Part shown: piece after piece, positions 1-64,000 of the stretch | How positions within the stretch are numbered: position 1 is the stretch's first letter | How the letters are laid out: every line of letters starts with the position of its first letter | NCBI RefSeq assembly: GCF_000027125.1 | Contig: NC_017626.1 | DNA from: Escherichia coli 042 | GTDB taxonomy: Bacteria; Pseudomonadota; Gammaproteobacteria; Enterobacterales; Enterobacteriaceae | Reading direction: 5' to 3' (one strand) | DNA: 64,000 nucleotides | The notes under the pieces: model-generated | What the model was told of the DNA's origin: nothing | What the model saw: only the letters and a program-made list of their open reading frames with translations | Database searches by the model: none | Made by a program: the position numbers and the translations under genes

Positions 1-629
1 GTTCCATTGCTGCCGCTGACAACAGCGTCGCGCTGGGTACAGGCTCCGTGGCCAACGAAGAAAATACCATCTCTGTGGGTTCTTCTACCAACCAGCGTCG
101 TATCACCAACGTTGCTGCAGGTGTTAATGCCACCGATGCGGTTAACGTTTCGCAGCTGAAGTCTTCTGAGGCAGGCGGCGTTCGTTACGACACCAAAGCT
201 GATGGCTCTGTAGACTACAGCAACATCACTCTCGGTGGTGGTAATGGCGGTACGACTCGCATCAGCAACGTCTCCGCTGGCGTGAACAACAACGACGCAG
301 TGAACTATGCGCAGCTGAAGCAAAGCGTGCAGGAAACGAAGCAATATACCGATCAGCGGATGGTTGAGATGGATAACAAACTGTCCAAAACCGAAAGCAA
401 GTTGAGCGGTGGTATCGCTTCTGCAATGGCAATGACCGGTCTGCCGCAGGCTTACACTCCAGGTGCCAGCATGGCCTCTATTGGTGGCGGTACTTACAAC
501 GGTGAATCGGCTGTTGCTTTAGGTGTGTCGATGGTGAGCGCCAATGGTCGTTGGGTCTACAAATTACAAGGTAGTACCAATAGCCAGGGTGAATACTCCG
601 CCGCACTCGGTGCCGGTATTCAGTGGTAA
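1..629 (+). CDS. Trimeric autotransporter adhesin, C-terminal part (5' end lies outside the window)
   Basis: Frame is open from base 3; YadA-like repeats ([20 protein letters not shown]), coiled stalk and a C-terminal anchor ending in W. Position upstream of lldP recalls UpaG/EhaG-type adhesins that K-12 lacks. Confidence 0.7.
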
Positions 630-653
630 TGATCCATTAACTTAGTGTGACTA

Positions 654-689
654 AGGGCAATTCTCTGATGAGGATTGCCCTTTTCTTTG
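654..689 (+). terminator. Rho-independent terminator after the adhesin gene
   Basis: Inverted repeat AGGGCAAT...ATTGCCCT followed by a T-run. Confidence 0.6.
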
Positions 690-710
690 CCAGACATCTC
701 CCTCCACCAA

Positions 711-729
711 GAATTGGCCCTACCAATTC
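711..729. promoter_or_regulatory. Putative LldR operator O1 upstream of lldP
   Basis: Palindrome GAATTGG-CCCTA-CCAATTC; GntR/FadR-type operators are palindromes of this kind and the lldPRD promoter has two LldR sites. Confidence 0.5.
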
Positions 730-837
730 TTCGCTTATCTGACCTTTGGTTCACAAATCTCCAATTAAAACTCACATCGATGTTGCCAATGCATAACATT
801 TAGTTAACTATTCATTGTCATTATCCCTACACAACAC

Positions 838-854
838 AATTGGCAGTGCCACTT
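838..854. promoter_or_regulatory. Putative LldR operator O2
   Basis: Second AATTGGCAGTGCCACTT palindrome-like site just upstream of the lldP start. Confidence 0.4.
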
Positions 855-926
855 TTACACAACGTGTGACAAGGAGATGAGCATCAGACTCATTACACGA
901 TGTGCGTGGACTCCAGGAGACCTGCA

Positions 927-2582
927 ATGAATCTCTGGCAACAAAACTACGATCCCGCCGGGAATATCTGGCTTTCCAGTCTGATAGCATCGCTTCCCAT
1001 CCTGTTTTTCTTCTTTGCGCTGATTAAGCTCAAACTCAAAGGTTATGTCGCCGCCTCATGGACGGTGGCAATCGCCCTTGCCGTGGCTTTGCTGTTCTAT
1101 AAAATGCCGGCCGCTAACGCGCTGGCCTCGGTGATTTATGGCTTCTTCTACGGTTTGTGGCCCATCGCGTGGATCATTATTGCAGCGGTGTTCGTCTATA
1201 AGATCTCGGTGAAAACCGGGCAGTTTGACATCATCCGCTCGTCTATTCTTTCGATAACCCCTGACCAGCGACTGCAAATGCTGATCGTCGGTTTCTGTTT
1301 CGGCGCTTTCCTTGAGGGAGCCGCAGGCTTTGGCGCTCCGGTAGCAATTACCGCCGCATTACTGGTCGGTCTGGGCTTTAAACCGCTGTACGCCGCCGGA
1401 CTGTGCCTGATTGTTAACACCGCGCCAGTGGCATTTGGTGCGATGGGCATTCCGATTCTGGTCGCCGGGCAGGTAACAGGCATCGACAGCTTTGAGATTG
1501 GTCAGATGGTGGGGCGTCAGCTGCCGTTTATGACCATTATCGTGCTGTTCTGGATCATGGCGATTATGGACGGTTGGCGCGGAATCAAAGAAACGTGGCC
1601 TGCGGTCGTGGTTGCAGGTGGTTCGTTTGCCATTGCTCAATACCTCAGCTCTAACTTCATTGGGCCGGAGCTGCCGGACATTATCTCTTCACTGGTATCA
1701 CTGCTCTGCCTGACGCTGTTCCTCAAACGCTGGCAACCAGTGCGCGTATTCCGCTTCGGTGACTTAGGGGCGTCACAGGTTGATATGACGCTGGCTCACA
1801 CCGGTTACACCGCAGGTCAGGTGCTTCGCGCCTGGACACCGTTCCTGTTCCTGACCGCCACCGTAACGCTGTGGAGTATTCCACCGTTTAAAGCCCTGTT
1901 CGCTTCGGGTGGTGCGCTGTATGAATGGGTGATCAATATTCCGGTGCCGTACCTCGATAAACTGGTTGCCCGTATGCCGCCAGTGGTCAGCGAAGCGACA
2001 GCGTATGCCGCCGTGTTTAAGTTCGACTGGTTCTCTGCCACCGGTACCGCCATTCTTTTTGCTGCCCTGCTCTCGATTGTCTGGCTGAAGATGAAACCAT
2101 CTGACGCTATCAGCACCTTCGGCAGCACGCTGAAAGAACTGGCTCTGCCTATCTACTCCATCGGTATGGTGCTGGCGTTCGCCTTTATCTCGAACTATTC
2201 CGGACTGTCATCAACGCTGGCGCTGGCACTGGCGCACACCGGCCATGCATTCACCTTCTTCTCGCCGTTCCTCGGCTGGCTTGGTGTCTTCCTGACCGGA
2301 TCGGATACCTCATCTAACGCCCTGTTCGCCGCGCTGCAAGCCACTGCAGCACAACAAATTGGCGTTTCTGACCTGTTGTTGGTTGCCGCCAACACCACCG
2401 GTGGTGTCACCGGTAAGATGATCTCTCCGCAATCTATCGCTATCGCCTGTGCGGCGGTAGGCCTGGTAGGCAAAGAGTCAGATCTGTTCCGCTTTACCGT
2501 CAAACACAGCCTGATCTTCACCTGTATGGTGGGCGTGATCACCACGCTTCAGGCTTATGTCTTAACGTGGATGATTCCTTAA
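927..2582 (+). CDS. lldP: L-lactate permease
   Basis: Translation [18 protein letters not shown]..., 551 aa polytopic membrane protein; followed by lldR and lldD. Confidence 0.93.
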
Positions 2583-3358
2583 TGATTGTTTTACCCAGAC
2601 GCCTGTCAGACGAGGTTGCCGATCGTGTGCGGGCGCTGATTGATGAAAAAAACCTGGAGGCGGGCATGAAGTTGCCCGCTGAACGTCAACTGGCGATGCA
2701 ACTCGGCGTATCGCGTAATTCACTGCGCGAGGCACTGGCAAAACTGGTGAGCGAAGGCGTGCTGCTTAGCCGACGCGGCGGCGGGACGTTTATTCGCTGG
2801 CGTCATGACACATGGTCGGAGCAAAACATCGTCCAGCCGCTGAAAACGCTGATGGCCGATGATCCGGATTACAGTTTCGATATTCTGGAAGCCCGCTACG
2901 CCATTGAAGCCAGCACCGCGTGGCATGCGGCAATGCGCGCCACACCTGGCGAAAAAGAGAAAATTCAGCTTTGCTTTGAAGCAACGCTAAGTGAAGACCC
3001 GGATCTCGCCTCACAAGCGGACGTTCGTTTTCATCTGGCGATTGCCGAAGCCTCACATAACATCGTGCTGCTGCAAACCATGCGCGGTTTCTTCGATGTC
3101 CTGCAATCCTCTGTGAAGCATAGCCGCCAGCGGATGTATCTGGTACCCCCGGTTTTTTCACAGCTGACCGAACAACATCAGGCAGTCATTGACGCCATTT
3201 TTGCCGGTGATGCTGACGGGGCGCGCAAAGCAATGATGGCGCACCTTAGCTTTGTTCACACTACCATGAAACGATTCGATGAAGATCAAGCTCGCCATGC
3301 ACGTATTACCCGCCTGCCTGGTGACCATAATGAGCATTCGAGGGAGAAAAACACATGA
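2582..3358 (+). CDS. lldR: GntR/FadR-family regulator of the L-lactate operon
   Basis: N-terminal GntR-type HTH ([22 protein letters not shown]); start overlaps the lldP stop. Confidence 0.92.
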
Positions 3359-4545
3359 TTATTTCCGCAGCCAGCGATTATCGCGCCGCAGCGCAACGCA
3401 TTCTGCCGCCGTTCCTGTTCCACTATATGGATGGGGGGGCATATTCTGAATACACGCTGCGCCGCAACGTGGAAGATTTGTCAGAAGTGGCGCTGCGCCA
3501 GCGTATTCTGAAAAACATGTCTGACTTAAGCCTGGAAACGACGCTGTTTAATGAGAAATTGTCGATGCCGGTGGCGCTGGCTCCGGTGGGTTTGTGTGGC
3601 ATGTATGCGCGTCGTGGCGAAGTTCAGGCTGCCAAAGCGGCGGATGCGCATGGTATTCCGTTTACTCTCTCGACGGTTTCCGTTTGCCCGATTGAAGAAG
3701 TCGCTCCAGCTATCAAACGTCCGATGTGGTTCCAGCTTTATGTGCTGCGCGATCGCGGCTTTATGCGTAACGCGCTGGAGCGAGCAAAAGCGGCAGGCTG
3801 CTCGACGCTGGTTTTCACCGTGGATATGCCGACACCGGGCGCGCGTTACCGTGATGCACACTCGGGTATGAGCGGCCCAAATGCGGCAATGCGCCGTTAC
3901 TTGCAGGCGGTGACGCATCCGCAATGGGCGTGGGATGTGGGCCTGAACGGTCGTCCACATGATTTAGGTAATATCTCGGCTTACCTCGGCAAACCGACCG
4001 GACTGGAAGATTACATCGGCTGGCTGGGGAATAACTTCGATCCGTCCATCTCATGGAAAGACCTTGAGTGGATCCGCGATTTCTGGGATGGCCCGATGGT
4101 GATCAAAGGGATCCTCGATCCGGAAGATGCGCGCGATGCAGTACGTTTTGGTGCTGATGGGATTGTGGTTTCTAACCACGGTGGCCGCCAGCTGGACGGT
4201 GTACTCTCTTCCGCTCGTGCATTGCCCGCTATTGCGGATGCCGTGAAAGGTGATATCGCCATTCTGGCAGATAGCGGGATTCGTAACGGGCTTGATGTCG
4301 TGCGTATGATTGCGCTCGGTGCCGACACCGTACTGCTGGGTCGTGCTTTCCTGTATGCGCTGGCAACAGCGGGCCAGGCGGGTGTAGCTAACCTGCTGAA
4401 TCTGATCGAAAAAGAGATGAAAGTGGCAATGACGCTGACTGGCGCGAAATCGATTAGCGAAATTACGCAAGATTCGCTGGTGCAAGGGCTGGGTAAAGAG
4501 TTGCCTGCGGCACTGGCTCCGATGGCGAAAGGGAATGCAGCTTAA
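3355..4545 (+). CDS. lldD: FMN-dependent L-lactate dehydrogenase
   Basis: 396 aa alpha-hydroxyacid oxidase-type sequence; operon context. Confidence 0.93.
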
Positions 4546-4592
4546 GGGTTAGATTAATATCTGCTATTCTGCCCCCGCACTAAGGGGGCAGT

Positions 4593-5066
4593 ATGCTAAA
4601 CATCGTACTTTACGAACCAGAAATTCCGCCAAATACTGGCAACATCATCCGTCTTTGCGCTAACACCGGCTTTCGTCTGCATATCATCGAACCGATGGGA
4701 TTTGCCTGGGACGATAAGCGCCTGCGCCGCGCGGGGTTGGACTATCACGAATTTACCGCCGTTACGCGTCATCATGACTATCGCGCGTTCCTCGAAGCAG
4801 AAAATCCCCAGCGCCTGTTTGCCCTCACCACGAAAGGTACGCCTGCTCACAGCGCCGTAAGCTATCAGGATGGCGATTATCTGGTGTTCGGCCCGGAAAC
4901 GCGCGGCCTGCCAGCAAGCATTCTTGATGCCCTGCCCGCTGAACAAAAAATTCGCATTCCAATGGTGCCGGACAGCCGCAGCATGAACCTGTCCAATGCG
5001 GTGTCGGTAGTGGTGTATGAAGCCTGGCGGCAGCTGGGATATCCGGGAGCGGTATTGAGAGATTAG
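4593..5066 (+). CDS. trmL: tRNA (Cm34/Um34) 2'-O-methyltransferase, SpoU/TrmH family
   Basis: 157 aa SPOUT-fold sequence ([26 protein letters not shown]...). Confidence 0.9.
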
Positions 5067-5074
5067 TTACTGTA

Positions 5075-5105
5075 TGCCGGATAGATGATTACATCGCATC
5101 CGGCA
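5075..5105. terminator. Hairpin between convergent trmL and cysE
   Basis: Inverted repeat TGCCGGAT...ATCCGGCA. Confidence 0.5.
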
Positions 5106-5118
5106 CAATCACAGGACG

Positions 5119-5940
5119 TCAGATCCCATCACCATACTCAAACGTATGGTTAATACCGTTAAAATGCTGATCCATATCCATTGACGGTTTATCGCTATCC
5201 GGCTTGCCGACAATGCGTGCCGGAACGCCAGCGGCGGTGGTATGCGGCGGCACCGGTTGCAGCACCACGGAACCTGCGCCAATCTTCGCGCCGCGCCCAA
5301 CTTCAATATTGCCGAGGATTTTCGCGCCCGCGCCAATCATCACACCTTCACGAATTTTCGGATGACGGTCGCCACCAGATTTACCCGTACCGCCAAGCGT
5401 CACAGATTGCAGAATCGATACGTCGTTTTCAATCACCGCCGTTTCACCGACGACGATGCCCGTCGCATGGTCAAGCATGATACCGCGGCCAATTTTTGCT
5501 GCCGGGTGAATATCAACCTGGAACGTCACAGAAACCTGGTTTTGCAGAAAGATTGCCAGTGCGCGGCGGCCCTGATTCCACAGCCAGTGACCGATACGAT
5601 AGGCCTGCAAGGCATGAAAACCTTTCAGATATAACAATGGCGTCGAATATTTATCGACTGCCGGGTCGCGGGTACGCACCGCCTGAATATCACAGGCCGC
5701 AGAGGCGATCATTTCCGGGTCGGCGGCGTAGGCTTCTTCCACCACTTCGCGGATAGCAATGGCAGGCATAATTGGCGATGACAGCTTGTTCGCCAGCATG
5801 TAGCTCAGTGCACTGCCCAGGTTTTCGTGCTTGAGTAGCGTCGCGTGGTAAAAACTGGCCAGCATTGGCTCACAGTCCGCCAGCGTTCTGGCTTCAGCTT
5901 TAATATTGTTCCAGACAATTTCCAGTTCTTCACACGACAT
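5119..5940 (-). CDS. cysE: Serine O-acetyltransferase
   Basis: 273 aa; hexapeptide-repeat acetyltransferase with N-terminal MSCEELEIVWNNIKAEAR. Confidence 0.93.
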   Translation of the reverse strand: MSCEELEIVWNNIKAEARTLADCEPMLASFYHATLLKHENLGSALSYMLANKLSSPIMPAIAIREVVEEAYAADPEMIASAACDIQAVRTRDPAVDKYSTPLLYLKGFHALQAYRIGHWLWNQGRRALAIFLQNQVSVTFQVDIHPAAKIGRGIMLDHATGIVVGETAVIENDVSILQSVTLGGTGKSGGDRHPKIREGVMIGAGAKILGNIEVGRGAKIGAGSVVLQPVPPHTTAAGVPARIVGKPDSDKPSMDMDQHFNGINHTFEYGDGI

Positions 5941-6018
5941 TGCTTACTCCACACGATGAGATAATGACCGGCCCGTTCTGCGCGGGCCGGGTCATAGCGG
6001 TAACAAAGTTCCCTGGGA

Positions 6019-7038
6019 TTAGTGGCTGCTGCGCTCGTCCTTGCGTGCACGACCTAATAACGTCAATGCTGCCTCGCGCGCGTTTTTTCCGCAATATAAT
6101 ACTTGATAAATTTCCTCGGTTATTGGCATTTCAACGCCGAAGCGATGCGCCAGTTCGCGGACTTCTTTCGTATTGCGGTAGCCTTCAACCACCTGACCAA
6201 TCTTCTCCTGCGCGCTTTGTACATCCATGCCCTGACCGAGCATCATGCCAAAACGGCGGTTACGCGACTGGTTGTCGGTACAGGTCAGCACCAAATCGCC
6301 CAGCCCCGCCATGCCCATAAAGGTGGCAGGATCGGCACCCAGCGCCGCACCAAGACGCGACATTTCAGCCAGCCCACGGGTGATCAGCGCCGTACGCGCA
6401 TTCGCACCAAAACCGATACCGTCGGACATCCCCGCGCCAATGGCGATGACGTTTTTCACCGCGCCGCCAAGCTGCACGCCAATGAAATCCGGGTTGCTAT
6501 AAACGCGGAAACTTTTGCCGCAGTGCAGCAGCTGCTGGAGATCATCGGCAAAGGTCTGGTCGGTCGAGGCCAGCGAAATAGCCGTCGGTAAACCTGCCGC
6601 CAGTTCTTTCGCAAACGTTGGGCCAGAGATAACCGCCAGCGGAATTTGATCGCCTAACGCCTCGCGGGCCACGTCCTGCAACAGACGCCCGGTTTCCGCT
6701 TCCAGCCCTTTGGTCGCCCACACCAGACGCGCATCAGGACGCATCAGCGGTTTAATCTGACGCAGCACTTCACCAAAGACATGGCTGGGTACGACGACGA
6801 GAATATTACGGCTGGCTGCCAGCGCAGTGGCGAGATCGCTTTCAAGATGGAGCGTATTGGGAAAAGGCACATCGGGGAGAAACGCGGCGTTACAGCGGTC
6901 GCGTTCAAGCGTTGCGATATGTTCAGGGTCATGGCCCCAGAGGACAACCTCGTGGCCATTTCTTGCCAGGGTGATGGCAAGAGCGGTGCCGTACGAGCCG
7001 GCACCGATCACAGTCATTGAAGCATTACGTTGGTTCAT
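6019..7038 (-). CDS. gpsA: NAD(P)H-dependent glycerol-3-phosphate dehydrogenase
   Basis: 339 aa; Rossmann motif [12 protein letters not shown]; cysE-gpsA-secB-grxC context. Confidence 0.93.
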
Positions 7039-7505
7039 CAGGCATCCTGATGTTCTTCAGTACCTTCGCCAGCCTGCTGCTGCAAATAGTTCATGAACAG
7101 CGCATCGAAGTTAACCGGCGCAAGGTTCAGTTGCGGGAATGTACCGCGGGATACCATGCTGGTGATGCACTCACGAGCATACGGGAACAGAATGTTCGGG
7201 CAGTATGCACCCAGGCAATGTGCCATCTGGGTGCCTTCGATACCCGCGATGGAGAAAATACCGCCCTGCTGAACTTCACACAGGAACGCGGTTTCTTCGC
7301 CCAGGGAGGCCGTTACGGTAACACGCAGTACCACTTCGTAAACGTCATCTGCCAGTTGAGAAGATGCCGTATCCAGATCAAGTTTAACTTCTGGCTGCCA
7401 ATCTTTCTGGAAAACGTGCGGCGCGTTCGGCGCTTCGAAAGAAATATCCTTGGTATAAATACGTTGGATCTGGAAAGTCATTTCGGTGTTGTTTTGTTCT
7501 GACAT
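7038..7505 (-). CDS. secB: Protein-export chaperone SecB
   Basis: 155 aa, [29 protein letters not shown]... Confidence 0.94.
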
Positions 7506-7567
7506 GTGTAGAAAACCCTTAAGTGTTGTCCTTAAATACTGCGCAATGTAATGCCAACGTTCACACG

Positions 7568-7819
7568 TTATTTCAGCAGGGGATCCAGTCCACCACGTGC
7601 ATCCAATGCATACAAGTCATCACAGCCGCCAATGTGCTGTGCGTCAATAAAAATCTGGGGAACCGTGGTGCGCCCGCTGCGTTTGATCATCTCTTCACGC
7701 TTAGCGGCGTTGCCATCGATCGGCAACTCCTGAAAACTCACGCCCTTGCTGCTCAGCAGTGCTTTCGCACGATGGCAATACGGGCAGGTTTCTTTGGTAT
7801 AGATTTCAACATTGGCCAT
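7568..7819 (-). CDS. grxC: Glutaredoxin 3
   Basis: 83 aa with CPYC active site ([19 protein letters not shown]). Confidence 0.93.
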
Positions 7820-7960
7820 AACTTAGCTCCTGTTTTTTTACCCTGAAATTTCATGTTGCAGGGCGGCTGCAAAATGGAGTGTCCCCAGAAGCTTATAACA
7901 ATAAGTCGCTGGGGGCCTAATTGCAGCTAACGGCCTGCATCATGAAAGACGACAGGTAAA

Positions 7961-8392
7961 TTATTTGCCGCGCACCAGAGGTAAGTTTTCGCCAGCCCAG
8001 CCAGCAACGCCCTCTTTCAGCACGAATACTTGCGCAAAACCAGCTTTCGTCAGCGCGTTTGCAGGCTCCTGGCACTGCATGCCAGAACCGTCTACCACGA
8101 TAACCGGTTTGTCTTTGTGCTTCTCAAGCTCACCAACATTGTTGGCTTTGATTTCGCTCGGCAACAGGTTGATAGAACCTGCGATATGGCCTTTACGGAA
8201 GTCATCACGCTGACGTAAATCCACAACCACAGCGTCTTCTTTGTTGATCAGACGCGTAGCTTCACCACGAGTAATCACCTTCACTTTCGAGGTCAGGCTC
8301 TTAAACGTAGTCACAAGAACCGCCACCAGTAACGCGATCCAGGCGATACTCAGTATGGGATGACGGCCAACAAATTGCATAATTTCTTGCAT
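7961..8392 (-). CDS. yibN: Rhodanese-domain inner membrane protein
   Basis: N-terminal TM helix then rhodanese fold; start taken at MQEIMQF (143 aa). Confidence 0.85.
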
Positions 8393-8636
8393 GGGGGGTA
8401 ACAACTCCCGACGTAGTGATTAAAAAAACCAGGAAAGGAGTATACCTGCGCGGTGCGGCAAATACAGCCAGCGCGTTAACTGGAATGCAATTTTGCGGGG
8501 CGCGACGAAAAAAAAGCGCAAATCTGGCATCGGCTTGCCGCGAGCGGTCGTATATTTTGATCTTCAGAGGCTATTTTATCGATTCAGCTGTAGTAAAATT
8601 ACGCAAATTTTGACTCTTGAGTATGAGGTTGTCGCA

Positions 8637-10181
8637 ATGTCGGTTTCTAAAAAACCTATGGTACTGGTGATTCTGGATGGCTATGGCTATCGTGAAGAAC
8701 AGCAGGATAACGCCATTTTTAGTGCTAAAACCCCGGTAATGGATGCACTGTGGGCCAATCGTCCGCATACCCTGATCGACGCTTCCGGTCTGGAAGTTGG
8801 TCTGCCTGACCGTCAGATGGGTAACTCCGAAGTAGGTCACGTTAACCTGGGTGCCGGCCGCATCGTGTATCAGGACCTGACTCGTCTGGACGTTGAAATC
8901 AAAGATCGCGCTTTCTTCGCTAACCCGGTACTGACTGGCGCGGTAGATAAAGCGAAAAACGCAGGCAAAGCAGTTCACATTATGGGCCTGCTGTCCGCAG
9001 GCGGCGTACACAGCCACGAAGATCACATCATGGCGATGGTAGAACTGGCCGCTGAACGCGGCGCAGAAAAAATCTACCTGCACGCATTCCTTGACGGTCG
9101 CGACACTCCACCGCGCAGTGCTGAATCCTCGCTGAAAAAATTCGAAGAAAAATTTGCCGCGCTGGGCAAAGGCCGCGTAGCGTCCATCATTGGTCGTTAC
9201 TACGCCATGGACCGCGATAACCGTTGGGATCGCGTTGAAAAAGCTTATGACCTGCTAACTCTGGCGCAGGGTGAGTTCCAGGCCGACACCGCCGTTGCTG
9301 GTTTGCAGGCAGCTTATGCTCGCGACGAAAACGACGAATTCGTGAAAGCGACCGTTATTCGTGCAGAAGGTCAGCCAGACGCGGCAATGGAAGACGGCGA
9401 TGCGCTGATTTTCATGAACTTCCGTGCTGACCGCGCGCGTGAAATCACTCGTGCATTCGTGAACGCAGATTTCGATGGCTTCGCGCGTAAGAAAGTGGTT
9501 AACGTCGATTTCGTGATGCTGACCGAATACGCCGCTGACATCAAAACTGCGGTTGCTTACCCACCAGCGTCCCTGGTTAACACCTTCGGCGAGTGGATGG
9601 CGAAAAACGACAAAACTCAGTTGCGTATTTCCGAAACCGAAAAATATGCCCACGTTACTTTCTTCTTCAACGGTGGCGTAGAAGAGTCGTTCAAAGGCGA
9701 AGATCGCATTCTGATCAACTCACCGAAAGTGGCTACCTACGATCTGCAACCGGAAATGAGCTCCGCAGAGCTGACCGAAAAACTGGTTGCGGCAATCAAG
9801 AGCGGCAAATACGACACCATTATCTGTAACTATCCGAACGGCGACATGGTAGGTCACACCGGGGTGATGGAAGCGGCGGTTAAAGCGGTTGAAGCGCTGG
9901 ATCACTGCGTGGAAGAAGTCGCGAAAGCGGTTGAGTCCGTGGGTGGACAACTGCTGATCACCGCTGACCACGGTAACGCTGAACAGATGCGCGATCCGGC
10001 AACGGGTCAGGCACACACGGCACACACCAACCTGCCAGTTCCGCTGATTTACGTTGGTGATAAGAACGTGAAAGCGGTTGAAGGCGGCAAACTTTCTGAC
10101 ATCGCGCCGACCATGTTGTCGCTGATGGGTATGGAAATCCCGCAAGAGATGACTGGTAAGCCGCTGTTCATCGTGGAATAA
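8637..10181 (+). CDS. gpmM: 2,3-bisphosphoglycerate-independent phosphoglycerate mutase
   Basis: 514 aa from [20 protein letters not shown]; the longer ORF in the track starts upstream in frame. Confidence 0.93.
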
Positions 10182-10214
10182 TCCCTCCCCATGAGGGGAA
10201 AGGCGATTAATACC

Positions 10215-11474
10215 ATGACACGGGCCGTGAAACCGCGCAGGTTTGCAATCAGGCCCATCATCTACGCCAGCGTTCTTAGCGCTGGCGTATTGTTGTGCGC
10301 CTTTTCCGCCCACGCGGATGAGCGTGACCAACTCAAATCTATTCAGGCCGATATCGCCGCGAAAGAGCGCGCGGTACGCCAAAAGCAACAACAACGCTCC
10401 AGCCTGCTTGCTCAGTTGAAAAAGCAGGAAGAAGCGATCTCGGAAGCCACCCGTAAGCTGCGCGAAACGCAAAACACGCTCAATCAACTGAATAAACAGA
10501 TTGATGAGATGAACGCGTCGATTGCCAAACTGGAGCAGCAAAAAGCCGCCCAGGAGCGCAGCCTCGCCGCACAACTGGATGCCGCATTCCGTCAGGGCGA
10601 GCATACCGGTATTCAGCTGATTCTCAGCGGTGAAGAAAGCCAGCGTGGACAGCGTTTACAGGCTTATTTCGGCTATCTCAACCAGGCGCGACAAGAAACC
10701 ATTGCTCAGTTGAAACAAACGCGTGAAGAAGTCGCTATGCAACGCGCCGAGCTGGAAGAGAAACAGAGCGAGCAACAAACGCTGTTGTATGAGCAGCGCG
10801 CCCAACAGGCGAAGCTGACCCAGGCGCTGAACGAGCGTAAAAAGACGCTGGCAGGGCTGGAGTCTTCCATCCAGCAAGGTCAGCAACAGTTGAGCGAGCT
10901 GCGCGCCAACGAATCCCGTCTGCGTAACAGCATTGCCCGTGCGGAAGCCGCGGCGAAAGCGCGTGCTGAACGAGAAGCGCGTGAGGCCCAGGCGGTTCGC
11001 GACCGCCAGAAAGAAGCGACGCGCAAAGGCACCACCTACAAACCGACCGAAAGCGAAAAATCGCTGATGTCCCGAACTGGTGGCCTGGGTGCGCCGCGTG
11101 GTCAGGCATTCTGGCCAGTTCGCGGGCCGACGCTGCATCGCTATGGCGAGCAGCTACAGGGTGAATTACGCTGGAAAGGAATGGTTATCGGTGCCTCTGA
11201 AGGTACTGAAGTTAAAGCAATTGCCGACGGTCGGGTGATTCTGGCTGACTGGCTGCAAGGCTACGGTCTGGTGGTGGTGGTTGAGCATGGTAAAGGCGAC
11301 ATGAGTCTTTACGGCTATAATCAGAGCGCACTGGTGAGCGTTGGTTCGCAGGTTCGCGCGGGCCAGCCGATTGCACTGGTGGGCAGCAGTGGCGGTCAGG
11401 GTCGGCCTTCACTCTATTTCGAAATTCGCCGCCAGGGTCAGGCGGTCAATCCACAGCCGTGGTTGGGAAGATAA
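10215..11474 (+). CDS. envC: Murein hydrolase activator EnvC
   Basis: Signal peptide, long coiled coil, C-terminal LytM/M23-like domain; start taken at MTRAVKPRRF (419 aa). Confidence 0.9.
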   Translation: MTRAVKPRRFAIRPIIYASVLSAGVLLCAFSAHADERDQLKSIQADIAAKERAVRQKQQQRSSLLAQLKKQEEAISEATRKLRETQNTLNQLNKQIDEMNASIAKLEQQKAAQERSLAAQLDAAFRQGEHTGIQLILSGEESQRGQRLQAYFGYLNQARQETIAQLKQTREEVAMQRAELEEKQSEQQTLLYEQRAQQAKLTQALNERKKTLAGLESSIQQGQQQLSELRANESRLRNSIARAEAAAKARAEREAREAQAVRDRQKEATRKGTTYKPTESEKSLMSRTGGLGAPRGQAFWPVRGPTLHRYGEQLQGELRWKGMVIGASEGTEVKAIADGRVILADWLQGYGLVVVVEHGKGDMSLYGYNQSALVSVGSQVRAGQPIALVGSSGGQGRPSLYFEIRRQGQAVNPQPWLGR

Positions 11475-11477
11475 GTT

Positions 11478-12437
11478 TTGTTTCCATTTCGTCGTAACGT
11501 TCTTGCATTTGCCGCTCTGTTGGCGCTCTCCTCCCCCGTAATTGCTGGCAAGCTTGCCATCGTCATTGATGATTTTGGGTATCGCCCGCACAACGAAAAC
11601 CAGGTGCTGGCGATGCCTTCCGCTATATCCGTCGCTGTATTACCCGATTCACCGCACGCCAGAGAGATGGCGACCAAAGCGCATAACAGCGGTCACGAAG
11701 TGTTGATTCATCTACCGATGGCACCACTGAGTAAACAGCCGCTGGAGAAAAATACGCTACGCCCGGAGATGAGCAGCGACGAAATTGAGCGCATTATTCG
11801 TAGTGCGGTCAATAACGTGCCCTATGCCGTGGGGATCAACAACCACATGGGCAGCAAGATGACCTCTAACCTGTTTGGTATGCAGAAAGTGATGCAGGCG
11901 CTGGAGCGTTACAATCTTTACTTCCTCGACAGCGTAACCATCGGTAATACCCAGGCGATGCGCGCAGCGCAAGGCACTGGCGTGAAGGTGATCAAACGGA
12001 AAGTGTTCCTCGACGATTCGCAAAATGAAGCGGACATCCGTGTGCAATTCAATCGCGCAATTGACCTGGCACGTCGCAACGGTTCGACCATTGCCATTGG
12101 GCATCCTCACCCTTCCACGGTACGCGTGTTACAACAGATGGTTTATAACCTGCCGCCAGACATTACGCTGGTGAAAGCCAGCAGCTTGCTGAATGAACCG
12201 CAGGTTGATACGTCTACACCGCCGAAAAACACTGTGCCCGACACACCGCGTAATCCGTTCCGTGGCGTGAAGCTCTGCAAACCGAAGAAACCGCTGGAAC
12301 CTGTTTATGCTAATCGCTTCTTTGAAGTATTAAGCGAAAGCATCAGCCAGAGCACGCTGATCGTTTACTTCCAGCATCAGTGGCAAGGCTGGGGCAAACA
12401 GCCTGAAGCGGCGAAGCTTAACGCTAGCGTAAATTAA
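11478..12437 (+). CDS. yibQ: Divergent polysaccharide deacetylase family protein
   Basis: 319 aa with signal peptide; directly follows envC. Confidence 0.85.
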   Translation: MFPFRRNVLAFAALLALSSPVIAGKLAIVIDDFGYRPHNENQVLAMPSAISVAVLPDSPHAREMATKAHNSGHEVLIHLPMAPLSKQPLEKNTLRPEMSSDEIERIIRSAVNNVPYAVGINNHMGSKMTSNLFGMQKVMQALERYNLYFLDSVTIGNTQAMRAAQGTGVKVIKRKVFLDDSQNEADIRVQFNRAIDLARRNGSTIAIGHPHPSTVRVLQQMVYNLPPDITLVKASSLLNEPQVDTSTPPKNTVPDTPRNPFRGVKLCKPKKPLEPVYANRFFEVLSESISQSTLIVYFQHQWQGWGKQPEAAKLNASVN

Positions 12438-13458
12438 AGGCGCTACGCGTAATGCGATGGTGCGACCGCGTTTTGTCGCGCCATTGCCATAAGCGGAAAG
12501 ACCACAGTAACGCCTGATAACCCACCTTCACGCTGCGCACATTGGTAATCAGGCGCTTATACATACCGGAAGTAAATATCTCAGCAATCATCCGTTGGCG
12601 GGTAATAATATCCGGCTCTTTGCGCACCGCATGGCAAACACGCAATGCTTCGTAAGTTATTTGCTGATGAAATTCCGGATAAATCGTAATTTTGTCGGCA
12701 TAATTTCGATTTAATTTCTCTAGCAGGCGGGTAATCTTAATATAGTGACGTTGATAATTAAGGTTTTTATTCCCTTGTCTATTCAACCGACTCACTGACG
12801 TATTATGCAGATAATATTTATATAACGATTGCTCGGTATATCGCGCACGCAGCGCATTAAACATAAATTCTGTTGTCCAGACAATATCCTGATGATGTAA
12901 TCCGGCAATAAATTTAATGTTATTTTTAACAATAACATCGCGGCGATAAACCCCCATCCAGACAACGTGAGTCCAACGGCGGGAAGAAAGCCCCATCCGC
13001 AACCAATCCGGGCCGGTTAATACGCCGGTTGAGCGAAGGCGATCGGTGGGGATGGATTGCCAGGTTTCTCCCGTTTCACGAAAACACCAGTCAGCGTTGC
13101 ACTGCGCCACGTCGAGGTCGTCCTCTAACGCCATGGTCATCAGCGTTTCGTACATGGTGGGATACACCTCATCATCAGCATCGACAAAAGCGACATATTT
13201 GCCCGTCGCCACCTCGATCCCACGATTACGCGCCACCGATGCGCCAGCATTCGCCTGATGCAACAAACGAACGTGCGGATAGTTTTCTGCGTAATGCTTT
13301 GCTATTTCAACAGAATTATCCGTTGAACCATCGTTAATAATAATGATTTCCAGAGCAGTCCAGGTTTGCGTAATTAAAGATTCCATACAAGTGCGGAAAT
13401 CATCACCCGCATTATATAACGGGATAATAACACTAAGTTTATTGGTGCTGTTCATCAT
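12424..13458 (-). CDS. waaH: Family 2 glycosyltransferase (LPS core modification)
   Basis: GT2 motifs (SVIIPLYNAG, DGSTDNS, DADD); position between yibQ and tdh. Confidence 0.85.
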   Translation of the reverse strand: MMNSTNKLSVIIPLYNAGDDFRTCMESLITQTWTALEIIIINDGSTDNSVEIAKHYAENYPHVRLLHQANAGASVARNRGIEVATGKYVAFVDADDEVYPTMYETLMTMALEDDLDVAQCNADWCFRETGETWQSIPTDRLRSTGVLTGPDWLRMGLSSRRWTHVVWMGVYRRDVIVKNNIKFIAGLHHQDIVWTTEFMFNALRARYTEQSLYKYYLHNTSVSRLNRQGNKNLNYQRHYIKITRLLEKLNRNYADKITIYPEFHQQITYEALRVCHAVRKEPDIITRQRMIAEIFTSGMYKRLITNVRSVKVGYQALLWSFRLWQWRDKTRSHHRITRSAFNLR

Positions 13459-13696
13459 AAATTACCGACAACCTCTGAAGTTATCCTGACGTTTTACAGG
13501 CTTTGTATTAAGAAACTATTAAGCCTGTGAGATATTATTTTTACAGGTGAGAGAGTCACTTCAGGGTAGAGAGATAATGAGAACAGCTATATAAGAGATC
13601 AGCGCAATTACGAACTCTTTATTACACTGACAGGATTTTACATATTTAACGGATTATCCTCAGGAAAAAGGGCTGGAATACCAGCCCTTGTTTGTG

Positions 13697-14722
13697 TTAA
13701 TCCCAGCTCAGGATAACTTTCCCGGACTGGCCCGAACGCATGGCGTCAAAGCCCTTCTGGAAATCATCGATAGAGAAACGATGGGTAATGATCGGCGAGA
13801 GATCGAGGCCAGACTGAATCAGCGCCGCCATCTTGTACCAGGTTTCAAACATCTCACGACCGTAAATACCTTTAATGAACAAGCCTTTAAAGATCACTTT
13901 GGTCCAGTCGATAGACATATCAGATGGTGGAATACCCAGCATCGCAATACGACCGCCGTGGTTCATGGTGTCGAGCATGGTACGAAACGCTGGCGGCGCA
14001 CCGGACATTTCCAGACCGACATCAAAGCCTTCGGTCATGCCCAGTTCTGCCATCACATCATTGAGGTTCTCTTTAGCGACGTTAACCGCACGGGTGACAC
14101 CCATTTTACGCGCCAACTCAAGGCGGTATTCGTTAACATCAGTAATCACCACGTTACGTGCACCAACGTGTTTCGCCACCGCCGCCGCCATAATACCAAT
14201 CGGGCCTGCACCAGAGACCAGCACATCCTCGCCCACCAGATCAAACGACAGCGCGGTATGCACGGCGTTACCGAAGGGATCAAAAATGGAAGCCAGATCA
14301 TCGGAGATATTGTCAGGGATTTTGAAAGCGTTGAACGCCGGAATCACCAGATACTCGGCGAAGCAGCCCGGACGGTTAACGCCGACGCCGATCGTGTTGC
14401 GGCACAGATGGGTACGACCGCCACGACAGTTGCGACAGTGACCGCAGGTGATATGGCCTTCGCCAGAAACGCGATCGCCAATCTTGAAGCCTTTCACTTC
14501 CTGACCAATACCTACCACTTCACCGACATATTCATGGCCCACGACCATCGGCACCGGGATGGTTTTTTGCGACCACTCATCCCAGTTATAGATGTGAACG
14601 TCAGTCCCGCAGATGGCTGTTTTACGGATTTTAATCAGCAGATCGTTATGCCCGAGTTCCGGTACAGGAACGTCGGTCATCCAGATGCCCTCTTCCGCTT
14701 TCAGTTTGGATAACGCTTTCAT
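13697..14722 (-). CDS. tdh: L-threonine 3-dehydrogenase
   Basis: 341 aa Zn-dependent MDR-family dehydrogenase; kbl-tdh operon. Confidence 0.93.
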
Positions 14723-14731
14723 CTCACATCC

Positions 14732-15928
14732 TCAGGCGATAACGCCCAGTTGTTTACCAATACGCGTGAATGCTTCTACTGCACGCGTAATTTGCTCAGG
14801 GGTATGCGCCGCAGACATCTGGGTACGAATACGCGCCTGACCTTTCGGAACGACCGGATAGAAGAAACCGGTGACGTAAATGCCCTCTTTTTGCAGCTCA
14901 CGGGCAAATTTCTGCGCTACTACCGCATCACCAAGCATGACCGGAATAATGGCGTGATCGGCTCCCGCTAGGGTAAAGCCCGCCGCCGACATTTGCTCAC
15001 GGAACTGACGCGCGTTCGCCCAGAGACGGTCACGCAGCTCGCTACCCGCTTCAACCATCTCCAGCACTTTGATGGAAGCGGCAACAATGGCCGGTGCCAG
15101 CGAGTTGGAGAACAGATACGGACGAGAACGCTGGCGCAGCCACTCAACCACTTCTTTGCGCGCCGCGGTATAACCACCAGAAGCCCCGCCCAGCGCTTTA
15201 CCGAGCGTGCCGGTGATAATATCGACCCGGCCCATCACATCGCAGTATTCATGGGAACCACGACCGTTTTCACCGACAAAACCTACCGCGTGGGAGTCAT
15301 CTACCATCACCAGGGCATCATATTTATCTGCCAGATCGCAAACGCCTTTCAGATTGGCAATCACGCCGTCCATCGAGAACACACCATCGGTGGCAATCAG
15401 CACATGACGCGCACCGGCTTCATGCGCTTCTTTCAGACGTGCTTCCAGCTCCTGCATATCGTTGTTGGCATAACGATAGCGTTTAGCTTTGCACAGACGC
15501 ACACCATCAATAATAGACGCGTGGTTCAGTGCGTCGGAGATAATGGCGTCTTCCGCGCCCAACAGCGTTTCAAACAGGCCACCGTTAGCATCAAAGCAGG
15601 AAGAGTAGAGAATCGCATCTTCCATCCCCAGGAAGGCCGCCAGTTTTTGTTCAAGCTCTTTATGGCTGTCCTGAGTGCCGCAAATAAAACGCACCGAAGC
15701 CATGCCGAAACCGTGAGAATCCATTCCCGCCTTTGCCGCCGCAATCAGATCCGGATGATTCGCCAGTCCGAGATAGTTATTGGCACAAAAGTTAATGACG
15801 TGGCTTCCATCAGCCACAGTGATATCTGCTTGCTGCGCAGACGTAATAATGCGCTCTTCTTTAAACAACCCTTCCGCCCGTGCGGTTTCCAGATCGTTGG
15901 TTAACTGCTGATAAAATTCTCCACGCAT
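14732..15928 (-). CDS. kbl: 2-amino-3-ketobutyrate CoA ligase (glycine C-acetyltransferase)
   Basis: 398 aa PLP-dependent aminotransferase class II sequence; upstream of tdh. Confidence 0.93.
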
Positions 15929-16203
15929 TGCGATTCTCCAGACAGGGCAAATTCCAGCACATATTACCCAAACTTATAGGTTGCGACGAGATGACGCGTT
16001 AACACTTCTGCAAAATTCAGGATAAATAACGTGAATCTTGATGTCTCTCAACACCTATAGATAGTAGAAAAACTGTACAGTTTTGGCTGGGCATAATGAT
16101 GAGTGATTTTACTGCATTGATATAAAAAGAAAAAATGATGCCAAAGCATCATTTTTTCCTATCTCAGTTGGCATCAAAACGCTACCCACTAATGGAGGGA
16201 AAC

Positions 16204-17061
16204 CTATTTTCTTGAAAGGAAAATTCTCAGCGCCTGCATTTTTGCCCCTAAAGTGTTACTCCTGAAGCAGCGAAACAAATCGAACCATTTTCCTCTCCCC
16301 AGATAGTTTAGGTTGAAGAGATCGGAACGTTTGTAATAGCACATGACAAAGATGCCCTGGTCATCGTCCACAATGTTATTGTTTAGGGTTATTTTTTGAC
16401 TTTCCAGAACTAATTTATAGAATTCTTTCCATTTATGCTGTGAACCAACAATTGCGCCACCAATAATATATACATGATTGCCAATCATGAAATCAAAAGC
16501 CTGTTGTTGAGATGTGACAGTAAGCTCTTTTTTTATAGTGAAAAGATGCATCTTATTTTCATCAAATGGGAAATCCCAAATTTTCAATCCTCGAGTTACA
16601 TTTGGCTTACGGCAATAGCCAAAATCTATCCACGCAACAAGAGGCGTTTTCACTAAGCCCATGTTGATAGCTTTATTTACAAAATAGGCCTTAAGGTTAC
16701 ATACCAAAACATACTCTGGTGACCAGTACTCTGGGTTTTTTAATTGTCGAGGCTCAAGTCTATTTGTAAACGACTCATCTTTTTGAATTTTTTCGATACG
16801 ACTTCTGATATATCTAAATTTCTTTTTTATATCGATAACGATAACCGTTGTTGGTTTTCCGTTGCGAATCGCTTCAACCCTTGATTTCAAATCGGGAGAA
16901 GTGAAAATAATCATCTCATTTTCAAGTGCGGCCAGACGCTCAAAGTAACTAAAATAAACATCAACTGAACGAGCTAGTTTTTCACGGAACCCTTTATTAG
17001 CAGTCCAATCCCCTCTACCAATGTCAAAATATGCAGTGATAATTGTGGTGGATGATTTCAT
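16204..17061 (-). CDS. htrL: HtrL/YibB family protein
   Basis: AT-rich gene beside the waa cluster; translation MKSSTTIITAYFDIGRGDW... (285 aa from the internal Met). Confidence 0.8.
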   Translation of the reverse strand: MKSSTTIITAYFDIGRGDWTANKGFREKLARSVDVYFSYFERLAALENEMIIFTSPDLKSRVEAIRNGKPTTVIVIDIKKKFRYIRSRIEKIQKDESFTNRLEPRQLKNPEYWSPEYVLVCNLKAYFVNKAINMGLVKTPLVAWIDFGYCRKPNVTRGLKIWDFPFDENKMHLFTIKKELTVTSQQQAFDFMIGNHVYIIGGAIVGSQHKWKEFYKLVLESQKITLNNNIVDDDQGIFVMCYYKRSDLFNLNYLGRGKWFDLFRCFRSNTLGAKMQALRIFLSRK

Positions 17062-17364
17062 TACTAATAAGACCATTAATATAAAAAAAGAATTATATCA
17101 TAAATATTAACAGAATGTATACTGTATATTATCCATTCAAATGTTTCAGTTATTTATCATACATCGGAATATTGATACTAAAGCACTATTCACGTGCAAA
17201 TCCAACATCCGCCATGAAGGACTGGCTAAAACCCAAACTAGTTTGTTGCAATTAGCATCCTTGCATCTCTATGTAAAGGGCTGAAGGGATTCGGATGTGA
17301 TGGTATGATTACAGACATTCGTGTCTGAGATTGTCTCTGACTCCATAATTCGAAGGTTACAGTT

Positions 17365-18297
17365 ATGATCATCGTTACCGGCGGCGCGGGCTTTATCGGC
17401 AGCAACATCGTTAAAGCCCTGAATGACAAAGGCATCACCGATATTCTGGTGGTGGACAACCTGAAAGACGGCACCAAGTTTGTGAACCTGGTGGATCTGG
17501 ATATCGCGGACTATATGGATAAGGAAGACTTCCTGATCCAGATTATGGCTGGCGAAGAGTTCGGCGATGTCGAAGCGATTTTCCACGAAGGCGCGTGCTC
17601 TTCCACCACCGAGTGGGACGGCAAATATATGATGGATAACAACTATCAATACTCCAAGGAGCTGCTGCACTACTGCCTTGAGCGCGAAATCCCGTTCCTG
17701 TACGCTTCTTCTGCAGCCACTTACGGCGGTCGCACCTCCGACTTTATTGAATCCCGCGAATATGAAAAACCGTTGAATGTCTACGGTTACTCAAAATTCC
17801 TGTTTGATGAATATGTTCGCCAAATCCTGCCTGAAGCGAACTCGCAGATTGTTGGCTTCCGCTATTTCAACGTTTATGGACCGCGTGAAGGCCATAAAGG
17901 TAGCATGGCGAGCGTCGCTTTCCATCTCAACACTCAGCTTAACAACGGTGAATCACCGAAGCTGTTTGAAGGTAGCGAGAACTTCAAACGTGACTTCGTC
18001 TATGTGGGCGACGTAGCAGATGTAAACCTGTGGTTCCTGGAAAATGGCGTTTCCGGTATCTTCAACCTCGGCACCGGTCGTGCAGAATCCTTCCAGGCAG
18101 TAGCAGATGCTACGCTTGCTTATCACAAGAAAGGGCAGATCGAATACATTCCGTTCCCGGATAAACTGAAAGGCCGCTATCAGGCGTTCACTCAGGCTGA
18201 TCTGACAAATCTGCGCGCGGCGGGTTACGACAAACCGTTCAAAACCGTTGCTGAAGGTGTAACGGAATACATGGCCTGGCTGAATCGCGACGCATAA
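17365..18297 (+). CDS. hldD: ADP-L-glycero-D-manno-heptose 6-epimerase
   Basis: 310 aa, [20 protein letters not shown]ossmann start. Confidence 0.94.
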
Positions 18298-18306
18298 GAG
18301 CTCTGC

Positions 18307-19353
18307 ATGAAAATACTGGTGATCGGCCCGTCTTGGGTTGGCGACATGATGATGTCGCAAAGTCTCTATCGCACGCTCCAGGCGCGCTATCCCCAGGCGA
18401 TAATCGACGTGATGGCACCGGCATGGTGCCGTCCATTATTATCGCGGATGCCGGAAGTTAACGAAGCTATCCCTATGCCTCTCGGTCACGGAGCGCTGGA
18501 AATCGGCGAACGCCGCAAACTGGGTCATAGTCTGCGTGAAAAGCGCTACGACCGCGCCTACGTCTTACCCAACTCCTTCAAGTCCGCATTAGTGCCTTTC
18601 TTCGCGGGTATTCCTCATCGCACCGGCTGGCGCGGCGAGATGCGCTACGGTTTACTTAACGATGTACGCGTGCTCGATAAAGAAGCCTGGCCGCTAATGG
18701 TGGAACGCTATGTCGCGCTGGCCTATGACAAAGGCATTATGCGTACAGCACAAGATCTGCCGCAGCCATTGTTATGGCCGCAGTTGCAGGTGAGCGAAGG
18801 TGAAAAATCATATACCTGTAATCAATTTTCGCTTTCATCAGAACGTCCGATGATTGGCTTTTGCCCGGGTGCGGAGTTTGGTCCGGCAAAACGCTGGCCA
18901 CACTACCACTATGCGGAACTGGCAAAGCAGCTGATTGATGAAGGTTATCAGGTGGTTCTGTTTGGCTCGGCGAAAGATCATGAAGCGGGCAATGAGATTC
19001 TTGCCGCTTTGAATACCGAGCAGCAGGCATGGTGCCGGAACCTGGCGGGGGAAACACAGCTTGATCAAGCGGTTATCCTGATTGCAGCCTGTAAAGCCAT
19101 TGTCACTAACGATTCTGGCCTGATGCACGTTGCGGCGGCGCTCAATCGTCCGCTGGTTGCCCTGTATGGTCCGAGTAGCCCGGACTTCACACCGCCGCTA
19201 TCCCATAAAGCACGCGTGATCCGCCTGATTACCGGCTATCACAAAGTGCGTAAAGGTGACGCTGCGGAGGGTTATCACCAGAGCTTGATCGACATTACTC
19301 CCCAGCGCGCACTGGAAGAACTCAACGCGCTATTGTTACAAGAGGAAGCCTGA
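18307..19353 (+). CDS. waaF: LPS heptosyltransferase II
   Basis: 348 aa GT9-family sequence; hldD-waaF-waaC operon order. Confidence 0.92.
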   Translation: MKILVIGPSWVGDMMMSQSLYRTLQARYPQAIIDVMAPAWCRPLLSRMPEVNEAIPMPLGHGALEIGERRKLGHSLREKRYDRAYVLPNSFKSALVPFFAGIPHRTGWRGEMRYGLLNDVRVLDKEAWPLMVERYVALAYDKGIMRTAQDLPQPLLWPQLQVSEGEKSYTCNQFSLSSERPMIGFCPGAEFGPAKRWPHYHYAELAKQLIDEGYQVVLFGSAKDHEAGNEILAALNTEQQAWCRNLAGETQLDQAVILIAACKAIVTNDSGLMHVAAALNRPLVALYGPSSPDFTPPLSHKARVIRLITGYHKVRKGDAAEGYHQSLIDITPQRALEELNALLLQEEA

Positions 19354-19356
19354 CGG

Positions 19357-20349
19357 ATGCGGGTTTTGATCGTTAAAACATCGTCGATGGGCGATGTTCT
19401 CCATACGTTGCCCGCACTCACTGATGCCCAGCAGGCAATCCCAGGGATTAAGTTTGACTGGGTGGTGGAAGAAGGGTTCGCACAAATTCCTTCCTGGCAC
19501 GCCGCTGTTGAGCGAGTTATTCCTGTGGCAATACGTCGCTGGCGTAAAGCCTGGTTCTCGGCCCCCATAAAAGCTGAACGGAAAGCGTTTCGTGAAGCGC
19601 TACAAGCAGAGAACTATGACGCAGTTATCGACGCTCAGGGGCTGGTAAAAAGCGCGGCGCTGGTGACGCGTCTGGCACATGGCGTAAAGCATGGAATGGA
19701 CTGGCAAACCGCTCGCGAACCACTGGCAAGCTTGTTTTACAATCGTAAGCATCATATTGCGAAACAGCAGCACGCCGTAGAACGCACCCGCGAACTGTTT
19801 GCCAAAAGTCTGGGCTATAGCAAACCGCAAACCCAGGGCGATTATGCTATTGCACAGCATTTCCTGACGAACCTGCCTACAGATGCTGGCGAATATGCCG
19901 TATTTCTTCATGCGACGACCCGTGATGATAAACACTGGCCGGAAGAACACTGGCGAGATTTGATTGGTTTACTGGCAGATTCAGGAATACGGATTAAACT
20001 TCCGTGGGGCGCGCCGCATGAGGAAGAACGGGCGAAACGACTGGCGGAAGGATTTGCTTATGTTGAAGTATTGCCGAAGATGAGTCTGGAAGGCGTTGCC
20101 CGCGTGCTGGCCGGGGCTAAATTTGTAGTGTCGGTGGATACGGGGTTAAGCCATTTAACGGCGGCACTGGATAGACCCAATATCACGGTTTATGGACCTA
20201 CCGATCCGGGATTAATTGGCGGGTATGGGAAGAATCAAGTAGAGTGTCGTTCTACAAGTATGTCTCTTGCAGATTTGCCAGCTCAAACCGTTTTTCAAAA
20301 TTTAAATCTTGAAATAATAACCAATAAGTTGACATCGGAGATAAGATGA
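19357..20349 (+). CDS. waaC: LPS heptosyltransferase I
   Basis: GT9 family; C-terminal residues differ from K-12 as remembered. Confidence 0.9.
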   Translation: MRVLIVKTSSMGDVLHTLPALTDAQQAIPGIKFDWVVEEGFAQIPSWHAAVERVIPVAIRRWRKAWFSAPIKAERKAFREALQAENYDAVIDAQGLVKSAALVTRLAHGVKHGMDWQTAREPLASLFYNRKHHIAKQQHAVERTRELFAKSLGYSKPQTQGDYAIAQHFLTNLPTDAGEYAVFLHATTRDDKHWPEEHWRDLIGLLADSGIRIKLPWGAPHEEERAKRLAEGFAYVEVLPKMSLEGVARVLAGAKFVVSVDTGLSHLTAALDRPNITVYGPTDPGLIGGYGKNQVECRSTSMSLADLPAQTVFQNLNLEIITNKLTSEIR

Positions 20350-21554
20350 CCTCAACATTATTTTTCTCTCTCGAGAAAAAAAACTGGATAGCGTACTGGA
20401 ACAGAGCTCTCGTATTCTTATTCATTACCACCTATTTTTTGGGTGGGATTACAAGGTATAAACATCTTATTGTTATTCTTATGACAATAACGACAATCGT
20501 CTATCTCTGCAAACGGCCAAAACACTATCTTTCACTATTTAAAACATGTCTTTTTGGTAGTGTTGCCATATTAACTATTGCTGCATTGCTATCACTTCTT
20601 CAATCCCCAGATGCAGGTGCTAGCATGAAGGAAATTTTCAAAGCTATCATTGAAAATACTTTACTATGCACAATAGCAATACCGGTCATATTGAGAGACG
20701 AGAAAAGAGAAGATGTCGAAAAAATCGTTTTCTTCTCATTTATAAGTGCGTTGGGCTTACGTTGTTTTTCTGAATTGATTGCCTATTATAAGGACTATCA
20801 ACAAGGGGTAATGCCATTTGCAGATTATAGACACCGTAGCATTTCTGACTCGATGGTCTTTTTATTTCCTGCATTGTTAAATCTCTGGCTTATCAAATCA
20901 GCAAAATACCGCATTTCTTTTGCGGTTCTAAGCGTTATTTTTATTTTTCTGATATTAGGAACTTTATCCAGAGGAGCCTGGCTTTCCGTGTTAGTCATTG
21001 GATTAATATGGATTCTGATGTTTAAACAATGGAAGTTACTATTAGTAGGAGTAATGGTTTCCATCATTGCATTATCGGTTATTTTCACACATAAGGAGAT
21101 GACCGCAAATCTAACGTATAAACTTCAACAAACTAATAGTTCTTATCGCTATGCAAATGGTACTCAAGGCAGCGCACTCGATCTAATATTAGAAAATCCT
21201 GTTATTGGTTACGGTTACGGTAACGTTGCATATAAAGATGTCTATAATAAACGTGTCGTTGATTATCCAGAATGGACCTTTAGACAATCGATAGGGCCAC
21301 ATAATTTTGCGCTATTCATCTGGTTTGGCACTGGTTTATTAGGGCTGATAAGTCTTATGATGCTATACTGCGCAATATTGAAAGAGTGTATAAAAAATGG
21401 CGTCCAGAATAAAAACCGCTCACCATATAATGCATATTATATAATCTTACTATCTTTTATAGGTTATTTTGTTATCCGTGGAAACGTAGAACAAATTGAA
21501 CCAAATTTATTAGGCGTTTACGCCGGCTTATTATTAGCAATGAAAAACAAGTAA
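20346..21554 (+). CDS. waaL: O-antigen ligase
   Basis: 402 aa AT-rich polytopic membrane protein after waaC. Confidence 0.85.
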   Translation: MTSTLFFSLEKKNWIAYWNRALVFLFITTYFLGGITRYKHLIVILMTITTIVYLCKRPKHYLSLFKTCLFGSVAILTIAALLSLLQSPDAGASMKEIFKAIIENTLLCTIAIPVILRDEKREDVEKIVFFSFISALGLRCFSELIAYYKDYQQGVMPFADYRHRSISDSMVFLFPALLNLWLIKSAKYRISFAVLSVIFIFLILGTLSRGAWLSVLVIGLIWILMFKQWKLLLVGVMVSIIALSVIFTHKEMTANLTYKLQQTNSSYRYANGTQGSALDLILENPVIGYGYGNVAYKDVYNKRVVDYPEWTFRQSIGPHNFALFIWFGTGLLGLISLMMLYCAILKECIKNGVQNKNRSPYNAYYIILLSFIGYFVIRGNVEQIEPNLLGVYAGLLLAMKNK

Positions 21555-21567
21555 AAAAAATAAAAAA

Positions 21568-21590
21568 GGCTGCATAATGCGGCCTTTTTA
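21568..21590. terminator. Bidirectional terminator between waaL and the convergent outer-core operon
   Basis: Hairpin GGCTGCA-TAA-TGCGGCC then TTTTTATTT. Confidence 0.6.
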
Positions 21591-21591
21591 T

Positions 21592-22734
21592 TTATTCAAA
21601 CCAATTATGAATGACCTCTTCGAATCTTTGAGTTACGCCATCCCAACTGTAGTGATCAAACACAAAATCCTGACCTTGCTTTGCAACTGCTGTTAATTCA
21701 GGATTCGCTAACGTTTTTAAAATATCGCTGCTTATGGAGTCTGCAGTCATAGGTTCTTTTAAATGGAATCCCGTAGTATTTTCTTTGACAAATTCCGTCA
21801 TCCCCCCACGCGTACTCACTAAAACAGGCTTACCAGCCCCCATAGCTTCAATTGCCACCATGCAAAATGGTTCCTGGAACTGGGAAGGAATGACAACTAA
21901 ATCTGCCAGTGGGTAATAACAATGCATCTTTTCAGGCGGTATGCTTCCTAACATAATGCAACGATCCTTCAAACGTTTTGCAATTTCCCTGACATTGTGT
22001 TGATATGCACCTTTGTCACTTTTACTCATTTCTGTATAATCACCAATCACAACTAATTTTAAATTTTTGTGAGCAACGGCCAATTTTTCGAATGATTGCA
22101 TCAACAGTAATATGCCTTTGTCAGGGACGATACGCCCAGCATAAAAAATAATTTTCTCTTCAGGGGAGATATTAAGTTCGCTTCTAGTGATCGGCTGAAA
22201 AGTAGATTGATAGGTTTCTAAATCAATTCCATTTGGTACAATCTCAATATCTGCATTTGCTAAATAAGATTGGTAATACTTTTTCAAGTATAAACTAGGC
22301 ACTATCATTTTAACATTTTGCTCAAGCAATTTTGGTTCAAATGCATTATGCATATGAATAACCACTCTTGCCTGAGGAGCTCGCTTACGAATTTGAGTGT
22401 ATAGCTTCATGCTATTATGAACTACAATAACACTTTCTTTCGTTATAGGAAAATCATGGGCAATATTCAATATTCTCTGTGAATATGGTAGAGGATCAAG
22501 TCTTGTCCATTTTTGAAATAACCGCTTATATATGCGACTGAATCCAACCCTATGAATACTACAATTATCATTAACAAAGGTGTAATTTGAGTATCCTGGA
22601 TTCTTGATACAAACAATGCGATTTGGGAAATTGGTACGCTGAGCAACCTGATACATCCACGTTTCAACAGCGGCCGCTCCGCGGGGAGGAATTGAAAAAA
22701 TAGGAGTAACTGTAAATATTATTTTATCAACCAT
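21592..22734 (-). CDS. Outer-core glycosyltransferase, GT4 family (WaaD-like of R3-type cores)
   Basis: 380 aa GT4-like sequence; last gene of the waaQ operon, convergent with waaL. Confidence 0.65.
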   Translation of the reverse strand: MVDKIIFTVTPIFSIPPRGAAAVETWMYQVAQRTNFPNRIVCIKNPGYSNYTFVNDNCSIHRVGFSRIYKRLFQKWTRLDPLPYSQRILNIAHDFPITKESVIVVHNSMKLYTQIRKRAPQARVVIHMHNAFEPKLLEQNVKMIVPSLYLKKYYQSYLANADIEIVPNGIDLETYQSTFQPITRSELNISPEEKIIFYAGRIVPDKGILLLMQSFEKLAVAHKNLKLVVIGDYTEMSKSDKGAYQHNVREIAKRLKDRCIMLGSIPPEKMHCYYPLADLVVIPSQFQEPFCMVAIEAMGAGKPVLVSTRGGMTEFVKENTTGFHLKEPMTADSISSDILKTLANPELTAVAKQGQDFVFDHYSWDGVTQRFEEVIHNWFE

Positions 22735-22742
22735 CTCGAATA

Positions 22743-23756
22743 TTAACCTTTCATAACATTATATTTAATTGCTGTAAAAACACCATTGAGAAATTTTTTC
22801 TGGTAAAGCAAGTGTTTATATTTTTCTTTGTACTCATGTTTTTTAACAGCTTTTTTATAAGGTATATTTCTCCATGGAGATATATTATAAATATTACGAA
22901 AATAATCTGCAGATGCGTAGTCCGCCCAATCATGCCATGGCTTAGTTACACCAGTATAATGTATGAAGACAGTTTCATCATTAATAAACTGGGTGTAATA
23001 TTCACTATTTTTTTCTTCAAATTCTGACTTTATAGTATAAATACAATTATATTTTCTCGGTAATATTTTAGCATGATGTAAAAACATTAAGTTTAAAATA
23101 TCTTGATCCGGATACTTTAATTTTTTGATAATTGACTCATCTGATAATAGATCAAAAAATTTCTCCGTTAGTCTTTGTTGTAACCATTCCCGTAAATTAA
23201 TATACATTACACCAGAGTTAAAATAGCTACCGTTAAAATCCTCATTACATAAACGCTCAGCGCTTTTACTTTGCATAGCATCTACATCAATTACCACAGC
23301 CCCATATTCATCTTTAAACTCTAATGCTATTAACTCGTTCAATGAACCCTTACAGACGATATCAGCATCAAGATATAATAATGAATCCAATCGCGCAGAA
23401 AAATAATCAAATGAAAGCAAACGATAATAAATAGATACTGGCCAGATATTTGATTGAGGTAGCGCCTTCAATGGCTCAGAATCAATATGATATAATTTAA
23501 TTACTGTTTGATACTTCGTTGCTAATTGTGATAATAATTCAATATACTCTTTGTCTAAGTAATCAGCGATTATGTGAAAGGTAAATTTGTTTTGTTTATT
23601 ATTTTCAAGAATTGAAGCAATTGAAATCGCAGCCCCAACCTGGTAGTTCTCATCAATACCCCATGAGACATTAAACGTTTCCCGTTCATCAAGTTTAACG
23701 GGGCGCTTGTCCAGTTCAATTATATCTTTAAATTGAGTAAGATGTTTAAAATCCAA
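22743..23756 (-). CDS. waaJ: Outer-core GT8-family glycosyltransferase (WaaJ-type)
   Basis: 337 aa GT8 (LgtC/RfaJ-like) fold; AT-rich. Confidence 0.7.
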   Translation of the reverse strand: MDFKHLTQFKDIIELDKRPVKLDERETFNVSWGIDENYQVGAAISIASILENNKQNKFTFHIIADYLDKEYIELLSQLATKYQTVIKLYHIDSEPLKALPQSNIWPVSIYYRLLSFDYFSARLDSLLYLDADIVCKGSLNELIALEFKDEYGAVVIDVDAMQSKSAERLCNEDFNGSYFNSGVMYINLREWLQQRLTEKFFDLLSDESIIKKLKYPDQDILNLMFLHHAKILPRKYNCIYTIKSEFEEKNSEYYTQFINDETVFIHYTGVTKPWHDWADYASADYFRNIYNISPWRNIPYKKAVKKHEYKEKYKHLLYQKKFLNGVFTAIKYNVMKG

Positions 23757-23780
23757 TTTAATTACCCTTCATCATAATCA

Positions 23781-24488
23781 TTATTTGCTCTTCAATCCTA
23801 GTTTTACTTTTACATCCCTGATTGCTTTTTTAATTTTCTTTTTGAATATGAGATATGTATAGCCAAAGTCTTTCAATTCATTTTTTATATTATAGTGCCG
23901 TTCAAGATCAATGCGATCTTTTGCTTTTAAAACTGCGGTTGTTTTTTTACCTGAAAGGTCAATTAGTCTTAAACCTTTTTCGGATACTATAAAATTTCCT
24001 TTATGAGGATCGCCAGACACCATTCCATGCTGATGCAACTCTTTTATCGATTCTGATAATTGTTCCTTCAGATCTTCAGAAATTTCCAAATACTCATTTA
24101 ACCCGACACCTTCAATATACTCAATGAGCATAATATAATAATGCGCGAAATTTAATGTTTTACGTTCAGCAAGCAAAAAATAGTCATTAATTGATTGAAT
24201 GCCTTCACCACGTACCCGATCGGTTTGATAAATTAAATTTTCATAATAATCTTTTTTTACGCAAGATTTTAAGAAACGTTCGATCATTTTATGCTTTGGC
24301 GCATAAACTTTAAGTACAAGAGGTCCACGAGCAGTGTCAATAAGAATGACTTTAGTATCATCAATAGAACGAAAAACTTTTAATGTTTTAACCCTGCAAG
24401 TTAAAAAGTCATTCAGCACTTGCTCATAAAAGGGATCATTATCTTTTATGAAAACTTTCAACCCATTTATCGTTTTATTATATATCAT
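23781..24488 (-). CDS. waaY: LPS core heptose II kinase
   Basis: 235 aa small kinase-like protein between two GT8 genes, as waaY is in waa clusters. Confidence 0.75.
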   Translation of the reverse strand: MIYNKTINGLKVFIKDNDPFYEQVLNDFLTCRVKTLKVFRSIDDTKVILIDTARGPLVLKVYAPKHKMIERFLKSCVKKDYYENLIYQTDRVRGEGIQSINDYFLLAERKTLNFAHYYIMLIEYIEGVGLNEYLEISEDLKEQLSESIKELHQHGMVSGDPHKGNFIVSEKGLRLIDLSGKKTTAVLKAKDRIDLERHYNIKNELKDFGYTYLIFKKKIKKAIRDVKVKLGLKSK

Positions 24489-24513
24489 AATGAATTATTT
24501 TAACCTTAAATCT

Positions 24514-25521
24514 TTAGAAGCATTTTTCTTTATAATACTTTAAATAATTAAAAATGCCTGCCATATAATGCTTTTGTTTAAATTTATGTTTTGCACAATA
24601 CCGATACTGATTGCTATTCACAGGTTTAAGTAAATCTTCTTTACACCACGGAGAAGCTGCTTTGGCGATCAAAAAACTACGTGACACCGGATAATCAGCC
24701 CACTCATGCCAGGGTTTTGTAGGTCCCACATAGTGTATAAACACGGTGTCATCATTGACTGGATTATCAACTTTGTCTTTTAATTCATAGTTAATACTAT
24801 ATCGGGTATTATATTTCCCCGAAATAAACTTCACTTTACCATTCAATAATACATTCAGTACATCTTGATCAAGGTGGGTGATTTTACTTACCCAATCTGG
24901 GTCACGCAACATTTCAATAGCTTTTGACGAAATGTTATTTAGATTCCACTCATCAATATTTATCAGCAAAAAACCAGCATTGAAATATCCAGAAGCTAAT
25001 TGTGGTGTAGTTAATACCGAGGCTCGATTCTGCCACCATTCAACATCTCTTTCAGCTACAACTGCGGCAATTTCATTAGTAGAGAATTGATAATCTAAGA
25101 GTTCTTTAATACTACCCTTGCAAGCAATATCTGCATCAAGGTATAGTATTTTTTCATGTTTATTATAGAAATAATCTGCAATTATAAATCGAAAATATGT
25201 AGCGTAAGTCCAGTTTTTCGTGCTTGGTAATGACTTCAGCTTATCACAATTGATAACATAAATATTAATTCTTGAATTATATTGTTTTGCTAAATCGGAA
25301 AAATATAACTTGTCTTTATCACTGATATAATCTGTGAAAACATGAAATTCACAAGAGATTTCGCTATTGTTTAATAGAATAGATGCGATGGCTACACCAC
25401 ATCCAAAAAGAAAATTTCTGTCAATACCAAATGCGATATCAAGAGTATTTTTAGATCTTATATTTTGATAATGAAAGTTATACTCAAAAAGGATGATGTC
25501 ACTATCATTGAGTTGAGACAT
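24514..25521 (-). CDS. waaI: Outer-core GT8-family glycosyltransferase (WaaI/WaaO-type)
   Basis: 335 aa GT8 sequence directly downstream of waaP. Confidence 0.7.
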   Translation of the reverse strand: MSQLNDSDIILFEYNFHYQNIRSKNTLDIAFGIDRNFLFGCGVAIASILLNNSEISCEFHVFTDYISDKDKLYFSDLAKQYNSRINIYVINCDKLKSLPSTKNWTYATYFRFIIADYFYNKHEKILYLDADIACKGSIKELLDYQFSTNEIAAVVAERDVEWWQNRASVLTTPQLASGYFNAGFLLINIDEWNLNNISSKAIEMLRDPDWVSKITHLDQDVLNVLLNGKVKFISGKYNTRYSINYELKDKVDNPVNDDTVFIHYVGPTKPWHEWADYPVSRSFLIAKAASPWCKEDLLKPVNSNQYRYCAKHKFKQKHYMAGIFNYLKYYKEKCF

Positions 25522-25563
25522 ATTTATTCTGTATCCAAAATTTTGGCAAAAATAAGTTACGGG

Positions 25564-26370
25564 TTACAACGATTTTCTAATCGTTCTTTCCCTGATTTTT
25601 GTGGCTTTTGCTTCTGCTTGCGACAGCAGTCCTTGTTCCTGCTTGAGAATGTCTTTAAGCGGGGCGGCAAAATACACTTTCATAAACCGCCAGATATCCC
25701 GCTGAGTCAGGCCAATATTCATCGAAGAAAAATAAAGCCCAATAAGATCTTTATCGCGCCAACGACGTGGAACGCGCGTGCGAAGCTGCGCCCGGTGCAG
25801 GTCAATTACCGAAATTTTTAACTCCTCTTCCTTACCGGAAAAAGGCAAGTGCAGCAGGAAATGACAGATATAACAGTCACGGTGGTTAATGCCCGCAGCA
25901 TGCATATCGCGCACCATCATCGCGACACGCTTAATAAGCATACGCTTTACGCGAACATCTGGAGGGTTAGTCGCCCAGTCAGCACAGTAATCTTCCAGAC
26001 TGATGGTTGGTGTCAGATCTTCGGTTATAATAAACGAGGTTCTGGTGAGCGGATTAATGCCTTTTTCGCCGAATGCCACCCCATACATAGTATCAACGCC
26101 GACATCCCGCAGTCGATGAATCGCATTCCATTCGCGGTCTGCGCCTAATACTGGCATCCGCAATGAGAGTAAATTTTTGATTATCTCTTTCAGGGTCGTG
26201 CCGCGATGCCATTTGAGAAAATAGCTTTTGCCCGCCATTTCAAAGCGCAGAGTACGGCGAGTTTCCAGTTCACGAAATACCTCACCCTGCAAAGTTTTAA
26301 CTTCCTCAAAAGGATCTTTTCCGCGCCATAACGTGGCAAACGGCTCTTTAAGTTCAACCATCCAGACCAC
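25564..26370 (-). CDS. waaP: LPS core heptose I kinase
   Basis: 268 aa, [21 protein letters not shown]... Confidence 0.9.
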
Positions 26371-27478
26371 CCGTTATGATATCCGCCGCTTTCTCTGGCA
26401 GACTGTATAAATCTTGTGTATCAGCATAATGTCGCGCATTTTCCGCCCAGGCCTGGCGCAATGAAGATTGCGTTAACGCTTTGCGTAAAATCTCATTCAA
26501 TGTTTCCTGGCGGAATGGCTCAGCAATAGCCTCGCCACAATTGGCCTCGACAATATAAGGCGCATAGCCACAAACGGCTGTTGTTAGTACCGGTAATCCT
26601 GCAGTAATCGCTTCCAGCAGCACAATTCCCGCCGCTTCCTGGTAGGCAGGATGCAGTAATAAATCCGCCGCCGCCATTAATTCCGAGACATCGTTGCGCC
26701 CCGAGAAGAAGTGAACATTACTGCGCACGCCGCGTTTTTCTGCCAGCGCCTCAAATTTTCGCGGTTTATCCTGCCCAACAACATATAGCAATGTGTTGTG
26801 GCGCAGCGAATCCGGTAACGAAGCAAGTGCTTCAATGGAACGATCGACACCTTTACGCGTGAAGTCTGAACCGACCTGCAACAATAAATATTGTTGTTCG
26901 GTTATTCCATTCTTCTTACGGAAGATTTCACGGCTATTGGCTGGCTGCTGGCTATATTTACGATCAGGATAAATCCCCGGTGGCAGAATATGAAAACGCT
27001 CCACTTCAGTCTGATAATGTTTCTGGAAATCGGCGATTTGCTTATCTGTCAGCATCAGCAGCTGTGTCGGCTTGCCCTGTTCGAAGGTTGCCCGCTCAAA
27101 GGCGGCATAATGGCGATAACGTGACGTCAGGCGATAGAAAAAGCCTTTTTCCTGCGCTACTTTCTCGGCATAACAAACATCAGCGGCATAATAAACGTCC
27201 AGCCCCGGCATTTTGTTGAATCCAACGACTTTATCGACGGGATGTTCGCGTAAATGTTTTTGCACCCAGGCAAAATACTCCGCATTGCGCCCGTGATTGG
27301 TATGCGATTTAACCGGCACTTTGATCAGTTCAAATACATCAGGGCATTCGCCTTCCCACGACTGGGCATAAACCCGAACATGATGACCTCGGGCGGCGAC
27401 TGTCTGAGCAATACGCATAAAATCGCGCTGCAAACCGCCAAAGGGAAAATATTTATATAAACAAAAAGCAACGATCAT
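26354..27478 (-). CDS. waaG: LPS glucosyltransferase I
   Basis: 374 aa GT4 sequence ([20 protein letters not shown]...). Confidence 0.92.
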
Positions 27479-28533
27479 AACGACGTACCTGTCGTGGAGG
27501 AGGGCAGTAATTTATCGACAGCAGCAATGACATCTGCCGCCGGAATAACCGAAAGATACATCTCATTTCGGTCACGCTGATCGCGCGTTGGCATTTCCCG
27601 GTAATCTCCCGCCCAGAATTGAATCATGTTATTTGACCAGGGACGCCAGAAAATATGGTCTGTCGCACCAAACAGCGATATCAGCGGCGTATTAACTGCA
27701 GCGGCAATATGCGCCGGTGCGGAATCAACGCCAATAAACAGCTGGGCATGATCGATTAACGCACCAAGTTCCGGGAAGGTCACCTTTCCAGCCAGCGCCG
27801 TTACTGGTGGCGTCTGGCATCCCTGCGCAATTTCATTGACGCAGACCAGATCGTCTTTATCTGGGCCGGACGTCAGAACGACTTCATAACCACGAGCATG
27901 TAAGGCATCAATCACAGCGGAAAACTTGGCGTTGTCCCAGCATTTGAAGATTTGCCGCGCCGTAGGTTGGATAACCACATAATTTTGTCCAACACCAGCG
28001 TGATCAAGTTCGCGACGCATACGTTTCCAGCTTGCAGGCGGGTAACTCATGGTTGTCTGCTTCACCAACGATTCAAGTCCCAATGGCGACAGCACGGATA
28101 AGTTACTTTCCACCACATTTCCCCCCTGCAACGGCACCAAATGAGTGAAACTATTACGCCAAAAAGCAGACTGCCGATGATGATAATCCTGGGAAATTTT
28201 CACACGGGCATTTAATAAGCGCACCAGTATAGCAACCATCCATTGATCGGTAAGATTAACGATAAGGTCATACTTATTGGCACGTAATACCTTGATGAGA
28301 TGAAAAAAGTTGGCAATTTTTTCTGCGGCTTTTGCTTTTTTATTTTTTATGCCGTAGAGCGCGTTAATCTCTGGATTTTCAGATAGGATCGGGATGGTGT
28401 CCTGATAAAGCAGCACATCGATTTTTGCGTCAGGGTAATTTTTTTTCAGCGAACTAATGACGGGAGTAGTTAATAACATATCCCCATGAAAACGCATCTT
28501 AATGAGCAAAATTCTTCGAAATGGCTTATCCAC
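27475..28533 (-). CDS. waaQ: LPS heptosyltransferase III
   Basis: 352 aa GT9 sequence; first gene of the waaQ operon. Confidence 0.9.
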   Translation of the reverse strand: MDKPFRRILLIKMRFHGDMLLTTPVISSLKKNYPDAKIDVLLYQDTIPILSENPEINALYGIKNKKAKAAEKIANFFHLIKVLRANKYDLIVNLTDQWMVAILVRLLNARVKISQDYHHRQSAFWRNSFTHLVPLQGGNVVESNLSVLSPLGLESLVKQTTMSYPPASWKRMRRELDHAGVGQNYVVIQPTARQIFKCWDNAKFSAVIDALHARGYEVVLTSGPDKDDLVCVNEIAQGCQTPPVTALAGKVTFPELGALIDHAQLFIGVDSAPAHIAAAVNTPLISLFGATDHIFWRPWSNNMIQFWAGDYREMPTRDQRDRNEMYLSVIPAADVIAAVDKLLPSSTTGTSL

Positions 28534-28582
28534 AAGTAACTCTTTTTGTTGAGATTATCCGATTAAGGTGAAGCAGAAAAAG

Positions 28583-28594
28583 CACGCTACCGCC
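28583..28594 (-). promoter_or_regulatory. ops element (GGCGGTAGCGTG) in the waaQ leader
   Basis: Plus strand reads CACGCTACCGCC, the exact reverse complement of the 12-nt ops RfaH-recruitment motif, about 50 bp upstream of the waaQ start. Confidence 0.8.
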
Positions 28595-28945
28595 CCAGGC
28601 TCAACAGCTACCTGAATACTGATACCGCACTGATATTGACGCGCTAGTGTATCACTTCTTTCGCGGCAATCCGACCCGAATGATTTTTAAGCACATTGTT
28701 GATTTTCAATAAAGAAATCAATCAAATAAAATCATTAGCAACTATATTCTTTTACTGTTGCTCTGCGATTCCTTCCTGCACGTACTGCAGAAATCAATGA
28801 ATCGCATAAAAATACAAAAAAAGTATAGATGTTCAGCAAGAATTGGCGGGTAAATTGCTATTTAAGTCAAAAACGGGAAAAGTAATGGTAAAGCCACAGC
28901 TAAATACATAGAATCCCCAGCACATCCATAAGTCAGCTATTTACT

Positions 28946-30710
<1,765 letters not shown>

Positions 30711-30717
30711 CGTTTAT

Positions 30718-30739
30718 GCCGGATGGTATGCCATCCGGC
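30718..30739. terminator. Hairpin between convergent coaD and mutM
   Basis: GCCGGATGG-TAT-GCCATCCGGC inverted repeat. Confidence 0.5.
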
Positions 30740-30748
30740 GCGCATCAA

Positions 30749-31558
30749 TTACTTCTGGCACTGCCGACAATAAAACGTTGCCCGCTGCGCATGTTTAGTC
30801 GCCACAATCGGCGTACCGCACACCCGACACGGCTCACCTTTTCGCCCGTAAACCTGCAATTCCTGAGCGAAATAGCCCGGTTTACCATCACTTTGCAGAA
30901 AATCTTTCAGAGTTGTACCGCCCTGCTCAATCGAACGCAGCAACACCGCTTTAATCACCCGAGCTAACAATTCACACTCTGCCAGCGACAGTGATGACGC
31001 CAGCCGATCCGGATGGATCCCCGCCGCAAACAGAGATTCGCTGGCATAGATATTCCCTACCCCTACCACCAGCTTGTTATCCATCAGCCACGGTTTAATC
31101 GCCGTTTTTTTCTTCGCGCACTTCTGATGCAGGTACTCACCGTTGAAATCGTCACTAAGCGGCTCCGGTCCAAGATGGGCCAGAACGTTGTGCCCTTCCA
31201 GCTCTTTGGTCCATAGCCAGGCACCAAAGCGGCGCGGATCGGTGTAGCGCAGCACTTTACCGTTGCTCATCACCAAATCCACATGGTCATGCTTTTCAGG
31301 GGGAAGTTCTTCTGGAAGGATGCGCAGACTGCCAGACATCCCCAAATGAATGATAATCCAGCCCTCAGGCAGCTCCAGCAGCAGATATTTAGCCCGCCGC
31401 TGCACGCTAAGCACTGGTTGGTCGCTTAAACGGTAGATCTCTTCTGAAACCGGCCAGCGCAAGCGTCCGTTGCGCACCACCGCATGAAGAATGGTTGCAC
31501 CAACGAGATGCGGTTCTATGCCGCGACGGCTGGTTTCAACTTCGGGTAATTCAGGCAT
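30749..31558 (-). CDS. mutM: Formamidopyrimidine-DNA glycosylase
   Basis: N-terminal MPELPEVE and C-terminal zinc finger CxxC...CxxC. Confidence 0.94.
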
Positions 31559-31655
31559 AGCATCTCCAGGAATGAACAGATGCAGTCAATATGGGGGCAG
31601 GCAGATAACAAAAAACCCCGCCGGGGCGAGGTTTTTCGTTACATCAAAGCAAAAA

Positions 31656-31826
<171 letters not shown>

Positions 31827-31843
31827 TTATTTCCTCTAAGTAC

Positions 31844-32101
<258 letters not shown>

Positions 32102-32296
32102 TTAGCTCGAGCTTCGTATGGGGTATTGGCGCCTCGTCAGGCTTTACAGCCCGGTCATCGCAGTTCTATGTGAACTCTCGATTGCCAGGCCCAAATGCCA
32201 AACCCGAGATTCTCAAAGGTGGCGTAGTATACGCTGACTCAGCGATGTGCTCAAGTCCCGAACAGACAAAGATCCCGAAGGATCGCGCATAGCGGG

Positions 32297-32971
32297 TTAA
32301 ATCCAGCCGCGTTCGGCAAAAGAAACATACTCTCCACGCCCAATCACGATATGGTCGAGCACGCGTAAATCCATGAACTGACAACTCTTTATTATCCGTT
32401 CAGTAATGAGTTTATCCGCTTTACTGGGTTCAGCACAACCCGAAGGGTGATTATGTGCAAGGATCAGCGCCGAGGCATTTATTTTTATCGCTTCGCGGAT
32501 AATTTCCCGAGGATGGACTTCAACATGGTTTAGCGTGCCGGAAAAAAGACGGCTATGCGTTATAACCCGGTGTTGTGAGTCGAGAAAGATCACCATAAAG
32601 ATCTCCCGCTCTTCACCCGTGAGCTGGCTTTGTAAAAATTCCCTCGTCATCTCCGGGCTGAGTAAAGGGCTTTCTTCACGCATCCGCACGTTGTAGTAAC
32701 GCCGCGCCAGTTCAGCAATCCCCTTTAACTGGGCAAATTTCGCCACGCCAATTCCATGAACGCCACTAAATTGTTCATATTCAGAGGTTAACAAGCCATA
32801 AAGAGAGCCGAAATTCTCCAGCATCTCTTTTGCCAGGGTTAATACATCTTTACCGCGCGTTCCGGTACGCAGAAATAGCGCCAGCAGCTCGACATCCGTT
32901 AAGGCGCTAATACCAAACTTCAGCATTTTTTCGCGCGGCATCAACAGCTGTGCATTGTTTTTCACCTTCAC
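32297..32971 (-). CDS. yicR: RadC-like JAB-domain protein
   Basis: 224 aa with JAMM-like HNHPSG motif; divergent from dfp. Confidence 0.9.
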
Positions 32972-33136
32972 CTCCTTTGTGGTGCTCGCATCCTGTCATA
33001 GCCGTTCCGTTAAATCGACGGCCAGTTTTCAATCCTGGAAAGCGCCTCGCAAAGTGATTCTCAGGTGAAGGCACGACAACAAAAGTATTGTGATAAAATC
33101 GCCAACTTCTGGTGTCACCCAACAGGAAAAATCATC

Positions 33137-34357
33137 ATGAGCCTGGCCGGTAAAAAAATCGTTCTCGGCGTCAGCGGCGGTATTGCTGCCTATAAAACCC
33201 CTGAACTGGTGCGTCGTTTGCGCGATCGCGGGGCCGACGTCCGCGTAGCCATGACCGAAGCGGCAAAAGCCTTTATCACCCCACTTAGCTTGCAGGCGGT
33301 TTCTGGTTATCCCGTTTCCGACAGTCTGCTGGACCCGGCAGCCGAAGCCGCTATGGGCCATATTGAGCTGGGTAAATGGGCTGATTTAGTGATTCTCGCC
33401 CCTGCCACGGCAGATTTGATTGCCCGTGTTGCTGCCGGAATGGCGAATGATCTGGTATCGACGATTTGTCTGGCCACACCTGCGCCTGTAGCCGTGCTCC
33501 CCGCCATGAACCAGCAGATGTACCGTGCCGCTGCCACGCAGCATAATTTAGAGGTGCTTGCTTCCCGTGGTTTGCTCATCTGGGGGCCAGACAGTGGCAG
33601 TCAGGCTTGTGGTGATATCGGCCCTGGGCGAATGCTCGATCCGTTAACCATTGTTGATATGGCGGTAGCGTATTTTTCGCCCGTCAACGACCTGAAACAT
33701 CTGAACATTATGATTACCGCCGGCCCGACGCGTGAACCGCTCGATCCGGTGCGTTATATCTCTAATCACAGCTCAGGCAAGATGGGTTTTGCTATCGCCG
33801 CCGCCGCTGCCCGTCGTGGCGCGAACGTCACGCTGGTATCAGGTCCGGTTTCACTACCGACGCCACCGTTTGTTAAACGTGTTGATGTGATGACTGCGCT
33901 GGAAATGGAAGCGGCCGTGAATGCTTCTGTACAGCAGCAAAATATTTTTATCGGTTGCGCCGCCGTGGCGGATTATCGCGCAGCTACCGTGGCCCCAGAG
34001 AAAATCAAAAAGCAGGCCACGCAGGGTGATGAATTAACAATAAAAATGGTTAAAAACCCCGATATCGTCGCAGGCGTTGCCGCACTAAAAGACCATCGAC
34101 CCTACGTCGTTGGATTTGCCGCCGAAACAAATAATGTGGAAGAATACGCCCGGCAAAAACGTATCCGTAAAAACCTTGATCTGATCTGCGCGAACGATGT
34201 TTCCCAGCCAACTCAAGGATTTAACAGCGACAACAACGCATTACACCTTTTCTGGCAGGACGGAGATAAAGTCTTACCGCTTGAGCGCAAAGAGCTCCTT
34301 GGCCAATTATTACTCGACGAGATCGTGACCCGTTATGATGAAAAAAATCGACGTTAA
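33137..34357 (+). CDS. dfp: Bifunctional phosphopantothenoylcysteine decarboxylase / synthetase
   Basis: 406 aa from [20 protein letters not shown]. Confidence 0.93.
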
Positions 34358-34793
34358 GATTCTGGACCCGCGCGTTGGGAAGGAATTTCCGCTCCCGACT
34401 TATGCCACCTCTGGCTCTGCCGGACTTGACCTGCGTGCCTGTCTCGACGACGCCGTAGAACTGGCTCCGGGTGACACTACGCTGGTTCCGACCGGGCTGG
34501 CGATTCATATTGCCGATCCTTCACTGGCGGCAATGATGCTGCCGCGCTCCGGATTGGGACATAAGCACGGTATCGTGCTTGGTAACCTGGTAGGATTGAT
34601 CGATTCTGACTATCAGGGCCAGTTGATGATTTCCGTGTGGAACCGTGGTCAGGACAGCTTCACCATTCAACCTGGCGAACGCATCGCCCAGATGATTTTT
34701 GTTCCGGTAGTACAGGCTGAATTTAATCTGGTGGAAGATTTCGACGCCACCGACCGCGGTGAAGGCGGCTTTGGTCACTCTGGTCGTCAGTAA
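34338..34793 (+). CDS. dut: dUTP diphosphatase
   Basis: 151 aa, [34 protein letters not shown]. Confidence 0.94.
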
Positions 34794-34899
34794 CACATAC
34801 GCATCCGAATAACGTCATAACATAGCCGCAAACATTTCGTTTGCGGTCATAGCGTGGGTGCCGCCTGGCAAGTGCTTATTTTCAGGGGTATTTTGTAAC

Positions 34900-35496
34900 A
34901 TGGCAGAAAAACAAACTGCGAAAAGGAACCGTCGCGAGGAAATACTTCAGTCTCTGGCGCTGATGCTGGAATCCAGCGATGGAAGCCAACGTATCACGAC
35001 GGCAAAACTGGCCGCCTCTGTCGGCGTTTCCGAAGCGGCACTGTATCGCCACTTCCCCAGTAAGACCCGCATGTTCGATAGCCTGATTGAGTTTATCGAA
35101 GATAGCCTGATTACTCGCATCAATCTGATTCTGAAAGATGAGAAGGACACCACAGCGCGCCTGCGTCTGATTGTGTTGCTGCTTCTCGGTTTTGGTGAGC
35201 GTAATCCTGGCCTGACCCGCATCCTCACTGGTCATGCACTAATGTTTGAACAGGATCGCCTGCAAGGGCGCATCAACCAGCTGTTCGAGCGTATTGAAGC
35301 GCAGTTGCGTCAGGTATTGCGCGAAAAGAGAATGCGTGAGGGTGAAGGTTACACCACCGATGAAACCCTGCTGGCAAGCCAGATCCTGGCCTTCTGTGAA
35401 GGTATGCTGTCACGCTTTGTCCGCAGCGAGTTTAAATACCGCCCGACGGATGATTTTGACGCCCGCTGGCCGCTAATTGCCGCACAGTTGCAGTAA
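34900..35496 (+). CDS. slmA: Nucleoid occlusion factor SlmA (TetR family)
   Basis: 198 aa from [24 protein letters not shown]; TetR-type HTH. Confidence 0.92.
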
Positions 35497-35502
35497 TATG
35501 AC

Positions 35503-35524
35503 GCCGGATGACTTTTCATCCGGC
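35503..35524. terminator. Hairpin between convergent slmA and pyrE
   Basis: GCCGGATGA-CTTT-TCATCCGGC. Confidence 0.5.
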
Positions 35525-35532
35525 GAGTTTCT

Positions 35533-36174
35533 TTAAACGCCGAACTCTTCGCGATAGGCCTTAACCGCCGCCAGATGTTCCGCCATTTCCGGCTTCTCTT
35601 CCAGGTAAGCAATCAGGTCTTTCAAGGTGATGATAGAGATCACTTTGCAGTTGTAATCACGCTCAACTTCCTGAATTGCCGAAATCTCGCCGCGCCCCCG
35701 TTCCTGACGATCGAGCGAAATCAATACGCCAGCAAGCGTCGCGCCATTGGCCTGAATAATTTCCATCGACTCGCGGATCGCCGTTCCGGCGGTGATCACA
35801 TCATCTACCAGCATTACGCGTCCTTGTAACGCGCTACCAACCAGATTGCCGCCTTCACCGTGGTCTTTTGCCTCTTTGCGGTTAAAGCAGTACGGCAGGT
35901 CAAGGTCATGATGCTCCGCCAGCGCCACGGCGGTAGTGGTCGCAATCGGGATCCCTTTGTAAGCAGGGCCAAACAGCAGATCGAACTCAATGCCGGAATC
36001 CACCAATGCTTCAGCGTAAAAACGGCCTAACAGTGCCAGATCGCGCCCGGTATTAAACAGCCCGGCGTTGAAGAAATAGGGGCTTTTGCGCCCGGACTTC
36101 AGCGTAAACTCGCCAAACTTTAACACCTGCTTGCTAAGCGCAAATTCAATAAACTGGCGCTGATATGGTTTCAT
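35533..36174 (-). CDS. pyrE: Orotate phosphoribosyltransferase
   Basis: 213 aa from [23 protein letters not shown]. Confidence 0.94.
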
Positions 36175-36204
36175 GCCTTCGCTCCTCATCTTACTTTTCT
36201 ACAG

Positions 36205-36235
36205 ACAAAAAAAAGGCGACTCATCAGTCGCCTTA
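36205..36235 (-). terminator. pyrE attenuator hairpin in the rph–pyrE intergenic region
   Basis: Minus-strand hairpin AAGGCGACTGATGAGTCGCCTT followed by T8; sits between the rph stop and the pyrE start. Confidence 0.75.
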
Positions 36236-36239
36236 AAAA

Positions 36240-36956
36240 TCAGTTTGCCAGCGCCGCCTTCTGCGTCGCTACAATGGATTCGATTCCCCCTCGGGCCAGC
36301 GCCAACAAGGTGAGCAGCTCTTCATGGGTGAACGGCTCGCCTTCTGCCGTCCCCTGCACTTCAATGATGCGCCCGTCTTCGGTCATCACTACGTTCATGT
36401 CGGTCTCTGCGGCTGAGTCTTCAACGTATTCCAGATCGCAAACCGCTTCGCCGTTCACAATCCCGACAGAAACTGCGGCTACCATCCCTTTCATCGGGTT
36501 GGTTTTCAGCTTGCCGTTTTCCACCAGCTTCTGTAGCGCATCTGCCAGCGCCACGCAGGCACCCGTAATCGACGCGGTACGAGTGCCACCATCAGCCTGA
36601 AGCACGTCGCAGTCCAGCGTAATGGTGAACTCACCCAGCGCTTTCAAATCTACTGCCGCACGAAGAGCACGGGCGATCAGACGCTGGATTTCCATGGTGC
36701 GTCCACCCTGCTTACCTTTCGCCGCTTCACGCGCGTTACGGGTGTGGGTAGAACGTGGCAGCATGCCGTACTCTGCGGTGATCCAGCCCTGGCCCTGACC
36801 TTTCAGGAAGCGCGGCACGCCTTCTTCAATAGAGGCGGTACACAATACTTTGGTATCGCCAAATTCGACCAGCACCGAGCCTTCTGCATGTTTTGTATAG
36901 TTACGAGTCAGGGTAACGGGACGCACCTGATTATTGCTACGGCCTGCTGGACGCAT
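36240..36956 (-). CDS. rph: Ribonuclease PH
   Basis: 238 aa from [20 protein letters not shown]; reading frame intact to the stop just before the pyrE attenuator. Confidence 0.93.
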
Positions 36957-37082
36957 ATTGAAATCTCCGGCTTGAAACAAATGTGGCTGCGCATTATACG
37001 GACTTCCGGCGGTTATTCCTATCCTGACAAGGCATCGATGGCTATAATCCTTCCACCTCTCCTTTTATAAACAGGAACGTCT

Positions 37083-37946
37083 ATGATCCGCAGTATGACC
37101 GCCTACGCCCGGCGTGAAATCAAGGGTGAATGGGGGAGCGCAACCTGGGAAATGCGCTCGGTAAACCAGCGTTATCTGGAAACTTACTTTCGTCTGCCGG
37201 AGCAGTTCCGTAGCCTTGAACCTGTCGTTCGCGAGCGTATTCGTTCTCGCCTGACGCGCGGTAAAGTGGAATGTACCCTGCGCTATGAGCCAGATGTTAG
37301 CGCGCAAGGTGAGCTGATCCTCAACGAAAAACTGGCTAAACAGCTGGTAACTGCCGCAAACTGGGTGAAAATGCAGAGTGACGAAGGGGAAATCAACCCG
37401 GTTGATATTCTCCGCTGGCCGGGGGTAATGGCAGCCCAGGAGCAGGATCTCGACGCGATTACCGCTGAAATTCTCGCGGCGCTGGATGGTACGCTGGACG
37501 ACTTTATCGTCGCACGCGAAACCGAAGGTCAGGCGCTGAAAGCATTGATCGAGCAGCGTCTGGAAGGCGTCACCGCCGAAGTGGTCAAAGTCCGCGCCCA
37601 TATGCCGGAAATCCTGCAATGGCAGCGTGAGCGTCTGGTCGCGAAGCTGGAAGATGCTCAGGTGCAACTGGAAAACAACCGTCTGGAGCAGGAGTTGGTT
37701 CTGCTGGCACAACGAATTGACGTTGCCGAAGAACTGGATCGCCTCGAAGCGCATGTCAAAGAGACCTACAACATTCTGAAGAAAAAAGAAGCGGTTGGTC
37801 GTCGTCTGGACTTTATGATGCAGGAGTTCAACCGCGAGTCGAACACTCTTGCGTCGAAATCTATCAATGCCGAAGTGACGAATTCTGCCATCGAGCTGAA
37901 AGTGTTGATTGAGCAGATGCGCGAGCAGATCCAGAATATCGAATAA
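37083..37946 (+). CDS. yicC: YicC-family protein
   Basis: 287 aa, MIRSMTAYARREIKGEWGSATWEMRSVNQRYLE... Confidence 0.92.
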   Translation: MIRSMTAYARREIKGEWGSATWEMRSVNQRYLETYFRLPEQFRSLEPVVRERIRSRLTRGKVECTLRYEPDVSAQGELILNEKLAKQLVTAANWVKMQSDEGEINPVDILRWPGVMAAQEQDLDAITAEILAALDGTLDDFIVARETEGQALKALIEQRLEGVTAEVVKVRAHMPEILQWQRERLVAKLEDAQVQLENNRLEQELVLLAQRIDVAEELDRLEAHVKETYNILKKKEAVGRRLDFMMQEFNRESNTLASKSINAEVTNSAIELKVLIEQMREQIQNIE

Positions 37947-37984
37947 GCTATCAATAAAAATCACCAAGCAGCAAAAAACCACAA

Positions 37985-38011
37985 AGCCCGCGAAATGTCG
38001 GGCTTTTTTGT
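37985..38011 (+). terminator. Rho-independent terminator of yicC
   Basis: AAGCCCG...CGGGCTT hairpin then TTTTTTG. Confidence 0.7.
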
Positions 38012-38053
38012 TATCATGAGCTATCATAACGACGCAACAAAGCGCACAATATG

Positions 38054-38077
38054 CGTGTACATAGAGGTGTACATAAT
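38054..38077. repeat. Left direct repeat (attL core)
   Basis: CGTGTACATAGAGGTGTACATAAT, 22 of 24 identical to the right repeat; itself a GTGTACATA tandem; more GTACA motifs follow at 38085–38108. Confidence 0.75.
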
Positions 38078-38134
38078 GACTTTCATGTACATTGCTTTAT
38101 GTACACACCCATATTCGATATTCAGGTATTCGCA

Positions 38135-39394
38135 ATGCCAAAACTCACAGATATGCAGATCCGCGCATGGATAAAGGCGGGAGACAGATTTGATGGCAAG
38201 GCAGACGGCAACGGCCTTTATATTTGCTACCCAAAAAACTACACAGTCCCGTTCTGGCGATTCCGCTATAAGCTCGCAGGAAAGCAGCGGGCTATGGTTA
38301 TAGGCTCTTACTCCGAACTGTCACTATCAAAAGCCAGAGAAACAGCAAAAGAGCTGTCAGCCAGAGTTGCTCTTGGCTATGACGTAGCAGCAGAGAAACA
38401 GGAACGAAAAGCTGAAGCACTGGCAAAAATGGAGGCTGAGAAAAACGCCATGTGCGTTTCAGATCTGGCCGCCGAATACTTCGAGCGCCAGATACTTCCA
38501 AGATGGAAACATCCCGATATCCTTCGCCGGAGAATTGATAAGGATATTAACCCCTGCATTGGGCATATGAAGGTGGAGGACGTTAAGCCACGCCACATTG
38601 ACGACATGTTGAAAGGTATCGTTGACCGAGGAGCACCAACGATAGCAACAGATGTATTACGCTGGACACGCCGTATCTTTGACTATGGGATAAAACGCCA
38701 CGCTCTGGAGATAAACCCTTGTTCAGCGTTTGAAGTATCTGATGCTGGTGGTAAAGAGGTTTCCCGCGACCGTTGGCTAACTCGCGATGAGCTTATCAGG
38801 CTATTCGAAGCTATGCGCACCGCAAAAGGATTCAGCCGCCAGAACGAACTGACATTTAAGCTATTGCTGGCACTATGCGTTCGTAAGATGGAGTTATGCG
38901 CCGCACGATGGGAAGAGTTTGATTTAGATGGTGCGGTATGGCATTTGCCGGAAGAACGCAGCAAAAACGGAGACCCTATTGATATACCTCTACCTTCCCC
39001 AGCCGTTGAATGGTTGAGAGAGCTACACACCTTTTCATGTAATAGCGCATGGGTGCTTCCAGCCAGGAAGATGCAAAACAGAATGATCCCACATATTCAG
39101 GAAAGCACTTTGCCCGTAGCACTGGCTAAGGTTCGCGCCGAAATACCGGATGTGCCTAATTTCACGATTCACGACTTCCGACGCACCGCACGTACTCATT
39201 TAGCAGCGTTGGGTGTTGATCCTGTCGTGGCGGAACGATGCCTCAATCATCGCATTAAGGGCGTAGAGGGGATTTATAACCGCCATCAGTATTTTGATGA
39301 GCGTAAAGCAGCACTGGCACAGTGGGCTGATCTGCTGGTGGCACTGGAAAGCGGAAAAGACCACAACGTAACGCCTCTCAGAAGGGCGAACTAA
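38135..39394 (+). CDS. int: Tyrosine site-specific integrase (P4-like)
   Basis: Start taken at the internal Met (MPKLTDMQIRAWIKAG); C-terminal catalytic region with HDFRRTARTHL and GIYNRHQY motifs. Confidence 0.88.
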   Translation: MPKLTDMQIRAWIKAGDRFDGKADGNGLYICYPKNYTVPFWRFRYKLAGKQRAMVIGSYSELSLSKARETAKELSARVALGYDVAAEKQERKAEALAKMEAEKNAMCVSDLAAEYFERQILPRWKHPDILRRRIDKDINPCIGHMKVEDVKPRHIDDMLKGIVDRGAPTIATDVLRWTRRIFDYGIKRHALEINPCSAFEVSDAGGKEVSRDRWLTRDELIRLFEAMRTAKGFSRQNELTFKLLLALCVRKMELCAARWEEFDLDGAVWHLPEERSKNGDPIDIPLPSPAVEWLRELHTFSCNSAWVLPARKMQNRMIPHIQESTLPVALAKVRAEIPDVPNFTIHDFRRTARTHLAALGVDPVVAERCLNHRIKGVEGIYNRHQYFDERKAALAQWADLLVALESGKDHNVTPLRRAN

Positions 39395-39489
39395 CTGAAT
39401 AGATTGAGCCTAGCTCGACGGGGCGAAAAGCGGGAAGCCTTACCGCCTGGCTCAATCACAAAATAAGGCGCAGCGTAAAAGGTGACGCA

Positions 39490-40335
39490 ATGAAAAAACT
39501 ACCACCAAATCTCTTTTTCCGACTTAATAGAGCAGCAAATTTATTAGAAATAGAAGTCGATGATCTTCTACTTATGGGAGTATCAGGCTCTATATTTTTG
39601 AGCACAATAATTCACCAGTATGAAGGCGTACTCTATCAAGCGGGAAACTTGCCACCAGACCACGGCAGCAAAGACATAGAAAACTTATTATTTGGTTCTA
39701 TTATTTCTACTAGAGAAGATACCGAAAGATATCTAAATGAAGGTGTTTTCGATGGTATGAAGTGCTTAGCAAGTGGATTATGGCACGTTCCTAGTGATTT
39801 CATTGCTTCCCTTGCAGGGGTTAAGAGAGCCCCTGACATTCCACTCATATTCTCACCAGCATATATAAAAAAAGAACTAGATATCACATCAGGACGTTAC
39901 TTTTTCTACGATTTTCGCGAACATGATACCACCGTATCGTCTGTGGAAGATTTGTATATATCAAGACCGTGGGTTGAATATATAGCTGAAAGCATGGATA
40001 AAAATCAGCCAATACCCAGCATACTCCATTTGGGTTCACACGATCTTTATGAAAAGGAATTTAAAAACATAGAGCATGGAAATAGAGCACGACATAGCCT
40101 GAACCGTGAGAATAGCATTATGGCGTTGATTTATGTGAAACGGCACTATCCGGAAGAGTGCAAAGGGAAAAACGGGAAAGAAACCAACGAAGCGTGGGCA
40201 AACGCTACGATAGACCACTGGCCACATGTGGGTGGCGATTATGATGAACCATCTACAGATTATTTAAAGAAGATCATATCTGACATGGACAGATTGCCGG
40301 AAAAACGTACCACGGCAGGAAAGAAGAAATCATGA
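39490..40335 (+). CDS. Hypothetical protein, AT-rich orphan gene between int and alpA
   Basis: 281-aa ORF with markedly lower GC than its neighbours; no family recognised. Confidence 0.55.
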   Translation: MKKLPPNLFFRLNRAANLLEIEVDDLLLMGVSGSIFLSTIIHQYEGVLYQAGNLPPDHGSKDIENLLFGSIISTREDTERYLNEGVFDGMKCLASGLWHVPSDFIASLAGVKRAPDIPLIFSPAYIKKELDITSGRYFFYDFREHDTTVSSVEDLYISRPWVEYIAESMDKNQPIPSILHLGSHDLYEKEFKNIEHGNRARHSLNRENSIMALIYVKRHYPEECKGKNGKETNEAWANATIDHWPHVGGDYDEPSTDYLKKIISDMDRLPEKRTTAGKKKS

Positions 40336-40447
40336 TAATAAAATTTAGTATCGTGACAATAAAATTTACTGTAATTCACTTTTGAGCATGCACACCATTA
40401 AATACCCGTAACGAAGCAACAACTATCGCTAAGAGGTTACGGGAAGC

Positions 40448-40651
40448 ATGAACACCGACACGATTCCTACAAAAGGCTATATCAGACGCTTTCGCCTGGC
40501 TGAATTGCTGGGCGTTAGTGTATCCACCATCGACCGTAAAGTAAGAAACGGTTCACTACCACGTCCGGTAAAGCTGGGAGAAAAAATAACTGCGTTTGAT
40601 GCGGTTGAGATTCACAACTGGCTGGCAGAACGCCGCGGGAAGGTGGCCTGA
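40448..40651 (+). CDS. alpA: AlpA-family phage transcriptional regulator
   Basis: 67 aa with the AlpA-type HTH pattern (LGVSVSTIDRKVRNGSLPRPVKLGEK...W). Confidence 0.8.
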   Translation: MNTDTIPTKGYIRRFRLAELLGVSVSTIDRKVRNGSLPRPVKLGEKITAFDAVEIHNWLAERRGKVA

Positions 40652-41082
40652 TGGAAAAGAAAAACCGCCCATTACAGGCGGCTAATTCAGATACTCGCGT
40701 ATCTGATGTTACGCCCCTTACAAAATCCCTTCAAGCACCAAAGCGCACACCGAAAAAGCATCGTGCCAGAGTCTATATGCTGCGTACTGGTATAGAGGGA
40801 TGGACAGAAAATGACATTCTTCGCTACTGCCGCCTGTCTTCTGGTCGTAACTATGCAACAGAGTTAGAACGCCAGCTTGGAATCACTCTGGAGCGTATCG
40901 ACGAAAAGAATCCTGATGGTATCGGAACACACCTTCGCTACCGTTTCTCCTGCCGCGGTGATGTTCTGAAAGTGATCACTCATATTAACCATCTTGCGAA
41001 CATAAATGATCACAACGGACTTTCTCAGCAGGAAATTGCCGACATTCTGAAACTCTACCCGGACGCGTTTAACGCCGCCTAA
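40651..41082 (+). CDS. Hypothetical island protein
   Basis: 143-aa ORF whose start overlaps the alpA stop; basic N-terminus. Confidence 0.5.
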   Translation: MEKKNRPLQAANSDTRVSDVTPLTKSLQAPKRTPKKHRARVYMLRTGIEGWTENDILRYCRLSSGRNYATELERQLGITLERIDEKNPDGIGTHLRYRFSCRGDVLKVITHINHLANINDHNGLSQQEIADILKLYPDAFNAA

Positions 41083-41094
41083 CGGAGACTGAAA

Positions 41095-41928
41095 ATGAAC
41101 ATCGAAAAAAGCAGATTAATTTCTGAGGCCGCCCCTCATCTGAACGCCTCTCTGGGCACAATTAACGGTAATGAATTTGCCGCAATTGTCCCGGTTATTC
41201 CTGGTCACATCGGTGGGCGTGAAACCAATATTGTTAGCGCAAAAGCGTTACACAAAGCGTTGGGCGTGGGAAAAGACTTCTCTACATGGATCACTGATCG
41301 CATCTCTGAATATGACTTCACCATTGGGCACGATTACTCAGTCCATAAAACAATTTCCCCAAATTTGGGGAAAAGCCCGAATGGCGCGGCTTACAGCAAG
41401 ATTAAGCAGTCTGGCAGACCCGGCAAAGACTATCTGTTAAGTGTCGGAATGGCGAAAGAACTGGCAATGATCGAACGCAATGATCAGGGTCGCGCTATCC
41501 GTCGTTATTTCATCCAGTGCGAGGAAGAATTACAGCGTAGCGTGCCTGAAATCGCCGCCCGCTATCGTCGCCAGCTAAAAGCCCGTATCAGTGCCGCAAA
41601 CAACTTTAAGCCAATGTGCGATGCGCTGAATATGGCCCGTGCCGAGCAGGGGAAAACGACGCAGCAACACCACTACACAAACGAGAGCAATATGATTTCT
41701 CGTATCGTTCTTGGAGGGCTAACTGCTAAGCAGTGGGCGCGGATAAATGGCTATTCTGGCGAACCTCGCGACCATATGAACGCAGAACAGCTTGAGCACC
41801 TCTCATATCTCGAAAGCACCAATATCACGTTAATTGATATGGGCATGGAATATGAGCAGCGCAAAGGAGAACTCACCCGCCTGTCGCAACGCTGGCTCGC
41901 CAAGCGTCTGGAGGCGGTCCATGTTTAA
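41095..41928 (+). CDS. Phage antirepressor-like protein (Ant/KilAC-like)
   Basis: 277 aa; N-terminal region resembles antirepressor-family proteins; assignment from memory only. Confidence 0.5.
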   Translation: MNIEKSRLISEAAPHLNASLGTINGNEFAAIVPVIPGHIGGRETNIVSAKALHKALGVGKDFSTWITDRISEYDFTIGHDYSVHKTISPNLGKSPNGAAYSKIKQSGRPGKDYLLSVGMAKELAMIERNDQGRAIRRYFIQCEEELQRSVPEIAARYRRQLKARISAANNFKPMCDALNMARAEQGKTTQQHHYTNESNMISRIVLGGLTAKQWARINGYSGEPRDHMNAEQLEHLSYLESTNITLIDMGMEYEQRKGELTRLSQRWLAKRLEAVHV

Positions 41929-42103
41929 GCCGACAGGAACACCACAACCTCAAAAACGCTACAAAGATGCCCACGGAGCACTCGTTACTGTCGAAAGCGT
42001 GTCTCACAACCGAGTGACGTTTTATCGCGACGGGTATCAATCGCCATGCGTACAACCGCTGGCGCGCTTCATGAAGGAGTTCGCGGAGGTTAACAAATGC
42101 TAA
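41921..42103 (+). CDS. Small hypothetical island protein
   Basis: 60 aa from MFKPTG; its ATG overlaps the stop of the upstream gene. Confidence 0.45.
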   Translation: MFKPTGTPQPQKRYKDAHGALVTVESVSHNRVTFYRDGYQSPCVQPLARFMKEFAEVNKC

Positions 42104-43164
42104 CCGTCCAGAAGAAGATATTTTCACTGGCTGGTATGTCGCCAAAATCCAGCAATATGACAGCAAAGTCTGGCATTAATACAGCAGATGCAAGCAAAGT
42201 TTATCATTTTCTGGTGGTAGGAGCGGATGCCTTAACTATGTCAGAAATTACGGTCGATGGTGTTAGCGTTGAGAAGGTCGGCGGCTGCGCCAGAGAATTT
42301 CTGGTCGTAGATGGCTTTCTCTGCTCGCGTAGTGACTCCACAAAAACCTTCGTCCACACGCGCGACGTTAACGAAATGAGCGCGATGTATTGTGCATCTG
42401 GTGCTTCCAATAGTGAGTTTTCGGAGTCCATAAAAAAGAGCTTGCCGTTATGCGGCAACACGGTTTATGGTTATAAGGCACCTCATAAAACGGGTGCCGG
42501 GATTGGCGTCCTGGTAAATCGAATGGCGACATATGACGCGCCGAGCGTCTTTTTTTATGTCGTAGGTCTGACTCACCCATTTTTTGGGCGTTGGTGTATA
42601 ATCCAGCGCCTTTGTCAATCAATGGTGGCTCAGGCAGGGGCTTCTTCGGAAGCGCCGGTATCCATTCGAGCCGGTTACGCCAACCCTGTCTGGGCTACCA
42701 CCAGCGAAATTGGCGTTTCCGGTGGTAGCGTTACATGCTATCGAATGGAGGCTGCCACATGCTGGCTACTACCCCTACCCAAAAACCGCAATTTATCTGG
42801 ATTATCGCCGCAGTTCGCCGCGATTGCCCGACAATTACCGCCAAAATTCATCATATTGCTGCCGAGTCTGAACGCGATGCTCGCCGTTCTCTGGTGCGCG
42901 ATCACGTCTGCTTTTTTGCTGGTCGTATCCGCATGGAGGTGGCACATGATTAAAACCTACGATGTGCATATGGATCCCCTCGAACGCACAAGCCAGATCA
43001 TCACACTGACAGAAGTGATTAACGACATTCTGGTGAGCAACTCTCCCTCACGAGACGAAAGACTGAAGGCGTTACTCGCGATATTGGATCTCGCCGTTCG
43101 TGACGTTCATTTCCTGCTGGAAGGTGGCGAAATGCCAGGAAAAACGGGGGCAACCAATGAATAA
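42097..43164 (+). CDS. Hypothetical island protein; gene boundaries uncertain, possibly two genes read through in one frame
   Basis: 355-codon open frame with an ATGCTAA start overlap; its middle is overlapped by a more gene-like ORF in another frame and an internal ATG at 42946 overlaps that ORF's stop. Confidence 0.35.
42759..42953 (+). CDS. Small protein, possibly Icd-like cell-division inhibitor family
   Basis: [22 protein letters not shown]... in an alternative frame inside the 355-codon ORF; resemblance to Icd-like proteins is from memory. Confidence 0.4.
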   Translation: MLATTPTQKPQFIWIIAAVRRDCPTITAKIHHIAAESERDARRSLVRDHVCFFAGRIRMEVAHD

Positions 43165-43351
43165 CTCAATTAATGCCCCTCGACTTACGTCCGCACTTCA
43201 ATTAATCGAGCAAGCAGCGGCTGTCCTGGTTGCTGTCAGTCTTTCGGCTGAAGAAATGGACGCTGCTGATGTCGTGGATGCGATTAAAGCGTGCTCATCT
43301 TTGGTTAACGATGCCCGTGCAGAGCTGGTAATTCTTGGGGGTGAAAAATGA
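43157..43351 (+). CDS. Small hypothetical island protein
   Basis: 64 aa from [10 protein letters not shown]; start overlaps the upstream stop. Confidence 0.45.
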   Translation: MNNSINAPRLTSALQLIEQAAAVLVAVSLSAEEMDAADVVDAIKACSSLVNDARAELVILGGEK

Positions 43352-43611
43352 ATATCAACTTAATTTATCGTCATCCGTGTGAGCTGGAAATTGAATCATT
43401 GCTGAGTCGTGAAGAGCTATATCCAGACACATTCACTCTTGCAGATCGCACGACTGAACGGCTTACCAGAGCGCGCACAGGTCTGGTTCATGTGATGAAT
43501 GAGATTCTTCCATCGGTGGGAGGGGAACAGGCGACAGTAATCAATAGCTGGCTACAAAAAGTTACCTCCCTGATAGATATCAGTTTAATCGATGCGGAGA
43601 GTGCGAAATGA
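43348..43611 (+). CDS. Small hypothetical island protein
   Basis: 87 aa; ATGA start/stop overlap. Confidence 0.5.
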   Translation: MNINLIYRHPCELEIESLLSREELYPDTFTLADRTTERLTRARTGLVHVMNEILPSVGGEQATVINSWLQKVTSLIDISLIDAESAK

Positions 43612-43829
43612 CCAACATCCAGCTCATTGAAGCGCAATGTCGCATCGAACAGGTTCAGACTGTTTTAGGGTTCTGGCTTGAAGGGGCCAGCCCCAGCAAC
43701 AGAGACAAGTTAATGATTGGCGCGGTTATGTCACTGCTCAATGGCGTACCAGAAGCTATTCAGGAAGCAGACGAATTGTTGGGCAAATATGAGTTACAGA
43801 ATCATTCAGGCGAGGCGAAACATGAATAA
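43608..43829 (+). CDS. Small hypothetical island protein
   Basis: 73 aa; ATGA start/stop overlap. Confidence 0.5.
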   Translation: MTNIQLIEAQCRIEQVQTVLGFWLEGASPSNRDKLMIGAVMSLLNGVPEAIQEADELLGKYELQNHSGEAKHE

Positions 43830-44424
43830 TTTCTTAACCTTCCATGCAGAAGCAACGCCTGACGGCGTAAACATCATGCACCGCAGCAACGATGGCATGA
43901 CAGAACGCGTTGAGACCGTTTCATATATTGATGCCGTAAATCGTCTGGATGCCGGGGATTATGACGATAAACCAGATGAAGGTATGTCAATACATCTCGC
44001 TATTGCCGATGGCGGCAACCAGGGATATTTCGATTACACATCACAGCATAACGTCATTATGTGGAGATGGCTGATCGCAACAGTATTCATGCTGGAAATG
44101 AGAGAGGAAAACGGCACTGTCAGCATCATTGATGATACTGGCAATCCTTCCGAAGTGGCTGTTTATTCCAACGGCATCGTCGCCATGCCGCTGTATCCAG
44201 TAGCAGAGCGCCTCGCTATGGCAAACAACATTGAGGGCGCGATGATAGAACGTTTTGGCATCGAGTCTGGCACAGAACGCGCCATCATTTTCTACAGAGC
44301 CATGATGGATGTGGAACAAGGAGCACTGACTCCATTTGGTCGTGAAACGCTTGCTGAACTTCACAACAGCTTTATAGCTGAACTGAATGAAAACGGCATG
44401 CCAGCGGAACCAGTGACGCACTGA
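43822..44424 (+). CDS. Hypothetical island protein
   Basis: 200 aa from MNNFLTFHAEATPDG; start overlaps the upstream stop. Confidence 0.5.
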   Translation: MNNFLTFHAEATPDGVNIMHRSNDGMTERVETVSYIDAVNRLDAGDYDDKPDEGMSIHLAIADGGNQGYFDYTSQHNVIMWRWLIATVFMLEMREENGTVSIIDDTGNPSEVAVYSNGIVAMPLYPVAERLAMANNIEGAMIERFGIESGTERAIIFYRAMMDVEQGALTPFGRETLAELHNSFIAELNENGMPAEPVTH

Positions 44425-44434
44425 GGATGGATCC

Positions 44435-44776
44435 ATGATTACTAAAAATTTCCGACTGAATGCGCTGGCAAATAAGTATGCGTCGGCACTGTATAACCAC
44501 ATTACCTCCACCAGCGGCGGGGACTATTTCATGGTTCATGCGGACGGCGAGGCCGTCCGTGTGGAAATCGTCAATGGAGTAAAAGGCGTTCGCAGCCTGA
44601 TCGATAGCTACACACTGGCAGCCATGAAAGTGTTCTACCCGCAGTGGGAAACCGTGGGGATAGAGCTTCTTGATCGTTGCGTCACTAAGGACGGATTGAC
44701 TGACGTCGGGCGTGAGATATGGCAAAGCATGGTTAATGACATGGGCGCAACTGTAGCGGGAGGTTCTCATGCGTGA
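44435..44776 (+). CDS. Hypothetical island protein
   Basis: 113-aa ORF in the coupled gene string. Confidence 0.5.
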   Translation: MITKNFRLNALANKYASALYNHITSTSGGDYFMVHADGEAVRVEIVNGVKGVRSLIDSYTLAAMKVFYPQWETVGIELLDRCVTKDGLTDVGREIWQSMVNDMGATVAGGSHA

Positions 44777-45140
44777 AAATGCAGAAATGGCGCTTAGCTC
44801 CGCAATCGGAGAGCAGGTGGCAAAGATTGCTGGCGCTGTGTGGATTCATAACCTTCATTCTACTGGTGAAGAGAAAATGGCAATTCAGACGCCAGAGGGA
44901 CGCACCATTACTACATCTCTGAAGGCGTCAGATGTTTGTGATCTGATTTGCGCATTCATGTACCCAGCAATGAGGACTGTCCACGGCGATAAGTGGAAAC
45001 TTGCGACAACCGCTGAATTTGATATGTGGCTAAACAATGATGGCATGCTGACTGATTACGGAATAACCAAGTGGCAGATGCTGGTTAGCCATATCGCAAA
45101 CGCTATAGACCACGTGGGGTACGGTGATGCGAAACATTGA
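44769..45140 (+). CDS. Hypothetical island protein
   Basis: 123-aa ORF overlapping both neighbours. Confidence 0.5.
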   Translation: MRENAEMALSSAIGEQVAKIAGAVWIHNLHSTGEEKMAIQTPEGRTITTSLKASDVCDLICAFMYPAMRTVHGDKWKLATTAEFDMWLNNDGMLTDYGITKWQMLVSHIANAIDHVGYGDAKH

Positions 45141-47883
45141 TCTTATCCGCCAGGTTATCAGTGCGTCTGAAAACAACTGGCCTCATGTGCTGGGCTGCCT
45201 GAACATAAATGTCCCTGACTCTCCGCGCCGTCATGCTCCCTGCCCTGCATGTGGGGGCAAAGATCGATTCCGGTTCGATGACAACGGGCGCGGTAGCTTC
45301 ATCTGTAATCAGTGCGGCGCTGGTGATGGACTGGATTTAATTAAACGCGTAAATAACTGCGACACAACAGAGGCGGCGCTTCTTGCCGCTGATGTTCTGG
45401 GTATTGATTACCGGACAACGGAAACACCAGAAGCCACCAGCCAGAAACGGGAACAACTGGAAACCGAGCGCCAGCGACGCGAACAGGAGCGCCTGAAAAG
45501 GGCAGAGAAGGACGAACAACAAAGACGGGATACGTTTTCCCGTCAGTTTGATGACATGCGCAGAAAGGCTGTAAACGGCAAATCTGATTATCTGGTTGCG
45601 AAAGGGGTAGGTGATTTTACATTCCCCGTGTTGCCCGATGGATCTCTGTTGCTGGCGCTGGTGGATAAATCCGGCGCAGTAACAGCAGCACAGACTATTA
45701 CCTCACATGGTGAAAAAAGACTCCTGACAGGTTCAGCAAAGCGAGGGGCATATCACGCCATAAACGCACCAGAAACAACACAGAGCATCTTAATCGCAGA
45801 AGGGCTGGCAACGGCATTATCTGCCCATTTAATTCGTCCAGAGGCGCTGACAGTGGCGGCGATTGATGCCGGGAACCTGTTATATGTCGCCCAGGTACTG
45901 CGGGATAAATTTCCTTCAGCACAAATCATCATTGCTGCGGATAACGACCACAGCGAAGGAAGACAAAACACGGGGAGAATAGCAGCAGAAAAAGCAGCTT
46001 TATCTGTTTCTGGATGGGTGGCATTACCCCCGACAGATCACAAAGCAGACTGGAATGATTACCACCAAAAACACGGCATTAAATGCGCCACAGAAGCGTT
46101 CAATAAGTCAATGTACCAACCACAGGGTAATGGCGTGAAACAGGAGCCACAGACCATTGAGGGAAGCGATTTTAAGGTTATGGATACCGACCCACTGAAA
46201 CCAAGAATAGAAAGCCGCGAGGATGGTATTTATTGGGTATCTCCGAGAGCTGACAGCCAGAGTGGAGAAATCATCAATAACGAAAGCTGGTTATGTTCTC
46301 CGTTAAGCGTTATCGGTACTGGCAGAGACGATAAAGACCAGTATCTCATTCTTCGCTGGCTGTCGTTTGGTTCTGAAACGCCGACAACCGCTGCCATTCC
46401 ACTGGCTGATATTGGTGAACGTGAAGGATGGCGCACACTTAAAGCTGGTGGGGTAAATGTCACGACCAAAAGCAGCCTCAGAGCAATACTGGCAGACTGG
46501 CTACAACGCAGTGGCTCTCGTGAATTGTGGCGTGTTGCTCATGCCACTGGCTGGCAATGCGGAGCGTACATCATGCCTGATGGGGAAATCATCGGAACAC
46601 CTGAAAATCCTGTGCTGTTCAGCGGGAGAAGCTCAGCCGCAGCCGGATATACCGTCTCAGGGAGCGCGAAAAGCTGGCGTGATAACGTGGCGCGTCTGGC
46701 CTTTGGTAACTATTCAATGATGACCGGGATCGGCGCAGCACTGGCAGCGCCATTGATTGGGCTGGTGGGCGCTGACGGGTTCGGCATTCATTTCTATGAG
46801 CAGTCGAGCGCAGGTAAGACCACCACGGCAAACGTGGCGAGCAGCTTATACGGCAACCCTGATTTACTGCGGCTGACGTGGTACGGAACCGCGCTGGGGC
46901 TGGCAAATGAGGCCGCCGCCCACAATGACGGACTAATGCCGCTTGATGAAGTTGGTCAGGGCGCTGATCCTGTCAGCGTTTCACAGTCTGCCTATGCGTT
47001 ATTTAACGGTGTAGGGAAACTGCAAGGCGCTAAAGATGGTGGAAACCGGGATCTAAAACGCTGGCGTACAGTGGCAATCAGCACCGGAGAAATGGATTTA
47101 GAAACATTTATCGCTACTTCCGGGCGAAAAACCAAAGCCGGGCAACTGGTGCGACTGCTGAATATTCCGTTGAGTAAAGCAGTACGCTTTCACGATTACC
47201 AGAACGGAAAACAGCACGCAGACGCACTGAAAGACGCTTACCAGCATCACCACGGCGCAGCCGGGCGTGAGTGGATTAAATGGCTGGCAGACCACCAGCA
47301 ACAGGCAATTAAAACTGTTCGTGACTGCGAAAGCAGATGGAGAAGTCTGATCCCATCCGATTATGGTGAGCAGGTTCACCGTGTAGCCGCGCGATTTGCC
47401 ATTCTGGAGGCCGCATTGCTGTTAGGCGAGGTTGTAACAGGCTGGGATGCTCAGACATGCCGTGATGCGATACAGCACAGCTATAACGCATGGTTGCGCG
47501 AGTTCGGCACAGGTAACAAAGAACATCAGCAGATTATTGAACAAACGGAGGCATTTCTTAATGCCTATGGGCTTAGCCGTTTTGCACCATTTCCATACAG
47601 CCCGGCAGATTTGCCCATCAAAGATTTAGCCGGATACCGTCAGCGTGGAGAACATGACGAAAGCCCAATGATTTTCTACACATTCCCGGCCACATTTGAA
47701 AAGGAGATCGCATGTGGTTTCAACGCAAAACAGTTTGCTGAAGTGTTGAAAAAAGCCGGGATGCTAACCCCACCAAACAGCGGTCGTGGATACCAAAGAA
47801 AATCACCACGTATTCAGGGACGACAAATAAACGTTTATGTACTCAATTACCAGCCAGGAGATTACAACTCATCTGAAGAATGA
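45124..47883 (+). CDS. Primase / helicase replication protein (P4 alpha-like)
   Basis: 919 aa: N-terminal zinc-binding element (CPACGGKDRFRFDD...CNQCG), a central acidic primase-like region, and a C-terminal P-loop (SSAGKTTTANV). Confidence 0.85.
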   Translation: MMRNIDLIRQVISASENNWPHVLGCLNINVPDSPRRHAPCPACGGKDRFRFDDNGRGSFICNQCGAGDGLDLIKRVNNCDTTEAALLAADVLGIDYRTTETPEATSQKREQLETERQRREQERLKRAEKDEQQRRDTFSRQFDDMRRKAVNGKSDYLVAKGVGDFTFPVLPDGSLLLALVDKSGAVTAAQTITSHGEKRLLTGSAKRGAYHAINAPETTQSILIAEGLATALSAHLIRPEALTVAAIDAGNLLYVAQVLRDKFPSAQIIIAADNDHSEGRQNTGRIAAEKAALSVSGWVALPPTDHKADWNDYHQKHGIKCATEAFNKSMYQPQGNGVKQEPQTIEGSDFKVMDTDPLKPRIESREDGIYWVSPRADSQSGEIINNESWLCSPLSVIGTGRDDKDQYLILRWLSFGSETPTTAAIPLADIGEREGWRTLKAGGVNVTTKSSLRAILADWLQRSGSRELWRVAHATGWQCGAYIMPDGEIIGTPENPVLFSGRSSAAAGYTVSGSAKSWRDNVARLAFGNYSMMTGIGAALAAPLIGLVGADGFGIHFYEQSSAGKTTTANVASSLYGNPDLLRLTWYGTALGLANEAAAHNDGLMPLDEVGQGADPVSVSQSAYALFNGVGKLQGAKDGGNRDLKRWRTVAISTGEMDLETFIATSGRKTKAGQLVRLLNIPLSKAVRFHDYQNGKQHADALKDAYQHHHGAAGREWIKWLADHQQQAIKTVRDCESRWRSLIPSDYGEQVHRVAARFAILEAALLLGEVVTGWDAQTCRDAIQHSYNAWLREFGTGNKEHQQIIEQTEAFLNAYGLSRFAPFPYSPADLPIKDLAGYRQRGEHDESPMIFYTFPATFEKEIACGFNAKQFAEVLKKAGMLTPPNSGRGYQRKSPRIQGRQINVYVLNYQPGDYNSSEE

Positions 47884-47908
47884 GCTTCTTCATGTGCGTA
47901 GAAAAGGC

Positions 47909-48019
47909 GTTGGTTCAGTTGGTTCAGTTGGTTCAATTTGTAAAGAGTATTGTTTTATAAGGATTTTATTCTTTTTATTGAACCAACACTGAACCAACAA
48001 CACGGTATTTTGAACCAAC
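47909..48019. repeat. Iteron cluster 1, candidate replication origin
   Basis: Three tandem GTTGGTTCA 9-mers (47909–47935), an AT-rich spacer, then three spaced inverted TGAACCAAC copies (47979–48019), directly after the primase gene. Confidence 0.8.
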
Positions 48020-48069
48020 ACAATGTGACTGAATTGATGCGCACAACACCTGGCTGGCATCAGAGAGTA

Positions 48070-48146
48070 TTTTACGAGACTTTCGTAAAATCCTGTGTAC
48101 AAGGGCGTGACGTTTTTGAAAGTGAGCACTACGAAATTTTCGTAGT
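48070..48146. promoter_or_regulatory. Pair of related palindromes, candidate operators
   Basis: TTTTACGAGACTTTCGTAAAA (48070–48090) and the perfect 19-bp palindrome ACTACGAAATTTTCGTAGT (48128–48146); shared TACGAAA half-site. Confidence 0.45.

Positions 48147-64000: not shown

Follow-up and report, generated by a model that had tools for sequence, protein, structure and literature searches.

A gene fragment upstream of lldP in a non-K-12 Escherichia coli, very probably the 3′ end of the chromosomal upaG/ehaG/sadA adhesin gene

Three trimeric autotransporter adhesins (TAAs), EhaG, UpaG, and SadA, have been described as positional orthologues (PMC7247748). The locus is named upaG in UPEC, ehaG in EHEC, and sadA in Salmonella, and sadA keeps its place between the mtl and lld operons across Escherichia, Salmonella, and Shigella (Grin et al. 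2014, PMC3953254). In E. coli K-12, a '5-kb' deletion takes out the adhesin gene together with that of the lipoprotein (the sadBA operon; PMC3953254). A trimeric state has been reported for UpaG (PMC5670179) and for SadA (PMC3953254), and epithelial adherence has been described for two of these proteins, UpaG adhering to bladder cells and EhaG to intestinal cells (reviewed in PMC7247748). SadA, in contrast to UpaG and EhaG, was reported not to bind extracellular matrix proteins (PMC7247748). The trimeric inner-membrane lipoprotein SadB boosts the surface display and integrity of SadA (Grin et al., PMC3953254). For UpaG, the β-barrel segments trimerise in the periplasm ahead of BAM-dependent insertion, passenger translocation comes after trimer formation, and mutation of the C-terminal Trp hampers assembly (PMC5670179). 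A tagged UpaG derivative of 170 residues, made up of about 80 native passenger residues, the linker, and the barrel, assembles on its own (Sikdar et al. 2017, PMC5670179). The same study described the roles of residues Y1735 and W1778 and called residues 1655-1675 the Him motif (PMC5670179). The prototype TAAs, YadA of Yersinia and Hia of Haemophilus, have an anchor of the same fold family, a neck motif, and a coiled-coil linker, but they are distant in sequence from the gene described here, their passengers are much shorter or otherwise built, and their genomic context is different.

The sequence analyzed here, referred to as the window, is the whole stretch of 64,000 nucleotides of E. coli DNA, and it opens in the middle of a gene. 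Translation of the + strand showed an open frame from base 3 to 629, consisting of 208 codons and a TAA stop codon (627-629) with no internal stop. The 5′ part of the gene lies outside the window, which contains only its last 208 codons. A first-pass annotation had placed a YadA-family adhesin gene at positions 1-629; these coordinates were right, with the reading frame opening at base 3, and the family assignment was supported by Pfam matches to the stalk and anchor and by matches to the structures of SadA, Hia, and YadA, at a level that chance does not explain. We are nearly certain that positions 3-629 are the 3′ end of the chromosomal TAA gene that most E. coli carry between the operons for mannitol (mtl-yibL) and L-lactate (lldPRD). 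The following features were recognized in and just behind it:

3..629, + strand: 3′ end of a TAA gene, almost certainly the positional orthologue of upaG/ehaG/sadA (open frame, Pfam, identity to relatives)
9..86, + strand: last YadA-like head (Ylhead) repeat of the passenger, residues 3-28 (sub-cutoff Pfam match; aligns to SadA 2YO3/2YO0)
99..173, + strand: neck motif 1, residues 33-57 (best YadA_stalk stretch; aligned to SadA 2YO3)
255..317, + strand: neck motif 2, the 'Him' motif, residues 85-105 (identical to UpaG 1655-1675)
About 303..443, + strand: coiled-coil stalk and α-helical linker, residues ~101-147, boundaries approximate (YadA 3H7X/3LT6, query 101-146; Hia 3EMO, query 84-208)
444..626, + strand: YadA-like membrane anchor, four β-strands per subunit, residues 148-208 (Pfam YadA_anchor)
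495-497, + strand: Tyr in the anchor corresponding to UpaG Y1735 (residue mapping by alignment)
653..690, + strand: strong intrinsic terminator behind the adhesin gene, with a 13-bp stem at 653-682 and TTTTCTTT after it (terminator scan)

Pfam identified two stretches of YadA_stalk (PF05662) in the fragment (E 8e-21, 74.6 bits against a cutoff of 28.4) and a full-length YadA_anchor (PF03895) at residues 148-208 (profile positions 1-60 of 60, E 2.8e-20, 72.6 bits against a cutoff of 22.7). The best YadA_stalk stretch, for which Pfam gave coordinates, is neck motif 1; the second is probably neck motif 2 (the Him motif). A single stretch of YadA_head (PF05658) at residues 3-28 scored 19.7 bits, under the 25-bit cutoff. 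Among PDB sequences, a fibre fragment of Salmonella SadA (2YO3, 7.2e-52) aligned without gaps to residues 1-134, with 97 of the 134 residues identical when counted by hand, or about 72% over the aligned stalk. The anchor structures of Hia (3EMO, 2.3e-19; 2GR7, 1.6e-17) matched the C-terminal 90-125 residues, and the YadA structures 2LME and 3H7X were also among the matches. The anchor was located at the very C-terminus, with neck and stalk motifs and a coiled coil before it, and the fragment ended in a Trp (624-626) at the position of UpaG W1778, an aromatic residue that is part of the β-signal. The fragment departs nowhere from the family, and each defining feature that falls within the window was found. 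Every NCBIfam match returned was to an 'exception' model for another TAA (EmaA, BimA, YadA, or Ata) and fell far under its cutoff, and because no UpaG or EhaG model was among them, the naming of the allele rests on the RefSeq annotation of its relatives. Rfam gave no match within 1-629. A 56-aa ORF on the - strand (262-432) runs opposite to the conserved TAA frame and was taken as spurious.

The surroundings of the gene were the same as those of the described systems. Seven loci were fetched for comparison, and in each of them the gene order was mtlADR-yibT-yibL-sadB-like gene-TAA-lldP-lldR-lldD. UpaG (c4424 in CFT073, also present in ABU 83972) has the same chromosomal position, with a sadB-like gene, the TAA gene, and lldP in succession; EhaG of O157:H7 has the same position as well, and SadA of Salmonella enterica (STM3691), with its lipoprotein SadB, is the positional orthologue at the mtl-lld position of a different genus (PMC3953254). 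At precisely this place, RefSeq has 'upaG' in ABU 83972 and 'ehaG' in O157:H7, in agreement with the earlier suggestion that UPEC and EHEC carry UpaG/EhaG-type adhesins here. In the window, the lldP ATG was found at 927 on the same strand, 297 nt past the adhesin stop codon, and the layout was the same in ABU 83972 and O157:H7. The sadB-like gene of the fetched relatives encodes a 227-aa DUF3251 protein ('SadB/YajI family lipoprotein'), and this upstream lipoprotein matched the SadB structure 4C47 at 3.3e-69. In 2012C-4221, whose TAA C-terminus is identical to that of the window, the sadB-like gene carries a frameshift according to its annotation (3727-4411 of fetched locus L001), and strain MEW has an IS1 between yibL and the sadB-like gene (499-1196 of L007). 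These two cases indicate that the sadB-TAA operon is evidently prone to occasional decay.

When the fragment was aligned to UpaG and EhaG, as the first-pass annotation had proposed for the upstream sequence, 205 of the 208 residues were identical to UpaG and 203 to EhaG; 207 were identical in 2021CK-01784 and all 208 in 2012C-4221. At the DNA level, the 629 bp were 99.8% identical to 2012C-4221, 95.5% to upaG of ABU 83972, and 92.5% to ehaG of O157:H7; by megablast, O157:H7 and many other genomes with a gene annotated 'ehaG' fell at about 91-93%. The Him motif, Y1735, and W1778 of UpaG are all shared by the fragment. Codon differences were overwhelmingly synonymous (24 synonymous and 3 non-synonymous against UpaG, 37 and 5 against EhaG), which indicates purifying selection on the translocation unit.

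The full-length TAAs were all encoded by intact single ORFs, but their lengths varied:

O157:H7 (EhaG, WP_001033191.1): 1588 aa
2012C-4221: 1724 aa
MEW: 1742 aa
HCP5S3_I2: 1745 aa
2021CK-01784: 1750 aa
ABU 83972 (UpaG, WP_001033292.1): 1778 aa
VCSW7: 1896 aa

The closest full-length relatives contained an ESPR (PF13018), 8 head stretches (170-197 bits), 14 stalk or neck stretches, and the anchor according to Pfam. In an alignment of the seven proteins, the last ~330 columns were 92-98% invariant and the preceding ~200 columns 82-83%; the last ~530 columns were free of gaps, whereas the N-terminal two thirds included blocks that were ~80% gapped. The fragment therefore identifies the locus and not the passenger allele. 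Over aligned positions, the closest relatives were 81-84% identical to full-length UpaG and 77-80% identical to full-length EhaG. They differed from UpaG by 100-180 gapped positions, and EhaG was 136-308 aa shorter than they were. Their RefSeq label is 'YadA-like family protein', neither UpaG nor EhaG, and by sequence comparison they form a group of alleles alongside UpaG and EhaG that is slightly nearer to UpaG.

The YadA anchor and the neck motifs are common to all TAAs, so Pfam alone is unable to separate one from another, and a fragment of some other E. coli TAA (Saa, Eib, or a YadA-like gene of a mobile element) that happened to adjoin lldP would have given similar domain matches. Such an origin is exceedingly improbable given the identity and distribution of the sequence. 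The fragment was 97.6-100% identical to TAAs annotated at the mtl-lld locus itself, and the sequence behind it, with the terminator and the lldP promoter region, was collinear with that of the upaG and ehaG loci. In addition, megablast found the 629 bp in 4,154 of 5,426 complete E. coli genomes, about three quarters, and the matches were all single-copy and chromosomal; none of the 4,154 matching genomes had a plasmid copy. All of these observations point to the chromosomal gene between the mannitol and L-lactate operons.

Within that assignment, it is distinctly unlikely that the gene is a pseudogene with an intact-looking 3′ end, disrupted upstream of the window by a frameshift, stop codon, IS element, or internal deletion. 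The window does open inside the gene, the passenger is rich in repeats and indels (lengths of 1588-1896 aa, with many 100-column blocks ~80% gapped), and of the close relatives one has the frameshift in the neighbouring sadB-like gene and another has the IS1 next to the operon. Against this, the TAA genes of the five closest relatives, which range from 1724 to 1896 aa, are intact single ORFs, as are those of UpaG and EhaG, and the fragment contained no stop codon and differed from UpaG and EhaG mainly at synonymous sites. The intactness of the gene in this strain is judged solely from that of the five closest relatives. A different question is whether the passenger domain of this strain is a variant of the UpaG/EhaG adhesin unlike all characterised alleles. 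The close-relative alleles are 1724-1896 aa long and about 77-84% identical to UpaG and EhaG, but nothing in the window itself speaks for such a variant, and we think it improbable. If it were the case, the passenger might bind with a distinct specificity, while the adhesin would remain a known one and the variant a new allele of it.

For an intact gene at this locus, an assembly pathway can be proposed by reference to UpaG, SadA, Hia, and YadA. The full protein would be about 1600-1900 aa long and would be exported by Sec via an extended signal peptide; the opening of the full-length adhesin ORF (the ESPR) would read MNKIFKVIWNPATG. Three subunits would start to trimerise in the periplasm, aided by the inner-membrane lipoprotein SadB that would be encoded just upstream. 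BAM would insert a 12-stranded barrel, to which each subunit would supply four β-strands, with the C-terminal Trp acting as part of the β-signal. Three linker helices would then cross the pore, and the passenger would be exported to form a surface fibre. By analogy with the described adhesins, this fibre may bind extracellular matrix proteins and epithelial cells and may promote autoaggregation and biofilm formation. Judged from its sequence, the window encodes the complete translocation unit, and the C-terminal portion of UpaG that was used in the 170-residue derivative corresponds to residues wholly within the part encoded in the window. Earlier publications cover the locus and its deletion from K-12, the role of SadB as a helper, and the way in which the C-terminal unit assembles. 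The gene is that of a textbook type Vc autotransporter at a known locus, which makes this an ordinary finding, and its relevance outside annotation is small.

The statement in the first-pass annotation that K-12 lacks an adhesin gene here was correct: in MG1655, yibL (b3602) is followed by 371 nt and then by lldP (b3603), with nothing between, in line with the deletion described by Grin et al. (PMC3953254). K-12 parts from the TAA-carrying strains right behind the yibL stop codon, and its homology to the window starts at 651, the foot of the terminator hairpin. Position 651 was considered as the right end of the K-12 deletion and rejected; the preceding ~100 nt of K-12 are homologues of REP units, which are absent from the window. 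This stretch of K-12, between yibL and the terminator, matched the REP units 3′ of upaG in ABU 83972, which places the right end of the deletion inside the REP cluster. REP units in the spacer that separates the adhesin stop codon from its terminator varied in number: ABU 83972 had two of them and O157:H7 a single one, and the window had none (the spacer at 630-652 was compared with 8630-8740 of fetched locus L003 and 8628-8700 of L004). Estimated from coordinates, K-12 is shorter than ABU 83972 by about 6.7 kb at this locus.

The adhesin terminator was conserved in K-12, ABU 83972, and O157, and the RNA from 625 to 700 had a predicted folding energy of -27.1 kcal/mol (z -3.9). Two palindromes of the AATTGG...CCAATT type were observed upstream of lldP, at 711-729 (GAATTGGCCCTACCAATTC) and 836-854 (CAATTGGCAGTGCCACTTT), about 125 bp apart. 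Both were invariant in K-12, ABU 83972, O157, and the window, and they are probably the O1 and O2 operators for LldR in the lldPRD promoter. The - strand at 646-753 gave a sub-threshold match to the full model (1-108) of Rfam STnc380, an enterobacterial sRNA candidate (26.6 bits against a gathering score of 60, E about 0.003-0.008). The alignment depended on the reverse complement of the adhesin terminator hairpin and on the palindrome AATTGGCCCTACCAATT. This match may reflect mere conservation of the sadA/upaG-lldP intergenic region and not an sRNA in this strain.

The first-pass annotation had noted an R3-type lipopolysaccharide core as a sign of a non-K-12 background, and this inference is sound. 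Positions 20300-24000, which contain waaL and two glycosyltransferase genes (waaL-waaD-waaJ), were 98.2% identical to O157:H7 and had no counterpart in K-12, and O157 strains are R3 by waaL allele (PMC8715443). This segment was present in 1,363 of the 5,426 complete E. coli genomes. Identity to K-12 was 97.8% as far as waaC (window 20237); K-12 had no detectable similarity to window 20238-24002, and two outer-core genes were only 64-69% identical. In the closest relative, the core genes were in the order rfaQ-waaG-rfaP-waaO-rfaY, two transferase genes, and rfaL; the two genes between rfaY and rfaL were annotated as a UDP-glucose:(galactosyl)LPS α1,2-glucosyltransferase and then an LPS N-acetylglucosaminyltransferase. 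The window therefore represents a non-K-12 E. coli background that has retained the region of the sadB-upaG/ehaG-type adhesin gene and has an R3 LPS core.

Among complete RefSeq E. coli genomes there was no exact match to the window, and the best identity was 99.0% over 1-930 and 99.5% over 1-25000, while the waaL segment (20300-24000) was 100% identical to several strains. A stretch of 140 nt with strain-specific SNPs (681-820) had no exact match among 100,044 species-representative genomes or in the JGI metagenome collection. The closest relative differed from segment to segment, which suggests that the background is a recombinant mosaic. Coverage of the later parts of the window was less frequent: at least 80% of positions 25001-50000 was covered by 140 of the 5,426 genomes, and at least 80% of positions 50001-64000 by 25. 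A prophage-like island was observed between yicC and dinD/ligB, from ~38100 to beyond 50000, with coordinates estimated from the annotation of a relative. It encoded a tyrosine integrase, an HTH regulator, an AntA/AntB antirepressor, an ash-family protein, a TOPRIM/DUF927 primase-like protein, and P22-type DNA ejection/injection proteins.

Follow-up and report, generated by a model that had tools for sequence, protein, structure and literature searches.

The stretch of DNA analyzed here (the window, 64,000 nucleotides from Escherichia coli 042) contains a waa (LPS core) locus whose variable cassette is flanked by the conserved genes hldD-waaF-waaC on one side and by the conserved genes waaP-waaG-waaQ on the other. 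On the left flank, the ADP-glyceromanno-heptose 6-epimerase gene hldD (17365-18297, plus strand; rfaD in the annotation of strain 118UI) showed 99.4 to 100% amino acid identity in all core types, and the conserved inner-core gene waaF (18307-19353, plus strand), encoding heptosyltransferase II, showed 99.4 to 99.7%. The conserved hldD-waaF-waaC-waaL operon is headed by hldD. The heptosyltransferase I gene waaC (19357-20349, plus strand) encodes 330 amino acids in both the window and O157, with a length of 993 nt versus 957 to 981 nt for the annotated rfaC of the other core types; its last 112 nt (20238-20349) are R3 specific and AT rich (GC, 0.339), and its stop overlaps the start of waaL by 4 nt. 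On the right flank, all on the minus strand, waaP (25564-26361), the conserved heptose I kinase gene, showed 97.0 to 99.2% identity with R1, R3, and R4 versus about 84% with K-12 and R2, and its allele is, as judged by these identities, of the kind common to R1, R3, and R4. The glucosyltransferase I gene waaG (26354-27478) was 98.7 to 98.9% identical to R1, R3, and R4 and 88 to 90% to K-12 and R2, while waaQ (27475-28533), the heptosyltransferase III gene and the first of the waaQ operon, was 98.3 to 98.9% and 72% identical to the same two sets. Divergent from waaQ lies the conserved Kdo transferase gene waaA (28946-30223, plus strand), with 99.5 to 100% identity in all core types.

Downstream of waaP, the ORF map together with Pfam and NCBIfam scans revealed a GT8 gene, a WaaY kinase gene, a second GT8 gene, a GT4 gene, and then a convergent waaL, exactly the order proposed by the earlier, sequence-only reading of this DNA. 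The R3 gene content and order, waaQ-G-P-I-Y-J-D, is therefore present, with waaL ending the convergent hldD-waaF-waaC operon, and the organization is the same as that of O157:H7 strain FRIK804. The R3-type O-antigen ligase gene waaL (20346-21554, plus strand; 402 amino acids) was recognized by Wzy_C (E value, 2.2e-21) and by the NCBIfam RfaL equivalog (689 bits versus a cutoff of 277). The remaining four genes lie on the minus strand: the R3 waaD (21592-22734), encoding a GT4 glycosyltransferase of 380 amino acids (Glycos_transf_1; E value, 2.7e-34); waaJ (22743-23756), a GT8 glycosyltransferase of 337 amino acids named after the RefSeq product; the R3 allele of the heptose II kinase gene waaY (23781-24488; 235 amino acids; Pfam WaaY E value, 6.6e-93; NCBIfam RfaY equivalog, 388 bits versus a cutoff of 248); and waaI (24514-25521; RefSeq name, waaO), encoding a GT8 LPS alpha-1,3-galactosyltransferase of 335 amino acids (NCBIfam equivalog NF011718, 616 bits versus a cutoff of 461). 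The Pfam Glyco_transf_8 E values of the two GT8 genes were 8.5e-74 and 3.2e-63, the latter for waaJ. Regarding the roles of these enzymes in R3, PMC9927288 assigns the HexIII glucose to WaaJ and the HexII galactose to WaaI and, citing Kaniuk 2004, has WaaD place a glucose substituent on the HexIII glucose.

A cluster of this type might also have decayed, with a pseudogene or an inactive enzyme leading to a truncated core or rough LPS, and waa pseudogenes do occur in other strains: rfaY of L002 is interrupted by an internal stop, and UM146 has a short ligase besides a frameshifted GT2 gene. Here, however, all five ORFs are full length, match their O157 orthologues end to end, and equal them in length (402, 380, 337, 235, and 335 amino acids), the motifs DxD (GT8) and E-x7-E (GT4) are retained (DAD within LYLDADIVC in the WaaJ translation and EPFCMVAIE in that of WaaD), and copies of the cluster with 100% identity are carried by several independent isolates, making decay very unlikely.

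Two putative regulatory elements accompany these genes. A palindromic GC-containing hairpin, AAAAAGGCTGCATAATGCGGCCTTTTT (21563-21589), a terminator-like match with 12 pairs, flanked on opposite sides by an A-run and a T-run, sits between two stop codons in the 37-bp gap separating the convergent waaL and waaD, and we infer that it probably acts as a bidirectional intrinsic terminator. In the waaQ leader, 50 nt ahead of the start of waaQ, lies the ops element GGCGGTAGCGTG (28583-28594, minus strand). It was the sole match in the window, where chance alone would give 0.06. From the well-established function of ops and RfaH, this element is expected to be an RfaH recruitment site. A promoter scan of 20200-29000 gave 26 hits versus 30.0 ± 5.4 in shuffled sequence; given the lack of any excess, no internal promoter is claimed.

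The limits of the type-specific DNA were set by blastn against the R1, R4, K-12, and R2 loci. Homology to the R1, R4, and K-12 loci stops at 20237, inside waaC, and the right junction falls at 25564 or 25668, with no junctions besides the standard ones against all five types. The resulting cassette (20238-25563; 5,326 bp) comprises the waaC tail, waaL, waaD, waaJ, waaY, and waaI, in place of which the other core types hold unrelated or about 65% identical sequence. The range given earlier (20346-25521) spans the start of waaL to the start of waaI; the type-specific DNA is slightly wider. At 33.3%, the GC content of the cassette was the lowest in the 64 kb, compared with 48 to 54% in the flanks, and no non-overlapping 5,326-bp segment of the window fell below 0.440 (mean, 0.497; standard deviation, 0.028). 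The sequence-only reading had described the outer-core genes and waaL as AT rich, and this was borne out gene by gene: GC was 0.352 for waaL, 0.373 for waaD, 0.304 for waaJ, 0.309 for waaY, and 0.321 for waaI, versus 0.526 for the stretch running from hldD through the conserved portion of waaC, 0.477 in waaPGQ, and 0.544 in waaA. Such low GC in the variable core genes has been published as a general property that the five core types have in common (PMC8715443) and is thus no peculiarity of the window. Low GC combined with sharp junctions is the recognized mark of a cassette that was acquired horizontally long ago and is swapped among lineages through recombination in the conserved flanks; both the cassette-like exchange and the low GC are already published.

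To assign the core type, the window was compared with the R3 locus of O157:H7 and with R1, R2, R4, and K-12 loci; published primers, applied independently, typed the comparison loci correctly. For R3, O157:H7 and the published primers stood in for the sequence of the prototype F653, which we take to be GenBank AF019745. O157:H7 and EHEC strains have been described as R3 (PMC8715443, PMC13293308). Over their full length, the five type-specific proteins were 97.3% (WaaL), 99.2% (WaaD), 97.9% (WaaJ), 97.9% (WaaY), and 98.8% (WaaI) identical to those of O157:H7, and at most 58% identical to proteins of R1, R2, R4, or K-12. WaaL reached 51% with R2 and had no match in R1, R4, or K-12; the WaaD-type GT4 protein reached 57% with a WaaK-like protein of R2 and about 22% with WaaG elsewhere; and identities to the other types were up to 44% for WaaJ, 51 to 57% for WaaY, and 54 to 58% for WaaI. 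None of the five proteins thus had its best match in R1, R2, R4, or K-12, in agreement with the R3 type proposed earlier. In addition, no homologue of RfaS, WaaB, WaaZ, WaaU, WaaX, or the WaaL of R1 and K-12 was detected in the 64-kb window, and waaV is absent from the locus, the R1 WaaV matching only waaH (32%), which lies outside it.

The typing primers, taken from PMC13293308, gave a concordant result. The published R3 pair (waaD to waaJ) has exact sites at 22652-22671 and 23650-23672, yielding the published product size of 1,021 bp, while the other seven typing primers (R1, R2, R4, and K-12) have no site in the window at up to three mismatches. Moreover, the waaD, waaJ, and waaI knockout primers of an R3 strain (PMC9927288) fell on the expected gene junctions with 0 to 2 mismatches per 32 to 83 nt (blastn-short); the primer-embedded R3-strain sequence mapped to the window in this way amounts to about 490 nt and is a sample only. 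Considering these results, the region 20238-25563 is almost certainly a canonical R3-type variable cassette of the E. coli waa locus, in intact form; no finding spoke against this assignment.

As the nearest other type, R2 requires separate consideration, either as the type of the locus itself or as one parent of an R2/R3 hybrid. R2 alone among the other types has a detectable WaaL homologue and a WaaD-like GT4 protein (51% and 57%, as above), its DNA similarity to the window continues beyond the usual junction to 20498, and hybrid waa loci (K-12/R2) are on record (PMC13293308). Nevertheless, R2 identities of 51 to 58% are far below the 97 to 99% found with O157:H7, and waaB, waaZ, the R2 GT8 gene after waaP, and the R2 primer sites are all missing from the window. 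A blastn search for mosaic or hybrid structure against all five types gave no mosaic breakpoints, and the whole 13.5 kb aligns with O157:H7 as a single colinear, ungapped-style block at 98.2% identity. An R2 or R2/R3 hybrid locus was therefore rejected on protein identities, primer sites, and blastn junctions, and we give it practically no credence beside the R3 assignment.

The R3 locus of the window is not identical to that of O157:H7, from which it differs at 249 positions (2 of them gap positions) over the 13.5 kb, or 1.8%. Per-gene DNA divergence was 1.5 to 2.4% in the cassette and, in the flanks, 3.3% for hldD, 2.6% for waaC, 2.3% for waaP, and 2.3% for waaA; with roughly 2% divergence in both, the window carries an ordinary allele. 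Among 5,426 complete E. coli genomes, 1,363 (about 25%) contain the segment 20346-25521 at an identity of at least 95%, each time as a single, chromosomal copy. These genomes form two identity bands, namely, 176 at 99% or more, the group of the window, and 1,187 O157-like genomes at 95 to 99%. The two bands, together with 11 substitutions in WaaL and 7 in WaaJ relative to O157, could be taken to mean that the former group is a functionally distinct R3 sub-variant with another ligase or transferase specificity. We consider this highly improbable and rejected it, because the divergence in the cassette equals that of the flanks, as in ordinary divergence between lineages rather than in a separate cassette, and also because the gene content is the same and the published R3 primers fit without mismatch. 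Given the DNA divergence of the cluster and the WaaL changes, an enzyme specificity identical to that of O157 is only assumed here.

By analogy with the characterized R3 system, the steps of core assembly can be proposed as follows. Transcription of the waaQ operon (waaQ-G-P-I-Y-J-D) would begin upstream of waaQ and proceed through an RfaH-dependent, ops-containing leader. The R3 outer core consists of GlcI, an alpha-1,3-Gal, and an alpha-1,2-Glc bearing a Glc substituent, with GlcNAc on the Gal. WaaG would add the first outer-core glucose (glucose I) to heptose II, WaaI the alpha-1,3-galactose (HexII), and WaaJ the alpha-1,2-glucose (HexIII), onto which WaaD would transfer a further glucose. 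In the inner core, WaaP and WaaY would phosphorylate heptose I and heptose II, respectively, and WaaQ would add heptose III. Finally, WaaL, encoded at the end of the convergent hldD operon, would ligate undecaprenyl-linked O antigen to the finished core.

The GlcNAc side branch on HexII of R3 is made by WabB, which is encoded outside the waa locus. We take pO157p80, which has a GT4 annotation, to be WabB; by tblastn, no WabB orthologue was found in the window, the best match of pO157p80 being waaD (24%). A megablast search with wabB (pO157p80) placed it on plasmids in 547 of 550 cases, and since the usual location of wabB is elsewhere, a negative result for these 64 kb is uninformative about the genome. 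As the branch enzyme is not encoded in the window, the complete R3 structure is not asserted for this strain. The R3 cassette occurs in 1,363 genomes, a close wabB homologue in 548, and any blastn-detectable relative, including capU, in 1,039, counts that leave room for R3 lineages lacking a pO157-type wabB. The source lineage may, as a tentative and rather less probable case, be one of these, with a core devoid of the GlcNAc branch or with the branch added by a divergent capU-like enzyme.

Core type sets phage and predator recognition, the attachment site of O antigen, and the binding of anti-core antibodies, and a correct R3 call therefore helps to characterize the strain. For biology at large the call brings nothing new, R3 being one of five long-established E. 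coli core types: the R3-type locus was identified correctly, yet it is ordinary and already known.

Compared with other core-type loci, those of R1 and R4 (waaQGPOTYW plus waaV or waaX) share with the window their waaQGP alleles (97 to 99%) and the left junction at 20237. They differ in having three GT8 genes, accompanied in R1 by a GT2 gene and in R4 by a GT25 gene. Their waaL follows waaV or waaX on the minus strand, together with the waaQ operon, and its product bears no detectable resemblance to the WaaL of the window. The GT8 proteins of the window are 35 to 55% identical to those of R1 and R4, and WaaX, an R1 WaaL homologue, and the primer sites for the 842-bp (R1) and 380-bp (R4) amplicons are lacking. 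The K-12 locus (waaQGPSBOJYZU plus waaL) has in common the frame of hldD-waaFC, waaQGP, waaA, and a convergent waaL, but its rfaS, waaB, waaZ, and waaU are without homologues in the window, the primer sites for its 1,442-bp amplicon are missing, and its WaaL shows no detectable similarity. In K-12, rfaS and waaB follow rfaP, and the window has neither, consistent with the contrast to K-12 noted in the sequence-only reading. That reading also set the window apart from R2, which holds, but it placed waaS after waaP in R2, which is wrong: in the R2 locus examined, a GT8 gene follows rfaP, and K-12 RfaS has no match there. This GT8 gene has been named wabA (PMC13293308). The R2 locus, with waaK, waaZ, waaY, waaR/J, waaO, waaB, and the GT8 gene after waaP, resembles the window in having waaL after waaC on the same strand, a related GT4 gene (57%) last in the waaQ operon, and a related ligase (51%). 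Four of its genes are additional or different (waaZ, waaB, the GT8 gene wabA, and waaK where the window has waaD), its waaQGP alleles share about 72 to 88% identity with those of the window, and neither homologues of waaB and waaZ nor the primer sites for the 610-bp R2 amplicon occur in the window. The R3 locus of O157:H7 (waaQGPIYJD plus waaL), in contrast, agrees with the window in genes, order, strands, ORF lengths, and junctions with conserved DNA, and differs from it in alleles only, evenly over cassette and flanks.

The gene map of the waa region was drawn from the ORF list of the window together with the RefSeq annotation of strain 118UI, in which the corresponding stretch is 99.7% identical; protein families were assigned by Pfam and NCBIfam scans. 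The ORF list and annotation placed hldD (17365-18297, +), waaF (18307-19353, +) and waaC (19357-20349, +) on one side, and waaP (25564-26361, -), waaG (26354-27478, -), waaQ (27475-28533, -) and waaA (28946-30223, +) on the other. The ORFs in between were identified as the ligase gene waaL (20346-21554, +; Wzy_C in Pfam, RfaL equivalog in NCBIfam), the GT4 gene waaD (21592-22734, -; 380 aa, Glycos_transf_1), the GT8 genes waaJ (22743-23756, -; 337 aa) and waaI (24514-25521, -; 335 aa), both with Glyco_transf_8 and the C-terminal domain of that family, and the kinase gene waaY (23781-24488, -; WaaY and RfaY equivalog). This map matches the order given in the sequence-only reading, in which waaP is followed by a GT8 gene, a WaaY-like kinase gene, a second GT8 gene and a GT4 gene, with waaL convergent. 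Since the intergenic gaps are only 8 to 42 bp, no further gene is concealed between these genes. The ORFs of the type-specific cassette (20238-25563) are intact and equal in length to those of O157, and the translations contained a DxD motif (LYLDAD) in the GT8 proteins and an E-x7-E motif in the GT4 protein.

To assign the core type, the whole hldD-waaA span was used as a query, one locus of each architecture represented in the matches was fetched, and these loci were labelled independently by in-silico PCR with the typing primers of PMC13293308. Products of 380 bp (L002), 842 and 841 bp (L003 and L004), 1,442 bp (L006), 610 bp (L007) and 1,021 bp (L001 and L008, the latter from O157:H7) marked the loci as R4, R1, K-12, R2 and R3, respectively; O157:H7 and EHEC strains are R3 (PMC8715443, PMC13293308). 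The window yielded the exact R3 product of 1,021 bp (22652-23672), and the other seven typing primers had no site in the window with up to three mismatches allowed. When the window proteins were compared with these loci by tblastn, identities to O157:H7 were 97.3% for WaaL, 99.2% for WaaD, 97.9% for WaaJ, 97.9% for WaaY and 98.8% for WaaI, against at most 58% to any other type (WaaL, 51% in R2 and no match in R1, R4 or K-12; WaaD, 57% to the R2 GT4 protein; WaaJ, 44%; WaaY, 57%; WaaI, 58%). Hence none of the five had its best match in R1, R2, R4 or K-12, and the R3-type gene set proposed earlier was borne out; R2, the nearest other type, was clearly excluded by its WaaL and WaaD identities and by its primers, which lacked a site. 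In addition, no homologue of K-12 RfaS, WaaB, WaaZ, WaaU or WaaL, R4 WaaX or R1 WaaL was found in the window, and the sole match to R1 WaaV was waaH (32%), outside the waa locus. The homology parts of the primers by which waaD, waaJ and waaI were deleted in an R3 strain (PMC9927288) aligned to the window where expected, at the gene boundaries, with 0 to 2 mismatches each. The accompanying statement that R2 carries waaS after waaP did not hold, as the primer-verified R2 locus has a GT8 gene there (wabA in PMC13293308) and K-12 RfaS was unmatched. Judged by sequence, the locus belongs to the established R3 core type, with all testable sequence-level defining features present.

Homology to the R1, R4 and K-12 loci ended at 20237, 112 nt before the waaC stop, and the WaaC C-terminal tail therefore belongs to the type-specific block. 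This core-type junction within waaC leaves an AT-rich, R3-specific stretch of 112 nt (20238-20349, +; about 37 codons), and in R3 the end of waaC and the beginning of waaL share 4 nt. WaaC of R3 has 330 aa (993 nt), whereas the annotated rfaC of other types is shorter (957 to 981 nt). On the right, the R1 and R4 loci were homologous again from the waaP stop (25564) onward, the K-12-type and R2 loci from 25668. No mosaic breakpoints, IS elements or pseudogenes were seen in the waa region of the window. The locus of strain Ecol_448 (L005, 4693-13694) carries the K-12-type set waaL, waaU, waaZ, waaY, rfaJ, waaO, waaB and rfaS, yet the published K-12 primers, at exact match, yielded no product from it. 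Its waaG and waaQ are alleles of the kind common to R1, R3 and R4, with 98.6 to 98.7% identity to the window, in contrast to 72 to 90% for the K-12 alleles, and the allele switch lies inside waaP at about window position 25668. This mixed locus shows cassette exchange via recombination in the conserved flanks.

The GC content of the five type-specific genes was 0.30 to 0.37, compared with 0.526 from hldD to waaC, 0.477 in waaPGQ and 0.544 in waaA, in agreement with the AT-richness first noted for waaL and the outer-core genes. The cassette (5,326 bp) had a GC content of 0.333, and because no window of the same size elsewhere in the 64 kb fell below 0.440, its AT-richness is real and large. Low GC in the variable waa genes is already described: in all five waa loci, GC is that of the core genome at the ends and falls markedly in the variable genes at the centre (PMC8715443). 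Just upstream of hldD, yibB (htrL; 16204-17076, -) is likewise AT-rich (GC, 0.37); it is missing in some strains, with kbl directly followed by rfaD in the locus of Ecol_448 and in that of R2.

How the locus works can be proposed by analogy with an R3 system already characterised (PMC9927288, which cites Kaniuk et al. 2004) and from general waa-operon knowledge. A single ops element, GGCGGTAGCGTG, was found in the waaQ leader (28583-28594, - strand; 0.06 expected by chance), and transcription of waaQGPIYJD would be RfaH-dependent; the gap separating the convergent genes waaL and waaD holds a hairpin of 12 pairs with A and T runs on its sides (21563-21589). WaaG would add glucose I, WaaI the HexII galactose, WaaJ the HexIII glucose and WaaD the glucose substituent on HexIII, with the heptoses presumably phosphorylated by WaaP and WaaY and the O antigen ligated by WaaL. 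The work of Kaniuk from 2004 is said to place the ligation site on the glucose added by WaaJ. The RefSeq name of the R3 WaaD protein is "lipopolysaccharide N-acetylglucosaminyltransferase", which derives from NCBIfam subfamily NF012028 (766 bits; cutoff, 618). R3 WaaD is a glucosyltransferase in PMC9927288 (citing Kaniuk 2004) and shares only 57% identity with the WaaK-like GlcNAc transferase of R2; the name in the databases has probably been transferred too widely.

Between yicC and dinD, the window carries an integrase-bearing insertion of 20.1 kb (37947-58051). The closest relatives by waa locus (118UI and ECA64) lack it, and it is rare in E. coli, with at least 80% of its length in only 32 of 5,426 complete genomes. 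Its gene content was taken from the annotation of a 99.7%-identical copy in strain SCU-316, which includes a tyrosine integrase adjoining yicC, an AntA/AntB antirepressor, an Ash-family protein, a large TOPRIM/DUF927 primase, DUF2824, P22-like DNA ejection/injection proteins, a PerC-family regulator and a Doc-family toxin. Neither capsid nor tail genes were noted in this annotated copy, which suggests that the insertion is a prophage remnant or an integrative element resembling a satellite.

The stretch 20346-25521 was complete at ≥95% identity (megablast) in 1,363 of 5,426 complete E. coli genomes, always chromosomal and in a single copy; carriers include O157:H7 and O104:H4 strains (98.2%). 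The cassette of strain 118UI is 100% identical to that of the window; 118UI also has IS1397 between trmL and cysE, absent from the window (about 5088-5090), and is therefore a different strain from that of the window. Carriers fell into two identity bands (n = 176 at ≥99%; n = 1,187 at 95 to 99%), for which a second kind of R3 cassette was considered. Along 13.5 kb, the window aligns colinearly with O157:H7 and shows 249 differences from it, and per-gene divergence is alike in the cassette (1.5 to 2.4%) and the conserved flanks (1.1 to 3.3%); a second kind was thus rejected in favor of ordinary lineage divergence. The GlcNAc on HexII is made by an enzyme not encoded in the waa locus. The pO157 gene pO157p80 (L013, 47660-48766) is of the GT4 family and adjoins a deacetylase gene; we take it to be wabB, whose product attaches the GlcNAc side branch in the R3 core. 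No orthologue of this candidate was found in the window. It matched 548 genomes by megablast, with 547 of 550 places on plasmids, and with distant relatives, many of them capU at 64 to 75% identity, 1,039 genomes by blastn. As the pO157-type gene occurs in far fewer genomes than the R3 cassette, many R3 strains may lack a close wabB. The R3 assignment is correct, and the R3 locus is already known and common, being present in ~25% of complete genomes.

Follow-up and report, generated by a model that had tools for sequence, protein, structure and literature searches.

An Exact ops Element at the 3' End of a Complete JUMPstart Sequence in the waaQ Leader of Escherichia coli 042

Results

An Exact ops Element Lies in the waaQ Leader

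The stretch of Escherichia coli 042 DNA that was analyzed (64 kb in full; hereafter the window) contains, at positions 28583-28594 of the minus strand, what we consider with a probability of about 0.93 to be part of the canonical ops/JUMPstart element of the waaQ (rfaQ) LPS-core operon, its dependence on RfaH being drawn from the literature on strains K-12 and CFT073. Identity, strand, position, family membership and conservation of the ops were all observed in the present analysis. The ops of the waaQ leader is already well characterized, and the one described here is genuine, properly oriented and ordinary. The features on which this assignment is based are the following:

28583..28594, minus strand: ops element GGCGGTAGCGTG, with the T11 pause position at 28584 and G12 at 28583
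28583..28621, minus strand: JUMPstart, 39 nt, CAGTATTCAGGTAGCTGTTGAGCCTGGGGCGGTAGCGTG (Rfam RF01707), of which ops is the 3' end
27475..28533, minus strand: waaQ/rfaQ (heptosyltransferase III), first gene of the operon, GTG start, 352 aa
28946..30223, plus strand: WaaA (906 bits)

A search of the window sequence revealed that GGCGGTAGCGTG is an exact 12/12 match to ops, read from 28594 to 28583, and that it is the only exact copy in the 64 kb. The same 12-mer was found in none of 100 dinucleotide-preserving shuffles of the window. An earlier note, made from the letters of this DNA, had reported an exact ops in the waaQ leader at this place, and the full-length match, unique in the window, bore this out. 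Relative to waaQ the element is on the coding (non-template) strand, and it reads in sense within the predicted leader, with 49 nt between its G12 (28583) and the waaQ GTG (28533). This agrees with the distance of about 50 bp upstream of waaQ on its coding strand given in that note, a distance that hinges on the start codon, since the gap to the ATG annotated for waaQ in MG1655 (window 28497) would be 85 nt. The neighboring waaA gene is divergent from waaQ and transcribed from the plus strand; an assignment of the ops to waaA was ruled out by strand. The earlier note had also named a motif on the non-transcribed strand as the outcome that would speak against its reading. The orientation of ops with waaQ was confirmed, and the wording itself turned out to be ambiguous, because the non-template (that is, the non-transcribed) strand is precisely the one on which ops must lie (PMC5995543).

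The covariance model RF01707 matched the minus strand at 28621..28583 with 55.2 bits, against a gathering score of 35 (E = 6e-12), and the alignment spanned model positions 1-38 of 38. No other match to this model was present in the window. Since the model matches this segment end to end, the 12-mer is the 3' end of a complete JUMPstart. The window's element thus has every feature by which the ops/RfaH system is recognized at the sequence level; the rfaH gene lies outside the 64-kb window.

The waaQ Gene, Its Predicted Leader Transcript, and Its Putative Promoter

The waaQ ORF scored 709.8 bits against NCBIfam PRK10422, for which the cutoff is 467. In identical genomes PGAP places the start of the gene at the same GTG as that used here, and in MG1655 the gene is annotated from an ATG located 36 nt further in. 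The GTG at 28533 was favored over the ATG at 28497 because the alignment to the TIGR02201/heptosyltransferase profile starts at residue 7 of the GTG-initiated ORF, and because the GTG is the only start codon between the upstream in-frame TAA and that residue. All that precedes this GTG is a weak Shine-Dalgarno-like sequence, AAGAG. The lack of a canonical ribosome-binding site has been described for RfaH-controlled operons (PMC6358824).

The homologous leader of MG1655 carries an annotated ncRNA of 73 nt, rirA (b4760; NC_000913.3 3808166..3808238, minus strand), and the segment 3808238..3808166 aligns with window positions 28639..28567. Two further features could be placed by means of this alignment:

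28567..28639, minus strand: RirA equivalent (first 73 nt of the waaQ 5' UTR), by homology to MG1655 b4760, with ends inferred from it
28646..28654, minus strand: putative extended -10 element TGATACACT, from the sequence and the position of the MG1655 rirA 5' end

Homology to K-12 would place the start of waaQ transcription close to 28639 of the minus strand, which is about 45 nt ahead of ops. With this predicted start the 5' UTR to the GTG would measure 106 nt, and ops would occupy approximately +46..+57 of the transcript, in the numbering that follows from the mapped 5' end of MG1655 rirA/waaQ. The RirA-equivalent segment contains JUMPstart, then ops, and then a T5 run (28581..28577). The earlier note had taken the site as confirmation of both the orientation and the 5' boundary of the operon. 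The orientation is indeed fixed by ops; the boundary is not, because ops lies inside the transcript, and what it shows is a promoter further upstream.

TGATACACT has its final base 7 nt before the predicted start site. Four E. coli alleles carry this element unchanged, and among 44 cross-genus leaders it forms the consensus at positions -60..-52 counted from ops. Judging from its sequence and placement, waaQ transcription is probably driven by an extended -10 promoter. A simple -35/-10 scan missed TGATACACT; on the minus strand, the sole sigma70 match was TTGAAA-18-AATCAT (28709..28680), which would set the start about 33 nt upstream of the 5' end mapped in K-12 and could possibly represent a second or alternative promoter. 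The PGAP records of this waaA-waaQ spacer allele have no feature annotated at the leader, the rirA equivalent being omitted.

The Operon Downstream of ops

The transcription unit headed by waaQ comprises seven genes over 6.9 kb, from 28533 to 21592 on the minus strand, in the order rfaQ, waaG, rfaP/waaP, waaO, rfaY/waaY, the gene for UDP-glucose:(galactosyl)LPS alpha-1,2-glucosyltransferase, and the gene for an LPS GlcNAc-transferase. The gene rfaL/waaL belongs to the opposing rfaD-rfaF-rfaC operon. We take this gene layout to be that of an R3-type core. The distal half of the operon has a GC content of 0.30-0.38, and on its sequence the waa operon of the window fits the description of the units rescued by RfaH, which are long and AT-rich and have poor ribosome-binding sites. 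The operon body and its presumed end are represented by:

21592..27478, minus strand: operon genes downstream of waaQ, from their ORFs and a 100% identical annotated region of strain Ecol_316
21563..21589, strand not assigned: terminator-like hairpin AAAAAGGCTGCATAATGCGGCCTTTTT, a 12-pair stem flanked by an A-run and a T-run

The hairpin AAAAAGGCTGCATAATGCGGCCTTTTT is perfectly palindromic (A5-stem-T5) and is located in the 37-bp gap between the last gene of the waaQ operon and the convergent waaL. The terminator scan called it on the plus strand only. Given the flanking A-run, it likely terminates on the minus (operon) strand too, as a bidirectional terminator, and would then likely be the 3' end of the RfaH-modified transcription unit.

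Collinearity of the window with strain PCN033, and with it an R1-type operon in the window, was refuted by blastn, the window differing at 20.2-25.6 kb. The outer-core part of the waa cluster (20238-25563) is unlike that of PCN033, whose layout is presumably R1-type, despite a 100% identical waaQ leader. Since the two genomes share the leader and differ at 20238-25563, a conserved leader appears to be joined to exchangeable outer-core cassettes. The intergenic query was 100% identical in PCN033, yet the window carries relative to that strain a 21-kb insertion at 37.9-59.0 kb (37947-59035), between yicC and yicG. This insertion encodes an integrase (38051-39394), an AntA antirepressor, an Ash-family protein, a BRO-N protein, a P4-alpha-like primase-helicase (45124-47883), and P22-type ejection proteins, gp7 and gp20-like (49101-51199), and it shows Rfam matches to int-alpA (39403-39469), isrK (42478-42555), and C4 antisense RNA (42618-42705). 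Its make-up resembles that of a prophage or satellite mosaic. No tRNA genes were found in the 64-kb window.

Conservation of the Leader in E. coli and in Other Genera

The waaA-waaQ spacer exists in E. coli as two main alleles that are only about 80% identical overall, and a search with the spacer alone returned 934 records in the 60-80% identity band. The 601-nt waaA-waaQ region of the window is 100% identical in many complete E. coli genomes. Against this variable background, the block running from the putative -10 through JUMPstart and ops to the T-run is nearly invariant between the alleles. The alignment with known waaQ leaders, including JUMPstart, that the earlier note had suggested as a check gave the expected result, the JUMPstart/ops block being invariant between the window allele and the K-12-type allele. 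A 71-nt leader query matched a single location in each of 5424 of the 5426 complete E. coli genomes, in all cases with at least 90% identity. In E. coli E2 (NZ_CP104509.1, positions 1-504 of the extracted locus L004) the spacer contains, about 250 bp before rfaQ, a transposase gene (IS4-like, ISVsa5), which replaces variable spacer and leaves the promoter-leader-ops block intact.

In order to sample waaQ loci independently of ops, one genome per species was searched for MR[F/Y]HGDM, the N-terminal peptide of WaaQ, by means of a degenerate DNA pattern. This yielded 81 matches, 61 of which were WaaQ homologues from Enterobacterales outside E. coli; the sample is biased to waaQ genes having the exact peptide and a CGN arginine codon, and it is not a census. 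An exact ops 12-mer was present within 450 nt upstream in 42 of the 61 loci, always on the sense strand, and the chance of an exact 12-mer in a random stretch of 450 nt is about 3e-5. In those 42 loci the distance from the 12-mer to the conserved waaQ ATG was 58-86 nt, with 58-59 nt in four Citrobacter/Kluyvera loci and 75-86 nt in the others. The genera bearing the exact element include Escherichia, Salmonella, Citrobacter, Kluyvera, Cedecea, Kosakonia, Pluralibacter, Pseudocitrobacter, Shimwellia, Silvania, Leminorella, and Buttiauxella. One further locus had the 8-nt core with a G12A change, and two Kluyvera species had versions with 2-3 mismatches at an unchanged distance. Within this same sample, no ops was found upstream of waaQ in Providencia, Moellerella, Arsenophonus, Hartigia, or Siccibacter, and the upstream sequence of two of the 61 loci was too short to judge.

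When 44 distinct leaders from many genera were anchored on the 8-nt core, the ops positions outside the anchor (9-12) were 98-100% conserved. Conservation fell to 40-60% within about 20 nt in the flanks, and the T-run following ops was 82-93% conserved across genera. A second exact 12-mer was encountered inside waaG, in antisense orientation, in Pseudescherichia vulneris and in a related MAG (plus strand, 2186-2197 of extracted locus L012 and 2816-2827 of L076), about 1.5 kb from the ops of the waaQ leader. It is probably incidental, and would be relevant to antisense transcription only.

Other ops-Like Sites and Alternative Readings of the Conserved Block

The window contains further sequences that resemble ops in part:

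2453, plus strand: GGCGGTAG core in lldP, sense
35929, plus strand: GGCGGTAG core in pyrE, antisense
59599, minus strand: GGCGGTAG core in yicG, antisense (these three cores match 8-10 of the 12 ops positions)
33661-33672, plus strand: one-mismatch ops-like site GGCGGTAGCGTA, 11/12, inside coaBC (ORF 33065..34357)

These sites bear on whether the 12-mer in the waaQ leader could itself be a functionless product of chance or of coding constraints, since the window holds five copies of the 8-mer GGCGGTAG, compared with 1.23 expected from shuffles, and the four cores other than that of the waaQ leader are all intragenic (sense in lldP and coaBC, antisense in pyrE and yicG), where codon usage can yield such a core. 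The excess of cores is likely due to codon composition. The full 12-mer, however, was absent from all shuffles, is intergenic and on the sense strand inside a full JUMPstart, and keeps its position across E. coli and many other genera; an origin by chance is hardly credible and is already refuted by the conservation and the family model. We also considered the other GGCGGTAG cores as additional RfaH sites, and rejected them, given that all are intragenic, two are antisense, none lies within a JUMPstart, and the ChIP-seq data from CFT073 argue against such sites (PMC9765446). In that strain, RfaH ChIP signal was seen at 0 of 22 intragenic ops sites on the non-template strand (PMC9765446). The closest of the partial matches, GGCGGTAGCGTA in coaBC, occupies the sense (non-template) strand, and a T-run (GGCGGTAGCGTAttttt) comes after it, as at a real ops. 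It differs from ops in having an A in place of G12, a base that is needed for the U11 pause (PMC5995543), and this site is probably inert.

A different alternative is that the conserved block is mainly an RNA signal and not one read in DNA, acting either through the JUMPstart hairpin or as a trans-acting RirA by which RfaH is sequestered. The Rfam JUMPstart model that the window matches treats the element as a hairpin-bearing cis-regulatory RNA, and a CAGGU/GCCUG hairpin could form in the upstream half of JUMPstart, its 5-bp stem being pairable in 100% of cells in 31 distinct waaQ leaders. The role of this upstream half is not accounted for by the ops mechanism. Moreover, RirA of K-12 carries the ops sequence and can titrate RfaH, and its overexpression mimics a delta-rfaH mutant (PMC6358824, PMC8745692). 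However, structural and biochemical work has established that RfaH reads the non-template DNA strand (PMC5995543, PMC9765446), the covariation of the JUMPstart stem is weak (one pair with two-sided changes, equalled in 73 of 500 shuffles), and the effects of RirA were reported upon overexpression. An RNA-level action would supplement the DNA mechanism and would not replace it; as the main function of the block we regard it as quite improbable.

Folding of the Leader RNA and Possible Attenuation

The leader might also work as an RfaH-sensitive attenuator, whether in addition to serving as a DNA loading site or in place of that role. In such an arrangement, the segment AGUGCG-GUAUC-AGU (+9..+22) would pair with the ops RNA (+47..+59), directly followed by the U5 run; polymerase lacking RfaH would terminate there, releasing the RirA of about 73 nt, and RfaH loaded at ops would allow read-through. 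Folding of 28639..28567 did give, at -19.3 kcal/mol, a long imperfect hairpin that encloses the inner JUMPstart stem and has UUUUU directly after it. In 43 distinct cross-genus leaders, 91.2% of the cells of this extended hairpin can pair, against 30-51% when the partner is slid; this slide control is inflated, because a single member of the alignment was the source of the structure. On the side facing the invariant ops, C-G replaces U.G in 9 sequences and A-U replaces G.U in 7. Changes on both sides were seen at three pairs, and the observed values were reached by 11-15 of 500 shuffles, counts within the range possible for unstructured related sequences. The conservation of the T-run across genera points in the same direction, and RfaH is reported to lower termination at some factor-independent signals (PMC2871177).

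Other observations argue against attenuation. The energy of the extended hairpin is no better than that of shuffled sequences (z = -0.46, and z = 0.08 for a longer leader), RNAalifold recovered the short JUMPstart stem alone and did not predict the extended helix, and a simple terminator scan of 28400..29050 found nothing. In addition, the annotated 3' end of RirA lies about 9 nt past the U-run and not inside it, and leaders of the Citrobacter youngae type have no U-run. An alternative hairpin overlapping ops, GCUGUUG/CGGUAGC, was rejected, as it showed no two-sided changes and was pairable in 89% of cells against 80% for the slid register; the shuffle test was uninformative for this hairpin, its 3' side being invariant. 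Taken as a whole, the evidence for attenuation is suggestive only, and an attenuator in the waaQ leader is rather doubtful. The same tentative standing applies to a self-contained feedback loop setting LPS-core output, in which polymerases without RfaH would pause at ops, terminate a few nucleotides further on, and release a RirA that titrates RfaH. Were attenuation to operate, it would explain the production of RirA and would add a layer of feedback to a textbook antitermination system.

Discussion

The canonical ops/JUMPstart element remains our preferred reading of the conserved block, as the DNA site at which RfaH would be recruited to the waaQ operon. The nearest known system is the waaQ leader of K-12. 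Its 39-nt JUMPstart and 12-nt ops are identical to those of the window, and they occupy the same place upstream of waaQ, beside a divergent waaA and at the same spacing from the mapped 5' end. Over the leader/RirA segment, K-12-type leaders are about 93% identical to the window. The two strains differ in that the window has the other major waaA-waaQ spacer allele. The run after ops is T5 in the window and T6 in K-12, and the operon layout downstream also differs, that of the window having seven genes with waaL in the opposite operon. The ops sequences of the rfb/wzx O-antigen, kps capsule, and hlyCABD hemolysin operons share the 12-nt consensus and the T11-G12 pause dinucleotide, and like that of waaQ they lie on the non-template strand of a 5' leader that precedes a long, AT-rich, H-NS-bound operon; their leaders have other lengths and flanks than the waaQ leader. 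The tra operon of the F plasmid is another RfaH-controlled operon with ops. A comparison that covered waaQ leaders alone showed in them the conserved U-run and a 5' segment with complementarity to ops.

RfaH-controlled operons all have the 12-nt ops in their leader (PMC5995543), and the waaQ operon, with ops and JUMPstart in its 5' UTR, has been identified as one of the targets (PMC6358824, PMC8745692). Its RfaH-dependent expression has been documented (PMC6358824, PMC8745692, PMC5449661), and in CFT073 the RfaH ChIP-seq signal begins at the ops of the rfa leader, with a sigma70 peak upstream (PMC9765446). The statement of the earlier note that antitermination of the waaQ operon through RfaH and ops is well established is therefore supported by the literature (PMC6358824, PMC8745692, PMC5449661, PMC9765446).

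The course of events in strain 042 can be proposed by analogy. RNA polymerase is known to pause at U11 of ops (PMC5995543), and it would do so here on transcribing GGCGGTAGCGTG. Within the transcription bubble, the exposed non-template strand would fold into a small hairpin (C3:G8 in the ops studied) that flips out T6 and presents it to RfaH, which would read this structure; bases 3-8 of ops are needed for the recruitment of RfaH and T11-G12 for the pause (PMC5995543). The C-terminal domain of RfaH would then refold, and the protein would remain on polymerase through the rest of the operon. RfaH has indeed been described to stay on polymerase to the end of the operon, excluding NusG, reducing pausing and Rho-dependent termination, and recruiting ribosomes (PMC5449661), and to counter the termination stimulated by H-NS/StpA (PMC9765446). 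On the waaQ operon, bound RfaH would accordingly be expected to exclude NusG, to suppress pausing and the premature termination that depends on Rho or H-NS, and to help bring ribosomes to genes with poor ribosome-binding sites. As a result, all seven genes of this distally AT-rich operon would be expressed, waaQ being the first and the GlcNAc-transferase gene the last.

The value of the element is mainly for annotation, in that it fixes the orientation of the LPS-core operon, a promoter upstream of 28621, and the position of the rirA equivalent, and points to the dependence of the operon on RfaH. For the biology of the organism, it belongs to an established picture, in which RfaH-dependent synthesis of the LPS core bears on sensitivity to serum, bile, detergents, and phages, and on virulence.

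What the first reader, a model, noticed from the sequence alone, without database searches (positions are those of the whole stretch)
36240..36956. rph reading frame appears intact
Some K-12 lineages carry the rph-1 frameshift near the 3' end, which is polar on pyrE. Here the frame reads through to a stop just before the pyrE attenuator, so normal rph–pyrE coupling is expected.
Basis: partly seen in the sequence, partly recalled or inferred. Interest (0 to 1): 0.15.

Follow-up and report, generated by a model that had tools for sequence, protein, structure and literature searches.

The report
Intact wild-type rph gene (rph+)
This is the ordinary, full-length E. coli RNase PH gene with the normal pyrE attenuator directly behind it; the laboratory rph-1 frameshift of K-12 MG1655/W3110 is absent, as in almost every E. 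coli genome.

Summary
Observation and interpretation are both correct, and the result is ordinary. On the minus strand, ATG 36956 to TGA 36242-36240 encodes a 238-aa protein. It matches the RNase PH equivalog model end to end (TIGR01966, 380.8 bits, cut-off 141.5). Alignment with MG1655 (rph-1) and with two documented rph+ K-12 strains (C600, NCM3722) shows a five-G run at 36290-36286, as in rph+ strains. MG1655 has four Gs and stops after 228 aa. The stop codon lies 5 nt before the attenuator hairpin (36234-36213, then a T run). The rph-pyrE and rph-yicC intergenic regions are base-for-base identical to K-12, and PyrE is identical in protein sequence. The rph-1 80-mer occurs in 167 of 5,426 complete E. 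coli genomes, and the 60 listed look like K-12 laboratory derivatives. The window is not K-12: it is 98.5% identical and carries a 20-kb island beside yicC. An intact rph was therefore the expected state. Normal translation-coupled, UTP-sensitive pyrE attenuation is inferred from sequence identity and was not measured. Nothing here is new. The island integrated at the yicC stop codon (37947-58051) is a separate and more interesting observation.

The parts
36240..36956 (-). rph coding sequence, 238 aa plus TGA stop. This is the wild-type (rph+) allele.
   Evidence: ORF and translation. (TIGR01966, 380.8 bits, full length). (differs from K-12 rph+ RNase PH only at A138 vs V and T216 vs I). (RefSeq protein WP_001247093.1, 'ribonuclease PH', annotated on a stretch 100% identical in DNA in MEI003; the same accession is annotated in SCU-316).
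36286..36290 (-). Run of five G (five C on the + strand), rph nt 667-671, codons 223-224. This is where the rph-1 single-base deletion occurs, and all five bases are present here.
   Evidence: GGGGG in the window, C600 and NCM3722; GGGG in MG1655. (this is the only indel versus MG1655).
36269..36271 (-). Out-of-frame TAG that becomes the premature stop in rph-1. It is not in frame in this window.
   Evidence: deleting one G in silico gives ...ARGESNPL*, 228 aa, with the stop at 36271-36269. (MG1655 translation ends the same way).
36240..36242 (-). Natural rph stop codon TGA, 5 nt upstream of the attenuator hairpin.
36207..36234 (-). pyrE attenuator, an intrinsic terminator. Stem-loop AAGGCGACTGATGAGTCGCCTT at 36234-36213, followed by a T run at 36212-36207.
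   Evidence: the only terminator-like site in 36100-37150. (hairpin in the MFE fold, -17.3 kcal/mol, z = -3.6). (identical to K-12).
35533..36174 (-). pyrE coding sequence (orotate phosphoribosyltransferase, 213 aa), the downstream gene of the rph-pyrE operon.
   Evidence: TIGR00336, 240.6 bits. (16 substitutions versus MG1655, all synonymous, so the protein is identical).
36957..37082 (.). rph-yicC divergent intergenic region, which holds the rph ribosome-binding site and presumably its promoter.
   Evidence: no differences from MG1655. (no strong sigma-70 consensus match, so the promoter position was not established here).

Best explanation
The segment is the wild-type rph-pyrE operon of a natural (non-K-12) E. 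coli chromosome. rph encodes full-length, 238-aa RNase PH, a phosphorolytic 3'-5' exoribonuclease used in tRNA 3'-end maturation. Its last codons also act as the leader reading frame for pyrE. Ribosomes finishing rph reach the TGA only 5 nt before the attenuator hairpin. When RNA polymerase is slowed by low UTP, the closely following ribosome covers the 5' arm of the hairpin, termination fails and pyrE is transcribed. When UTP is high, polymerase runs ahead, the hairpin forms and transcription stops. In rph-1 strains, loss of one G moves the stop 29 nt upstream, 34 nt from the hairpin. Ribosomes then release too early, termination is constitutively high and pyrE is under-expressed. That lesion is absent here. 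Shown here: the intact frame, the allele state, the stop-to-hairpin geometry and identity with K-12 regulatory DNA. Inferred from established knowledge: enzyme activity and UTP-sensitive coupling.
For: The frame is intact and the family match is full length. The G5 run matches rph+ C600 and NCM3722, against G4 in MG1655. This is the only indel versus MG1655 across 4.5 kb. The stop is 5 nt from a hairpin plus T run that folds significantly better than shuffles. The rph-pyrE and rph-yicC intergenic regions are identical to K-12, and all 16 pyrE differences are synonymous. Of the 12 rph substitutions versus K-12, 10 are synonymous, which indicates purifying selection. The same 901-bp stretch is 100% identical in at least 10 complete genomes, where it is annotated 'ribonuclease PH'. 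An exact rph-1 80-mer occurs in only 167 of 5,426 genomes, and the 60 listed are named K-12 laboratory strains or have K-12-like genome sizes (about 4.5-4.7 Mb). For the mechanism and the rph-1 phenotype: PMC2784333 (1-bp deletion, stop-codon distance to the attenuator loop), PMC9997739, PMC5379014, PMC3378859 and PMC4470420. All of these cite Jensen 1993 (J Bacteriol 175:3401) and Bonekamp et al. 1984 (EMBO J 3:2857).
Against: There is no direct evidence against it. RNase PH activity and pyrE expression were not and cannot be measured here. Two residues differ from the K-12 rph+ protein (Ala138 for Val, Thr216 for Ile), and their effect was not tested, although both changes are conservative. 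The simple promoter scan found no consensus sigma-70 site upstream of rph, so the promoter is assumed only because the DNA is identical to K-12. The primary papers (Jensen 1993; Bonekamp 1984) were not available to read, so details of the mechanism rest on secondary citations and prior knowledge.
Confidence: 0.97

Rival explanations
1. The gene is a pseudogene after all. It would carry rph-1 or another inactivating lesion (a frameshift elsewhere, a premature stop, or the compensatory 82-bp rph-pyrE deletion seen in evolved MG1655).
For: There is none.
Against: The reading frame is uninterrupted for 238 codons. It covers the full length of TIGR01966 and of PDB 1R6L. There is no indel relative to rph+ C600 and NCM3722 in the 3' end, and none relative to MG1655 other than the restored G. 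The 82-bp deletion described in PMC2784333 is absent, because the whole 3' end and intergenic region align without gaps.
Confidence: 0.01
2. The frame is intact only because of an assembly or homopolymer-calling error at the G5 run. The real strain would have a different run length.
For: Homopolymer runs are typical sites of long-read consensus errors, and the allele difference is exactly one base in such a run.
Against: G5 is the state found in the documented rph+ strains. The whole 901-bp stretch is 100% identical in at least 10 independently assembled genomes. A G4 state with K-12 flanks is seen in 167 genomes, and all 60 listed look like K-12 laboratory derivatives. An error that happened to produce the canonical sequence is very unlikely.
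Confidence: 0.01
3. The ORF is intact, but rph or pyrE function differs from the K-12 wild type. The cause would be the two amino-acid differences (A138, T216) or the 20-kb mobile element inserted about 1 kb away at the end of the divergent neighbour yicC.
For: Two non-synonymous differences from K-12 exist. The island is present at 37947-58051.
Against: The same protein, WP_001247093.1, is annotated in unrelated isolates both with the island (SCU-316) and without it (MEI003). The substitutions are conservative. The island lies beyond the 3' end of yicC, which is transcribed away from rph, and leaves the rph-yicC promoter region and yicC itself (287 aa, full-length TIGR00255) untouched.
Confidence: 0.02

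Closest known systems
E. coli K-12 rph+ allele (C600, NCM3722, DH10B, DH5alpha, MC4100 and others; RefSeq WP_001247096.1)
   Same: Same 238-aa length, same G5 run, same stop codon and C-terminus, and identical attenuator and intergenic regions.
   Different: Twelve nucleotide substitutions in 717 nt, of which two change the protein: Ala138 here versus Val, and Thr216 here versus Ile.
rph-1 allele of E. coli K-12 W1485 descendants (MG1655, W3110, BW25113; b3643 'truncated RNase PH')
   Same: Same gene, same operon, same attenuator and same upstream region.
   Different: rph-1 lacks one G of the run. It ends ...ARGESNPL after 228 aa, with its stop 29 nt further from the attenuator. The window does not carry this deletion.
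RNase PH of Pseudomonas aeruginosa (PDB 1R6L/1R6M) and Bacillus subtilis (1OYP)
   Same: Full-length sequence homologues (E 3.7e-104 and 3.1e-83, aligned over residues 2-237 and 1-236).
   Different: They are orthologues in other species. The rph-pyrE attenuator arrangement was not examined in those species here.
E. coli pyrBI leader attenuation (UTP-sensitive transcription-translation coupling)
   Same: Same logic according to established knowledge: a translating ribosome close behind a UTP-limited RNA polymerase prevents terminator hairpin formation.
   Different: pyrBI uses a dedicated short leader peptide, whereas pyrE uses the end of a full-size gene (rph) as the leader frame. This comparison comes from prior knowledge and was not tested here.

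Membership tests
Ribonuclease PH (NCBIfam TIGR01966 equivalog) | Whole-protein score above the curated cut-off, with full-length coverage of the model | tested here: met
   380.8 bits against a cut-off of 141.5; protein residues 2-236 on model positions 1-235 of 236. The related models Rrp41, Rrp42 and PNPase score far below their cut-offs.
Ribonuclease PH (NCBIfam TIGR01966 equivalog) | Conserved phosphate-binding segment (G-G-T-R-T-A-S around residues 123-129; the role of Thr125/Arg126 is recalled from the RNase PH structure literature) | tested here: met
   The sequence [12 protein letters not shown] is present and identical to K-12. The functional role of these residues is prior knowledge and was not tested.
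Ribonuclease PH (NCBIfam TIGR01966 equivalog) | Phosphate-dependent 3'-5' exoribonuclease activity | not testable with these tools
   This needs an enzyme assay.
rph-1 allele | Single-base deletion in the G run at rph nt 667-671, giving a frameshift and a 228-aa product ending GESNPL | tested here: not met
   The window has GGGGG and a 238-aa product; MG1655 has GGGG and 228 aa.
Wild-type rph-pyrE operon with translation-coupled attenuator | rph stop codon immediately upstream (a few nt) of a G+C-rich hairpin followed by a U run, located between rph and pyrE | tested here: met
   TGA at 36242-36240, a 5-nt spacer, hairpin at 36234-36213, T run at 36212-36207, and pyrE ATG at 36174. The 65-nt intergenic region is identical to K-12.
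Wild-type rph-pyrE operon with translation-coupled attenuator | pyrE expression rises when UTP is low and depends on translation reaching the end of rph | not testable with these tools
   This is inferred from sequence identity with the K-12 system studied by Bonekamp et al. 1984 and Jensen 1993, as summarised in PMC2784333.

The most novel reading that the evidence does not exclude
The only non-trivial reading left open is that the natural RNase PH variant here (Ala138, Thr216) differs measurably in activity or stability from the K-12 rph+ enzyme on which the biochemistry was done. Nothing in the data points to this. The same protein accession is annotated in other isolates, and most differences from K-12 are synonymous.
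Probability: 0.03. Interest if true: 0.12.

Novelty: already known. Interest (0 to 1): 0.03.

Why it matters
It matters very little. It confirms that the source strain does not carry the laboratory rph-1 lesion, so it should not show the partial pyrimidine starvation or the lack of RNase PH typical of MG1655/W3110. That is useful only as a strain-typing and annotation sanity check. One practical point: RefSeq/PGAP labels many of the rph-1-carrying records simply 'ribonuclease PH'. The allele therefore has to be read from the sequence, not from the product name.

Tried and rejected
1. I tried to read the primary sources (Jensen 1993, PMC204738; Bonekamp 1984, PMC557777) and the Turnbough and Switzer review (PMC2415746). 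None is held, so secondary open-access papers were used instead.
2. The sigma-70 promoter scan of 36100-37150 found no site. This is uninformative, because the region is identical to K-12.
3. The Rfam gathering search found no family covering the pyrE attenuator. I take this to mean there is no curated family for it, not that it is absent.
4. I considered whether the adjacent 20-kb island could affect rph. I rejected this because the island lies beyond the 3' end of the divergently transcribed yicC, and the same rph allele occurs both with and without the island.
5. I considered an exact-sequence cluster look-up and a large protein homology search for RNase PH. I did not run them, because the genome-collection results already answer the question and the searches are costly.

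Full report
**Observation.** The gene lies on the minus strand: ATG at 36956, TGA at 36242-36240, 238 codons. The product matches the NCBIfam RNase PH equivalog TIGR01966 at 380.8 bits (cut-off 141.5) over model positions 1-235 of 236. It also aligns end to end with solved RNase PH structures (P. aeruginosa 1R6L, E 3.7e-104, residues 2-237). The neighbours are pyrE downstream (35533-36174, minus strand, TIGR00336) and yicC, which is transcribed divergently (37083-37946). This is the canonical E. coli order slmA-pyrE-rph-yicC.

**Allele test.** I fetched MG1655 (NC_000913.3), where b3643 is annotated 'truncated RNase PH' and translates to 228 aa ending ...ARGESNPL*. Alignment of the 3' end shows the window has CGAGGGGGAATC where MG1655 has CGA-GGGGAATC.
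- Across the whole 4.5-kb collinear block (98.5% identity), this is the only indel.
- As wild-type controls I used C600 and NCM3722. Both are documented rph+: C600 was the rph+ donor in PMC3378859, and NCM3722 'lacks the rph-1 mutation' according to PMC4470420.
- Both controls have the same G5 run, the same TGA and the same C-terminus ...[18 protein letters not shown] as the window.
- Deleting one G in silico from the window reproduces the 228-aa rph-1 product, with the premature TAG at 36271-36269.
- The window protein differs from K-12 rph+ RNase PH only at Ala138 (Val in K-12) and Thr216 (Ile in K-12). The other 10 rph substitutions are synonymous.
- RefSeq annotates WP_001247093.1, 'ribonuclease PH', on the stretch of strain MEI003 that is 100% identical in DNA to the window, and annotates the same accession in SCU-316.

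**Attenuator geometry.** After the TGA come 5 nt (UUUUU), then the stem-loop AAGGCGACUGAUGAGUCGCCUU (36234-36213) and a U run (36212-36207).
- It is the only terminator-like site in 36100-37150.
- It is present in the minimum-free-energy fold (-17.3 kcal/mol; z = -3.6 against shuffles).
- pyrE starts at 36174.
- The 65-nt rph-pyrE spacer and the 126-nt rph-yicC spacer show no difference from MG1655. All 16 pyrE substitutions are synonymous.
- In rph-1, the stop would end 34 nt before the hairpin instead of 5 nt.

This geometry agrees with the published account. The 1-bp deletion lowers pyrE expression. Moving the stop codon back towards the attenuator loop is proposed to restore it (Conrad et al. 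2009, PMC2784333, citing Jensen 1993 and Bonekamp et al. 1984; see also PMC5933015).

**Population context.**
- The 901-bp rph-pyrE junction is present in 5,424 of 5,426 complete E. coli genomes. It is 100% identical in at least ten of them.
- The exact rph-1 80-mer is present in 167 genomes. The 60 listed are named K-12 laboratory strains (MG1655, W3110, BW25113, J53, HMS174, MFDpir and others) or have K-12-like genome sizes of about 4.5-4.7 Mb.
- The repaired K-12 83-mer with G5 is present in 180 genomes, including C600, DH5alpha, DH10B, DH1, MC4100, RR1 and NCM3722.
- The literature places the origin of rph-1 in the W1485 lineage (PMC5379014; PMC9997739).
- The window is not K-12. It is 98.5% identical and has a 20-kb island that K-12 lacks. 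Absence of rph-1 was therefore the default expectation.

**Mechanism.**
- Shown here: an intact frame, the wild-type allele state, the stop-to-hairpin spacing, and identity of the regulatory DNA with the experimentally studied K-12 sequence.
- Inferred from established knowledge of the rph-pyrE operon (Bonekamp et al. 1984; Jensen 1993; summarised in PMC2784333): ribosomes finishing rph close behind a UTP-limited polymerase mask the 5' arm of the hairpin and allow read-through into pyrE. At high UTP the hairpin forms and transcription terminates.
- Not testable here: enzyme activity and regulation.

**Verdict.** Observation confirmed and interpretation supported. The feature is already known and of very low interest.

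**Side observation.** K-12 homology breaks at the last base of the yicC stop codon (37946) and resumes at 58052. The two junctions share an imperfect direct repeat ending in GAATAA.
- The intervening 20.1 kb encodes a tyrosine integrase, an HTH protein, an Ant anti-repressor, an ash/repressor-like protein and a large primase.
- It also carries a P22-type gp14/ejection-protein cassette, a PerC-family regulator and a Doc-family toxin.
- Rfam finds int-alpA, isrK and C4 antisense RNAs inside it.
- No tRNA gene is present at the attachment site.
- Deposited phage genomes cover at most 3% of it.
- Only 49 of 5,426 genomes hold at least 80% of the 24-kb query that spans the element and about 4 kb of flanking chromosome.
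- It does not affect the rph conclusion, but it deserves its own evaluation.

Noticed in passing
window 37947-58051: A 20.1-kb integrative element is inserted exactly at the yicC stop codon, between yicC and dinD. K-12 homology stops at 37946 and resumes at 58052. The junctions share an imperfect direct repeat: CAGAATATCGAATAA on the left and CAGATCCAAGAATAA on the right. There is no tRNA at the site. The element encodes an integrase (38051/38135-39394), an Ant anti-repressor, an ash/repressor-like protein, a 919-aa primase (45124-47883) and a P22-type gp14 plus three ejection-protein genes (48646-53304). According to the SCU-316 annotation it also has a PerC-family regulator and a Doc-family toxin. 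No capsid, terminase, portal or tail genes appear among ORFs of 130 aa or more. Deposited phage genomes cover at most 3% of it. At least 80% of the 24-kb query (window 37900-62000, which includes about 4 kb of flanking chromosome) is found in only 49 of 5,426 complete E. coli genomes. It looks like a satellite-type element carrying podovirus ejection-protein genes.
   Followed up: partly
window 39403-39469, 42478-42555, 42618-42705 (all + strand): Rfam gathering-level hits inside the island: int-alpA RNA (60.6 bits), isrK Hfq-binding RNA (67.1 bits) and C4 antisense RNA (79.5 bits). From memory, C4 and isrK are associated with P1/P7-type immunity regions.
   Followed up: no
window 28583-28621 (- strand): A JUMPstart RNA element (Rfam RF01707, 55.2 bits). 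By synteny with MEI003 it is presumably the leader of the waa (rfaQ) LPS core operon.
   Followed up: no
related genome NZ_CP139196.1 (strain GN25), hit H11, record 89252-90863: This natural isolate has an IS200C-family transposase gene annotated within the rph-pyrE stretch; the match is split into two pieces spanning 1,612 bp instead of 901. Depending on its exact position, the insertion could separate rph translation from the pyrE attenuator. That would make it a natural counterpart of a coupling defect.
   Followed up: no
RefSeq records listed (e.g. NC_007779.1 W3110, NZ_CP009273.1 BW25113): Most records carrying the exact rph-1 80-mer are annotated simply 'rph: ribonuclease PH' in the hit table. 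Only NC_000913.3 says 'truncated RNase PH'. The product name therefore does not reveal the allele.
   Followed up: no
window 37984-38010 (+ strand): Directly after the yicC stop, the island's left end supplies a terminator-like hairpin followed by a T run (AAAGCCCGCGAAATGTCGGGCTTTTTTG). It replaces the native yicC-dinD spacer. This was seen by eye and was not scanned.
   Followed up: no

What the first reader, a model, noticed from the sequence alone, without database searches (positions are those of the whole stretch)
39490..40335. AT-rich orphan gene between integrase and alpA, a candidate single-gene anti-phage or exclusion function
This 281-aa ORF is visibly lower in GC than the rest of the island and the chromosome, has no recognisable motifs, and sits directly after the integrase, where P4-like and PICI-like elements often carry variable cargo. 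PICIs usually place a divergent repressor here; this gene is co-directional and too large for a typical Stl-like repressor.
Basis: inference. Interest (0 to 1): 0.6.

Follow-up and report, generated by a model that had tools for sequence, protein, structure and literature searches.

The report
Swappable regulator-like gene before satellite alpA
The low-GC gene between the integrase and alpA of this 20-kb E. coli phage satellite is real and sits in a swappable one-gene slot, but it looks more like a DNA-binding switch protein that travels with its own binding sites beside the alpA promoter than like a conventional anti-phage weapon.

Summary
ORF 39490-40335 (+) encodes 281 aa, has a good ribosome-binding site and 39.8% GC, against about 50% for neighbouring island genes.

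It lies in a ~19.9-kb satellite related to the characterised island EcCIMP1, inserted between yicC and dinD.

The int-alpA interval is a one-gene swap slot with sharp junctions. About 318 of 5,426 E. coli genomes carry this integrase. At least seven alternative cassettes occupy the slot, and X is in 36-37 genomes.

X is not an orphan. It belongs to an unnamed family of ~300-aa proteins: 46 sequence-level representatives and 208 AlphaFold-database clusters, all uncharacterised. In all 15 contexts examined the family gene lies directly upstream of an alpA-like gene. An integrase lay directly upstream wherever the sequence reached that far.

The architecture is an excisionase/MerR-like winged helix, a hypervariable middle and a basic winged-helix-like C-terminal domain. 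No enzymatic domain and no match to known defence proteins was found.

Most family cassettes carry allele-specific tandem repeats about 21 nt apart, between the stop codon and the putative alpA promoter.

Best reading (about 0.45): a cassette-encoded DNA-binding regulator that gates alpA. Single-gene defence or exclusion (about 0.3) remains untested.

The parts
38054..38077 (.). Left attachment repeat (attL) of the island, CGTGTACATAGAGGTGTACATAAT. The partner is at 57959-57982.
   Evidence: The two copies share a 12-nt exact core, GGTGTACATAAT, within a 24-nt imperfect direct repeat. The island lies between yicC and dinD.
38135..39394 (+). P4-type tyrosine integrase of the satellite.
   Evidence: It matches PHROG 1 integrase at E 2e-63 and is annotated as a tyrosine recombinase. 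It is present in about 318 of 5,426 E. coli genomes.
39403..39469 (+). int-alpA RNA motif (Rfam RF02996). It forms the conserved left flank of the slot.
   Evidence: Score 60.6 bits against a gathering threshold of 35.8. The predicted fold is -32.4 kcal/mol, z -2.3. The same motif precedes different cassettes in L007, L009, L012, L013, L015, L017, L021, L023 and L026.
39490..40335 (+). Gene X, 281 aa, the finding itself. Residues 1-48 form an acidic excisionase/MerR-like winged helix. Residues 49-150 are the hypervariable middle. Residues 151-172 form the conserved 'DLYISR' helix. Residues 193-272 form a basic winged-helix-like domain, followed by the tail RTTAGKKKS.
39494..40405 (.). Exchangeable cassette: the X gene plus its 3' flank, including the putative alpA promoter.
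   Evidence: Homology to loci carrying other slot genes stops at 39375-39382 or 39494 on the left. It resumes at 40402-40407 or 40463 on the right.
40329..40373 (.). Two tandem operator-like units, 21 nt apart. Each is an imperfect palindrome of the form GATAnTAAA-n-TTTAnTATC (40334-40352 and 40355-40373). The first overlaps the stop codon of X.
   Evidence: Direct repeat of 19 nt with 21-nt spacing. Autocorrelation gives 14 of 16 matches at lag 21, reached by 0 of 200 shuffles. The palindrome is conserved in X-subfamily cassettes of other genera and absent from cassettes that sit next to the identical AlpA protein. As RNA the region is not significantly structured, z -0.95.
40375..40404 (+). 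Putative weak alpA promoter (TTCACT, 17-18 nt spacer, TTAAAT/TAAATA), located inside the cassette.
   Evidence: Read from the sequence. The layout is conserved in X-subfamily cassettes. The consensus promoter scan did not call it, so this is an inference.
40405..40443 (+). Conserved hairpin CCCGTAAC-N23-GUUACGGG around the alpA ribosome-binding site. It forms the right flank of the slot.
   Evidence: Inverted repeat found in all loci examined. Predicted fold -13.6 kcal/mol, z -2.6. L017 carries a compensatory variant, CCTGTCATG/CATGACAGG.
40448..40651 (+). alpA, encoding the activator and master switch of Gram-negative phage-inducible islands.
   Evidence: It matches PHROG 66/597 and is annotated as a helix-turn-helix regulator. 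Its role is described in PMC6092414 and PMC11773190.
57959..57982 (.). Right attachment repeat (attR), CGTGTACATAAGGGTGTACATAAT.
   Evidence: Found by direct sequence comparison with the left repeat. dinD follows it.

Best explanation
**Proposal.** X is the protein half of a self-contained, exchangeable regulatory cassette of a phage satellite related to EcCIMP1.

**Shown**
- X is a non-enzymatic protein with two winged-helix-type domains.
- Its ends are conserved and its middle is hypervariable.
- It belongs to a family found only directly upstream of alpA in such satellites, just after the integrase wherever the upstream sequence was available.
- Each cassette brings the gene together with the DNA up to the alpA 5' leader.
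- That DNA contains allele-specific tandem repeats or palindromes spaced two helical turns apart.

**Inferred**
- X is made together with int while the island is integrated. No terminator separates the two genes.
- X binds as a dimer or tetramer to the two sites at 40334-40373, probably through its basic C-terminal domain.
- Binding there sets the activity of the weak alpA promoter, either holding it off or making it responsive.
- The variable middle domain is the part that could receive a signal from a phage protein. Swapping cassettes would then change which phage switches the island on.
- This would make X a functional analogue of the Stl/Rpr repressors of Gram-positive islands.
For: - **No enzymatic domain.** None was found by any sequence or fold search.
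- **Fixed position.**
  - All 15 family contexts have the gene directly upstream of an alpA-like gene.
  - An integrase was found just upstream in all but the short contig L029; in L030 this is inferred from a cut 251-aa upstream ORF that was never identified.
  - The position holds even where the integrase is only 25-30% identical and the replication module differs.
  - Sources.
- **Modular conservation.** Identity to X is N 35%, middle 10% and C 37% across the family. Within the subfamily it is 60%, 30% and 70%.
- **Promoter inside the cassette.** The cassette junctions place the alpA promoter region within the swapped segment.
- **Conserved, cassette-specific sites.** The tandem palindromic units with 21-nt phasing are conserved in X-subfamily cassettes of E. 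coli, Enterobacter and Leclercia, where the proteins are only 37-56% identical. They are absent from cassettes flanked by the identical AlpA protein WP_001090781.1, so they are not AlpA-specific.
- **Same phasing in unrelated cassettes.** Unrelated repeat sequences with 21-22-nt phasing occur in other family cassettes (L019, L028, L026). The best lag is 20-22 nt in 9 of 15 family cassettes, and five are individually significant against shuffles.
- **Not a generic hotspot.** All seven E. coli cassettes are single genes of 216-321 aa, and none is a known defence gene.
- **An open question it would answer.** The literature states that a global repressor of Gram-negative islands has not been identified and that the helper signal acting on alpA is unknown (PMC6092414).
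Against: - No experiment supports this. DNA binding by X is inferred, not shown.
- EcCIMP1 has the same backbone downstream of alpA but a different int/alpA module. It has no X-family gene in the slot and is still helper-inducible and mobilisable (PMC11773190).
- With the same int and alpA, the slot can hold unrelated proteins: L009, L010 (PHROG 30524) and L012 (DUF6387). No specific X-AlpA partnership is therefore required.
- The N-terminal winged helix is acidic across the family, with median net charge -3. That is atypical for a DNA-reading head.
- The L007/L008/L023 subtype has GC-rich terminators instead of 21-nt repeats.
- The promoter is non-canonical and was not called by the scan.
- The two X alleles differ by 12 non-synonymous and 4 synonymous changes, dN/dS 0.8. 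That gives no sign of strong recent purifying selection.
- The repeats could be bound by a phage or host factor rather than by X.
Confidence: 0.45

Rival explanations
1. X is accessory cargo: a single-gene anti-phage or exclusion factor, or a factor that interferes with the helper phage. It would be expressed from the integrated island. The variable middle domain would recognise a phage component, and the protein would block the phage by binding its protein or DNA rather than by an enzymatic activity.
For: - The slot is variable, with sharp junctions and at least seven cassettes.
- The X cassette has transferred between diverged backbones.
- X has low GC and a sporadic distribution, 36-37 of 5,426 E. 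coli genomes.
- It is dispensable for the satellite life cycle, judging by EcCIMP1 (PMC11773190).
- EcCIMP1 confers an unexplained superinfection immunity with no known defence system (PMC11773190).
- In P4-like satellites, 6 of 8 randomly chosen unknown hotspot loci protected against phages (bioRxiv 10.64898/2026.02.27.708500).
Against: - None of the 16 slot or family proteins gives a credible PADLOC match. The only hit, PDC-S31 at E 0.002 in L007, was not reproduced in 10 other members.
- There is no effector or enzymatic domain.
- Cassettes are always one gene of similar size, and about half belong to one family. Known satellite hotspots hold many unrelated and multi-gene systems.
- Adjacency to alpA is strict across 15 contexts.
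- This reading does not explain the cassette-specific phased repeats at the alpA promoter.
- According to the 2026 preprint, which cites earlier work, the defence position reported for such islands is between the att site and int, not between int and alpA.
Confidence: 0.3
2. X is a DNA- or protein-binding accessory factor with another role. It could modulate host or neighbouring-element gene expression, as the PerC-like gene of the same island type does. Alternatively it could act as a cofactor of Int or AlpA in excision directionality.
For: - X has winged-helix domains.
- The N-terminal fold also resembles CbpM and DafA, which are MerR-like proteins that bind other proteins rather than DNA. 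This fits its acidic charge.
- X lies next to int and alpA.
- EcCIMP1 carries a regulator that acts on host virulence genes (PMC11773190).
Against: - The same int and alpA work with unrelated slot genes, so a dedicated cofactor is unlikely.
- This reading gives no reason for operator-like repeats inside the cassette.
- No host target is known.
Confidence: 0.15
3. X is a decaying or functionless ORF carried along in a recombination-prone spacer.
For: The two E. coli alleles differ by 12 non-synonymous and 4 synonymous changes, dN/dS 0.8. No function is known.
Against: - Full-length intact homologues at 37-56% identity occur in the same position in other genera, with N- and C-terminal domains 60-70% conserved.
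- The structure prediction is confident.
- The ribosome-binding site is good.
- A chance open frame of this length has P about 3e-9.
Confidence: 0.03

Closest known systems
Stl/Rpr master repressors of SaPIs and other Gram-positive phage-inducible chromosomal islands
   Same: - Both are a single gene of similar size next to int and next to the island's switch gene.
- Both have a DNA-binding-type N-terminal domain followed by a highly divergent region.
- Both exist as many mutually dissimilar alleles among otherwise similar islands.
- Both have operator-like sites in the adjacent control region.
   Different: - There is no sequence homology.
- The fold is an excisionase/MerR-type winged helix, not an Xre/cI-type helix-turn-helix.
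- X is transcribed in the same direction as alpA, not divergently.
- Binding, repression and relief by a phage protein are all untested.
- Gram-negative islands are described as using the activator AlpA with no known repressor (PMC6092414).
AlpA / Vis / Xis excisionase-like proteins (Pfam HTH_17, Phage_AlpA) and MerR-family regulators
   Different: - X is four times larger than AlpA.
- Its N-terminal domain is acidic, whereas AlpA has pI 10.6.
- It gives no Pfam match even at E 10.
- It lacks the MerR coiled-coil and effector domain.
- It carries a second, unrelated winged-helix-like domain.
EcCIMP1, a phage-inducible chromosomal island of E. coli MP1 (PMC11773190)
   Same: - The backbone from the end of alpA onward is about 98% identical: the 143-aa gene, antA/B, DUF4222, ash, isrK/C4/icd and the primase.
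- The size is similar, about 19.9 kb against 19,963 bp.
- Both have P22-type ejection-protein genes.
- Sources.
   Different: - EcCIMP1 has a different integrase and att site (tRNA-Thr), and a different alpA allele.
- Its slot holds only a 427-nt stretch with a tiny ORF.
- It has no X-family gene and no int-alpA RNA.
Defence hotspots of phage satellites (P4-like: between int and psu; phage-inducible islands: between att and int)
   Same: Both are variable segments beside the integrase of a satellite, with conserved flanks and rapid turnover by recombination.
   Different: - The position differs: here it is int-alpA.
- The slot always holds one gene of 216-321 aa.
- None of the seven cassettes is a recognised defence system.
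- About half the cassettes belong to one family.
- The cassettes include the promoter region of the master regulator.
yfjH of the E. coli K-12 cryptic prophage CP4-57
   Same: It is a 318-aa gene of unknown function occupying the same interval between a P4-type integrase (intA) and alpA.
   Different: It lies on the opposite strand, divergent from alpA. Profile comparison detects no homology to the X family.

Membership tests
Excisionase-like HTH_17 / Phage_AlpA family | Significant match to Pfam PF12728 or PF05930 | tested here: not met
   X has no Pfam match even at E 10. Only 1 of 42 family members reaches E 0.015 for HTH_17.
Excisionase-like HTH_17 / Phage_AlpA family | Beta-alpha-alpha-beta winged-helix fold | tested here: inconclusive
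Excisionase-like HTH_17 / Phage_AlpA family | Small basic DNA-binding protein | tested here: not met
   X has 281 aa and pI 5.8. Its N-terminal domain has net charge -1, and the family median is -3. AlpA has pI 10.6.
MerR-family transcription regulators | N-terminal winged helix, then a coiled-coil dimerisation helix and a C-terminal effector domain, with a Pfam MerR match | tested here: not met
Stl/Rpr-type master repressor of phage-inducible islands | Gene next to int and divergent from the island's early or switch operon | tested here: not met
   X is adjacent to int and alpA but co-directional with both.
Stl/Rpr-type master repressor of phage-inducible islands | Binds operators in the control region of the switch operon | not testable with these tools
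   Candidate operators exist: tandem palindromes at 40334-40373 with 21-nt phasing, specific to the cassette. Binding has not been shown.
Stl/Rpr-type master repressor of phage-inducible islands | Repression relieved by a specific helper-phage protein | not testable with these tools
   The only supporting observation is the hypervariable middle domain, 10% identity across the family.
Known anti-phage defence systems (PADLOC-DB v2) | Match to a defence-protein model | tested here: not met
   X has no hit at E up to 1. Fifteen other slot or family proteins gave only one weak, unreproduced hit.
Known anti-phage defence systems (PADLOC-DB v2) | Protection against phage infection | not testable with these tools
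   This requires a phage challenge experiment.
Phage-inducible chromosomal island, EcCIMP1-like (applies to the island, not to X) | An int, alpA and primase module of about 20 kb, flanked by att repeats and lacking phage capsid, tail and lysis genes | tested here: met
   Annotation, att repeats, and a backbone about 98% identical to EcCIMP1.
Phage-inducible chromosomal island, EcCIMP1-like (applies to the island, not to X) | Induction and packaging by a helper phage | not testable with these tools
   This has been shown only for EcCIMP1 with phage Kapi1 (PMC11773190). An IS66 insertion and an ash pseudogene in this copy may impair it.
int-alpA RNA (Rfam RF02996), flanking element | Covariance-model score above the gathering threshold | tested here: met
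   60.6 bits against 35.8 at 39403-39469 (+).

The most novel reading that the evidence does not exclude
The X family may be the missing helper-sensing regulator of AlpA-type satellites in Gram-negative bacteria.

- Each allele would bind its own tandem operators beside the alpA promoter.
- The hypervariable middle domain would be the receptor for a particular helper-phage protein.
- Exchange of the whole cassette (gene, operators and promoter) between islands would re-target a satellite to a new helper.

That would be a second, independently evolved solution to the problem Stl solves in staphylococcal islands.
Probability: 0.3. Interest if true: 0.8.

Novelty: new variant of a known kind. Interest (0 to 1): 0.6.

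Why it matters
How Gram-negative phage-inducible islands stay silent, and how a helper phage switches on alpA, has been open since these islands were described in 2018 (PMC6092414). A protein family that always sits directly upstream of alpA and travels with its own phased binding-site-like repeats and the alpA promoter is a concrete candidate for that switch. It can be tested directly, and it would explain helper specificity and its rapid change.

If X is instead a defence or exclusion gene, it would define a new non-enzymatic family and a new satellite hotspot. Either way, about 300 E. coli genomes and many other enterobacteria carry a gene of this slot with no annotation. The family deserves a name and a profile model.

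Tried and rejected
- **Sequence libraries.** Pfam, NCBIfam, PHROGs, PADLOC and PDB sequences gave nothing for X, for the 42-member alignment or for the C-terminal domain.
- **PDC-S31.** The weak PADLOC hit in the L007 protein (E 0.002) was checked in 10 other members and not reproduced, so I treat it as spurious.
- **'PM1773 family'.** This annotation belongs to the 143-aa gene after alpA, not to the slot.
- **Species-representative genomes.** One scan for the X subfamily found no relative. A second, for the sister subfamily, found two. A systematic context census from that collection was therefore not possible.
- **Viral and phage collections.** The viral-contig scan found two loci. tblastn against 50,697 phage genomes found none.
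- **Terminator reading.** I considered that the AT-rich palindromes after X are a terminator. I rejected this because the RNA fold is weak (-6.6 kcal/mol, z -0.95), the palindrome has a 1-nt centre, and no U-run follows. In L007, L008 and L023, by contrast, the hairpins are GC-rich with T-runs and are probably terminators.
- **AlpA-site reading.** I considered that the repeats are AlpA sites. I rejected this for the window type because L007 has the identical AlpA protein and lacks them.
- **LexA boxes.** I considered this for the TACTG/CAGTA palindromes of L007 and L008. The spacing is wrong.
- **Small terminase.** I considered a small-terminase role because of the shared N-terminal fold. The rest of the model does not fit, and EcCIMP1 is packaged without such a gene.
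- **Other slot genes.** yfjH, L009, L010 and L012 were tested for homology to the family, and none was detected.
Full report
**1. The observation**

- The ORF at 39490-40335 (+) is present as described: ATG start, 281 codons and a stop.
- An AAGGTG ribosome-binding site lies at 39478-39483.
- At its own base composition, a 281-codon open frame has a chance probability of about 3e-9 per start.
- Its GC content is 0.398, with 0.351 at third codon positions. Comparison values are int 0.496, alpA 0.505, primase 0.512, yicC 0.539 and the whole window 0.485.
- The window contains no tRNA gene.

**2. The setting**

- The window is E. coli chromosome: waa genes, then slmA, pyrE, rph and yicC. It is 100% identical to strain ECONIH5 over the finding.
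- Directly after yicC comes an island with this gene order:
  - P4-type integrase, X, alpA and a 143-aa gene;
  - antA/B, DUF4222 and an ash pseudogene;
  - an Icd-like gene, four small genes and a TOPRIM/DUF927 primase;
  - P22-type 'DNA ejection' genes, an IS66 element and a PerC-like gene.
- The island ends before dinD.
- A 24-nt imperfect direct repeat, with the 12-nt exact core GGTGTACATAAT, lies at 38054-38077 and 57959-57982. This delimits about 19.9 kb.
- From the end of alpA onward the backbone is about 98% identical to EcCIMP1. EcCIMP1 is an experimentally verified 19,963-bp phage-inducible island of E. coli MP1, mobilised by the P22-like phage Kapi1 (PMC11773190).
- EcCIMP1 has a different integrase, a different att site (tRNA-Thr) and a different alpA allele. 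Between its int and alpA lie only 427 nt with a tiny ORF.

**3. The slot is variable**

Census:
- Sequence similar to this integrase occurs in about 318 of 5,426 complete E. coli genomes.
- X occurs in only 36-37 of them.
- Behind int and alpA sequences that are about 99% identical to ours, other single genes occupy the interval:

| Cassette | Slot protein | E. coli genomes |
|---|---|---|
| X | 281 aa | 36-37 |
| L007 type | 321 aa | 76 |
| L008/L014 type | 316 aa | 41 |
| L009 type | 293 aa | 21 |
| L010/L011 type | 216 aa (PHROG 30524), then 470 nt non-coding | 110 |
| L012 type | 283 aa (DUF6387) | 3 |
| L026 type | 307 aa | not counted |

Junctions and movement:
- The junctions are sharp. 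Similarity to the window stops at 39375-39382 (the end of int) or at 39494 (four bases into the start codon). It resumes at 40402-40407 or at 40463.
- In L013 the X gene is 98.1% identical in nucleotides, while alpA is 92% and the whole region 86.7%. The cassette has therefore moved between diverged backbones.

**4. X is not an orphan**

Size and position of the family:
- A word-indexed search of 5.8 billion proteins found only 9 clusters, all from Enterobacteriaceae.
- An exhaustive HMMER scan of 1.84 billion representatives found 46 proteins at E below 1e-3. Most are about 300 aa.
- Foldseek against the clustered AlphaFold database found 208 matches at E below 1e-3. All are 'uncharacterized protein' of 270-390 aa from Enterobacterales, Aeromonas and Vibrio.
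- Three E. coli cassettes (L007, L008, L026) belong to this family. L009, L010, L012 and K-12 yfjH do not.
- I examined the window plus 14 loci from E. coli, Enterobacter, Leclercia, Intestinirhabdus, metagenomes and viral contigs.
  - In every one the family gene lies directly upstream of a small alpA-like gene, on the same strand.
  - A tyrosine integrase was detected directly upstream wherever the sequence reached that far. In L030 the upstream 251-aa cut ORF is only presumed to be int, and the short contig L029 has no called upstream gene.
  - The arrangement holds even where the integrase is only 25-30% identical or the replication module is D5-type.
  - Sources.

Absences:
- The family is absent from 50,697 phage genomes.
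- The X subfamily is absent from the 100,044 species-representative genomes.

**5. Architecture**

| Region | Mean identity to X, whole family | Mean identity to X, X subfamily |
|---|---|---|
| N-terminal domain | 35% | 60% |
| Middle (residues 49-150) | 10% | 30% |
| C-terminal domain | 37% | 70% |

- The ends are conserved and the middle is hypervariable.
- AlphaFold2 with the 42-sequence alignment gives mean pLDDT 83.7.
- **N-terminal domain.**
  - Residues 1-48 (pLDDT above 92) form beta-alpha-alpha-beta.
- **C-terminal domain.**
  - Modelled alone it has pLDDT 87.9.
- These scores are modest. They support fold class, not family membership.
- No catalytic domain is seen anywhere.
- The N-terminal domain is acidic across the family, with median net charge -3. 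The C-terminal domain is basic, with median +4 and the tail RTTAGKKKS.

**6. What the flanks and the cassette carry**

- **Left flank.** This is a known structured RNA motif, int-alpA RNA (Rfam RF02996), at 39403-39469 with 60.6 bits. It precedes cassettes of different families. L009 has a compensatory stem variant.
- **Right flank.** This is a hairpin, CCCGTAAC-N23-GTTACGGG, at 40405-40443.
  - It encloses the alpA ribosome-binding site.
  - It is conserved in all loci examined, with a compensatory variant in L017.
- **Promoter.** Everything between the flanks varies, including the putative and non-canonical alpA promoter TTCACT-17/18-TTAAAT/TAAATA at 40375-40404. The consensus scan did not call this promoter.
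- **Repeats in the X cassette.**
  - The 45 nt from the stop codon to the -35 region consist of two 19-nt units spaced 21 nt apart. Each is an imperfect palindrome of the form GATAnTAAA-n-TTTAnTATC (40334-40352 and 40355-40373).
  - The arrangement and phasing are conserved in X-subfamily cassettes from other genera, where the proteins are only 37-56% identical.
  - In 350 kb of fetched sequence, zero-mismatch copies of the palindrome occur only at the stop codon of X or of its 56% homologue (window/L001, L013, L021). The looser copies in L002-L006 also lie at X-subfamily cassettes.
- **Not AlpA sites.** It is absent from L007, whose AlpA protein is identical to ours (WP_001090781.1). The repeats therefore go with the cassette, not with AlpA.
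- **Not a terminator.** As RNA the region is not significantly structured, z -0.95.
- **Other family cassettes.**
  - Some carry different repeat sequences with the same phasing: L019 at 22 nt (13 of 13 identical), L028 at 21 nt and L026 at 21 nt.
  - In an autocorrelation test over lags 10-35, the best lag was 20-22 nt in 9 of 15 family cassettes.
  - Five were individually significant against shuffles: window, L021, L002, L019 and L028.
  - The L007/L008/L023 subtype instead has GC-rich terminator hairpins followed by other short palindromes.

**7. Interpretation**

The data fit a sequence-specific DNA-binding protein that travels with its own tandem sites next to the promoter of the island's master activator.

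This is the layout of an immunity or induction-specificity module. Functionally it recalls the Stl/Rpr repressors of Gram-positive islands, which are also single genes beside int. They have a DNA-binding head and strongly divergent bodies that sense helper proteins.

For Gram-negative islands the literature says a global repressor has not been identified and the helper signal for alpA is unknown (PMC6092414). I therefore rank 'cassette-encoded regulator gating alpA' first, at about 0.45.

Shown:
- the fold classes;
- the modular conservation;
- the fixed position;
- the cassette junctions;
- the phased allele-specific repeats.

Inferred:
- that X binds the repeats;
- the direction of the effect on alpA;
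- that the middle domain senses a phage protein.

**8. Counter-evidence and rivals**

- EcCIMP1 works without such a gene (PMC11773190).
- Unrelated proteins can sit in the slot next to the same int and alpA.
- The N-terminal winged helix is acidic.
- Recent X alleles show dN/dS 0.8, based on only 16 changes.

These points keep alive the reading that the slot carries dispensable accessory cargo.
- In its favour are the turnover, the low GC, the unexplained superinfection immunity of EcCIMP1, and the high success rate of unknown genes from P4 hotspots (bioRxiv 10.64898/2026.02.27.708500).
- Against it:
  - none of 16 slot or family proteins gives a credible match to a defence model;
  - there is no effector domain;
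  - the slot always holds one gene of similar size;
  - the phased repeats remain unexplained.

A different accessory or cofactor role gets about 0.15. A functionless ORF gets about 0.03.

**9. Novelty and score**

- The island type, alpA, the int-alpA RNA and satellite hotspots are all known.
- New here are three things: an unnamed protein family tied to the position directly upstream of alpA, the one-gene swap slot that includes the alpA promoter, and the cassette-specific phased repeats.
- I class this as a new variant of a known kind, namely a satellite regulatory or specificity module.
- Interest is 0.6. The finding is entirely computational, but it turns an open question about induction of Gram-negative satellites into a set of simple experiments.

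Noticed in passing
window 39403-39469 (+): A known structured RNA motif of unknown function, int-alpA RNA (Rfam RF02996, 60.6 bits), ends 20 nt before the X start codon. It is the conserved left junction of the swap slot and precedes cassettes of unrelated families. L009 shows a compensatory stem change (TTGAGCC/GGCTCAA to CCGGAAC/GTTCCGG).
   Followed up: partly
window 40405-40443 (+): A conserved hairpin, CCCGTAAC-N23-GTTACGGG, encloses the alpA ribosome-binding site. It is present in all loci examined, with variable loop length and a compensatory variant in L017. If the alpA promoter starts transcription inside the left arm, only read-through transcripts from int/X would hide the ribosome-binding site. 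A DNA operator for AlpA is an alternative reading.
   Followed up: partly
window 42478-42555 and 42618-42705 (+): isrK (67 bits) and C4 antisense RNA (79.5 bits) lie inside the region annotated as an ash pseudogene, just upstream of the Icd-like gene. This is a P1/P7-type C4-icd-ant immunity module carried by the satellite. The same pair occurs in EcCIMP1 and in the Enterobacter and Leclercia islands.
   Followed up: partly
window 38054-38077 and 57959-57982: Imperfect 24-nt direct repeats (CGTGTACATArrGGTGTACATAAT) flank the island between yicC and dinD. The integration site is not a tRNA gene. Island length is about 19.9 kb, nearly the same as EcCIMP1.
   Followed up: partly
window about 47.7-56.5 kb (L001 24340-33051): The distal half of the island carries genes annotated 'phage DNA ejection protein' (488 aa) and a 701-aa hypothetical protein. 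This points to a P22-like helper, as for EcCIMP1 with Kapi1. It also carries an IS66 insertion and a PerC-family regulator. The IS66 element and the ash pseudogene may mean this copy is no longer fully mobile.
   Followed up: no
L020 2645-3601 (-), E. coli K-12 CP4-57: In K-12 the equivalent intA-alpA interval holds yfjH (318 aa, unknown function) on the opposite strand, divergent from alpA as stl is in staphylococcal islands. Profile comparison detects no homology to the X family.
   Followed up: partly
window 40651-41082 (+): The 143-aa gene that overlaps the alpA stop codon is conserved in all related islands. In some genomes it is annotated 'PM1773 family protein'. It had no hit in PHROGs or NCBIfam here, and its function is unknown.
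   Followed up: no
window 28583-28621 (-): A JUMPstart element (Rfam RF01707, 55 bits) lies upstream of the waa lipopolysaccharide core operon. This is an ordinary feature.
   Followed up: no
L019 9342-9361 and L002 19897-20223: Related islands carry recognisable conflict cargo at their distal end, not in the int-alpA slot. L019 has a BrxC/PglY-like gene (BREX) and the Leclercia island has an Imm_superinfect gene.
   Followed up: no

Follow-up and report, generated by a model that had tools for sequence, protein, structure and literature searches.

A 355-codon reading frame that probably acts as a translational bridge across an RNA immunity cassette in a satellite island of Escherichia coli 042

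Within a 64,000-nucleotide stretch of E. coli 042 DNA (contig NC_017626.1 of assembly GCF_000027125.1; here referred to as the window), we analyzed a long reading frame in an EcCIMP1-like satellite island. This frame is probably the counterpart of P4 eta and a translational bridge over an RNA immunity cassette. The overlain cassette is complete and consists of a promoter, an isrK/seqA leader with its terminator, a C4 RNA, and a second set of C4 targets over the icd ribosome-binding site (Table 1). Translation of the long frame most likely overrides RNA-mediated termination, as reported for P4 eta, while its product is probably irrelevant. Comparison of related loci indicates that selection keeps the frame open even though its amino acid sequence is not conserved.

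Table 1. Features in and around the long frame (window positions)
Feature	Coordinates	Strand	Basis
DUF4222 gene, 5' neighbor of the long frame	41921..42103	+	PGAP annotation of identical genome; TAA at 42101-42103
Long read-through frame, probable counterpart of P4 eta	42097..43164	+	PGAP "ash family protein"; BLASTP to P4 Eta
Variable 5' "filler" of the long frame	42097..42441	+	Protein alignment; non-homologous between lineages; weakly constrained
P22-like small-terminase gene (gene 3) fragment	42245..42351	-	Antisense to the long frame; ~87% identical to P22 gene 3
Putative internal promoter, equivalent of P4 PLE and PisrK	42442..42471	+	Conservation and positional homology with P4
isrK-family RNA (P4 seqA-region leader)	42478..42556	+	Rfam RF01394, 67.1 bits
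C4/CI-family antisense immunity RNA	42618..42705	+	Rfam RF01695, 79.5 bits, model positions 1-87
Downstream C4 targets b2 and a2	42710..42751	+	Exact-complement search
Icd/Kil-like gene, 64 aa	42759..42953	+	NCBIfam NF033153, 71.3 bits
Separate 72-codon gene	42946..43164	+	pN/pS 0.18; independent homologues
Next operon gene	43157..43351	+	PGAP; ATG overlaps long-frame stop (ATGAATAA)

As the original prediction described, the long frame begins at 42097 with an ATGCTAA overlap and remains open for 355 codons, up to a TAA at 43162-43164. The overlap involves the stop codon of the DUF4222 gene and suggests translational coupling; a GGAGG motif is located 7 nt 5' of the ATG. This start lies 381 nt 5' of the isrK start and, hence, 5' of the internal promoter. 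The openness of the 355-codon frame exceeds chance: stop-free sequences made up 0/5000 dinucleotide shuffles when the frame was considered in full, 0.4% when only its middle 160 codons (42466-42945) were considered, and 0.08% for the first 114 codons.

The putative internal promoter has a −35 element TTGCCG (42442-42447) separated by an 18-nt spacer from a −10 element TATGGT (42466-42471), giving a predicted transcription start at ~42478. The block AAAAAAGGGCTTGCC...TATGGT is conserved in 53 distinct sequences, and in P4 the annotated −10 element holds the equivalent position ahead of the isrK-model start. Because the element was missed by a consensus promoter scan (8/12 matches), we infer the assignment from its conservation and positional homology with P4. 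The isrK RNA scores above the gathering threshold of its model (50 bits), carries the C4 target copies b1 (42503-42509) and a1 (42519-42526) as identified by complementarity, and ends in an intrinsic terminator detected by a terminator scan (stem at 42535-42549 followed by a run of seven T at 42550-42556). We note that this terminator is located inside the long frame. The two Rfam RNA genes, the terminator, and the internal promoter within the long frame had been overlooked in the original prediction.

The C4 RNA, whose Rfam model has a gathering score of 45 bits, displays two recognition elements, i.e., loop a' with the sequence UCCAUUCGA (42661-42669) and the single-stranded b' element ACGCCAA (42677-42683). 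Its secondary structure is supported by compensatory changes: over 44 distinct sequences, 99.6% of cells are paired, compared with 32-52% in slid controls, and both sides have changed in 16 of 27 pairs, values that were reached by 0/500 shuffles. The downstream targets are TTGGCGT (b2, 42710-42716) and TCGAATGGA (a2, 42741-42749), the latter extending into the GGAGG Shine-Dalgarno sequence of icd at 42747-42751. The 28 specificity types show covariation between loop and target sequences. Exact 7-nt complements at b1 and b2 are present in 28/28 distinct loop combinations, and an a2 complement of 8-10 nt whose end lies 9-11 nt 5' of the icd ATG is present in 27, with the remaining one having 5 nt; in isrK, 16 combinations have an a1 copy of 7-9 nt and the other 12 have one of 4-5 nt. 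When full-length C4 was folded as an RNA duplex with its flanking sequences, the energies stayed inside the shuffle range. The C4 RNA of P1/P7 and the CI RNA of P4 are reported to be processed by RNase P from a longer transcript and to be trans-acting immunity factors (PMC5499578). Based on homology with P4, the C4 RNA of this island is predicted to be processed and to act in immunity in the same way.

The cassette is followed by two genes that the original prediction had correctly proposed. A second open frame extends over 42735-42953; its real start is the ATG at 42759, 7 nt after the GGAGG. The Icd-like protein scores well above the curated cutoff of NF033153 (Icd-like host cell-division inhibitor; 25 bits), and among homologues pN/pS is 0.27 (0.26-0.29) in the icd frame vs 1.8 for the long frame over icd. 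P4 Kil scores 76 bits with the same model and shares 44% identity with the Icd-like protein, an indication by homology that the product may be a toxin/division inhibitor. Since the reading frame of icd lags the long frame by one base, the two form a true 64-codon two-frame overlap. The ATG at 42946, which overlaps the icd stop codon as ATGATTAA, opens a separate gene that is in frame with the long open reading frame (ORF) by happenstance; in two related loci, L029 and L066, homologues of this gene are independent, being located far from the long ORF or in a different frame. The 72-aa protein had no match in NCBIfam or PHROGs. The next gene extends the chain of coupled genes toward the primase gene (45127-47883 according to PGAP; the open frame is listed from 45124).

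To follow the long frame beyond E. coli 042, we used 92 loci from many Enterobacteriaceae genera, which were collected through Icd alone and, thus, independently of the long frame. A contig search with one Icd protein contributed 10 of these loci and an alignment-based scan of viral contigs 80 more. With 44 different C4 sequences and 10 filler groups that are unrelated to each other, they are not near-clonal. The long frame is open in 90 of the 92 loci. The long frame is free of stop codons in 61 of 62 distinct cassettes, and 0 of 62 are stop-free in either other frame (mean, 3.0 and 5.4 stops per cassette); these stop-avoidance statistics concern related, non-independent sequences and rest on 90%-identity clustering and a neighbor-joining tree, which recombination may distort. 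The spacing between isrK and C4 has seven lengths, all equal modulo 3, and the lone deviation occurs in one of the two broken frames. In every related locus, the long frame begins 5' of the internal promoter, and in nearly all of them its ATG overlaps the stop codon of the upstream gene, whichever gene that is, as ATGA or ATGnnTAA with a Shine-Dalgarno sequence. STEC383, initially a candidate for a relative with a broken frame, was dropped; its alignment shows an intact frame, and only the PGAP label reads "pseudogene."

The relation of icd to the long frame is likewise restricted. It is in frame or +1 and never +2, and it is set by a Shine-Dalgarno-to-ATG spacer of 8 or 7 nt; this register has switched at least 11 times. 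In approximately half of the loci, icd is out of frame, and the other half are in frame as in P4. Over icd, the +1 frame has no stop codon in 39/39 distinct sequences in which the long frame uses it vs 8/31 in which it does not.

These data bear on the alternative that the long frame comprises two or three real genes, that the sequence connecting them lacks stop codons by chance or because one was lost, and that the 355-aa call is an annotation artifact. In another strain, PGAP annotates this frame, although intact there, as a "pseudo" ash gene plus an Icd-like gene, which would fit such an artifact, as would the 11% of shuffles in which the icd overlap considered alone is stop-free; however, the shuffles of the whole frame and of its middle part, the indels that preserve the frame in open loci across many genera, and the stop codons always present in both other frames all argue against it. 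The cassette of the P1-like phage RCS47, which served as a negative control, has no open flanks: the equivalent frame is closed by stop codons just before and after C4, and there is no read-through frame. We consider this alternative extremely improbable, and the original suggestions of a region open by chance or of a lost stop are excluded by the 90 of 92 open loci, the frame-keeping spacer lengths, and the start coupled upstream. Similarly, the long frame is not simply two genes: the sequence between them holds an RNA immunity cassette equipped with a promoter and a terminator of its own, and the 5' third of the long frame is variable filler.

The sequences 5' of the internal promoter fall into 10 homology groups among the related loci. 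These fillers are unrelated to each other, and nevertheless open over 16-139 codons. In this region, the long frame is open for a median of 104 codons vs 2 and 8 in the other frames. This observation is left unexplained by a reading in which openness is a passive by-product of the constraints on the RNAs, with their G+C-rich helices, and on icd, and translation is not selected. Such a reading, which we regard as very unlikely, would be compatible with the strong conservation of the RNA and icd sequences and with the same frame being open within C4 itself even in the P1-like phage, but it accounts neither for the start/stop overlaps with upstream genes nor for the multiples-of-three spacers, the missing +2 relation, and the difference in stop-free +1 frames between the two icd classes. 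Within the filler of the long frame, pN/pS is 0.45, the lowest among the three frames, and second codon positions are depleted in variable sites. Because of this weak coding-like signal, the filler peptide may have some role. The filler had no match in NCBIfam or PHROGs.

The only Pfam domain in the long frame is PF10554 (Phage_ASH), which matches residues 124-232 (nt 42466-42792) with an E value of 5.7e-30; this match is the translation of precisely the RNA region. By BLASTP, the long frame is 40% identical to P4 Eta over residues 116-220 (E value, 5e-19). The frame described in P4 as "put. ash gene" or "cI gene product" is the eta frame, and eta is the origin of Pfam Phage_ASH. A further alternative is that Ash is a genuine, required protein, e.g., a regulator as its PHROG and RefSeq names imply, and that its gene merely hosts the RNA genes. 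The conservation of the long frame and its coupling to the upstream gene would be expected for a protein, several PHROG families annotated as transcriptional repressors/regulators match in addition to PF10554, in some relatives the domain occurs as a fusion with AntA or terminase domains, and the pN/pS of the filler points in the same direction. On the other hand, pN/pS is 0.93 over the Pfam-matching region, where variable sites show no third-position excess; the C-terminal third changes completely with the register relative to icd; and the N-terminal third is non-homologous between lineages. AlphaFold, based on a 16-sequence alignment, gave no confident fold and no usable model (mean pLDDT, 32), with values of 21-26 in the filler and values of >50 solely in the part that corresponds to the 72-codon gene. 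Finally, the family names derive from the old "ash/cI" ORF call in P4, in which the immunity factor is the CI RNA, as far as the titles of the relevant references state. Altogether, we find a functional Ash protein unlikely.

These comparisons do not reveal a conserved single 355-aa protein with only synonymous variation. Among homologues, it is the icd frame that is conserved at the protein level, while the long frame is kept open with changing amino acids. A real dual-coding region, the third option of the original prediction, comes closest. Over icd, two open frames overlap, with protein-level selection on one of them only.

The filler also contains a fragment of a P22-like gene 3 that terminates in a putative copy of the 22-bp pac site at 42330-42351. 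This copy matches the annotated P22 pac site at 16/22 positions and is identical (22/22) to the sequence at the same gene 3 position in three P22-like IMG/VR contigs, to whose small-terminase gene the surrounding 111 nt are 93.7% identical. No named phage in the GenBank phage set has this exact variant, which was found only in the three IMG/VR contigs. Based on these matches, the island, which carries no terminase genes, has a candidate pac site at 42330-42351. Phage-inducible chromosomal islands capture helper packaging sites, and those of E. coli capture cos sites. Here, similarly, a helper-terminase recognition sequence would have been copied without terminase genes, but the candidate is of the P22 pac type and lies in an antisense small-terminase fragment within a putatively translated frame. 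For the related island EcCIMP1, the packaging mechanism was given as unknown in the paper describing it; the pac-like fragment is, thus, a lead on how EcCIMP1-type islands might hijack P22-like helpers.

Returning to the bridge, we suggest the following scheme, in which translation of the long frame, the internal start, C4 processing, and Rho dependence are extrapolated from P4 by homology. In the quiescent island, the internal promoter alone would be active, and its transcripts would be untranslated because they lack the start of the long frame. C4 would pair with the a and b sites, icd translation would be blocked, and transcription would end before the replication genes. Upon induction, transcripts would arrive from further upstream, and ribosomes leaving the DUF4222 gene would restart at the ATG at 42097 and traverse the promoter, the terminator, C4 and its targets, icd (in the other frame), and then the next gene. 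By excluding C4 and Rho from the RNA, these ribosomes would allow expression of the operon as far as primase despite the immunity RNA, and the long frame would in this way work as a bridge.

We propose more tentatively, as a combined reading that is plausible but still somewhat doubtful, that the bridge is independent of its sequence, that the Ash and corresponding PHROG families are translations of RNA genes, and that the filler has captured the pac site of a helper. If so, selection would act only on openness and on upstream coupling, across P4-like and EcCIMP1-like satellites; a single spacer base would flip the register of the bridge, with the alternative frame over icd being stop-free only when used. 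Pfam "Ash" and several repressor/regulator PHROG families would then not be protein families, and the captured pac site would explain how terminase-less islands are packaged. For annotation, the label "ash family protein" on the long frame, like "transcriptional repressor" on its counterparts in P4 and in phage families, covers a conserved part that is actually an RNA immunity switch, and pipelines variously hide the Icd-like gene or label the long frame a pseudogene. The locus offers a clean comparative case of a frame selected for translation rather than for its product.

The closest known system is P4. According to PMC10111431, the P4 immunity region has nested eta and kil genes, the CI RNA, seqA/seqC, and the promoters PLE and PLL; the constitutive promoter, seqA, and CI lie within eta, which is coupled to the upstream gene and translated from an upstream late promoter only, and its translation prevents termination (Forti et al. 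1999, summarized there). In our searches, the isrK and C4 models matched within the 197-codon eta frame of P4, of which kil forms the last 65 codons. P4 and the island, thus, both have the two RNAs within a long frame in an equal register relative to C4, both long frames start at the stop codon of an upstream gene ahead of the internal promoter, and both arrangements end in an Icd-like toxin gene in an operon terminated by primase. They differ in that kil occupies the 3' end of eta in the same frame, and Kil is therefore a truncated Eta, whereas icd of the island is one base out of frame and its product is not a truncated form of the long-frame product. The island frame also continues through the next gene (355 codons vs 197), its 5' filler is longer than that of P4 and unrelated to it, and the upstream partner is the DUF4222 gene instead of the alpA-like orf88. 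Two points are, therefore, new relative to P4: icd and the long frame are in different registers, and, to judge from the sequence matches, the 5' part of the long frame bears a copy of a P22-type pac site. The mechanism described for P4 eta would extend to a large family of Enterobacteriaceae islands, with the in-frame nesting of kil being inessential.

The immI region of P1/P7 (c4, icd, ant) shares with the island a C4-family RNA that has a pair of recognition elements and is flanked by targets on both sides, the downstream target covering the icd ribosome-binding site in both. However, in RCS47 the cassette follows pacB and heads its operon, and an antirepressor gene lies downstream of the cassette in P1 as opposed to replication genes in the island. 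In the isrK-orf45-anrP region of Salmonella Gifsy-1, isrK with a leaky intrinsic terminator is followed by a C4-like processed RNA region; this region is also translated, as orf45, whose nucleotides are conserved while its amino acids vary, and translation of orf45 is coupled to the next gene by an AUGA overlap (PMC4825925). Gifsy-1 and the island both have isrK with a terminator followed by a C4-like RNA overlapped by a reading frame. In Gifsy-1, this frame is short, has its start 3' of isrK, and serves to activate anrP, while in the island the long frame enters from upstream and spans the cassette.

In the window sequence, a frame of 355 codons runs without interruption from an ATG at 42097 to a TAA at 43164. 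Its ATG overlaps the stop codon of the upstream DUF4222 gene as ATGCTAA, an overlap already noted in the original prediction; GGAGG is found 7 nt before this ATG. Nested within the long frame, in another reading frame, is an Icd-like ORF (icd), which scored 71 bits against the NCBIfam model (cutoff, 25 bits). An ATG at 42946, in frame with the long ORF, overlaps the icd stop codon as ATGATTAA. Among the explanations originally considered was that the region between two genes is open by chance. None of 5,000 dinucleotide shuffles was open over the whole stretch, and the middle 160 codons were open in 0.4% of the shuffles. Based on these shuffles and the sequence features described, the openness of the 355-codon stretch is real and not due to chance.

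Features in and around the long frame
Feature	Coordinates	Strand	Basis or detail
int-alpA RNA motif	39403-39469		Rfam, 60.6 bits
Long frame ("ash")	42097-43164	+	355 codons
Fragment of P22-like small-terminase gene 3	42245-42351	antisense to long frame	about 87% identity
pac-like 22-mer	42330-42351		16/22 positions identical to P22 pac site
Phage_ASH domain	42466-42792		residues 124-232 of the product
isrK RNA	42478-42555	+	Rfam, 67 bits
isrK complement b1	42503-42509		
isrK complement a1	42519-42526		
isrK intrinsic terminator	42535-42549 (stem)	+	terminator scan; stem plus seven T
Hairpin	42588-42609		stem GCGTTGG/CCAGCGC, loop TGTATAAT
C4 antisense RNA	42618-42705	+	Rfam, 79.5 bits
C4 loop a'	42661-42669		UCCAUUCGA
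C4 single-stranded b'	42677-42683		ACGCCAA
Downstream complement b2	42710-42716		
Downstream complement a2	42741-42749		
GGAGG preceding icd	42747-42751		
icd, likely start	42759		ATG; 64 aa

Using Rfam models, we identified two RNA genes inside the long frame and on the same strand, i.e., an isrK-family RNA and a C4 antisense RNA. The C4 elements a' and b' each have exact complements at two places, in isrK and downstream of C4, and a2 overlaps the Shine-Dalgarno sequence of icd. Among 28 distinct loop combinations in related loci, b1 and b2 covary with the loop in all 28 and a2 in 27, while the a1 copy is full-length (7 to 9 nt) in 16 of the 28 and shortened to 4 to 5 nt in 12. In the C4 helices, 16 of 27 pairs have changes on both sides, pairing is maintained at 99.6%, and none of 500 shuffles equaled this. 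From these sequence patterns, we predict that the isrK-C4 region works as an immunity cassette based on RNA, of the P1 C4/P4 CI type. The internal promoter was assigned from conservation and position and was not flagged in a consensus promoter scan. We note that the stem of the hairpin between the isrK terminator and C4 has compensatory changes in related loci with 140-nt spacing, and that its loop is a perfect −10 hexamer; this hairpin may serve in RNA processing or, like P51b in P1, be a second promoter.

Loci for comparison were gathered via the Icd-like protein alone, and the sample is, therefore, independent of annotation of the long ORF. It comprises 10 loci from species-representative genomes, 80 from viral contigs, the window, and P4. 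In 90 of these 92 loci, which are mutually related so that counts are not independent events, the frame that has the same register to C4 stays open from before the internal promoter through the end of icd or beyond; this, too, speaks against a frame open by chance. The long frame lacks stop codons in 61 of 62 distinct cassettes, and neither of the other two frames is stop-free in any of the 62 (means of 3.0 and 5.4 stops). The isrK-to-C4 distances (98, 101, 125, 128, 131, 140, and 185 nt) are all equal modulo 3. The sole exception (139 nt, one base short) is in L069, which has a truncated frame; the only other locus whose arrangement is disrupted is L086, with icd shortened to 40 codons. These two loci may represent decaying copies or sequencing errors.

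Sequences preceding the promoter belong to 10 homology groups that are unrelated to one another; their median open length is 104 codons in the long frame vs. 2 and 8 codons in the other two. In nearly all loci, the first ATG overlaps the stop codon of whichever gene lies upstream (ATGA or ATGnnTAA) and has a Shine-Dalgarno sequence. These data show selection for an open, coupled frame. In a P1-like phage, in which the cassette is at the head of its operon, this frame is interrupted directly on either side of C4, which argues that the RNA sequences alone do not hold the flanks open. In this phage (RCS47, L098), isrK-like and C4 RNAs lie at 1818-2100, directly after pacB, where the immI operon begins, and stop codons at 1924 and 2062 close the equivalent frame; thus, the read-through frame is specific to operon-embedded cassettes. 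In some relatives (P0009, P0012, and P0037; loci L014, L088, and L091), the Ash region forms an in-frame fusion with a real domain (AntA or the large subunit of terminase) or with frames of 470 to 650 codons. Thus, the bridge can either extend the upstream gene or stand as a separate frame coupled to it.

Between icd and the long ORF, two of the three possible relations were observed: icd in frame, the P4 arrangement, or icd one base behind, the arrangement in the window; the third was never found among the loci compared. The switch between registers is a single base in the GGAGG-ATG spacer, which is 8 nt or 7 nt, and occurred at least 11 times on a neighbor-joining tree of icd. The +1 frame of icd is stop-free in 39/39 distinct sequences in which the long frame uses it (15/15 lineages below 90% identity; product of chance probabilities under synonymous randomization, 9e-6) and in 8/31 in which it does not. 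As an example, a leucine encoded by CTT in a +1-class locus is encoded by TTA or CTA in in-frame loci, giving TAA in the +1 frame.

In the icd region, pN/pS is 0.26 to 0.29 in the icd frame and about 1.8 in the long (+1) frame, in both register classes. Together with the NCBIfam match, the former value supports the original prediction that the small ORF is a real gene. For the long frame, pN/pS is 0.93 over the RNA cassette, where variable sites lack a third-position excess, 0.45 with a weak signal in the variable 5' part (filler), and 0.18 in the 72-codon stretch downstream. Homologs of this stretch are separate genes in loci whose long ORF stops at the icd stop codon, and the last 72 codons are, as suggested by the ATG at 42946, a gene in their own right. 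An AlphaFold model of the long-frame product has a mean pLDDT of 32, with values >50 only in the downstream-gene part. A single 355-aa protein conserved among homologs, the alternative to two genes, was not what we found; based on the pN/pS pattern, the separate downstream homologs, and the low pLDDT, what is conserved in the long frame is its openness rather than a protein sequence, apart from the final 72 codons.

The filler contains a fragment of a P22-like gene 3, and that part of its "protein" is no more than an antisense translation of another gene. The similarity to P22 stops over the 22-bp pac site annotated there, and the 22-mer of the window is present exactly, at the same gene 3 position, in three P22-like viral contigs (93.7% identity over 111 nt), in which C4 and isrK are absent. 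In L105, the one contig checked, the ORFs flanking the match score as small and large terminase subunits. The island lacks terminase genes, and this region is a candidate for a captured pac site. To our knowledge, a pac-like insert in such a frame has not been described.

In an identical E. coli genome, the region is an island between yicC and dinD with genes for an integrase, alpA, antA/antB, DUF4222, "ash," and a run of small overlapping genes, followed by those for a TOPRIM/DUF927 primase, DUF2824, P22-type ejection proteins, PerC, and a Doc toxin. It resembles EcCIMP1, for which the packaging mechanism was stated as unknown (PMC11773190). From alpA to the primase gene (40448-47883), nearly all starts lie within or just past the preceding stop codon (ATGA, ATGnnTAA, or gaps of about 10 to 12 nt), and this chain, therefore, looks built for uninterrupted ribosome traffic. 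Without the long frame, the operon would have an untranslated gap of about 650 nt. We note that the int-alpA motif, located in the gap separating the integrase gene from the next ORF and also present in L011, may be linked to an upstream promoter from which the long frame would be transcribed.

In the P4 genome, isrK and C4 match at 8692-8615 and 8507-8420, respectively, both within an open frame of 197 codons whose ATG at 8761 overlaps the stop codon of the alpA-like orf88; counted from an internal ATG at 8365, the frame has 65 codons. These lengths match those of Eta and Kil. P4 Kil scores 76 bits against the Icd-like model and aligns with the Icd-like protein of the window, while Eta aligns to residues 116 to 220 of the long frame, stopping exactly where the two frames part. 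In old P4 records, part of the eta frame is the "put. ash gene," from which the Pfam name Phage_ASH comes, or the "cI gene product." RefSeq NC_001609 still lists the frame over the CI RNA (8168-8584) as "transcriptional repressor, cI gene product." Phage_ASH is the sole Pfam domain of the 355-aa product and spans exactly the promoter-isrK-C4-target region; several PHROG families named transcriptional repressors or regulators (6928, 3960, 821, and 995) match this same translated cassette. Such labels seem to go back to the time before P4 immunity was understood to act through RNA. PGAP annotated the same intact 355-codon frame differently in E. coli SCU-316 (L001) and STEC383 (L002), in one genome as a single "ash family protein," hiding the Icd-like gene, and in the other as a "pseudo" ash gene plus the Icd-like gene; the isrK and C4 RNAs are annotated in neither record.

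We know of no earlier description of comparative evidence for two interchangeable registers. The arrangement itself is of a known kind, i.e., P4 eta/kil/CI, and CI and seqA homologs inside satellite genes have been noted (PMC10111431). In its account of P4, that paper, citing Forti et al. 1999, states that eta contains the constitutive promoter, seqA, and CI, that Kil is a truncated Eta, that eta is translated solely from an upstream late promoter and is coupled to the upstream gene, and that its translation prevents termination. By analogy, transcripts from the internal promoter would lack the start of the long frame so that C4 could block icd translation and transcription would stop, while upstream transcripts would be translated without a break from the DUF4222 stop codon, across the cassette and icd, into the following gene and would thereby escape C4 and Rho. 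The arrangement in the window differs from that of P4 in that the long frame runs on into the next gene and in that icd is out of frame, making this a true two-frame overlap that is kept open by selection.

Follow-up and report, generated by a model that had tools for sequence, protein, structure and literature searches.

The window, a stretch of 64,000 nucleotides from Escherichia coli 042 (contig NC_017626.1), holds on its plus strand a string of six small open reading frames: o64 (43157-43351, 64 aa), o87 (43348-43611, 87 aa), o73 (43608-43829, 73 aa), o200 (43822-44424, 200 aa), o113 (44435-44776, 113 aa) and o123 (44769-45140, 123 aa). They are followed on the same strand by a primase/helicase gene (45127..47883; Zn-ribbon, Toprim and DUF927 domains, from Pfam and PHROGs), which starts at either the ATG at 45127 or the GTG at 45124. 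A sequence-only reading of this DNA had described the six as overlapping genes with no intergenic space that feed into the primase gene. Five junctions do overlap, by 4-14 nt (o64/o87 and o87/o73 by 4 nt at ATGA, o73/o200 by 8 nt at ATGAATAA, o113/o123 by 8 nt at ATGCGTGA, and o123/primase by 14 nt), and the last of these bears out the run into the primase; the absence of intergenic space, however, fails at one junction, because o200 and o113 are separated by a 10-nt spacer. Similarly, the six genes are real but are not where the chain begins, as two further genes (an Icd-like ORF and o72) lie upstream. Beyond the primase is a probable replication origin (47909..48019), composed of three copies of GTTGGTTCA, an AT-rich spacer and three inverted copies of TGAACCAAC, and the ori of GN-PICIs is also located downstream of pri (PMC10111431).

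That some or all of these ORFs are untranslated chance reading frames is scarcely credible. The six lack a curated family match, and pN/pS ratios among E. coli alleles, which are calculated from few substitutions, are high for o87 (0.51) and o123 (0.64), with values of 0.14 for o64, 0 for o73, 0.11 for o200 and 0.10 for o113. Yet plus-strand ORFs cover 99.6% of the interval 42759-45140, whereas 500 dinucleotide shuffles gave a mean coverage of 35% and a maximum of 68%, and 7 of the 9 start codons are preceded by 4 nt or more that match a Shine-Dalgarno sequence, compared with 11 of 64 control ATGs. Moreover, protein-level homologues occur in many genera and in phages, with the same order of homologues preserved across 15 loci that span more than 10 genera of Enterobacterales (the genome scan for related loci used a 10-sequence alignment), and the AF2 models of o200 and o113 are confident. 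No internal stop is present in any allele examined, while scans of the plus strand returned no terminator-like site between 42550 and 46770 and no promoter-like site in 43157-45140.

The first cistron is the Icd-like ORF (42759..42953, plus strand, 64 aa; NCBIfam NF033153, E = 5e-20), which bears that annotation in other strains; of 80 P4-like viral contigs, 79 also contain an icd-like ORF. It overlaps o72 (42946..43164, plus strand, 72 aa; Shine-Dalgarno GGAGGTG, pN/pS 0.25) by 8 nt; o72 in turn overlaps o64 by 8 nt and sits in the slot that epsilon occupies in P4, a slot in which Rosenbergiella also carries an o72 homologue. In strain DJH_183, o72 is a PGAP call in its own right (WP_001582517.1), separate from the Icd-like ORF. 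The annotation of the present locus instead gives a 355-aa ‘ash family’ ORF, which overlies the isrK and C4 RNA genes described below and covers both the Icd-like ORF and o72, the latter lying inside its tail. This long ORF is probably spurious, and both the ‘ash family protein’ label and Pfam PF10554 appear to represent translated RNA genes, an annotation problem beneath which two real small genes are hidden. The epsilon family itself (PF25738) was not found in the island, and while the ‘epsilon’ marker PF10554 is present, it falls on the RNA genes.

Upstream of the Icd-like ORF lies a pair of plus-strand RNA features. An isrK-type leader RNA, equivalent to P4 seqA, spans 42478..42555 (Rfam RF01394, 67.1 bits) and ends in an intrinsic terminator, which a terminator scan places as a stem at 42535-42549 followed by a U-run. 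A C4/CI-type antisense RNA follows at 42618..42705 (Rfam RF01695, 79.5 bits, full length), with a loop b of sequence TCCATTCGA (42661-42669) and a single-stranded element a, ACGCCAA (42677-42683). Both antisense target elements are contained in the isrK leader (TTGGCGT at 42503-42509 and TCGAATGG at 42519-42526), and both recur in a downstream target region, recognised by sequence as the equivalent of P4 seqC (42710..42751, plus strand), where site a is TTGGCGT (42710-42716) and site b is TCGAATGGA (42741-42749), the latter overlapping the GGAGG Shine-Dalgarno sequence (42747-42751) of the Icd-like ORF. Besides the window, P4 and 8 related loci also gave Rfam matches to isrK and C4. Among 10 elements with 9 specificities, the cognate C4 loop pairs with the icd Shine-Dalgarno region over 8-12 contiguous bp, while non-cognate pairings mostly reach 3-7 bp, and the second pair of elements (ACGCCAA/TTGGCGT) also co-varies between elements. 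The arrangement is thus that of a P4-type RNA immunity module: isrK then C4, upstream of replication genes, with a loop complementary to upstream and downstream sites and a specificity that co-varies. Judging from these complementarities and from the analogous systems discussed below, this operon is probably RNA-gated. Rfam hits to isrK and C4 in GN-PICIs were noted earlier (PMC10111431). The sequence-only reading of this DNA had overlooked this probable RNA gate at the head of the operon.

The string resides in a 19.9-kb island that lies between yicC and yicG and is flanked by a 24-nt direct repeat (at 38054 and 57959, 19.9 kb apart). The island is a phage satellite, as the sequence-only reading had supposed, and specifically an EcCIMP1-like PICI, matching EcCIMP1 gene for gene in content and order when annotations are compared. 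EcCIMP1 is a PICI of E. coli MP1 that the P22-like phage Kapi1 mobilises (Pick, Stadel & Raivio 2025, PMC11773190), and for EcCIMP1 itself it has been shown by experiment that excision, replication and transfer are helper-dependent, that transfer is by Kapi1 and that there is a dependence on AlpA, the demonstrated master switch; Kapi1 superinfection is also affected by the island (PMC11773190). The six-ORF block is 100% identical in E. coli U15A, where RefSeq annotates the same six CDS, and among 5426 complete E. coli genomes 560 match the block, 251 of them having nearly all of it. Even so, the early genes of EcCIMP1-like islands are all annotated as hypothetical: the EcCIMP1 paper leaves the six ORFs as hypothetical and does not discuss an RNA gate, its supplements carry no annotation for them, and our search of the literature found no paper that mentions the PHROG or WP identifiers of these proteins.

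The sequence-only reading had recognised none of the six proteins, and we likewise obtained no curated family for any of them in Pfam, NCBIfam or PADLOC (the PADLOC scan returned only noise, at E >= 0.009), no match to epsilon (PF25738) or ORF151 by Pfam or hhalign, and nothing when the PDB was searched by sequence, whether protein by protein or with profiles. At the front of the string, o64 is confined to islands of E. coli/Escherichia and has no family match in Pfam, PHROGs, NCBIfam or PADLOC, while o87, for which there is nothing in the PDB or Pfam, directly follows icd in most related islands and has homologues in 10 other loci across genera. The third of these genes, o73, belongs to phrog_20558 (E = 2.9e-9), a phage family of unknown function, and in Enterobacter, Lonsdalea, Erwinia and Rosenbergiella its homologues immediately precede o200. 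Together with o72, these front genes are swapped between lineages, with alternative families taking their place in other genera, and o72, o64, o113 and o123 are missing from natural variants that carry the same primase. A suggestion that o72 and o64 track the P22-type ejection module was rejected, since L006 has both genes and lacks the module. We also rejected the idea of paralogy among the small helical proteins, or between them and epsilon/ORF151, all-vs-all blastp and hhalign comparisons being negative with the sole exception of a weak hhalign signal between o73 and the ‘LEQAAE family’ (probability 39%).

More can be said of o200. Its AF2 model (pLDDT 93) has two domains, a beta3-alpha2 N-domain at residues 1-66 and, at residues 74-191, a helical C-domain into which a beta-hairpin is inserted. 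Comparison of the o200 family with P4 ORF106, which we take to be the product of cnr, gives an hhalign probability of 87% (P = 3.7e-6). ORF106 is a member of phrog_5991, a family matched by 28 of 56 members of the o200 family (best E = 1.2e-8), although the o200 of the window reaches only E = 0.02 and does not match Pfam DUF5375. Its fold finds no match among solved structures, nor in a Foldseek search against BFVD, and a scan of viral contigs intended to deepen the Cnr profile recovered only sequences at least 90% identical. The P4 gene cnr, which sets plasmid copy number, is located between epsilon and alpha (PMC8628076); correspondingly, the next gene after o200 is the primase or o113 in 15 of 15 related loci, so that it occupies the Cnr position in all of them, either directly or with only o113/o123 in between. 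In size it departs from Cnr, which is a single domain of about 106 aa, having 200 aa with the extra N-domain and the beta-hairpin insert. Also against the link, the same o200 is found paired with primases bearing three different C-terminal modules, whereas the target of Cnr is the C-terminal DNA-binding domain of alpha, and phage homologues of o200 and o113 sit in early-left operons, among anti-repressors and away from a primase. These profile comparisons suggest that the C-domain of o200 is related to P4 ORF106 (Cnr, DUF5375) and may act in replication control. Given the probably Cnr-related domain and the position upstream of the primase or o113 in 15 loci, a replication accessory is a better guess for o200 than helper interference or anti-defence, and helper interference by this protein looks unlikely.

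The two genes that follow may be simpler relatives. In its AF2 model o113 is a single alpha-beta2-alpha3 domain whose order of elements is that of the o200 C-domain, and the order of secondary-structure elements in o123 is the same. Alignment of o123 with o113 by hhalign gives P = 4e-4 over 92 columns, and in a MAFFT alignment the two families are colinear with five invariant residues, which makes o113 and o123 probable paralogues as judged by sequence. The comparison of o113 with o200 is less marked (hhalign P = 0.0025) and that of o113 directly with Cnr is negative, so kinship of this pair with the Cnr-related domain is possible, with weaker evidence than for o200. Among islands o113 is optional, and o123 has a narrow range, with 15 clusters known. 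Homology to replication accessory proteins, which the sequence-only reading had said would overturn its own proposal if it held for all six, therefore seems to extend to one gene (o200), possibly to three, and not to the rest.

On balance, and with moderate confidence, we favour the explanation that the six ORFs occupy the central part of a nine-cistron early operon with a P4-homologous, RNA-gated front end and translationally chained genes, in which o200 is a Cnr-type protein. The operon would form a single transcription unit in the order icd-like, o72, o64, o87, o73, o200, o113, o123, primase. In the resident state, by analogy with P1 c4-icd-ant, P4 CI and Salmonella isrK-orf45-anrP, the C4 RNA would block translation of icd, trigger premature termination, or both. 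With translation lost at the head, all cistrons down to the primase would be silenced through translational coupling and Rho polarity, because later starts overlap or abut the preceding stops and there is no internal promoter or terminator, whereas induction by a helper through AlpA would open the entire string at once. Within it, o200 would modulate the primase or origin and thereby control replication or copy number, much as Cnr works on alpha in P4, and o113 and o123, as single-domain relatives, would probably act on the same machinery. The genes o72, o64, o87 and o73 would be lineage-variable cassette genes in the epsilon/ORF151 slot, for which manipulation of helper or host is a guess. 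Such a P4-type, RNA-gated and translationally chained operon offers a concrete and testable model for EcCIMP1-like satellites, whose early block, shared by complete E. coli genomes in their hundreds, is at present labelled as hypothetical throughout.

Phage operons often contain overlapping genes, and the overlaps here might reflect mere compaction with no regulatory role, the gate consisting of premature transcription termination in the leader only; this we regard as fairly unlikely. The isrK leader does end in an intrinsic terminator, and P4 CI RNA, through pairing with seqA and seqC, is reported to act by transcription termination of the replication genes (PMC4825925); since that appears to be its main mode of action, translational coupling may not, by analogy, be the operative step of the gate. 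However, in 10 of 10 elements what the co-varying site b covers is no terminator but the first ORF's Shine-Dalgarno sequence, the 8-nt grammar of overlaps is kept from P4 to the present island, and at the homologous isrK locus translational coupling across an AUGA overlap has been shown, and is required (PMC4825925). The suggestion of the sequence-only reading, that such blocks often serve helper interference or anti-defence, can be worked out as a cassette in which each protein would target the helper or a host defence, much as epsilon targets the P2 repressor; this we consider decidedly unlikely as an account of the block. It would fit the exchange of o72, o64, o87 and o73 between lineages in the manner of accessory cassettes, their placement in the P4 epsilon slot, the anti-repressor neighbourhood of o200/o113 homologues in temperate phages, and the effect of EcCIMP1 on Kapi1 superinfection, but the six resemble neither epsilon, ORF151 nor any family of known function, and the Cnr-like o200 is fixed beside the primase at all 15 loci. 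The converse extreme, a pure replication module in which all six are primase or origin accessory subunits or regulators, is quite improbable: while the six are predicted from sequence to be co-transcribed with the primase and to lead directly into it, o200 is probably related to Cnr, and o113/o123 share its C-domain element order, natural variants with an unchanged primase can do without four genes of the operon (o72, o64, o113 and o123), primases with any of three different C-terminal modules are accompanied by the same small genes, and the small proteins have no homology to any replication protein.

A bolder version of the RNA-gated operon, which is possible but which we put forward tentatively and with more doubt than belief, is that o72, o64, o87 and o73 constitute an interchangeable effector hotspot between the Icd-like and Cnr-like genes, released by the RNA gate and acting on helper or host, with o200, o113 and o123 likewise being diversified modulators of the initiator. 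At least five other families fill this slot in other genera. If the hotspot were real, its effectors might include derepressors or anti-repressors for P22-like helpers, or anti-defence proteins, and would do the job of P4 epsilon with folds that are wholly new.

EcCIMP1 is among the known elements closest to the present island. Both are about 20 kb in size and share the order int, alpA, a 143-aa ORF, an AntA antirepressor, DUF4222 and ‘Ash’/Icd, followed by the same six ORFs, the Toprim-DUF927 primase, P22-type ejection genes and PerC; o64 and o73 have identical protein accessions in the two, and the other four are near-identical. They differ in integrase and integration site, EcCIMP1 being located at tRNA-Thr near proA, and in the cargo of the right end, where the present island carries a Doc toxin. 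A C4-family RNA upstream of its own target and complementary to an icd-type ribosome-binding region is also found in the immI region of P1/P7 (c4 RNA, icd, ant), where icd is reportedly coupled to the downstream genes in the c4-icd-ant mechanism. In contrast to immI, the cargo of the island is a set of small ORFs and a primase, not an antirepressor, and its AntA-type gene is sited ahead of the RNA. The isrK-orf45-anrP locus of Gifsy-1 shares the isrK leader and a small ORF coupled by an AUGA overlap to the next gene, yet differs in that the short IsrK RNA works in trans to activate translation and that the locus carries an antirepressor, with no primase operon (PMC4825925).

The P4 left (alpha) operon runs seqA, CI RNA, an icd-like ORF, epsilon, ORF151, ORF106 (cnr) and alpha. 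It shares with the island the two Rfam RNAs and their order, the logic of loop-to-target complementarity, an icd-like first ORF (P4 8168-8365), 8-nt overlaps (icd-like/epsilon and epsilon/ORF151 in P4), and, upstream of a Zn-ribbon/Toprim primase, cnr in P4 (across a gap of 14 nt) or a gene with a probably Cnr-related domain in the island. Unlike P4, the island has no homologues of epsilon or ORF151, carrying the unrelated o72, o64, o87 and o73 instead, and none of the six genes occurs in the 80 P4-like viral contigs; its Cnr-like protein is enlarged as described above, and its primase has a DUF927 C-terminus and not one of the P4 type. Nor does its annotation include a psu/sid/delta module, so that the island falls outside the P4-like satellites sensu Moura de Sousa & Rocha, which combine psu, delta and sid with alpA, epsilon, alpha and int. 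Nevertheless, the front end that the two have in common, comprising isrK/C4, an icd-like ORF and a gene with a probable Cnr-type domain beside the primase, ties the PICI and P4 lineages together.

The sequence-only reading had pointed out a string of six small ORFs running into a primase gene, and this string is confirmed by the ORF map, by RefSeq annotation of another strain and by a shuffle test. The six ORFs, named here for their length in amino acids, all lie on the plus strand: o64 (43157-43351), o87 (43348-43611), o73 (43608-43829), o200 (43822-44424), o113 (44435-44776) and o123 (44769-45140). They are followed on the same strand by a 918-aa primase with Zn-ribbon, Toprim and DUF927 domains (45127-47883). 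E. coli U15A matches the block at 100% identity, and its RefSeq annotation has exactly these six CDS, all as hypothetical proteins. The earlier suggestion that they are joined without intergenic space is correct for the overlaps of 4, 4 and 8 nt that link o64 to o200, and of 8 and 14 nt that link o113 to the primase, but not for o200 and o113, which are separated by a 10-nt spacer. The arrangement is non-chance. Plus-strand ORFs cover 99.6% of 42759-45140, whereas 500 dinucleotide shuffles gave 35% on average and never more than 68%. A Shine-Dalgarno match of 4 nt or longer is found at seven of the nine starts in the full chain, versus 11 of 64 control ATGs. No internal stops occur in the alleles examined, and pN/pS among E. 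coli alleles, based on few substitutions, is 0.14 for o64, 0.51 for o87, 0 for o73, 0.11 for o200, 0.10 for o113 and 0.64 for o123.

The chain does not start at o64; two further genes of it were found upstream. RefSeq annotates this region as a 355-aa ‘ash family protein’ ORF (42097-43164, plus strand), which is very probably an artefact, because its match to Pfam Phage_ASH (PF10554; residues 124-232, nt 42466-42792) sits on top of two plus-strand Rfam RNA genes, isrK (42478-42555) and the C4 antisense RNA (42618-42705). Downstream of these RNAs are two real small genes, an Icd-like ORF (42759-42953, plus strand; NCBIfam NF033153, E = 5e-20) and the 72-aa o72 (42946-43164, plus strand; Shine-Dalgarno GGAGGTG), which PGAP calls as separate genes in another strain. 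o72 has 8-nt overlaps with the icd stop and with the o64 start, a pN/pS of 0.25 among E. coli alleles, and a Rosenbergiella homologue in the same slot. The chain is therefore longer, and in full runs icd-like, o72, o64, o87, o73, o200, o113, o123, primase. Sequence scans of the plus strand detected no terminator-like sites within 42550-46770 and no promoter-like sites inside the six genes. An obsolete ‘cI gene product’ ORF of satellite phage P4 (8168-8584 region) has the same PF10554 match, covering the CI RNA, and both PF10554 and the ‘ash family protein’ name appear to be translations of isrK and C4/CI RNA genes. A survey of P4-like satellites took PF10554 as its ‘epsilon’ marker (PMC8628076), while true P4 epsilon is PF25738, not PF10554.

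Judged by sequence, the regulatory front end of the island is that of P4. The seqA/CI RNA region of P4 yields the same Rfam pair of isrK and C4, and directly 3' of its CI RNA P4 has an icd-like ORF (8168-8365), which groups with the Icd family on clustering and recurs in 79 of 80 P4-like viral contigs; 8-nt overlaps join this ORF to epsilon and epsilon to ORF151, and ORF106 and the alpha primase come next. In the window, loop b of C4 (TCCATTCGA, 42661-42669) has two complements: TCGAATGGA (42741-42749), at a site overlapping the icd Shine-Dalgarno (GGAGG), and TCGAATGG of the isrK leader (42519-42526). A second C4 element, a (ACGCCAA, 42677-42683), matches TTGGCGT at 42710-42716 and 42503-42509. 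In a comparison of ten elements (P4, the window and eight related islands), loops and Shine-Dalgarno sites vary in sequence but keep their mutual complementarity: contiguous pairing is 8-12 bp for cognate combinations and mostly 3-7 bp for non-cognate ones, and the few high off-diagonal pairings (7-9 bp) are between elements whose loops are identical or nearly so. Covariation extends to element a, which has four variants. At sequence level, these complementarities are direct evidence that the C4-type RNA targets the head of the chain.

A mechanism can be proposed on this basis. Homology and covariation support an RNA gate at the Icd-like cistron, and the start/stop overlaps would then relay the on/off state of this first cistron as far as the primase. 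Such a relay, through coupling and polarity, is suggested by precedents. In phage P1, for instance, Biere et al. reportedly found in 1992 that c4 RNA blocks icd translation, whereupon Rho terminates transcription before ant. In P4, pairing of CI RNA with seqA/seqC leads to premature transcription termination of the replication genes, and at a Salmonella isrK locus expression of the downstream gene requires translational coupling across an AUGA overlap (PMC4825925). Hits to C4 and isrK have already been noted in Gram-negative PICIs (PMC10111431). A caveat to such a gate is that the demonstrated switch in EcCIMP1, the PICI of E. coli MP1, is AlpA (PMC11773190). On the best-supported reading, the string forms the cargo of an RNA-gated early operon of P4 type in an EcCIMP1-like PICI.

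Genomes scanned with the o200 family yielded 15 loci, from Escherichia, Kluyvera, Shimwellia, Kosakonia, Enterobacter, Lonsdalea, Klebsiella, Erwinia, Rosenbergiella, Cedecea, Xenorhabdus and others, 13 of them with an integrase match. Where loci reach far enough upstream, the common order is int, alpA, a 143-aa ORF, (AntA), DUF4222, isrK, C4, icd, small ORFs, o200, (o113) and primase, and nearly all chain junctions are 4- or 8-nt overlaps. In all 15, o200 adjoins the primase or only o113/o123 intervene. o87 and o73 are widespread, o64 and o123 are found only in Escherichia, and o72 in Escherichia and one Rosenbergiella; at least five different small families fill the same stretch in other lineages, and natural E. 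coli variants without o113 and o123 exist. The same o64-o200 block precedes primases with a C-terminal DUF927, DUF5906 or P4-type module. The primases themselves are mosaic (window, 45127-47883; sister islands L006, 5449-7800, and L007, 6320-8761), sharing an N-terminal Zn-ribbon/Toprim region of ~340 aa that is joined to a DUF927, DUF5906 or P4-family C-terminus in different E. coli islands.

Of the individual proteins, o200 belongs to phrog_1515 (550 clusters at 90% identity, 123 at 50%), and homologues with 30-36% identity to it are encoded in the early-left operons of phiP27, Stx phages, Klebsiella prophages, CharmingMan, phi467 and EKP1. In its confident AF2 model (pLDDT 93), a beta3-alpha2 domain forms the N-terminal part and is followed by a C-terminal domain at residues 74-191 (alpha, beta3, alpha, alpha, alpha). 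Profile comparison indicates that the latter is related to P4 ORF106 (DUF5375, phrog_5991): hhalign aligns the two over o200 residues 76-186 (probability 87%, P = 3.7e-6), o200 itself gives a colinear match to phrog_5991 (E = 0.02), and 28 of 56 o200-family members match it (best E = 1.2e-8). We take ORF106 to be cnr, a negative regulator of P4 replication acting on the alpha protein, as Terzano et al. (in 1994) and Ziegelin et al. (in 1997) are said to have reported. Present in 90% of P4-like elements, cnr has its place between epsilon and alpha and controls plasmid copy number (PMC8628076). Against a Cnr-like role, o200 accompanies primases with different C-termini and its phage homologues do not adjoin primases; P4 Cnr is also half the size of o200. 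A Cnr-like modulator of the primase/origin is nonetheless what o200 most likely represents. Twelve of the 56 members (set A1) also match phrog_1737, the family of a 126-aa ORF (6378-6755) just upstream of the o200 homologue in a Cedecea locus (L023), and possibly one more relative of the Cnr-like domain.

Possibly o113 and o123 are Cnr-like modulators of the primase/origin too. o113 (phrog_37628; 125 clusters, Enterobacterales-wide) has a homologue adjoining that of o200 in phi467 and EKP1, and its model (pLDDT 90; alpha, beta2, alpha, alpha, alpha) has in common with the o200 C-domain a small beta-bridge before the last helix; both proteins carry an LT..GRE motif, and their hhalign match is weak (P = 0.0025). 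For o123 only 15 clusters are known, and it aligns colinearly with o113, with five invariant residues (hhalign P = 4e-4).

The small front genes are lineage-variable. Profile and sequence searches with o64, o87, o73 and o72 gave no match to anything of known function, comparison with P4 epsilon and ORF151 revealed no relationship to either, and neither the six genes nor o72 were found in 80 P4-like contigs. Helper manipulation by these genes is an idea drawn by analogy from the position of epsilon. The earlier interpretation is partly supported: the satellite setting holds; helper-interference or anti-defence functions are not supported for any of the six. Interest would rise if the variable small genes proved to be new helper- or host-targeting effectors.

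The island is probably delimited by a 24-nt direct repeat (38054-38077 and 57959-57982, 92% identical, 19,905 bp apart), its putative attL/attR between yicC and yicG. From the front, this repeat-bounded 19.9-kb element contains an integrase, an int-alpA RNA, AlpA, a 143-aa ORF, an AntA antirepressor, DUF4222 and the RNA/Icd region, then the six-gene string, primase, a probable iteron-type origin, P22-type ejection genes, PerC and Doc. The int-alpA RNA (Rfam RF02996, 60.6 bits; 39403-39469), between the integrase and the next gene, is also present in five related loci. Just past the primase stop, 47909-48019 looks like a replication origin, with three GTTGGTTCA iterons in direct orientation, then an AT-rich spacer, then three copies of TGAACCAAC in inverted orientation. 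A 22-mer, AGTTTTCGGAGTCCATAAAAAA, occurs just upstream of the isrK leader (42416-42437) and twice downstream of the primase and candidate origin (48135-48156 and 48292-48313), a placement reminiscent of the split ori/crr of P4. The P22-type set (48646-53304) comprises DUF2824, a 225-aa ORF, a ‘phage DNA ejection protein’ and a 701-aa ORF, and is missing or replaced by other modules in L006 and L007, which have the same early block. At the right end are a PerC-family regulator and a Doc (death-on-curing) toxin with an adjacent 337-aa ORF (55567-55854 and 56267-57750); LEE repression has been reported for the EcCIMP1 PerC homologue. A low-GC region (30-41%) at 20000-29000, with a JUMPstart element at 28583-28621 on the minus strand, is assumed to be an LPS-core (waa) type cluster separate from the island.

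Among 5426 complete E. coli genomes the block turns up in 560, and 251 have 80% or more of it. Spacing of the repeats is near the 19,963 bp of EcCIMP1, which has the same island architecture and carries the same six genes, two of its protein accessions being identical to those of the window. EcCIMP1 is excised and transferred only with its P22-like helper Kapi1, AlpA being required, and its six genes are annotated as hypothetical proteins (PMC11773190). The system belongs to known kinds, being an EcCIMP1-like PICI with a P4-type immunity and replication operon.
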